Of a DNA stretch of 24,000 bases, positions 1-24,000 are shown one piece after another. Every line of letters begins with the position of its first letter. The stretch's first letter is position 1. The position numbers were made by a program, and so were the translations under genes. A model generated the notes under the pieces. It ran no database searches, was not told the DNA's origin, and saw nothing but the letters and a program-made list of their open reading frames with translations. Origin of the DNA: Thermoflavimicrobium daqui (GTDB lineage: Bacteria > Bacillota > Bacilli > Thermoactinomycetales > Thermoactinomycetaceae); NCBI RefSeq assembly GCF_003313465.1, contig NZ_KZ845663.1, positions 271,911-295,910 of the forward strand. Reading direction: 5' to 3'.

Positions 1-3
1 GAT

Positions 4-1470
4 TCAAGAAAAATCCCCTTGAAATGAATACGAAAGATCAATCGTGCCATCTGGATGTACTTCCACTTGATTGAGCAAAGTCTTAAATACCTGAAGTAAG
101 TCTTGCTGCTCATTTTCTAATGCGGCAAAAGCCTGCTGGATATTATGAATCCGTTTTTGAACATACTCCCTTTTATTTAATGAAACTAGCTCAACCTCGA
201 TTTGCTCCATTCTATGATCCAGCTCGTTTCTTTTTAATTCAAACTCCTGTTTGCCTATCAACTTATCTAGATAGACATCAAGCAGATCCTTCTTTTTCTC
301 TTCAAGCTGTGCTTTTTGCTTTTGCAGTTGACTCATTTTGATCCTCTTCTTTGACTCCAACTCGCTGACAAAATGAAATGAAATGGACTGACCTTTTTCT
401 TTCAATTGAGAAATGATAAAAGCACGTATATCTTCATATGTAATCGGATGATGATTGACACACCCAGCTTTGGCTGCTCTTCGATATGCCGAACATTTCA
501 AGTAATAATAGTGCTTCTTTTCGCCATTGGCTAATTTTTTACATGACTGAACAATGACCATATGACTACCACATTCACTACACTTTATAATTCCTCTTAA
601 GTCATTCCATGCAGTACTTTTGACTTTGCTTTTCTTTTCATAGTTGGCTGCTTCCCATTGCTCTCTCGAAATAATCGGCATATGATGATCTTTAAAAATT
701 AACCACTTTTCCTTTGGGTTCCGTATTTGCTTTTTCCTTCCCCCAACTTTTATCGTTGTATACTGATTGAGGATAAAGTCGCCACAATAGATGGGGTTCT
801 GGATCATTCGTTGCACCGAAGTTACTTGCCATTTGCTCTTATTTTTCGGTTTGATATTTAGTTGATTTAGTTCCAGTGTAATCCGCTTATAACCCCATCC
901 ATTTAAGTACCAGTCGAAGATTTGCCGTACTACTTTCGCTTCCTCTTGATTGATTTTCAAAAAACCCTCTTCCCGATCATACCCGTATGGAATCCGTCCG
1001 ACATGTTCTCCTCGCCGAACCTTTGCCGCTAGTGCTGCAGTAATACCTGCTGAAAGAGTCCGACTATACTGTGCGGCAAAAAGCGACCAAAGTTCAAATG
1101 CCATATCGTTTTTCCCAGCTTTATTGGAGTCATATCCCTCTTCGATTGAGATGATTCGAACATTGTGAGCGATAAACGTTTCACGAATCTCTAAGGAATC
1201 CTTTAAGTCCCGAGCTAAACGGCTAATGGACTTAAAGACAACCATATCCATTTCTTTCTTCTTCGCTTTTTCCAGCAATAACTGGATCGCTGGGCGTTCC
1301 AAAAACAAAGTCCCACTAATGCCATGATCCTTATAAATCGCGTTCTCATCCCATTCATATCCATTCCGTTCTAACCAGTTTCGACATATGTCAATCTGAT
1401 TTTCAACGGAGGATACTTGCTCATCCCGATCCGTTGACACCCGCACATACACAGCGTATTTGCTTTTCAT
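4..1470 (-). CDS. large serine recombinase (integrase/resolvase family)
   Basis: 488-aa ORF. The N-terminus YAVYVRVSTDRDEQVSSVENQ carries the catalytic-Ser motif and is followed by SISRLARD. The C-terminal half has a Cys cluster (CSECGSHM...CSAYRR...GC) and a long coiled coil, as in large serine recombinases. An AAGGTGA SD precedes the ATG. Confidence 0.9.
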   Translation of the reverse strand: MKSKYAVYVRVSTDRDEQVSSVENQIDICRNWLERNGYEWDENAIYKDHGISGTLFLERPAIQLLLEKAKKKEMDMVVFKSISRLARDLKDSLEIRETFIAHNVRIISIEEGYDSNKAGKNDMAFELWSLFAAQYSRTLSAGITAALAAKVRRGEHVGRIPYGYDREEGFLKINQEEAKVVRQIFDWYLNGWGYKRITLELNQLNIKPKNKSKWQVTSVQRMIQNPIYCGDFILNQYTTIKVGGRKKQIRNPKEKWLIFKDHHMPIISREQWEAANYEKKSKVKSTAWNDLRGIIKCSECGSHMVIVQSCKKLANGEKKHYYYLKCSAYRRAAKAGCVNHHPITYEDIRAFIISQLKEKGQSISFHFVSELESKKRIKMSQLQKQKAQLEEKKKDLLDVYLDKLIGKQEFELKRNELDHRMEQIEVELVSLNKREYVQKRIHNIQQAFAALENEQQDLLQVFKTLLNQVEVHPDGTIDLSYSFQGDFS

Positions 1471-1520
1471 GCAATCACCTTAAGTATGGATAATATACTA
1501 GATATTTCCATTATATCGGT

Positions 1521-1566
1521 AATTTGGAAAAATACAAAACCCATCTGTACTGGGAGATGGGTTTTG
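1521..1566 (-). terminator. rho-independent terminator between mini-array 1 and the recombinase gene
   Basis: A 12-bp stem (CAAAACCCATCT / AGATGGGTTTTG, 1535-1546 / 1555-1566) is followed on the minus strand by TATTTTTCC. A homologous hairpin lies at 5088-5119 in copy 2. Confidence 0.6.
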
Positions 1567-1705
1567 TAGTATGCTGTTTAGTTTATCTTGGGAAGAGTCT
1601 CTCTTTTGTAATCAAAAAGACTTAATAGGATTTTTAGACAAAGAACTAAAGAATCCATTTTGGTTTTAATACTAAGAGCTAAAAAACAGCTTTAGAGGTC
1701 AGAAA

Positions 1706-1964
1706 ATATCAATCCTCTTAATGAGGTGTTTTCTATTGTTATACCCGCTGCGACTATGACACTGGTAGCTTGGGCCCGGTTTCAATCCTCTTAATGAGGT
1801 GTTTTCTATTGTTATGTTAAATGGATACCCGCTGAACAAGTTCAAGCAAATGAAGTTTCAATCCTCTTAATGAGGTGTTTTCTATTGTTATATAAAAGCC
1901 AACCCTTGAAGGAGTTCCAGAATTAAGGTTTCAATCCTCTTAATGAGGTGTTTTCTATTGTTAT
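1706..1964 (-). CRISPR. mini-CRISPR array 1: four 37-nt repeats and three spacers, Cas6-type (type I/III-like) repeat
   Basis: Plus-strand repeats GTTTCAATCCTCTTAATGAGGTGTTTTCTATTGTTAT lie at 1779-1815, 1855-1891 and 1928-1964, with a 5'-degenerate copy at 1706-1742. Spacers are 36, 39 and 36 nt. The reverse complement ends in ATTGAAAC and contains the hairpin CCTC-ATTAA-GAGG. The degenerate repeat is distal to the conserved leader. Confidence 0.9.
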
Positions 1965-2234
1965 AGCAGATGTTTGGAAACCTTGTTACTTCTAGCTTTG
2001 TAAGCTCATTTCCGAACACCTCTCCTTTTTCGGCTTTTCAAGGTGCCTTTACATCGCTAAGAGCTGTCTGACAATTTATCTATCCCTTATGTAACAGGGA
2101 CTTTCGCATTTCCGAACACCCCTTGGGATTTTTCCGAAGCTCATGGTGTTCGCAAAGCTACTAAACCTCTAACTAAAAGATTACACTATTCCAAATTGAA
2201 TATCAAGATTAACAATGATCCAAGCTATATCCAT
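1965..2234 (-). promoter_or_regulatory. CRISPR leader, copy 1 (270 nt, homologous to 5574-5843)
   Basis: It abuts the intact terminal repeat. It aligns over its whole length and without net indels to the flank of array 2. It includes a 58-nt block (2101-2158) identical in both copies. Confidence 0.7.
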
Positions 2235-2334
2235 GGGTCATAAAACGTGAAAATACACATAACTATACTTCTTCAGAAGAAGAAAGAGTAAATTTCCAAC
2301 CAAAACAAAATGAATTTTTCGACACAACCTCTCT

Positions 2335-2529
2335 TCAGTGATGGACTTTGAGCTCTCCGAAGTCATCCTTACTTTCGTTAAGAGGTGAAAAACATCTTCT
2401 ACATTTTTCCGGTTTATTAAGTTCCCAAATGTGTAGTGTATAGCATTGTGGGCATCCATCAACACTTTTACAGAATGTTCTTTCTGCGGATCGAATGCGT
2501 TTATTCGGATCGAGATTTATTTTTATCAA
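2335..2529 (-). CDS. hypothetical small Cys-rich (Zn-ribbon-like) protein
   Basis: 64-aa ORF with a TTG start preceded by GGAAGGAAG. It contains CxxxxxCxxC...CxxC (CKSVDGCPQC...CRRC). I recognise no family for it. Confidence 0.3.
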   Translation of the reverse strand: MIKINLDPNKRIRSAERTFCKSVDGCPQCYTLHIWELNKPEKCRRCFSPLNESKDDFGELKVHH

Positions 2530-2760
2530 CGCATTTTTCTTCCTTCCTATTAGATATCATTCCTTTTAATCACTAGCTACTATCCTTAACATGATCTAAT
2601 AATCATACATTATATTCAGAATATTTTATGTGATATTTTGGTTCCCTGTATTCAATTTAACATTGGTAGGTACCACTGTCAACCCATACGCTGACGATTA
2701 ATCTAATTTATGATAATATTAAAATATCTATATTGATCATAAATCAGGGAGGCTTTTCAC

Positions 2761-3231
2761 TTGGCTAGAAAAGATTACTATCATCAAGCAAATGCCCCTC
2801 AGTCCAATTCGTTGGTTCCAGCTGCCTCGGCTGTTGTCACAAATTCTAAGGGGCAAATCCTATTACACAAACGAAGTGACAATCAGTTGTGGTCATTACC
2901 AGGTGGGACGATGGAGTTAGGAGAGACTATACAAGAAACGATTATTCGTGAGGTGAAAGAAGAGACTGGGTTTGATGTGGAAGTCCTTAAATGTATAGGG
3001 ATTTATACTGATCCCGGTCATATCATTGAGTTTTCCGATGGGGAAGTTCGGCAACAATTTTCCATCTGCTTTGCTTGCCGTATCATAGGTGGAGAACTGG
3101 CAATAAGTTCAGAGTCCATTCAAGTAAGACTTTTCTCGAAAGACGAATTAGCATCCCTTCAATTACATCCCGCCCAGCAAATCCGGCTCCAAGACTTTTT
3201 TGCCAATCAAGAAAAAGCATTTATTAGATAA
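2761..3231 (+). CDS. NUDIX hydrolase
   Basis: 156 aa. It has a canonical Nudix box, GTMELGETIQETIIREVKEETGF (GX5EX7REUXEEXGU). A GGGAGG SD lies 8 nt upstream of the TTG start. Confidence 0.85.
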   Translation: MARKDYYHQANAPQSNSLVPAASAVVTNSKGQILLHKRSDNQLWSLPGGTMELGETIQETIIREVKEETGFDVEVLKCIGIYTDPGHIIEFSDGEVRQQFSICFACRIIGGELAISSESIQVRLFSKDELASLQLHPAQQIRLQDFFANQEKAFIR

Positions 3232-3270
3232 ATGACTAATTATATTCAGCGAAAAAACGAGGTGAAGTGA

Positions 3271-4071
3271 GTGAGTAATATTTCAAAGATTGATGAGGTG
3301 GTTAAAACTATAAAAAGTCAAATCGAACAAGGGGACTATAACGCTGGACAACGCTTACCCTCTGAGCGAGAATTAGCAGAAAAACTCAAAGTCAGTCGTT
3401 CTACGATTCGTACCTCACTTCTTCGACTTCAAGCAGAAAATTTGATCGATATTGTGCCTCGTGGAGGGGTCTTTGTACGCTCGAATACTCCAATAGAAAT
3501 TTTAGGTTGTTCCAACCTTCCAACGCTTGAAGGGCTTGAACTTCAGCGGTCAGATTCTTACATGGAGATCTTACAAAGAAAAGGAAGAGAAGTTTTAGTA
3601 CGTTTTCTGGAACCATCTGTAATTATTCCGGCTAGTGTAGAAATTGCAAAGAAATTAAACATTAATCCAAATGTGGAGGTCTTTCGTAGATATCGTGTTC
3701 AGATTGTAGATCGGATTCCTTACCGGATTATGGATAGTTATTATCTTGCATCTTTGCTTAAGGAAATGCACGAACAGGATCAACAACATTTTCCCTTACT
3801 AAGATGGGATAAAAACTATGTTCCATTTTTTAAATGGCTTAGAAAAACGAAAGCGTTTTATCCTTCACGTACCAAAGAACGCTTAAAATGCCGAATGCCT
3901 ACTGCCGAAGAAGCATCTATTTTAAATATTGCCAGAAATCAGCCTGTTGTAGAAATGTATCGTTGGATCTGGGGAAGCTTTAAAGAGGAAGAAGAGGAAA
4001 TCCTTTTTGAGTATAGCCGATTTATCTGCAATGCTTCCTTATATGAATTTGAATACATATATGATATTTAA
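3271..4071 (+). CDS. GntR-family transcriptional regulator (HutC/UTRA-like C-terminal domain)
   Basis: 266 aa. The N-terminal winged HTH reads LPSERELAEKLKVSRSTIRTSLLRLQAENLI. It has a roughly 190-aa C-terminal effector domain. The start is GTG with a GAGGTGA SD. Confidence 0.8.
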   Translation: MSNISKIDEVVKTIKSQIEQGDYNAGQRLPSERELAEKLKVSRSTIRTSLLRLQAENLIDIVPRGGVFVRSNTPIEILGCSNLPTLEGLELQRSDSYMEILQRKGREVLVRFLEPSVIIPASVEIAKKLNINPNVEVFRRYRVQIVDRIPYRIMDSYYLASLLKEMHEQDQQHFPLLRWDKNYVPFFKWLRKTKAFYPSRTKERLKCRMPTAEEASILNIARNQPVVEMYRWIWGSFKEEEEEILFEYSRFICNASLYEFEYIYDI

Positions 4072-4166
4072 ACATACAGAATAGCATGTGATTATCCATA
4101 TGGTATTTTAATTTACTCCCGAGTATTTTCATAGCAAAATTTTTTTAAAGGAGTATAAGCTATACG

Positions 4167-4766
4167 ATGAATCTACTTGATAATTCACAATCCAATTCAA
4201 TTGGTTTCGAAAGAAAATGGCTTTCTCAATTCATTCCTACTGAATCCGCTCGATATCAACACATATTAGGGGTTGTTCAGTACATGGAAAACCTCCTTCC
4301 AAGGCTAAATGTCCCTTATGACTGGAAACCTCTTCTTTTACAGGCTTGTTATTTACATGATATTGGCTATTCTCCAAACTTCATCAAATACGATTTTCAT
4401 CCCCTCGATGGAGCCATTTTTGCTTCCAAAAAAGGATTCTTAAAACCAGTTGTAGCCTCCATCCTTTTTCATTCTTGTGCCTTTGAAATGGTGAAAAAAA
4501 CACGTAACGATTTGATAGAGCTATATGAAATTAACTATACTCTGTTGGATCAACTGGATCTGCTATTTATTGATCTGGTTACATTTTGTGATCTACATAC
4601 TTCTTCTACTGGTCAGCCCATCACATTCCAAGACCGAGTACAAGATGTTTTAGATCGTTATGGACCCCATCATGAAGTATCAAAACTTATGTTAGCAAAT
4701 CGTCCTTACTATGAAATGACGATTAGAAACGTGAACAGAATACTAAGTAAATCAATAGAACTCTAA
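4167..4766 (+). CDS. HD-domain phosphohydrolase-like protein
   Basis: 199 aa. H...HD...H...D pattern (QHILGV, YLHDIGY, FHPLDG, FHSCA, CDLH). An AAAGGAG SD lies upstream. Confidence 0.7.
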   Translation: MNLLDNSQSNSIGFERKWLSQFIPTESARYQHILGVVQYMENLLPRLNVPYDWKPLLLQACYLHDIGYSPNFIKYDFHPLDGAIFASKKGFLKPVVASILFHSCAFEMVKKTRNDLIELYEINYTLLDQLDLLFIDLVTFCDLHTSSTGQPITFQDRVQDVLDRYGPHHEVSKLMLANRPYYEMTIRNVNRILSKSIEL

Positions 4767-4788
4767 ACGATTCATCAGTTTGGTTTTC

Positions 4789-4842
4789 CATCAACCAGGA
4801 ACTAGCCTACTTTGCTTCTGCAATCCGGTAGTTCAGGCTTTG
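4789..4842 (-). pseudogene. 3'-end fragment of a DnaC-like gene plus its downstream flank (homologous to about 7152-7215)
   Basis: CTGCAATCCGGTAGTTCAGGCTTT matches CTGCAATCCGGTAATTCAGACTTT at the stop-proximal end of 7181..7996. ACTAGCCT and its flank are also shared. Confidence 0.6.
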
Positions 4843-5023
4843 CTGGGAGCTCCAAAAACAAAGTCCCACTAGTGTCATGATCTTTATAAATCGCATGCTC
4901 ATCCCATTTATATCCATTCCGTTCTAACCAGTTTTGACATATGACAATTTGATTTTCAACGGAGGATACTTGCTCATCCTGATCCGTTGAAACCCGTACA
5001 TACATAGCGTATTTGACTTTCAT
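4843..5023 (-). pseudogene. 5' fragment (about 60 codons) of a serine recombinase paralogous to 4..1470
   Basis: MKVKYAMYVRVSTDQDEQVSSVENQIVICQNWLERNGYKWDEHAIYKDH... aligns to the N-terminus of the intact gene. DNA homology to 1291-1470 stops abruptly near 4843. Confidence 0.85.
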
Positions 5024-5074
5024 ACAAATACCATAAATATGGATATCATTGAATTTCGTTCCATTATAGTAATT

Positions 5075-5119
5075 ATTTAAAAACAATCAAAGCCCATCTA
5101 ACCATACAGATGGGTTTTG
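5075..5119 (-). terminator. terminator hairpin, copy 2 (homolog of 1521-1566)
   Basis: Stem CAAAGCCCATCT / AGATGGGTTTTG, with a T-rich tract downstream on the minus strand. Confidence 0.5.
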
Positions 5120-5178
5120 ATTGTTTTTATTTAGTTTATCTTGGATGTGTCCACCATTACTTTAGGTAATAAAACTAG

Positions 5179-5389
5179 GTTTCAATTTCATAATAGACTC
5201 AACTCTATTTTAAGTGTAGAGCTTTCAATTCCTTGTCACAAAAGGACTTTCAAGCTCATTTACGAGCACTACAGAAAAATAAGCTTTTTTAATGTAGCTT
5301 CACAATAAAAATTATGTCACAAAGTCTATTTAGATCAGATATATCAGCGAGTACGAGCAAGACGGAAAGATAGCAATAGGCGCTACAAT
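5179..5389 (-). repeat. decayed repeat and leader remnant
   Basis: A degenerate repeat-like GTTTCAATTTCATAATAG...CTATT lies at 5179-5215. CTTTCAAGCTCATTTACGAGCAC resembles the leader motif CTTTGTAAGCTCATTTCCGAACAC. Confidence 0.35.
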
Positions 5390-5573
5390 GTTTCAATTCT
5401 CTTGATGAGGTGTTTTTTATTGTTATTGTTTTAAAGGAAGTTGATGCAGAGCAAGTAGCAAAGTTTCAATCCTCTTAATGAGGTGTTTTTTATTGTTATT
5501 AATTATTAGTCCTGCGTTTTGTACTTGTAGATTTTCGTTTCAATCCTCTTAATGAGGTGTTTTTTATTGTTAT
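5390..5573 (-). CRISPR. mini-CRISPR array 2: three 37-nt repeats and two spacers
   Basis: Repeats lie at 5390-5426 (variant AATTCTCTTGATGAGG), 5463-5499 and 5537-5573. The consensus differs from array 1 at one position (T instead of C at nt 28). Spacers are 36 and 37 nt. Confidence 0.9.
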
Positions 5574-5843
5574 AGCGGATGTCTGGAAACCTTGTTATGT
5601 CTAGCTTTGTAAGCTCATTTCCGATCACCTCGCCATTTTTGGCTGTTTCATGCAAATTTTAGCTAATAAGAGCTGTCTGATAATTTATCTATCCTTTACA
5701 TATCAAGGGCTTTCGCATTTCCGAACACCCCTTGGGATTTTTCCGAAGCTCATGGTGTTCGCAAAGCAACGAAACCTCTTACTAAGAGATTACATTATTC
5801 TTAATTGAATATCAAGTCGAGCAGTGATTTAAGCTATATCCAT
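5574..5843 (-). promoter_or_regulatory. CRISPR leader, copy 2 (270 nt)
   Basis: Homologous to 1965-2234. The block at 5710-5767 is identical to 2101-2158. Confidence 0.7.
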
Positions 5844-6258
5844 AAAGCCAATCCACCCGGCAATTCTCAGTAAATCGGTTTTATGAATAACTCGATATCA
5901 TACTAACAAACCATTTTTTATCTAAGTCTATAGTGAATTCTTGATGATCTTGCCATTGATCCATAGCCAATCCTCCTCTAAGGCTATGTTTTTACCGAAT
6001 TGGGTGTATTATAACATCTATTCGAAACTCTCACATTTCTGGATAGCGTTCTTGAATTCCAGCGGTTATACTTTTATTAACCCGTTCTTTCGTGGGTTTA
6101 ATCTTATATCTTGTTAAGGAGATTTAACAATGAACAAAGAGCTTTACAGGTATTGCGGGCTGAAAGCCCACGGTTTCAATCGTAGGATGAAAGACTGCGT
6201 TGCTCGGTAATCCCTTTTTGGGATTGCTTAGAGCAACAATTTTCTGTATAATCGAATA

Positions 6259-6540
6259 CATGAGCGGTGCTCATCCTACTTATAGTAGGTTTTGTTCCTA
6301 TGTACGTCATGGTATGGGGTTCTAGTGGCGAACAAGTCTCTCCCACTAGGGAAAATCATGAGAGTGAGTGAAAAGGAACTAGAACGCTGGTAATAGGCGT
6401 TCCGCCTATGTGGGTACATTTCTAACTGCATGGGACGGGGTGATGACACACCCCTGAACTTGGGAGTTGTTCAAAACGGAAACGGACTGCGAACGCTAAC
6501 TATCCAAGAATCCCATCGGCTTCAGCCGTGGGAGTGTCAA
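6259..6540 (+). ncRNA. candidate structured RNA or long 5' leader of unknown class
   Basis: A possible promoter is TTGCTT (6224-6229), 17 nt, TATAAT (6247-6252) with TG just upstream. A chain of perfect short helices follows: 6261-6273, 6275-6289, 6322-6349, 6393-6409, 6437-6454 and 6511-6531. Long-range pairs are also possible (GTTCTAG 6319-6325 / CTAGAAC 6379-6385; CTTGG 6458-6462 / CCAAG 6504-6508). GC content is higher than in the flanks. Confidence 0.3.
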
Positions 6541-7071
6541 TTTCAATATCAGTGGAGATATAAAAAAGAGGATTTAAAATTTTGCCCGCGTTGCGGACAT
6601 CGTTTTTCCCTAGAAGACTTGCATATTCCCAATCAACCTCAACTCCTTTGTCATCATTGTCAATTTGTCTTCTACTTAGATCCAAAACTGGCAGTAGTGG
6701 CAGTGGTTCTAAATAAAGAAAAAAACAAAGTATTACTTCTGCAAAGAAACGAAGAACCTGGGAAAGGCTTATGGGCACTTCCAGGAGGATATGTTGAACG
6801 TGGACATGATCTTTTTGAAACCATACAAAATGAAGTAAAAGAAGAAACAGGTCTTTCTATAGAAGTTTATAAAATTATTAATACATTCTCTTATCCTAAG
6901 GATGGGCTTATCCAATTGACCTACGAAGCGATTGCTGATCATGAAGAGGTTATCGTTAACATTGAAAGCAAAAAAGGTTATTTTTTCTATTTTGATGAAA
7001 TTCCTTGGAGTCAGCTTGCATTTCCCTCAACGGAAAAGCTATTACGTTTGTATACAGATAAAAATAGGTAG
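6430..7071 (+). CDS. Zn-ribbon NUDIX hydrolase (NudC-like architecture); start codon uncertain
   Basis: The Zn ribbon CPRCGHRF...CHHCQF is followed by a Nudix fold with the box GYVERGHDLFETIQNEVKEETGL. The only in-frame starts upstream of the Zn ribbon are ATG 6430 and TTG 6460. Neither has a convincing SD. Confidence 0.7.
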   Translation: MGRGDDTPLNLGVVQNGNGLRTLTIQESHRLQPWECQFQYQWRYKKEDLKFCPRCGHRFSLEDLHIPNQPQLLCHHCQFVFYLDPKLAVVAVVLNKEKNKVLLLQRNEEPGKGLWALPGGYVERGHDLFETIQNEVKEETGLSIEVYKIINTFSYPKDGLIQLTYEAIADHEEVIVNIESKKGYFFYFDEIPWSQLAFPSTEKLLRLYTDKNR

Positions 7072-7180
7072 TTTAACTTCAATGTGTATATCTAAAACTA
7101 GGTAAGCCGACGTTTTGTCATATGGAGGCGGATACTTTCCCTAACTGCTATATCAATAGGTACTAGCCTGCCTTCACTCC

Positions 7181-7996
7181 TTATAACTTCCCTGCAATCC
7201 GGTAATTCAGACTTTTATCACCTTTTAGAATCACTGTAAAGTCTTTACACATCTCATAAATCCGCGATCCGATCGCTTCATCAATGGTACATAGTTGATC
7301 AATATCTTTTTCGGATGAGACCATGATCGGAAGATGATTTAAATAGCGGTAATTAATCATGTCAAATAGCTGTTCAAGTTGGAAATCGGTTACTGTTTTT
7401 CGCCCTTTAAATAGATCATCGATAAATAAAACCTCAACTTGCTTTAACTGCTGCACTTTATCACTGATTACCTCAAAGTTACTTTTTAGATCATTCATGC
7501 CTTCTATCCAAGGAAAGTAGAGAACCCCAACACCTTGGCTTAATAGACTATTAGCCACTGCAATCAGAAGATGCGTTTTTCCACTACCCGACTTCCCTAG
7601 TAAAGCAATGCTATTATTCCTCCCTGATCGTAGTCGTGAGAAATATTCCAGATAAGCTTTGGCACATGCGAACGCATTTTTTACGGGTTGGGGTCTGCCA
7701 TCAAGGATGAACGACTCAAATGATAGTCTACGAAATTCATTAGTGATCCGACTGTATTTAAATAGCCTCTCCACTCTCCTTTGCACATGACACTCGCACC
7801 AACACCAAACTTCATAGCCATTTTTATCTCGTGCAATATATCCTTCTTGATCTTGGCATTTAGTGCATTGATAAATGGGCTGGCTTTTCCTCAAGCCATT
7901 TGGGCATGTTGAGCCATCCGACTTTGCCGCCTGTAATGCTTTCATTCGCTGGATTCTCTCGCTGATTTGATCCATAACGCTGATTGTTTTTTGCAT
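7181..7996 (-). CDS. DnaC/IstB-like AAA+ helicase-loader protein with an N-terminal Cys-rich region
   Basis: Walker A GKSGSGKTHLL and Walker B LFIDDL. Cys-rich segment CTKCQDQ...CWCECH. I prefer the MQKTISV start at 7996, which has an AAGGAGAG SD, over the track start at 8155. Confidence 0.8.
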   Translation of the reverse strand: MQKTISVMDQISERIQRMKALQAAKSDGSTCPNGLRKSQPIYQCTKCQDQEGYIARDKNGYEVWCWCECHVQRRVERLFKYSRITNEFRRLSFESFILDGRPQPVKNAFACAKAYLEYFSRLRSGRNNSIALLGKSGSGKTHLLIAVANSLLSQGVGVLYFPWIEGMNDLKSNFEVISDKVQQLKQVEVLFIDDLFKGRKTVTDFQLEQLFDMINYRYLNHLPIMVSSEKDIDQLCTIDEAIGSRIYEMCKDFTVILKGDKSLNYRIAGKL

Positions 7997-8849
7997 GATG
8001 CTGATCTCTCCTTTTTTCTTCATTGATCCAATTCCAGAGAATCGTTGCACAGTAATTAAACGAATGAACACCATCAACCCCTTTGATTTCAAAGGCATGA
8101 TCCACCGCTTTTTTGATCCGATCCAATGGTACTTGCTTAGTAACCAATTCATCAATCGCTTGGTAGTCTTTTGCAGACAGCGGAGCTTTTCGCTGTTTTT
8201 TCTTCAAGTAATAGCGTTCTATTTGCTGGGCTTGTCTATCTTCTTTTGATGGCTCACTTTGTGAAAGATCACTCCATCTATCATCATCATTATTATTATT
8301 TTCTTTATTATTTTCTTTAGGAGGCTTAAATCCATTGGTACTATTGGGATCATCGCTTGTATCGGTTACCAAAATAGTAACTGAGGTGTTACTGTTTTGG
8401 TAACTTTCATACACTAAAGAGTTACCATTTTGGTAACTAGCGTTACTTTTTTGGGAATCGAAATCTCCTTCTGATGTTACGGTTTTAGTAACTGGTCCAG
8501 AGGGCAAATTTCTTTTCAACAACTCCATATACTTCTGTTTACTAAAACGTTTTACTAAGCTAACACGCCACTGGTCATAATTTTTGTTGATCTGGATCTG
8601 TTCACCATCGATCAGCAATACTTTTACCTCTGATAGATAATCTAACTCTTTTTTTATATGCGTCCTTAAAACGCCAACCAGCTCAAAATCGGAGGGACGT
8701 AGCAAAGCGACCTTCTTGCCACATCCATAGCTCATTCGGATGACGAGATCCAATATGTTTCGTTGCCGCTTTGAAAAGTCTGTCTGCATTATGGCTTCAT
8801 AAAGTTCATTATTTAACTTGGTGTAGTGATCCGGCTGTGGATTTGCCAT
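7860..8849 (-). CDS. phage replication initiator (RepO N-terminal / DnaD-like C-terminal)
   Basis: 329 aa. The N-terminus (FSKRQRNILDLVIRMSYGCGKK) resembles phage replication protein O. A low-complexity linker follows. The C-terminus (HSFNYCATILWNWINEEK) resembles a DnaD-type domain. The 3' end overlaps the next gene by 137 nt. Confidence 0.65.
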   Translation of the reverse strand: MANPQPDHYTKLNNELYEAIMQTDFSKRQRNILDLVIRMSYGCGKKVALLRPSDFELVGVLRTHIKKELDYLSEVKVLLIDGEQIQINKNYDQWRVSLVKRFSKQKYMELLKRNLPSGPVTKTVTSEGDFDSQKSNASYQNGNSLVYESYQNSNTSVTILVTDTSDDPNSTNGFKPPKENNKENNNNDDDRWSDLSQSEPSKEDRQAQQIERYYLKKKQRKAPLSAKDYQAIDELVTKQVPLDRIKKAVDHAFEIKGVDGVHSFNYCATILWNWINEEKRRDQHHAKNNQRYGSNQRENPANESITGGKVGWLNMPKWLEEKPAHLSMH

Positions 8850-8879
8850 TGCAATCTTCCCCCTTATAATCTAAGTGAT

Positions 8880-9083
8880 CTATTCAATTTCTTCTGGATG
8901 AAATAGGTTAAATTCTCTTAATACCGACTTCTCTATCTGATTCCGTTGAATATGTACAAAGCCACATCCACATTGATAGCAGGTCATTGATCGATGTCTC
9001 TTAAAGTCTTTCCTCCTCGGATTTACTGACCAACCACAATGACAGCAATATTTTGGTGGATTGATATTAAAGTAAACTCCCAT
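8880..9083 (-). CDS. hypothetical small Zn-ribbon protein
   Basis: 67 aa with CCHCG...CYQCGC. A strong SD (AGAGGAGGA) lies upstream of the ATG. Confidence 0.5.
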   Translation of the reverse strand: MGVYFNINPPKYCCHCGWSVNPRRKDFKRHRSMTCYQCGCGFVHIQRNQIEKSVLREFNLFHPEEIE

Positions 9084-9285
9084 CTTTCATCCTCCTCTAA
9101 CTAGAAGCAGGGAATGGTGGGTTCCCTGCTTGTCCAATATACTTCCTAACCTTATCAACCTTCACCCTTAGCAATTGCCACAGCGTGACTAGACCCTGCT
9201 CTACCTAATCTAGATACATTTTTTGTATAAAATGAACGGGTTTCGCTTTGCTTTTTACTAAATGTTTGGTAGAATAACTTTACTG

Positions 9286-9447
9286 TTAAGCTTTTTTAGA
9301 GCTCGCTTCTTTCGCCAGAGAAGCGAGCTTTTGATTTAGAAGTTGGGCATAGGCTTTTAAAGTCAAATGTCCAGCAAGCTTTCCATCAACATATATCCAA
9401 ACTTTTGGCACTCTTTTCTCTATAAAGCCGTAGATCCGAATGCGCAA
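9286..9447 (-). CDS. hypothetical 53-aa protein (internal TTG start of the 9286..9573 ORF)
   Basis: A near-perfect SD, AAAGGAGGTGA, lies 5-6 nt upstream of TTG 9447. No recognisable family. Confidence 0.35.
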   Translation of the reverse strand: MRIRIYGFIEKRVPKVWIYVDGKLAGHLTLKAYAQLLNQKLASLAKEASSKKA

Positions 9448-9986
9448 CGCTATCACCTCCTTTTGAAGATGAAAACAATTCCTTTTGCAGACTACTACCA
9501 GATTGAAAAAAAGGAGAAAACGCTTCATAAAATGCCTGTTCAATCGGTTTATCTCCAAAAGTTTCTTTCCCAAGCTTTGGCTTCACTCTTTTATTTAGCC
9601 GACGTCCTTTTTTCATAATATTTCCCCTGCCTTTTCATAGGTCTTACAAATAAATCTATGCAATATGGACAGGTGTACGAGCCTTCTAAATTACTTTAAA
9701 GATATGGACACTTTATCAACTCATATCTGACCTATTAAGGCTGTTAATAAAGAAGAGAGCCATTTTTGACTGAATCGACCTCTTGATGTGTTACTCAAAG
9801 GAATAAAGCTAATCTCCTTCTCGTTTTAATATTTGACTATCTATTACAAATGTTATGAATATATTTCGAGCTACTTTCTTTCTCTTAGCAATTTTTCGAT
9901 CGTATTTTACAAAACGATCCTCTCGGTTTTTTAATTTCGCAATAACTGGAACAACTTAGTTTACCTCCACAAACTCATTATAAATC

Positions 9987-10076
9987 TATAGGTTAATTTA
10001 AGTCAATTATAAATTTACCCATTGGTTAATTTATCGTGAATTAATCTTACTCATCTTGTGTTATCATTAACCTATA
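9987..10076. promoter_or_regulatory. operator-like repeats in the divergent intergenic region
   Basis: TATAGGTTAAT (9987-9997) and its exact reverse complement ATTAACCTATA (10066-10076). A third site, GGTTAATTTA, occurs at 10024-10033 and also at 9991-10000. Confidence 0.35.
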
Positions 10077-10097
10077 AGTAACTAAGGGTGATTTTTT

Positions 10098-10406
10098 ATG
10101 ATTCACATTGGATCTCGTATAAAAGAGTTGAGAATACAGCGAAATATTAGTGCCAAAGAGTTAGCTTTAGCTCTAGATGTATCTCAATCTTTTATTTCAG
10201 CTATAGAAAATGGGAATAAAAAATGTTCGTTGGAAAACATCGATAAAATTTGCTCTGTATTAGGCATTACTCTTTCAGACTTCTTTGCTACTAACGACAA
10301 TCAACTTCCACCTGATCTCATACAACTCATGGAAGCTCTTAAAAAGTTACCATCTGAAGAGCGTCGTGCTCTTAACCATTACCTGCAAACTCGATTGAAA
10401 GGATGA
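10098..10406 (+). CDS. XRE-family HTH transcriptional regulator
   Basis: 102 aa. HTH_3 pattern (IKELRIQRNISAKELALALDVSQSFISAIENGNK). Confidence 0.85.
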   Translation: MIHIGSRIKELRIQRNISAKELALALDVSQSFISAIENGNKKCSLENIDKICSVLGITLSDFFATNDNQLPPDLIQLMEALKKLPSEERRALNHYLQTRLKG

Positions 10407-10831
10407 TTCACATGAGTGATCAATTGCTTGAACAAATTCTGAGTGAACTAAAATCACTAAATCAACGTGTGACCAACATTGAAACGAACATGGCCACGAA
10501 ACAAGAACTTGAATCTATAGACCAGCGTATGTCTAACTTTGAAACAAACACGAAACAAGAACTTGAATCCTTAAATCAACGTATGACACACTTTGAAGCA
10601 AACACGAAACAAGAGCTTGAATCCTTAAATCAGCATGTAAGCCATTTAGTTCCCACGACAGAACGCATCGAAAAGAAACAAGCAACCATCCTCGAACAAG
10701 TTGTACAAAATTCAGAAAGGATTTCGGTTATTACGGAAAGTCAGCAGCGTCAAGAAGAATCTCTTAAAACTCTCGCTTTGCGCTCTATCGAACAAGAAAC
10801 AGAGTTGAGAAAGATAAAGCGTGTCAAGTAA
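10403..10831 (+). CDS. coiled-coil protein with tandem 18-aa repeats, function unknown
   Basis: 142 aa. Its start overlaps the upstream stop (ATGA). It carries three tandem units of the type QRMxxFExNTKQELESLN. Confidence 0.6.
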   Translation: MIHMSDQLLEQILSELKSLNQRVTNIETNMATKQELESIDQRMSNFETNTKQELESLNQRMTHFEANTKQELESLNQHVSHLVPTTERIEKKQATILEQVVQNSERISVITESQQRQEESLKTLALRSIEQETELRKIKRVK

Positions 10832-10990
10832 TCGCACCTAGCTGGTGCTTTTTTATGCCTATTCTATTCCGAATTTCCGCACTCTATTAAGTACAGCATG
10901 TTGCATAATTCGAGCCAAAAATCTAGATCATTTCTAGAATGCGAATCGCTTTTGTGTAAGATCGAAAACGATGAGCGGCTAAAGAGGTTA

Positions 10991-11007
10991 TGCAACGTTA
11001 TGTTGCA
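10991..11007. promoter_or_regulatory. palindromic operator candidate TGCAAC-N5-GTTGCA
   Basis: A perfect 6-bp inverted repeat. Further half-sites are GTTGCA at 10900-10905 and TGCAAC at 11055-11060, all upstream of the HTH gene at 11128. Confidence 0.35.
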
Positions 11008-11071
11008 ATTTTACGCATATATTATTGTAACATTTCGTTTCTGTCAATATTTTTTGCAACTTTTCGTTTCC

Positions 11072-11100
11072 TTGAACTAGAAACACTAAGTTTCTATAAT
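11072..11100 (+). promoter_or_regulatory. sigma-A-type promoter for the 11128 HTH gene
   Basis: TTGAAC (11072-11077), a 17-nt spacer, then TATAAT (11095-11100). It lies 28 nt upstream of the ATG, and a GGGAG SD follows. Confidence 0.6.
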
Positions 11101-11127
11101 TAATTTAAGACCTTAGGGAGATAAAAA

Positions 11128-11538
11128 ATGTTTAAAGAACGGTTAATTAAATTAAGGAAAGAAAATAAACTAAGTCAATACGAGCTTGCTAATAAACTTG
11201 GCTTTACAAGAGGACAGATTTCAAATTATGAGTTAGGCTCAAGAGAGCCTGACCTTAAAACACTTCATAAAATAGCTGACTTCTTCCAAGTTACTCTAGA
11301 CTATTTAACCGGTCGAGTAGATAACCTTACAAGCGCAGAAACCGATCTCCGAAAAGCAATAAATGAGGTATCAGGTCTAAGCAACCAAAATAATCGAAAT
11401 CTCGCTATGGAAGAGATCATAGAAGTACTTAAAGTAAAAGAGCTTACCTTAAATGGCAAGCCCATACCCGAAGACAAGAAAGTGCTTATTATAGCCCAAC
11501 TAGAAGCTACATTAGATGTTTTAAGAAAACAGGAATAG
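11128..11538 (+). CDS. XRE-family HTH regulator with a C-terminal extension
   Basis: 136 aa. HTH_3 pattern (LRKENKLSQYELANKLGFTRGQISNYELGSREP). Confidence 0.85.
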   Translation: MFKERLIKLRKENKLSQYELANKLGFTRGQISNYELGSREPDLKTLHKIADFFQVTLDYLTGRVDNLTSAETDLRKAINEVSGLSNQNNRNLAMEEIIEVLKVKELTLNGKPIPEDKKVLIIAQLEATLDVLRKQE

Positions 11539-11576
11539 AAGTGATACATTAATAATAAGATACAACTGTTTGTGAT

Positions 11577-12139
11577 GCTATAGTTCCCTAATGAAGTTCG
11601 ATATGATATGATTTTAGGGTCAAATGGATTGTCAAATATTTTGCTATAGTTCCCTAACGAAGTTCGATATGATATGATCGATGCGCCCGAAACTTACGAC
11701 TTTAACACGCTATAGTTCCCTAACGAAGTTCGATATGATATGATGTATTTTTAGCAAATGATTTAGGTAATCCGCTATAGTTCCCTAACGAAGTTCGATA
11801 TGATATGATAACAAAAAAAACAAACCCTCACAGTCTGAAGCTATAGTTCCCTAACGAAGTTCGATATGATATGATACTTTCCATCAGAAGCATATCGCAT
11901 TCTAGGCTATAGTTCCCTAACGAAGTTCGATATGATATGATTTCAAGATTTAACTATTCGCCTCTCTAATCGCTATAGTTCCCTAACGAAGTTCGATATG
12001 ATATGATGATTTGTTCTATTACCAGAACGAACTGGAGGCTATAGTTCCCTAACGAAGTTCGATATGATATGATTGTAAAAAATTTATGTGTTTTAGGTGG
12101 TAAGCTATAGTTCCCTAACGAAGTTCGATATGATATGAT
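11577..12139 (+). CRISPR. type II-C CRISPR array A: nine 36-nt repeats and eight spacers; crRNA sense inferred to be the plus strand
   Basis: Repeat GCTATAGTTCCCTAACGAAGTTCGATATGATATGAT starts at 11577, 11643, 11709, 11774, 11840, 11906, 11972, 12038 and 12104. Spacers are 29-30 nt. The first, cas-distal repeat is a variant (C16T). The sense call comes from complementarity to the predicted tracrRNA. Confidence 0.95.
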
Positions 12140-12148
12140 ACCTTTTCG

Positions 12149-12190
12149 AAATCCCTTGTGAATCCTATATTTACAGGGGATTTTCTTTTT
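12149..12190 (+). terminator. hairpin plus T-tract at the cas-proximal end of array A (terminator and/or leader element)
   Basis: An 11-bp stem, AAATCCCTTGT / ACAGGGGATTT (12149-12159 / 12173-12183), is followed by TTCTTTTT. A homologous hairpin sits beside array B. Confidence 0.5.
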
Positions 12191-12236
12191 AAAAAACAAG
12201 TTTTTAGCCATCACTCCCTTATCATTTTTCTCTTTT

Positions 12237-12557
12237 TTAGAAAAGCGAAAGCTGTGTCGAATTTAATTTTTTCTCTGTGGGAGTGGGTAGTCCAACCAGT
12301 AATTTCATCCTTGCATATTGTTTATCTGTAATAGTTAGTACACGTACGGATCCCTTCGGTGGTAAATTACGATTTAAACGTTCTAGATATTTTTGCATCC
12401 CATCATTTCCATTACAAATTCGGCAATAGACCGAATACTGAATCATATCATACCCATCATTCAGAAGATACTTTCTAAACTTTGCATACTGCTTTCTGTC
12501 TGACTTCCTAGCTACTGGCAAATCAAAGAAAACTAGAATTCTCATAAATTTACTCAT
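12237..12557 (-). CDS. cas2: CRISPR-associated endoribonuclease Cas2
   Basis: 106 aa. It has the typical N-terminus MRILVFFDLPV. It overlaps cas1 by 8 nt and lies adjacent to the array. Confidence 0.9.
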   Translation of the reverse strand: MSKFMRILVFFDLPVARKSDRKQYAKFRKYLLNDGYDMIQYSVYCRICNGNDGMQKYLERLNRNLPPKGSVRVLTITDKQYARMKLLVGLPTPTEKKLNSTQLSLF

Positions 12558-13449
12558 ATTTATGAAGTGTTAAAGGTAAAAGCTGAGGAAGCTTTAATTG
12601 ATTAAAATCATCATGCCTACATGCAGTAACAAAGCTTTTAATCATTTCTTCAATAGATCGATAAATGCTATATTTCTCTTCATGAAACAAGACATTATAA
12701 TTAAGCAGATTATACAACTGTGCTCGAATTTCTTTACTGAATTCCATCTCTTCATCTACATACATTTTGACACATAAATCAGCCATCGGACGATACACCT
12801 CCATAAAGTCATCTGCCAAATTAAAATTATTCAAATCATTACTGTGCATAATTCCAAGGCAAGGAGTGAAGCCATAACTAACCAAGGCTCTAGCTACTGC
12901 TCCTCTTATGATGGAATATCCATAATTCAAAGCAATATTTACTGTATTTTCCTGTCGCCGATGAAATTTCCCATCAAATAGATATTTGAAGTATATTTGT
13001 GCTCCATAAGCTTCTCGATTGGTAGTATCTCCAGAATCCACTTTTTTACTTATTTGAATCAATTCATCATATCCACTCTTTCCCAAAATTGATAAGCACT
13101 CTGCTTGATTTAATAACTTTTGTATAATAATCCGTTGCCAAATTCGTTTTTTAAAAGGTTTAGATAAAGCGTATTGCCGTTGCAATACGCTTAACTGTCT
13201 AGAATGTGTTTGAAAGCCGTGCAATACTCCATTAGGTAGATGTTTTTGATTACAGGTAAAAAGAGCAATGTTATATTCACTAAATTTACTTAATGCAAAC
13301 CCTGTAATAACGGATGCATTCTCTTCTAGAAGAACCGTTGCAATATCTTCTAAAGGAATTTTTACTTCTTCATCTTGTATAATCACCAATTGGTTGTTTC
13401 TTACTGACAACTTAGCTTTATTGGTGATCATGACGTGTCGCCAGCCCAA
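12550..13449 (-). CDS. cas1: CRISPR-associated integrase Cas1 (type II)
   Basis: 299 aa. It has a GWR-type N-terminus and sits between cas9 and cas2. It overlaps the 3' end of cas9 by 32 nt. Confidence 0.9.
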   Translation of the reverse strand: MGWRHVMITNKAKLSVRNNQLVIIQDEEVKIPLEDIATVLLEENASVITGFALSKFSEYNIALFTCNQKHLPNGVLHGFQTHSRQLSVLQRQYALSKPFKKRIWQRIIIQKLLNQAECLSILGKSGYDELIQISKKVDSGDTTNREAYGAQIYFKYLFDGKFHRRQENTVNIALNYGYSIIRGAVARALVSYGFTPCLGIMHSNDLNNFNLADDFMEVYRPMADLCVKMYVDEEMEFSKEIRAQLYNLLNYNVLFHEEKYSIYRSIEEMIKSFVTACRHDDFNQLKLPQLLPLTLHKYE

Positions 13450-16400
13450 GTCGTTTCTCTCCTTTTACTTTGGTATAGTTACCCAATATATCAACTTGAT
13501 ATTTTTCGAATTCTACCAAGGTTTTTGATCCAATTTTTTCAGATTCATACACTCTATCATGTGAAATAAGGTAGATTCCTGCAGTTGAAATATCAACACT
13601 TTTATAATAGCCAATAAACTCTTTGAGCTTTGTTTTTGCTCCTGTAGCTATCTCCTTAACTTTCACATTGATTCTGGGTACTACCCTTACTAAATCATTT
13701 GGAAATAAACTGAATCGAAATTCAAATGTATCGTCGATTTCTACCCATTCTGCATAAGGTTTACCTGCAGTAATTGCTTTATTTGGTAATCCATCTTTGG
13801 TTGTATCGATGGTATAAATCGGAATTAAATAATATTTTCCATCTTTGAAGAAAACATCTGTACGAATGATTTTAGAGTTATAAACGACTCCTCTTTTTTG
13901 ATTTATGGGACGTACTACTCTTTGTTTATCTAAGATTTTGACTGATTTAATGACCGGCCCTAATTTCCCTGATTTAGTAGGCTTATGTAAGGGCTTTTCA
14001 AATGCCTTTTTCGGATCATTATTAAATTCCAATAACCTTGCTTTAATGGCTTGATATGTTGCTGGATCGCTTTCTTTTCCATACATTGGGAATTCCCCGT
14101 TTTTATCCAATGTAATCTTTGTTAATGGTGTCTTTATAGCCGTAAGTATCAATCCATTCTCCGAATAGCCTACGAACTTACGGATCGTCTTTTGATGTGC
14201 TTCACCTGTTACACTTCTCCTAGGCATCCTCGATACAAAAATAGGTCTTACTTTTTTAATCATTTCCTCATCATAATTCCCATGATTTAAACTCTTTATG
14301 CTCATTTGGGGACTTTGGGATATTCTTGCTTCTAACTCTAATCTAAAGTTATGCCAAGGTTCAGGGAAGTCGATTTTATTCCTTTTGATATAAAATTTAT
14401 CTTCTTCACATTGTTGATAATACCGGTTCACAAGCTGAATCATATGATCAGATGTTACCCCAACAATGACGGCATCAACTGCGTGATGCAAATCGCTTTC
14501 CGCTCGATTCTTATTGAATCCCCAACGACTACGTAGATGTGCCGTTACCTTTCCGTTCACAGTCACTACTTTTTTCTTGATAGGATCATCGGCAAAAAGT
14601 AGATTTTGTCGAATAAAGTTGGACATAAATCTTGAAATGTATTGGGTATCAATTAAATTGCGCTCGCGAAATTCTTGTTGCTCTCTTTCATTAAAATGCT
14701 TACGTAGAAGATTTCTCTTCTTTACTTTATTGATCTTACTATTATTTTCTACTCTTTTTACGAATTCATTCCACTTTGATTCATCTCCACCCAAATATTC
14801 AAAAGGAGTCTTACTTCCTTTATTTTGATTTTCTCTAGCTAAAACCAATACCTTATTGTTATAACTGTCATCCAAGCTTCTACTAAATGGCAATATGTGG
14901 TCTACCTCGGTGCAACCAATCTCACATAATATGTTAGGTTCTATGTACTTATTTGAATACATGCACCATCCATTTTGTTGCTGCCACAGTTTATATTTAA
15001 CAATGTCTTGTCCTCTTGGATCATTAATACCTAACTCTTTCAGTCTCTTTCGTGCTGTTTCATTCATTTTTCTATTTTCTTCATGTTCCTTTTGAATTTT
15101 TTTACGCTCATCAAACCTTTTAGGTAATTCTCTTGATGTTTCGATATGAATGGAGACAGGTGAGCCATAGCGTTTAATAATAGCATTAATTACCTTTCTT
15201 GTTTGCGATAAGGCACGTTGAACAACAGGATTACCAATAAGAGGAATGGCAGGTAGGAGTCGTTTCTTCACTGACGAGGCATTCCCTTGAAATTGATATC
15301 CGGCTAGCTCACATGCTTTATCATAGGTGTATCCTTGCTCTAGATAAGGTAGAACTTTTCGTATAGCTACAAATGATAAATGTCCTACCTTTGAAAAGCT
15401 AAGCTTGATTAATTCATCGATCCATTCATCTGGATACACTTGATTAGCTAGATTAGCCTGATGTCTCCCTTTACTATCTTTATATTCATTTTTTAAATAG
15501 TCTCGAATATCTTGATCATCCTTAAAAATAGTTAAGGCATATGCAAATGTGTCCCAATCCAAATCATTTACTTCATCACTTAAATTCTTGCCAACCAATT
15601 TTTTTAATGTAGAGTAGAGACGATGATAATCAGTCAACTCTAGAAACTTCGCTTTTTCTACTTCTTGTACAGACTTGGAAGCTTCATAATAGAGATCACG
15701 AAAGCGAATCTGATCATCCAATTGTAGTTGTTTTCGTATGTCATGATACTTGACTGTTTTTTTCGTAAAGGCAATTTGTAATATGTAATTGCGCTCTTCA
15801 TGAGTCAACATCCTGCCTCCGTCAACTCCAACGAAGCGAAGATGATTGATTTTTTGCAGAGCCATAAACTTTTGGAATGAAATGGATGCCTTTGGTGCAC
15901 GTTTTTCTCCCTCTTCCAATGTACAAAAGCCAATCATTTTTTCAATTTGTTCCTTAGAAGCATAAGGTCTTTGCGAAGACCAGATTTCAAGATATGCTTC
16001 TTCAAACTCAGAAGTTGCCCAAGGGTTCTGATGTACTCGTTGAGATTCAAAAAGAGTAACGATTTCTTGATGAACATCCTGACGGCTCACGACACTTAAA
16101 TAACTTCCTGCTTTATTGCGTTTATGATTTTTAAATTTCTCGTGATTCACCATCAATTCTGCAATAGTTTGATAGCCATTTTCGTCCATGATTCGGCGGT
16201 TTTCATTGATATTGGAGAGTAGGGGTCCATTTTCTTTTTTACTTTCTTCACTTTTTCGATTTGACTTAAATCCTCTACGTTGCGCCAAATGAATCAGAAC
16301 ACGAGCCCATTCCTTCTTACTCAGTTTTCTTTGTAATGCATCTACACGCAATTCCCATACATCTAGCTCAAAACAATCATTATACAAATGATCCATTTCT

Positions 16401-16645
16401 GTACGAGTCAGAAGATCAGAACGAACAATTAACTCTCTAATTCTCTCAATACGATGCCTTTTCCGACGATTTCTTCTCCTTGCTCCTCGTGCATCTCTTC
16501 GTGGTTTGGCTAAAGGTTCTCCATCTCCAGTTTCTGCTTTATCGAAAATTCTTACACCCAAATCTTCGATACGCTCCTGATCTAAGTTGATAACCGCCCA
16601 ACCACATGAACTTATCCCAATATCTAGTCCAATTCGGTATTTCAT
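13418..16645 (-). CDS. cas9: Cas9, compact type II-C
   Basis: 1075 aa. RuvC-I IGLDIGISSCGWAV. Arg-rich bridge helix RRDARGARRRNRRKRHRIERI. HNH motif EVDHILPFSRSLDDSYNNKVLVLARENQNKG. RuvC-III HHAVDAVIV. No csn2 or cas4 is present in the operon. Confidence 0.97.
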   Translation of the reverse strand: MKYRIGLDIGISSCGWAVINLDQERIEDLGVRIFDKAETGDGEPLAKPRRDARGARRRNRRKRHRIERIRELIVRSDLLTRTEMDHLYNDCFELDVWELRVDALQRKLSKKEWARVLIHLAQRRGFKSNRKSEESKKENGPLLSNINENRRIMDENGYQTIAELMVNHEKFKNHKRNKAGSYLSVVSRQDVHQEIVTLFESQRVHQNPWATSEFEEAYLEIWSSQRPYASKEQIEKMIGFCTLEEGEKRAPKASISFQKFMALQKINHLRFVGVDGGRMLTHEERNYILQIAFTKKTVKYHDIRKQLQLDDQIRFRDLYYEASKSVQEVEKAKFLELTDYHRLYSTLKKLVGKNLSDEVNDLDWDTFAYALTIFKDDQDIRDYLKNEYKDSKGRHQANLANQVYPDEWIDELIKLSFSKVGHLSFVAIRKVLPYLEQGYTYDKACELAGYQFQGNASSVKKRLLPAIPLIGNPVVQRALSQTRKVINAIIKRYGSPVSIHIETSRELPKRFDERKKIQKEHEENRKMNETARKRLKELGINDPRGQDIVKYKLWQQQNGWCMYSNKYIEPNILCEIGCTEVDHILPFSRSLDDSYNNKVLVLARENQNKGSKTPFEYLGGDESKWNEFVKRVENNSKINKVKKRNLLRKHFNEREQQEFRERNLIDTQYISRFMSNFIRQNLLFADDPIKKKVVTVNGKVTAHLRSRWGFNKNRAESDLHHAVDAVIVGVTSDHMIQLVNRYYQQCEEDKFYIKRNKIDFPEPWHNFRLELEARISQSPQMSIKSLNHGNYDEEMIKKVRPIFVSRMPRRSVTGEAHQKTIRKFVGYSENGLILTAIKTPLTKITLDKNGEFPMYGKESDPATYQAIKARLLEFNNDPKKAFEKPLHKPTKSGKLGPVIKSVKILDKQRVVRPINQKRGVVYNSKIIRTDVFFKDGKYYLIPIYTIDTTKDGLPNKAITAGKPYAEWVEIDDTFEFRFSLFPNDLVRVVPRINVKVKEIATGAKTKLKEFIGYYKSVDISTAGIYLISHDRVYESEKIGSKTLVEFEKYQVDILGNYTKVKGEKRLGLATRHDHQ

Positions 16646-16746
16646 ATAAAATACTCCCTTCTATGATCCATAAGTAAAATATTCAATTAAATACATAATT
16701 AATTATAACTTAACCCTTTTTCAAATTGTTATAAGCCGATATGTAT

Positions 16747-16901
16747 AAAAAAACCACTATCTTATATTGAAAATTTTCTTTCATCATAAGATAGTGGTTT
16801 TTTATTAAACAAATTTAAATGGGGAGTTTTTGGCGATCCCCAACGCCACGGGTCAAAAGCCCTTACTATAGTAACCTAACAAAGTTCGATATGATATGAT
16901 C
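16747..16901 (-). ncRNA. predicted tracrRNA
   Basis: On the minus strand, a 36-nt anti-repeat (ATCATATCATATCGAACTTTGTTAGGTTACTATAGT) is complementary to the array A repeat. It is followed by AAGGGCTTTTGACCCG, GGCGTTGGGGATCGCC and CTCCCC elements. The RNA ends at a 12-bp terminator stem (16754-16765 / 16786-16797) plus U7. Confidence 0.8.
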
Positions 16902-16908
16902 ATAAACC

Positions 16909-16937
16909 AGTATACCAATTCGATCCTAAAATAGCAA
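16909..16937 (-). promoter_or_regulatory. tracrRNA promoter
   Basis: On the minus strand: TTGCTA (16932-16937), a 17-nt spacer, TATACT (16909-16914). The predicted transcription start (TSS) falls at the first anti-repeat nucleotides. Confidence 0.6.
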
Positions 16938-17062
16938 CCATTCATTTCGTACTTATTTTTTTAAAAAAACGACGAAAGAAAAAGAAAATGCACCCTAACA
17001 CATTCGTTTTTTAGAAGGAAACCCCTTATAAATATAGAATTCACAAGAGGTTTGGGAAAGGT

Positions 17063-17361
17063 ATCATATGATATCGTATTTCATTAGGGAACTATAGCTC
17101 TTGGAGATGCAGTTCCAACTGGAGATTTATCATATGATATCGTATTTCATTAGGGAACTATAGCCTCTATCAGGAGACAGTTGCCACGCTGTCCATCATA
17201 TGATATCGTATTTCATTAGGGAACTATAGCAACATACCGCTGCTATGGAATGCTCAAGAGATCATATGATATCGTATTTCATTAGGGAACTATAGCGGAG
17301 CTAATGTTAAACCCGTACTTAGCGGATCATATGATATCGTATTTCATTAAGAAACTTTGAT
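17063..17361 (-). CRISPR. type II-C CRISPR array B: five repeats and four spacers, inverted relative to array A, with a variant repeat
   Basis: The plus-strand repeat ATCATATGATATCGTATTTCATTAGGGAACTATAGC starts at 17063, 17129, 17195 and 17261, with a degenerate copy at 17326. Spacers are 29-30 nt. Its reverse complement differs from the array A repeat at 4 of 36 positions (16, 20, 22, 29). Confidence 0.93.
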
Positions 17362-17575
17362 TTCCTTCTTAATTGTATCCATCACGGTAGCAAATTATTT
17401 TTGCAATCCCCTAACTTATTCCCATAAATATACACACCTAGATCAAAAATTTACTCCATACAAAACTTTGGTGTCGCAATCTTCCCAACCATATGGGATA
17501 AAGCCAGTGTGCACCATACATTGTGAAAACGTCTTACCTGCATGACAACCAATGCAACCTACTCTTATACTCATG

Positions 17576-17761
17576 CTACCAACTTGCTTTTTTTACACCT
17601 GGAATCTGCCCCTTATAGGCTAGATCACGGAAGCAGATACGACAGAGATTGAACTTGCGCAATACGGAATGTGGTCGACCACAACGTCTACAACGTGTAT
17701 AGGAACGGACTTTGAATTTCGGTTGACGTTGGGACTTCACTATCATCGACTTCTTCGCCAT
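17576..17761 (-). CDS. rpsN: 30S ribosomal protein S14, short Zn-binding (type Z) form
   Basis: 61 aa. [61 protein letters not shown] carries the two CxxC pairs. A GGGAGGGA SD lies upstream. Confidence 0.9.
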
Positions 17762-17792
17762 TTGATTCCCTCCCTTTGATGTGGTTTACCAT

Positions 17793-17821
17793 ATCATATC
17801 ACCAAAAATTACTTCATCTAC
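17793..17821 (-). promoter_or_regulatory. possible extended -10 promoter of rpsN
   Basis: On the minus strand, TGATATGAT (17793-17801) lies about 32 nt upstream of the ATG. The -35 element is weak (TTGTAG with a 19-nt spacer). Confidence 0.35.
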
Positions 17822-18196
17822 AAATCCACAACAACTATATCCCTGTACAGATTGATGGTATTATCCCCTTTTTCCTCAACTTTAATAATCTCCAGAAGTA
17901 TTAGGCTTTTTAAGAAGGATTATTAAAAATGTAGAATGGTACAAGCTTATCTTTCATTTATCATCTATTTTCCTTAAATGCATATCTTATATACACTATC
18001 CCATCAGAAATAATTGTAGTCTTATCCCACTCAATTGTTGTCACTCATTATCTCATCTCTTGTTTTTTAGGTTAACAAGTGTTTAACATATATTTTGGAT
18101 CTAAATCAATATTTCGGACACCAAAAAGTTTAGTATAAACTACTTCTTTAAAAGTCATCTTGAAACACTCGAGTAGCTAATCCTACCTCTTTAGCT

Positions 18197-19153
18197 TTAA
18201 CTAAAGAACTCTGTATAAATATTATTACCTTTCATAAATGTCTCTTGAAATACTGTATCGGCTTCATGAATAAGTCGATTAAGTGATTCCTTTTCAGTTG
18301 TGTCTAAAGCCATTTTTAGGCTAGTCTCATAATCGATGCGATGAAGCTTATTACCTATCAAATAATTTGCAGTATGAAAAGCGCCTTTAGATTGGGATTG
18401 CATAGTGAATTCTACAAGATTTAATCTCCATGATGTAAGTCCACCAAATTCTGCATTTTTATTATCAATTTGATAAATATTGGTTCCGGTTCCAATAGAA
18501 AGAATTTTAATTTGCTCTAATGGGTATCCAAGTTTAACCGCTTCTGCAATAGCTACTAAAACTGGATTATTAGCCCAGAGACCTCCATCAATCTTACACT
18601 CAGTATTACTGACTTTTGCTGCTGGAAGATAAAAAGGTGCTGCAGAGGTTGCCAATGCAATTTTCCAGAATTCTAGCTTGCCATCCTCAAAATAAACTGG
18701 AAGATGAGGTGTCTTATAGACTTTAGGTTTCGCTTTGTGATGTTCAATAGCAGGTATACATACCATTGAATTAGCTTTTGTTAAACGTGCATCTTTAAAC
18801 TTTTCTTTTAACACATTGATTAAGCCAGTGTTATCATACTTAGCATGTTTTAAATAACCTCTCGTAATTCGCTTTCGTCCAAATATATCTTTTCCTTTTT
18901 CAAGATACAGATCCAATATATCTTTCGCAGTTAAACCATAAGTTACTGCTAGTGCAATAATCCCACCTGTTGATGTTCCAGCAATTAAATCAAAATACTG
19001 ATGAAGTGGTTGTGGTACTTCTTCCTCAATCCTTGATAGATATCTCGCAGGGAAAACTCCTTTCATACCACCTCCATCAATAGAAAGAATTCGAAATTCT
19101 CTATCCCTTCTAGTCTTCCATCCGTTTGTTTTTATCTCATCCCAATCAATCAA
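18197..19153 (-). CDS. capV: patatin-like phospholipase (CBASS CapV-type effector)
   Basis: 318 aa. Oxyanion motif DGGGMKG, nucleophile elbow GTSTGG and catalytic DGG (KIDGGLWANNP). The TTG start has a GGGAGG SD. It is the last gene of an operon with a CD-NTase-like gene. Confidence 0.85.
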   Translation of the reverse strand: MIDWDEIKTNGWKTRRDREFRILSIDGGGMKGVFPARYLSRIEEEVPQPLHQYFDLIAGTSTGGIIALAVTYGLTAKDILDLYLEKGKDIFGRKRITRGYLKHAKYDNTGLINVLKEKFKDARLTKANSMVCIPAIEHHKAKPKVYKTPHLPVYFEDGKLEFWKIALATSAAPFYLPAAKVSNTECKIDGGLWANNPVLVAIAEAVKLGYPLEQIKILSIGTGTNIYQIDNKNAEFGGLTSWRLNLVEFTMQSQSKGAFHTANYLIGNKLHRIDYETSLKMALDTTEKESLNRLIHEADTVFQETFMKGNNIYTEFFS

Positions 19154-19177
19154 CTTTATCGCCTCCCTGTATTTATT

Positions 19178-19567
19178 TCAGTCCTTAAGGCTATGAGGTG
19201 CTTCATGTCCCCACCAGATCCCGTCTTCCAGCCATTTTTCATAAAAGTAGAGCCATTCTGCAGTCCAAGGTATAATCGTATCAGCTATAAAAGTACGTCC
19301 ATCATAGCTATTATCTTTTGGATAGTACAAACAAAGAGTTCCATTTGGATATCGATGAGGTGCATCTTTTTTAATTTCAGGTTTCAAAATAAACACATTA
19401 GGTGTAAAGCAATCATAGACAACTTTGATCAAATACTCTGGAGATGACTGGGTTGGTTTTAGAGTACCAACCCAGTATCCTTTTTTATGTTTAAAAGAAG
19501 GATATTTATACTTAATTTTAAGATTTTGCTGAACCTCGTTCAAATATTGTGGTTTAAATTTTTTCAT
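19178..19567 (-). CDS. E2 (UBC)-like protein, stand-alone (CBASS type II-short-like accessory)
   Basis: 129 aa. HRYPNGTLCLYYP resembles the UBC active-site signature HPN..NG.ICL, with a candidate catalytic Cys. It sits between the cyclase and the effector and overlaps the cyclase stop. Confidence 0.55.
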   Translation of the reverse strand: MKKFKPQYLNEVQQNLKIKYKYPSFKHKKGYWVGTLKPTQSSPEYLIKVVYDCFTPNVFILKPEIKKDAPHRYPNGTLCLYYPKDNSYDGRTFIADTIIPWTAEWLYFYEKWLEDGIWWGHEAPHSLKD

Positions 19568-20591
19568 CGTCTTCTCTCTCTCCGAAAAAGCGATGCTTTT
19601 TTATTTGGGTACCTTGTTGGCTAATATTTAACTCACCCTGTGAATTTACATAAACAGAACCAGATGCAATAAGTTCCGCCATCTTTGCACCTTCTTCTAT
19701 TAATTGTGAAGGGAACTTTTCAAAGATTCCTTGCCATTTCTCTATACTTTTTTCTTTATTAGGCTCTTCTAAAGCCTCTAATGCTTTTTTATGGAGTGAC
19801 TTCAGCTTATCTTTAAATACTCGACATTTATTAATATCCCAATCTCGTGCTAAATTCTCATCTTCTAGTGATGGATTACATACTTCAAGCGTAGCATCAT
19901 CTTTCTGATTATTCATTAACTCCTCTAATTTGTTATTTAAATTCTCTAAAGTAGCTACTAATGTTTCAGCATAAGAATTTTTTTCAACCATATATTTTCC
20001 AACGAGTGTAGTCAGTAATATTGATTTAGGGGCTATTTTATCTCCAACATTCTTATCCCTCCAATGTTTCAGTATTCTCACTATAGGACTCAACTTCCTA
20101 TCATGCTGAATGTTCATACGGTCGAACCACTTTTTAAATCCTTTAGGATTAGTCTTCACCCACTCTCCCTCTTTTTTTGAAGGAATAAAAATTGAATCTC
20201 CATAAGTAGATTTAGCAGGTACAATGTCAACATGGAAATCTCCAGCATAGTTAACTCTCACACATCGATCTTTTGGTTTAATTTTACCTTTATATTTTTC
20301 TTTAGTTTTCATACGTTCGACAATCCAATTGAAAAAATCTTTAGAATCCCCTTTTTCTACTTCTACTAATAAAACTGCATCTACATCAAATTCATCACCA
20401 TTGTTTGGGCGAACCGCTGTGGTAGTAGCAAATGACCCTTGTGTATAAAATTCCCTAAATCTTTCGCCAATTTCATTATCTTCTTGAAAGATTTCCTCCC
20501 ATGTAGAGATTGCACTTTCAATTTTTTCTATACGGTTTATATTCAAACTTATATTTTTGATAAATAGCTTAAAATATTCTTCTAATTTCAT
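19554..20591 (-). CDS. CD-NTase / SMODS-family nucleotidyltransferase (CBASS cyclase)
   Basis: 345 aa counted from MKLEEYF (ATG 20591), which has a GGGGGG SD. Pol-beta NTase motifs are QGSFATTTAV...EFDVDAV and a third acidic site in HVDIVPA. The upstream extension to 20693 has no SD and runs across a terminator hairpin. Confidence 0.75.
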   Translation of the reverse strand: MKLEEYFKLFIKNISLNINRIEKIESAISTWEEIFQEDNEIGERFREFYTQGSFATTTAVRPNNGDEFDVDAVLLVEVEKGDSKDFFNWIVERMKTKEKYKGKIKPKDRCVRVNYAGDFHVDIVPAKSTYGDSIFIPSKKEGEWVKTNPKGFKKWFDRMNIQHDRKLSPIVRILKHWRDKNVGDKIAPKSILLTTLVGKYMVEKNSYAETLVATLENLNNKLEELMNNQKDDATLEVCNPSLEDENLARDWDINKCRVFKDKLKSLHKKALEALEEPNKEKSIEKWQGIFEKFPSQLIEEGAKMAELIASGSVYVNSQGELNISQQGTQIKKHRFFGEREDDEKI

Positions 20592-20631
20592 TATTACCCC
20601 CCCTAATTTCTTAGAACTCTTACCTATGAAA

Positions 20632-20670
20632 TATAACAGAAGGGGTTTTAGGCATACCCCTTCTGTTATA
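20632..20670 (-). terminator. strong hairpin separating the R-M genes from the CBASS operon
   Basis: A perfect 15-bp stem, TATAACAGAAGGGGT / ACCCCTTCTGTTATA, with a 9-nt loop. The T-tract is only short (TTT) on the minus strand. Confidence 0.5.
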
Positions 20671-20697
20671 GGTATGTAAATATATAAATACACAAAA

Positions 20698-21411
20698 TCA
20701 CAAGTCCAACCTTACCCCAAAGTTCTTCAACCACTCTTTTCTTCTTTCATAGTCAGGAAGAACTAAAGCTACTAAATCCCAAAACTCTTGCGAATGGTTC
20801 ATATGAATCATATGGCACATTTCATGAACTACAATATAATCCAGCACATGCGATGGAGCCATCACACAACGCCAGTTGAATAGCAGTTCATGATTTGCAG
20901 TGCAACTAGCCCATCGCTTCTGTTGCTCCTTTACTTTAATGGCAGTTGGTTGGACTTTGAAGTGATGTGAATAATATTTCACTCGTTCTGTTACTTTCTT
21001 TAATGTCTTCCTCCGGTACCACTGCTTCATCGCCTCTCTAATCACTCTCTGCTCTTTGGTAGGTGTTTTAACAAAAAGCTTCCCTCGATAGAGCGATACC
21101 ACAGGCTCTTTCAAAGTTTGATCCAAAATCAACTGTAAGGAATAGTTACGCCCCAAGTACATAAAGGACTCACCATTTACAAATTCACGGTGAAGCTTTT
21201 GGTACTCCATATCTTTAAAGGAAAATAGCTTTTGGACAATCCATGAACCACGACTTTTCACTTTCTGTTTAATGATGGGGATAGGTGTACCTTCAGGTGC
21301 TATCACTTGTACTTGTTTTGGTGGTTCGACTGCGATCTCCATGGTTTTTCTCTTCCGAAACTCCACGGTAAAGTCAATGGTTCGGGTTCCAAACTGAACA
21401 TCTAACTTCAT
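20698..21411 (-). CDS. DUF45/YgjP-like HExxH metallopeptidase
   Basis: 237 aa. It has the motif HEMCHMIHMNH. It lies immediately downstream of hsdR, a common arrangement in type I R-M loci. Confidence 0.75.
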   Translation of the reverse strand: MKLDVQFGTRTIDFTVEFRKRKTMEIAVEPPKQVQVIAPEGTPIPIIKQKVKSRGSWIVQKLFSFKDMEYQKLHREFVNGESFMYLGRNYSLQLILDQTLKEPVVSLYRGKLFVKTPTKEQRVIREAMKQWYRRKTLKKVTERVKYYSHHFKVQPTAIKVKEQQKRWASCTANHELLFNWRCVMAPSHVLDYIVVHEMCHMIHMNHSQEFWDLVALVLPDYERRKEWLKNFGVRLDL

Positions 21412-21421
21412 AATGTCTCCT

Positions 21422-24000
21422 CTAGTCTTTTGTAGCGTAGTGCTTCTTTGCTAACTGTAGGAGAGGTTGAGTAAGCTGTTTACGAACTTGCATGTTGATT
21501 TGCCGGAAGTACTTTTTGGTCAGCATCATTAAAATGGCTCGTTCTACATCAGCAGTTTTCGTTGAATTAGTCGTCCAGTCAATCACATAGTTTGTTTCTA
21601 CAATCTCTGCAACATTCTGGGCGATTTCTTTCGATAGATGGATCATTTCCTCACTGATATATTCTGCACGTTCTTCTTTATTGATGGTTTTCGAACCTGC
21701 TTTCTGTTCTTCAGGTACATTCAAGTGAGCTTTCACCACCTCATAAAATGCATACTCCTTGTTGTTTAGCCCTAGTGCTTCTGCTTCCGCCGTTTCTCCT
21801 GTTTCAACCTCATTTTGTATAAACTCTTCCATCCGTTTCTTTCGTTCTGCCCAGTTTTGTTTGGTCTCATCGAGAATCCTTTGCAACTTTTCTAGTAAAC
21901 TGGTGTAATAAACGGGGTTATCATCCATCTTAACAGAAATCACGTGACGGATGGTATGCTCCATACTTGAAGCAATCGCTTCATCTGACTGTAAAGATTG
22001 TAACTTGGCGTTGTAATCATGATCAAATAAGGTAATCGGTTGAATCCATTGTTCAACCCCATGAGATTTTAGATGATCCGAAACTAACTTACGAACTTTT
22101 TCTCCACAATCCGAGATATCTAATTCTTTTTCTGGTTGAAAACGTGCTTTGGCGGCGGCACGGATATAGGATAGCCACTTGAGATCATTTAAATGATCCG
22201 TCGATACTTTTCCTGGCATCAATTGTTCAACTGCACTTGCAAATCGCTTATAGGCAAGTTCAAACTCTGCACGCTTATCTTCAGGTTCTAATATTTTTAC
22301 CAAATCATCTAACTGATCTTTTTTAATACCATGAAACATTACCATGACTGCTTCCCGATAAGAGAGCATCTGCTTATATAGCCCATCTAACGACTCCATT
22401 GGTGTTCCAAGATCCTCTTTATTAAAGACCTGCAGTGCTTCGTCTAAGTGGTTTGAGATTCCGTAGTAATCCACCACATAACCGCATTTCTTTTTATCTC
22501 CATGGGTACGGTTTACACGGGCGATGGCTTGTAGGAGGTTGTGTTCTTTCAATGGACGATCTAAATACATAACCTGCTCGATTGGAGCATCAAAACCAGT
22601 TAGAAGCATATCTTTTACAATTAAAAAACATAACTTACTTTCACTTATTGGCTTCACAAATTGCTTGATGATATTTTCTTGCTCTGGTTTTGTAGTAAAA
22701 TGCGCTTTTAAATGAGGCTGATCATTCAATTTACCAGAGAAGATAATTTTCACTTCTAACTCTTCGCCCATGATCTCTTTCATATGCTTGGTCAAAGCAT
22801 GGTAGTACTTTACACAAGCTTCACGGGAGACACAGACGACTTGCGCTTTAAAACCATTTGGATAAATCCATTCTTTATAATGTTGAAGCATATCTTTGGC
22901 GATCTCTTCAATACGTTCGTCTGCTTCGACAATGGTTTGTTTGGTAACGTATTTCTTTTTAATCATTTCTTTTTCTTCCTCTGTTCGATCTTTAAACGCT
23001 TGATCAAACAATTCCTCTAATGTTTCCCCTTTAATGTGCAACTTAGGCTTACGACCTTCATATACAATCCGTACTGTTGCTCCATCTTCAACTGCTTCTT
23101 GAATGGAGTACTTATCAATATAGCCACCAAATGTACGCTGGGTGGACTTATCCTCTTTTTCAATCGGTGTTCCTGTAAATCCGATAAAAGCTGCATTAGG
23201 CAAACCTTTACGCATATTTCTTGCATAGCCTTTGTACTGACTGCGATGTGCTTCATCCGCTAAGACGATGACATTCGACTTTAAGGTTAAGATCGGAAAC
23301 TCTTTTTCCAATTGTAAGGATTTTGCCTGTTTCTCATCTTTGATCAATTCTTTTTCTTCTTGATCCGCTTGAAACTTATGTATCGTTGTCATCACAATTT
23401 GTGACTGTGCTTTGGACAACAACTCTTTCATTTCATCGACCGATTCAGCCCGAACTGGTGTCGTAATGGATGAGAGCGTATGTAAAAACGTTCCATAAAT
23501 TTGTTTATCTAAGTCGACACGGTCTGTCACAACCACAATGGTGGCATCAGACAACTCTGGAACACGGCGGATTTTACGTGCTAAAAACACCATGGTTAGT
23601 GATTTACCAGAGCCTTGCGTGTGCCAGATGACACCGCCACGGGATACCTGATCTCGCCCATGGATCAGACGTTGAAGCGCCTTATTTACCGCACGAAACT
23701 GCTGATACCGACAAATCTTTTTGATTCGTATGCTAGATTCTGCATCTGTTTCAAATAAAATAAAGTTTTGCATAATATCTAGTAGATTACGTTTTTCTAG
23801 TAATCCCTGTAGAAAGAGATTTTGCCCACTATTCTCTACATCGACAATTTCTTTTTTGCGGAAAGGATATGGATCTTTCCATTCTAGATAATGGCTATAT
23901 TTAGAAGAGATAGTTCCGACATATGCATGATACTTATTTAAGATGCCAGTAAAAAAGTTAGTATAAAAGAGACGTGGAGCTCCTTCTAATCCTTGGGAAC
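21422..24000 (-). CDS. hsdR: type I restriction enzyme R subunit (HsdR), 5'-partial and running off the window
   Basis: SF2 helicase motifs GSGKSLTMVF, DEAHRSQ, FTGTPI and QAIARVNR. The frame stays open upstream of the track Met (23773) to position 24000 (...ENSGQNLFLQGLLEKRNLLDIMQNF...). Confidence 0.9.
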   Translation of the reverse strand, partial: SQGLEGAPRLFYTNFFTGILNKYHAYVGTISSKYSHYLEWKDPYPFRKKEIVDVENSGQNLFLQGLLEKRNLLDIMQNFILFETDAESSIRIKKICRYQQFRAVNKALQRLIHGRDQVSRGGVIWHTQGSGKSLTMVFLARKIRRVPELSDATIVVVTDRVDLDKQIYGTFLHTLSSITTPVRAESVDEMKELLSKAQSQIVMTTIHKFQADQEEKELIKDEKQAKSLQLEKEFPILTLKSNVIVLADEAHRSQYKGYARNMRKGLPNAAFIGFTGTPIEKEDKSTQRTFGGYIDKYSIQEAVEDGATVRIVYEGRKPKLHIKGETLEELFDQAFKDRTEEEKEMIKKKYVTKQTIVEADERIEEIAKDMLQHYKEWIYPNGFKAQVVCVSREACVKYYHALTKHMKEIMGEELEVKIIFSGKLNDQPHLKAHFTTKPEQENIIKQFVKPISESKLCFLIVKDMLLTGFDAPIEQVMYLDRPLKEHNLLQAIARVNRTHGDKKKCGYVVDYYGISNHLDEALQVFNKEDLGTPMESLDGLYKQMLSYREAVMVMFHGIKKDQLDDLVKILEPEDKRAEFELAYKRFASAVEQLMPGKVSTDHLNDLKWLSYIRAAAKARFQPEKELDISDCGEKVRKLVSDHLKSHGVEQWIQPITLFDHDYNAKLQSLQSDEAIASSMEHTIRHVISVKMDDNPVYYTSLLEKLQRILDETKQNWAERKKRMEEFIQNEVETGETAEAEALGLNNKEYAFYEVVKAHLNVPEEQKAGSKTINKEERAEYISEEMIHLSKEIAQNVAEIVETNYVIDWTTNSTKTADVERAILMMLTKKYFRQINMQVRKQLTQPLLQLAKKHYATKD

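What the first reader, a model, noticed from the sequence alone, without database searches (positions are those of the whole stretch)
1471..5843. Two diverged copies of a leader / mini-CRISPR / terminator / serine-recombinase module, with Cas6-type repeats and no cognate cas genes in view
**What the sequence shows**
- Both copies have the same order on the minus strand: a 270-nt leader, a short array (4 and 3 repeats), a terminator hairpin, then a large serine recombinase gene. Copy 1 of the gene is intact and copy 2 is truncated.
- The 37-nt repeat read on the minus strand ends in ATTGAAAC and carries a CCTC/GAGG hairpin. This is the classic signature of Cas6-processed type I-B/III repeats.
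- Spacers are 36-39 nt, also typical of those types.
- The degenerate repeat lies at the leader-distal end in both arrays.
- The only cas genes in the window are type II-C, with unrelated repeats.

**Interpretation**
- The copies differ by roughly 10-15% by eye yet keep the array-recombinase linkage, so the module appears to be inherited as a unit of a mobile-element family.
- One possibility is that these are element-borne orphan arrays that borrow a host type I/III effector for competition between mobile elements.
- Another is a functional coupling between array and recombinase, such as integration next to or into arrays. I am not aware that this has been described for large serine recombinases.
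Basis: partly seen in the sequence, partly recalled or inferred. Interest (0 to 1): 0.75.

Follow-up and report, generated by a model that had tools for sequence, protein, structure and literature searches.

The report
Type I-D CRISPR arrays beside phage integrase
Two short but genuine type I-D CRISPR arrays sit next to a phage-type integrase gene inside decayed prophage DNA of Thermoflavimicrobium daqui; they most likely depend on the cell's type I-D Cas proteins encoded elsewhere, and nothing links the arrays to the integrase beyond being neighbours.

Summary
There are seven 37-nt repeats (4 + 3), spacers of 36-39 nt, two ~275-nt leaders that are 88-91% identical, a terminator hairpin, one intact large serine recombinase gene of 488 aa, and a 61-codon stump of a second copy.

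The repeats are type I-D, not I-B/III. Repeat and leader are homologous to arrays that directly follow complete I-D operons in Marininema halotolerans and in a metagenome contig. The source organism, Thermoflavimicrobium daqui, has a type I-D Csc2 protein that appears to lie on another contig, so the arrays are remote rather than orphan.

The recombinase is a phage-type integrase with a promoter-like site of its own behind the terminator. Its 60-71% homologues, in 16 loci covering 8 contexts, never have an array beside them, so a functional array-recombinase module is not supported.

Comparison with related phages suggests this integrase is the last gene of its element. Copy 2 lies downstream of a phage early-gene module, and an unrelated phage-like contig carries a type I-D leader-array. 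The arrays are therefore most likely prophage cargo, served in trans. Host arrays that mobile elements landed beside remain a serious rival.

No spacer target was found. This is a new member of a known kind, of modest interest.

The parts
4..1470 (-). Large serine recombinase, 488 aa, complete (copy 1)
   Evidence: It has Resolvase, Recombinase and Zn_ribbon_recom domains. It matches PHROG phrog_95 'integrase' at E 8e-121. It is 100% identical to a Thermoflavimicrobium daqui protein.
1289..1588 (-). Homology block B, copy 1: CCAAGATAAACTAAA, hairpin, promoter-like site, ribosome-binding site and first 61 codons of the recombinase
   Evidence: It is 81% identical to 4842-5141 (family D2). Homology stops sharply at about 1589/5142.
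1533..1568 (-). Intrinsic terminator-like hairpin between array 1 and the recombinase
   Evidence: The stem has 14 pairs, the loop 8 nt, and a TTTTTCC tail follows.
1510..1537 (-). Promoter-like site for the recombinase (TTGTAT, 16 nt, TATAAT)
   Evidence: Read directly from the sequence. The scan did not list it because its -35 hexamer matches only 3 of 6. The equivalent site of copy 2, TTGATT-16-TATAAT at 5090-5063, was reported by the scan.
1590..1705 (-). Trailer of array 1, not homologous to the trailer of copy 2
   Evidence: Its local alignment score against the copy-2 gap is no better than shuffled sequence.
1706..1964 (-). Type I-D CRISPR array 1: 4 repeats, 3 spacers, degenerate repeat at the distal end
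1965..2240 (-). Leader 1. Its core of about 215 nt is homologous to type I-D leaders of four other lineages. The motif GAGGTGTTCGGAAATG lies at 2007-2022, and a near-copy of it (GGGGTGTTCGGAAATG) at 2107-2122.
   Evidence: Alignments A2, A4 and A6.
4841..5023 (-). Stump of a second recombinase gene: 61 homologous codons, then unrelated sequence and a stop
   Evidence: About 90% nucleotide identity to copy 1, with 10 non-synonymous and 6 synonymous codon differences. A Resolvase N-terminal hit was found.
5080..5127 (.). Hairpin of copy 2 (20-bp stem), with a promoter-like site at 5063-5090(-)
5179..5350 (-). Decayed third unit: the proximal ~135 nt of a leader plus one decayed repeat (about 5179-5214)
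   Evidence: A colinear local alignment to leader 1 plus repeat scores 51, against a shuffle maximum of 41, and ends exactly on ATTGAAAC.
5390..5573 (-). Type I-D CRISPR array 2: 3 repeats, 2 spacers. Its repeats carry A where those of array 1 carry G at repeat position 10 (T versus C on the plus strand).
5574..5850 (-). Leader 2
   Evidence: 88-91% identical to leader 1. It aligns to type I-D leaders.
7181..11538 (.). Remnant of a temperate-phage early region upstream of copy 2. It comprises a DnaC-like loader 7181-8155(-), a RepO/DnaD-like protein 7860-8849(-), a small Cro-position ORF 9386-9616(-), and helix-turn-helix repressor-like genes at 10098-10406(+) and 11128-11538(+).
   Evidence: Pfam and PHROG hits. 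The 11128 regulator has homologues in phage contigs L004, L022 and L035, and the small ORF has one in L004.

Best explanation
**What it is.** These are two paralogous type I-D CRISPR leader-array units, plus a decayed third. They lie in the integrase-proximal accessory region of degenerate temperate-phage-like elements, inside a defence and mobile-element island of Thermoflavimicrobium daqui.

**How it most likely works (all inferred).**
- Each array is transcribed from its own leader.
- A Cas6 enzyme cuts at the base of the CCUC/GAGG hairpin, giving crRNAs with an 8-nt AUUGAAAC 5' handle.
- The crRNAs are loaded into the type I-D effector (Cas10d/Csc2/Csc1) that the genome encodes, apparently on another contig.
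- The complete ~215-nt leaders would let the type I-D Cas1-Cas2 complex add spacers in trans.

**The recombinase.** It is an ordinary phage-type integrase. It is the terminal gene of the element and a separate transcription unit, behind a terminator and with a promoter-like site of its own. It sits next to the arrays only because both occupy the end of the element.

**The two copies.** They reflect one ancestral juxtaposition that was later duplicated, either as tandem related elements or as a segmental duplication. They do not reflect a functional array-recombinase module.
For: **Type I-D identity (shown)**
- Arrays with closely related 37-nt repeats and homologous leaders directly follow complete type I-D operons. 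One is in Marininema halotolerans (cas10d-csc2-csc1-cas3-cas4-cas1-cas2-cas6). The other is metagenome contig L029.
- The Csc2 protein of L029 is, jointly with P0154, the closest relative of the T. daqui Csc2, at 69% identity.
- Kroppenstedtia sanguinis arrays of the same family lie next to cas6 and a type I-D-like cas1.
- Long leaders of 202-220 bp with conserved motifs are a described type I-D trait (PMC6607411).

**Effector in trans**
- NCBI names a type I-D Cas7/Csc2 in T. daqui, recorded with a longest contig of 544,945 bp. The figure for the recombinase is 730,946 bp.
- No type I-D cas remnant is in the window.

**Past activity (inferred)**
- The two arrays share no spacer.
- Each array is homogeneous for its own repeat variant.

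**Separate transcription units**
- Terminator-like hairpins and promoter-like sites lie between array and recombinase.

**No conserved linkage**
- Sixteen loci with recombinase homologues contain neither the repeat nor the leader motif.
- Homology to those loci starts at the recombinase start codon.

**Arrays lie inside a mobile element (inferred by analogy)**
- In L005 the 60% homologue follows holin, endolysin, accessory genes and a hairpin with a T-run, and ORFs with no phage-family match follow it.
- In L004 the 64% homologue is followed by ImmA/ImmR-like genes and early genes, as expected for the circular form.
- In five other contexts, genes with ordinary cellular annotations follow the homologue.
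- In the window, copy 2 is preceded, in the matching orientation, by repressor-like genes, a divergent small ORF, RepO and DnaC. The 11128 regulator and the small ORF have homologues in L004.
- Independently, the 39.8-kb phage-like contig L035 carries a type I-D leader and an 11-repeat array about 45 nt downstream of its early operon. That contig also encodes AAA_24, DnaB, a sigma-like protein, a repressor-like regulator, a large serine recombinase, an amidase (endolysin-type domain) and a siphovirus Gp37-like protein.
Against: - None of the five spacers matches phages, plasmids, viral contigs, the window or any fetched locus. The expected target, competing elements, is therefore not shown.
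- The two viral contigs that carry this recombinase family (L004, L005) have no arrays in the fetched parts. Two repeat-pattern scans of all viral contigs returned neither of them.
- In the sister species T. dichotomicum, mini-arrays with the same leader lie among ordinary genes with no phage genes called beside them. The host-array reading is therefore natural for this genus.
- No homologue of the K. sanguinis-type Cas6 turned up for T. daqui, so the processing enzyme is unverified.
- The inside-the-element geometry rests on analogy with homologues that are only 60-64% identical.
- The DNA to the left of position 1 and the rest of the genome could not be retrieved.
- The trailer between array and block B is not homologous between the copies. 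A simple one-piece duplication does not predict this.
Confidence: 0.55

Rival explanations
1. The arrays are host chromosomal satellite arrays. Scattered type I-D leader-array units would be a feature of the genus. Integrase-bearing elements landed beside them, or a segment spanning array plus element end was duplicated. Under this reading the adjacency is accidental and the arrays were never mobile.
For: - T. dichotomicum has 2-repeat mini-arrays with the same leader, spaced 1-3 kb apart among ordinary genes.
- K. sanguinis has at least 15 leader-array units in the chromosome near cas genes.
- The homology of block B ends sharply about 120 nt upstream of the recombinase start codon, as an element end would.
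- The trailers are not homologous.
- The genes between the copies (NUDIX, GntR, HD) are not phage-specific.
- No viral contig carries the T. daqui repeat.
Against: - In the integrated prophage L005 and in the genomic contexts of the homologues, the element interior lies upstream of the recombinase, which is where the arrays are.
- Copy 2 is colinear with a phage early module in the expected orientation.
- Two independent chance adjacencies are unlikely, so a duplication is needed in any case.
Confidence: 0.3
2. There is a mechanistic coupling. Either the serine recombinase uses a site in the array trailer as its attachment site, so that related elements repeatedly integrate just downstream of type I-D arrays, or the array transcript controls the recombinase.
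For: - Both arrays have the same element end 35-116 nt beyond their last (decayed) repeat.
- The homology boundary at CCAAGATAAACTAAA is sharp.
- Mobile elements that target CRISPR arrays are known: Tn7-like transposons (PMC11837452).
- The repressor-side end of the prophage remnant also lies 38 nt from the last repeat of the type II-C array.
Against: - The host-side flanks next to block B are not detectably similar between the copies.
- Homologues at 60-71% identity sit in 8 unrelated contexts without arrays.
- By analogy with L004 and L005, the attachment site lies downstream of the recombinase, not upstream.
- A strong terminator-like hairpin and a separate promoter-like site argue against read-through control.
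Confidence: 0.07
3. The arrays are inert relics. They are leftovers of decayed elements or of a dispersed type I-D locus, and are no longer transcribed, processed or extended. This is compatible with either origin.
For: - The arrays are very short, with 2-3 spacers.
- A third unit is already decayed.
- Surrounding genes are truncated and no late or lysis genes lie between the phage early module and the stump.
- No clearly conserved sigma-70 promoter was found in the leaders.
- No Cas6 of the expected family was found for T. daqui.
Against: - Five of the seven repeats match the consensus of their own array exactly; the other two are the distal, degenerate repeats, with 2 mismatches each.
- Both leaders keep the motif blocks shared with other type I-D leaders.
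- The arrays carry different spacers and array-specific repeat variants, which implies acquisition after the copies diverged.
- The genome has a type I-D Csc2.
Confidence: 0.2

Closest known systems
Type I-D CRISPR arrays with long conserved leaders (Synechocystis-type; PMC6607411, PMC10212523)
   Same: - The repeats are 37 nt, with a 3' hairpin and an 8-nt ...TGAAAC handle.
- The leader is about 215 nt, with conserved motif blocks at both its distal and proximal ends.
- In relatives the same repeat and leader family directly follows cas10d-csc2-csc1-cas3-cas4-cas1-cas2.
   Different: - In this window the arrays are away from the cas operon, apparently on a different contig.
- They are very short.
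- They are present as several leader-array units.
- They are embedded in phage-like DNA.
Prophage-borne CRISPR arrays that rely on the host system (Clostridium difficile prophages, type I-B; PMC4173771)
   Same: - Arrays with host-type repeats lie inside temperate-phage DNA.
- There are no cas genes on the element, so a host class 1 system would be used in trans.
   Different: - The subtype is I-D and the family is Thermoactinomycetaceae.
- That the arrays lie inside the element is inferred, not shown.
- No spacer target was found, whereas the C. difficile arrays target other phages.
- The phages here are degenerate.
Virus-borne mini-CRISPR arrays in interviral conflict (PMC6858448; review PMC11656645)
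   Same: - The arrays are short, with 1-3 spacers.
- The element carrying them has no cas genes.
- The proposed use is the host's CRISPR machinery turned against competitors.
   Different: - Those mini-arrays mostly target related viruses, which is not shown here.
- These units keep a full-length leader that should be competent for spacer acquisition.
CRISPR-Cas carried on elements moved by large serine recombinases (type III-A on SCCmec with Ccr recombinases; PMC10434264)
   Same: CRISPR components and a large serine recombinase lie on one integrative element.
   Different: - SCCmec carries the whole cas operon.
- Here only arrays are present, and the recombinase is a phage-integrase type (phrog_95).
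Mobile elements that insert into or next to CRISPR arrays (Tn7-like transposons targeting CRISPR repeats, PMC11837452)
   Same: A mobile-element end lies immediately beside arrays, twice for the type I-D arrays and once for the type II-C array.
   Different: - No evidence of targeting was found: the flanks are not conserved.
- Homologues of the recombinase sit in array-free sites.
- The recombinase is of a different class.

Membership tests
Type I-D CRISPR array | Repeat of about 37 nt with a 3'-proximal hairpin followed by an 8-nt handle ending GAAAC | tested here: met
   Seven copies are present. The stem CCUC/GAGG and the handle AUUGAAAC were confirmed.
Type I-D CRISPR array | The same repeat family is found directly beside type I-D cas operons | tested here: met
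   Shown in M. halotolerans (L018), in metagenome contig L029, and in K. sanguinis next to cas6 and a type I-D-like cas1.
Type I-D CRISPR array | Long leader (about 200-220 bp) with conserved motifs, homologous to leaders of operon-linked type I-D arrays | tested here: met
   Alignments A2, A4 and A6. The published leader length and motifs are in PMC6607411.
Type I-D CRISPR array | Cognate cas genes (effector, cas6, cas1-cas2) present in the same genome | tested here: inconclusive
   A T. daqui type I-D Csc2 exists, by NCBI name. No Cas6 of the K. sanguinis type was found for T. daqui. The operon DNA was not retrievable.
Type I-D CRISPR array | Transcription and Cas6 processing into crRNAs | not testable with these tools
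   This needs small-RNA sequencing.
Orphan CRISPR array (no cognate system in the genome) | Absence of a matching cas system anywhere in the genome | tested here: not met
   A type I-D Csc2 is annotated in T. daqui. The arrays are remote, not orphan.
Virus- or prophage-borne CRISPR array | The array lies within the boundaries of a mobile element | tested here: inconclusive
   The geometry by analogy with L004 and L005, and the phage early module upstream, favour a position inside the element. The attachment sites and the left flank were not seen.
Virus- or prophage-borne CRISPR array | Spacers target related or competing mobile elements | tested here: not met
   No match was found in phages, plasmids, viral contigs, the window or the fetched loci. 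The databases hold few phages of this bacterial family, so this negative is weak.
Virus- or prophage-borne CRISPR array | Precedent for the same array family on a phage genome | tested here: met
   The phage-like contig L035 carries a type I-D leader and an 11-repeat array after its early operon. Whether the contig is a complete circular phage was not verified.
Large serine recombinase (phage integrase type) | Resolvase catalytic domain, recombinase domain and zinc ribbon, with the N-terminal catalytic serine motif | tested here: met
   Pfam hits. phrog_95 integrase at E 8e-121. The VRVSTD motif is visible in the translation.
Large serine recombinase (phage integrase type) | Defined attP/attB or attL/attR sites | not testable with these tools
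   The flank beyond position 1 is unavailable, and no empty site was available for comparison.
   None of 16 loci in 8 contexts has repeats or the leader motif. None of the arrays of this family fetched from other genomes has a serine recombinase directly beside it. In L035 the recombinase lies about 9 kb from the array.
   Terminator-like hairpins and separate promoter-like sites lie between array and gene. These are predictions only.

The most novel reading that the evidence does not exclude
A lineage of temperate phages or integrative elements with serine integrases in Thermoactinomycetaceae is tied to CRISPR arrays. Either it integrates specifically at the trailer end of arrays, as seen twice beside type I-D arrays and once beside the type II-C array in this window. 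Or it carries acquisition-competent type I-D leader-array units in its integrase-proximal slot. In the second case the element, rather than the host, would own an updatable immune memory that runs on host Cas proteins.
Probability: 0.1. Interest if true: 0.65.

Novelty: new member of a known kind. Interest (0 to 1): 0.3.

Why it matters
If the arrays are indeed prophage cargo, this would extend element-borne CRISPR arrays that exploit host Cas proteins to type I-D and to thermophilic Bacillales. It would also show such arrays keeping a full leader, so that the host's acquisition machinery could update the element's own memory. If they are host arrays, the locus is simply an example of how mobile-element traffic fragments and duplicates CRISPR loci inside a defence island. 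In both cases the result corrects the subtype and removes the suggestion of a new recombinase-CRISPR mechanism.

Tried and rejected
**Searches that led nowhere**
- Retrieving the T. daqui DNA around the window or around its type I-D operon. Only short JGI contigs without DNA were on record, or nothing at all.
- Two scans of metagenome contigs for the repeat found nothing.
- The one genome-collection scan found the repeat family only in K. sanguinis. The source genome did not appear.
- Spacer searches against phages, plasmids, viral contigs, the window and all fetched loci gave only chance-level hits. The 98 spacers taken from related arrays also gave none.
- Rfam found nothing at the gathering threshold in the window. 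In 1400-6700 it found only chance-level hits on the hairpin. There are no tRNA genes.

**Ideas tested and dropped**
- *A larger duplication unit that includes the NUDIX genes.* The two NUDIX proteins are only 35% identical, and the regions upstream of the leaders do not align.
- *Synteny of cargo between the window and the loci of recombinase homologues.* None was found.
- *6430-6540 as the C-terminal remnant of a DNA methyltransferase.* This was a resemblance recalled from memory, and Pfam gives no support.
- *The recombinase stump as the integrase of the 7181-11538 remnant in an L022-type layout, with the integrase next to the repressor.* It does not fit that layout, but it does fit the L004/L005-type layout.
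- *Selection on the stump.* Ten non-synonymous against six synonymous codon differences is too few to decide.
- *Covariation analysis of the leader inverted repeat.* Not attempted, because the paired columns hardly vary.

Full report

Yes. The 37-nt repeat ATAACAATAGAAAACACCTCATTAAGAGGATTGAAAC (minus strand) occurs seven times with at most 3 mismatches, against none in 100 shuffles.
- Array 1 has four repeats (1706-1964). Array 2 has three (5390-5573).
- Spacers are 36, 39 and 36 nt, and 37 and 36 nt.
- The most degenerate repeat is at the leader-distal end of each array.
- The repeat RNA folds into a 4-bp CCUC/GAGG stem with a 5-nt loop, followed by the 8 nt AUUGAAAC.

The flanking features are also as described.
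- The leaders (1965-2240 and 5574-5850) are 88-91% identical.
- A 14-bp hairpin with a T-tail lies at 1533-1568(-). A 20-bp hairpin lies at 5080-5127.
- The recombinase at 4-1470(-) is a complete 488-aa protein with Resolvase, Recombinase and Zn_ribbon_recom domains.
- The second copy keeps only 61 homologous codons (5023-4841), after which the sequence is unrelated.
- The only cas genes in the window are type II-C cas9, cas1 and cas2, with a different 36-nt repeat. tblastn with type I-D proteins finds no remnant in the window.

Three refinements are needed.
- The 'module' consists of two separate homology blocks. Block A is leader plus array. Block B is 1289-1588 versus 4842-5141, 81% identical. 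It holds CCAAGATAAACTAAA, the hairpin, a promoter-like site and the first 61 codons.
- Between the blocks lies DNA that is not homologous between the copies, 116 nt in copy 1 and 247 nt in copy 2.
- The gap of copy 2 contains a third, decayed unit at 5179-5350. It comprises the proximal ~135 nt of a leader and one decayed repeat. It aligns colinearly with leader 1 plus repeat, scoring 51 against a shuffle maximum of 41, and ends on ATTGAAAC.

**2. Source organism**

The recombinase is 100% identical to a Thermoflavimicrobium daqui protein. This species belongs to the Thermoactinomycetaceae. Its DNA could not be retrieved beyond the window.

**3. What kind of CRISPR?**

The arrays are type I-D.
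- A genome-collection scan with the repeat core hit only Kroppenstedtia sanguinis. There, dozens of repeats of the form GTAACAATGCAAAACACCTCAATAAGAGGATTGAAAC lie beside cas6 and a cas1 that scores best with the type I-D model.
- The DNA upstream of each K. sanguinis sub-array aligns with both window leaders over about 210 nt.
- In Marininema halotolerans, the homologue of that Cas6 is the last gene of cas10d-csc2-csc1-cas3-cas4-cas1-cas2-cas6. After one helicase gene comes a homologous leader and a 20-repeat array of the same family.
- In metagenome contig L029, a full type I-D operon ends in cas2. It is followed directly by a homologous leader and the repeat CTAACAATAGATAAACACCTCTTTTGAGGATTGAAAC. 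This repeat shares the TAACAATAGA start that is specific to the window repeat.
- The Csc2 protein of L029 is, jointly with P0154, the closest relative (69%) of the T. daqui Csc2.
- Leaders of 202-220 bp with conserved motifs that promote spacer acquisition are a published trait of type I-D (PMC6607411).

**4. Are the arrays orphan?**

They are not orphan at genome level.
- NCBI annotates a type I-D Cas7/Csc2 in T. daqui. Its cluster record gives a longest contig of 544,945 bp, against 730,946 bp for the recombinase. The effector therefore appears to lie elsewhere in the genome.
- A Cas6 of the K. sanguinis type was not found for T. daqui, although it was found for the sister species T. dichotomicum. 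The processing enzyme remains unverified.
- The two arrays share no spacer, and each is homogeneous for its own single-base repeat variant. I take this as a sign that spacers were added after the copies diverged. This is an inference.

**5. The recombinase and the alleged module**

The recombinase matches PHROG phrog_95, annotated as integrase, at E 8e-121. I examined its homologues at 60-71% identity in 16 loci, which represent 8 distinct contexts.
- The contexts are two viral contigs, an element with FtsK-like and relaxase-like genes, Thermoactinomyces vulgaris, Polycladomyces, M. halotolerans, Risungbinella and a Logan contig.
- None contains the repeat or the leader motif within 6-8 kb.
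- Nucleotide homology to the window starts at the start codon.
- None of the arrays of this family fetched from other genomes has a serine recombinase directly beside it. In the phage-like contig L035 the recombinase lies about 9 kb from the array.

Within the window, the hairpin and a promoter-like site separate array and gene. The site is TTGATT-16-TATAAT in copy 2. In copy 1 it is TTGTAT-16-TATAAT, read directly from the sequence.

A functional array-recombinase module is not supported.

**6. Are the arrays on a mobile element?**

This is the main open point. The evidence leans towards yes.
- In L005, the 60% homologue follows holin, endolysin, a few accessory genes and a hairpin with a T-run. 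After it come ORFs with no phage-family match.
- In L004, the 64% homologue is followed by convergent ImmA-like and repressor-like genes and then by divergent early genes. That is the order expected in the circular form if the attachment site lies just downstream of the recombinase.
- In five genomic contexts, genes with ordinary cellular annotations follow the recombinase directly.
- By this geometry the recombinase is the last gene of the integrated element, and whatever lies upstream of it is inside the element.

The window fits this layout when read on the minus strand.
- The order is: repressor-like genes (11128-11538 and 10098-10406), a divergent small ORF (9616-9386), RepO/DnaD-like, DnaC-like, then leader 2, array 2 and the recombinase stump.
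- The 11128 regulator is 45% identical to its L004 counterpart. The small ORF has homologues in L004.
- This is the layout of an L004-type prophage that has lost its late genes, with the arrays in the accessory slot next to the integrase.

Independent support comes from a viral-contig scan, which found one true array of this family.
- It lies on a 39.8-kb phage-like contig (L033-L035).
- A type I-D leader begins about 45 nt after a sigma-like gene that ends the early operon (AAA_24, DnaB-like helicase). An 11-repeat array follows.
- The same contig encodes a repressor-like regulator, a distantly related large serine recombinase, a ParM-like protein, an amidase with an endolysin-type domain and a siphovirus Gp37-like protein.
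- I could not check whether this contig is a complete circular genome.

Several observations point the other way.
- T. dichotomicum has mini-arrays with the same leader among ordinary genes.
- L004 and L005 carry no arrays in the fetched parts.
- No spacer target was found.
- The geometry is an analogy with homologues that are only 60-64% identical.

**7. Why two copies?**

Leader identity (88-91%), coding identity in the 61 codons (about 90%) and identity of block B as a whole (81%) are of the same order. This fits one ancestral juxtaposition that was later duplicated, or two related elements in tandem. The trailers would then have been reshaped by array turnover, as the decayed unit in copy 2 shows. 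The count of 10 non-synonymous against 6 synonymous codon differences is too small to say whether the stump diverged as a gene or as a pseudogene. The upstream flanks and the two NUDIX genes are not part of the duplication.

**8. Most likely mechanism**

All of the following steps are inferred.
1. Each unit is transcribed from its leader.
2. Cas6 cuts at the hairpin base, leaving the AUUGAAAC handle.
3. The crRNAs load into the type I-D effector encoded elsewhere in the genome.
4. The intact leaders allow spacer acquisition by the type I-D Cas1-Cas2 complex in trans.

The integrase acts only on its own attachment sites. Confidence figures:
- The arrays being type I-D: about 0.9.
- The full best explanation, including the mobile-element location: 0.55.
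- Rival, host arrays with accidental adjacency: 0.3.
- Rival, mechanistic coupling: 0.07.
- Inert relics, which is compatible with either origin: 0.2.

**9. Comparison with known systems and verdict**

The closest known cases are:
- type I-D arrays and leaders (PMC6607411);
- prophage-borne arrays in Clostridium difficile (PMC4173771);
- viral mini-arrays (PMC6858448, PMC11656645);
- CRISPR on SCCmec, which is moved by serine recombinases (PMC10434264);
- transposons that target CRISPR repeats (PMC11837452).

Nothing here falls outside these categories. This is a new member of a known kind, of modest interest (0.3).

Noticed in passing
window 11539-11612: The repressor-side end of the prophage remnant (stop codon of the 11128-11538 gene) lies only 38 nt from the terminal, slightly degenerate repeat of the type II-C array. 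A phage-like element thus abuts the trailer end of a second, unrelated CRISPR array.
   Followed up: partly
window 17063-17230: A second short array (about 2.5 units, period 66) of type II-C-like repeats lies upstream of cas9. It is in inverted orientation relative to the main array at 11577-12140. It may include the tracrRNA anti-repeat.
   Followed up: no
window 18197-23773: The rest of the window is a defence island. It holds a CBASS-like pair (SMODS cyclase 19554-20693, patatin 18197-19153), a YgjP-like metallopeptidase (20698-21411) and a type I restriction R subunit (21422-23773).
   Followed up: partly
L001-L003 (Kroppenstedtia sanguinis, contig positions 160-192 kb): At least 15 leader-array units lie in series, each with its own ~210-nt leader and its own repeat variant. 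The leader-array unit, not just the repeat, seems to multiply in this type I-D lineage.
   Followed up: partly
L016 12759-13062, 15754-16056, 17251-17354 (T. dichotomicum): A solitary cas6 lies next to two 2-repeat mini-arrays with leaders and a leader remnant, scattered among ordinary genes. No T. dichotomicum Csc2 appeared among the 120 listed hits of the search. This looks like a decayed type I-D locus.
   Followed up: partly
window 2007-2022 and 2107-2122; L029 about 11895-11910 and 11992-12007: The leader holds two copies of a 14-nt motif exactly 100 nt apart (GGTGTTCGGAAATG). In L029 both copies are changed in a similar way (GGTTGGCGGAAACG and GGATGGCGGAAAGG). This suggests two binding sites for one co-evolving factor.
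   Followed up: no
L006 4576-4791, L008 5100-5300, L009 5672-5863, L019 7812-7964; window 9386-9616(-): A conserved small ORF of 50-72 aa (LGKETFGxK...AFxEAFxPYF) sits directly upstream of the recombinase homologues in four contexts. In the window and in L004 it occupies the Cro position of the phage early region instead. It has no Pfam match and no confident PHROG match.
   Followed up: partly
L021 1094-9461 (Risungbinella massiliensis): A 65% homologue of the recombinase lies directly downstream of a three-gene pPIWI-RE defence system. In T. vulgaris a type I restriction R subunit lies about 6 kb upstream. The slot upstream of this integrase family seems to collect defence cargo.
   Followed up: partly
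L005 7433-7559: An exact 64-bp tandem duplication spans the 3' end of the recombinase homologue, at the place where the attachment site is expected.
   Followed up: no
L008, L009-L014: In several genomes the recombinase plus the small ORF form an isolated two-gene unit between genes with ordinary cellular annotations. No other element genes are called beside them.
   Followed up: no
window 2335-2529(-) and 5850-6560: A 64-aa ORF with two CxxC pairs lies just upstream of leader 1 and has no family match. The ~700 nt upstream of leader 2 are largely non-coding, with no convincing Rfam or Pfam hit. The ORF 6430-7071 probably starts later than annotated, near 6560.
   Followed up: partly
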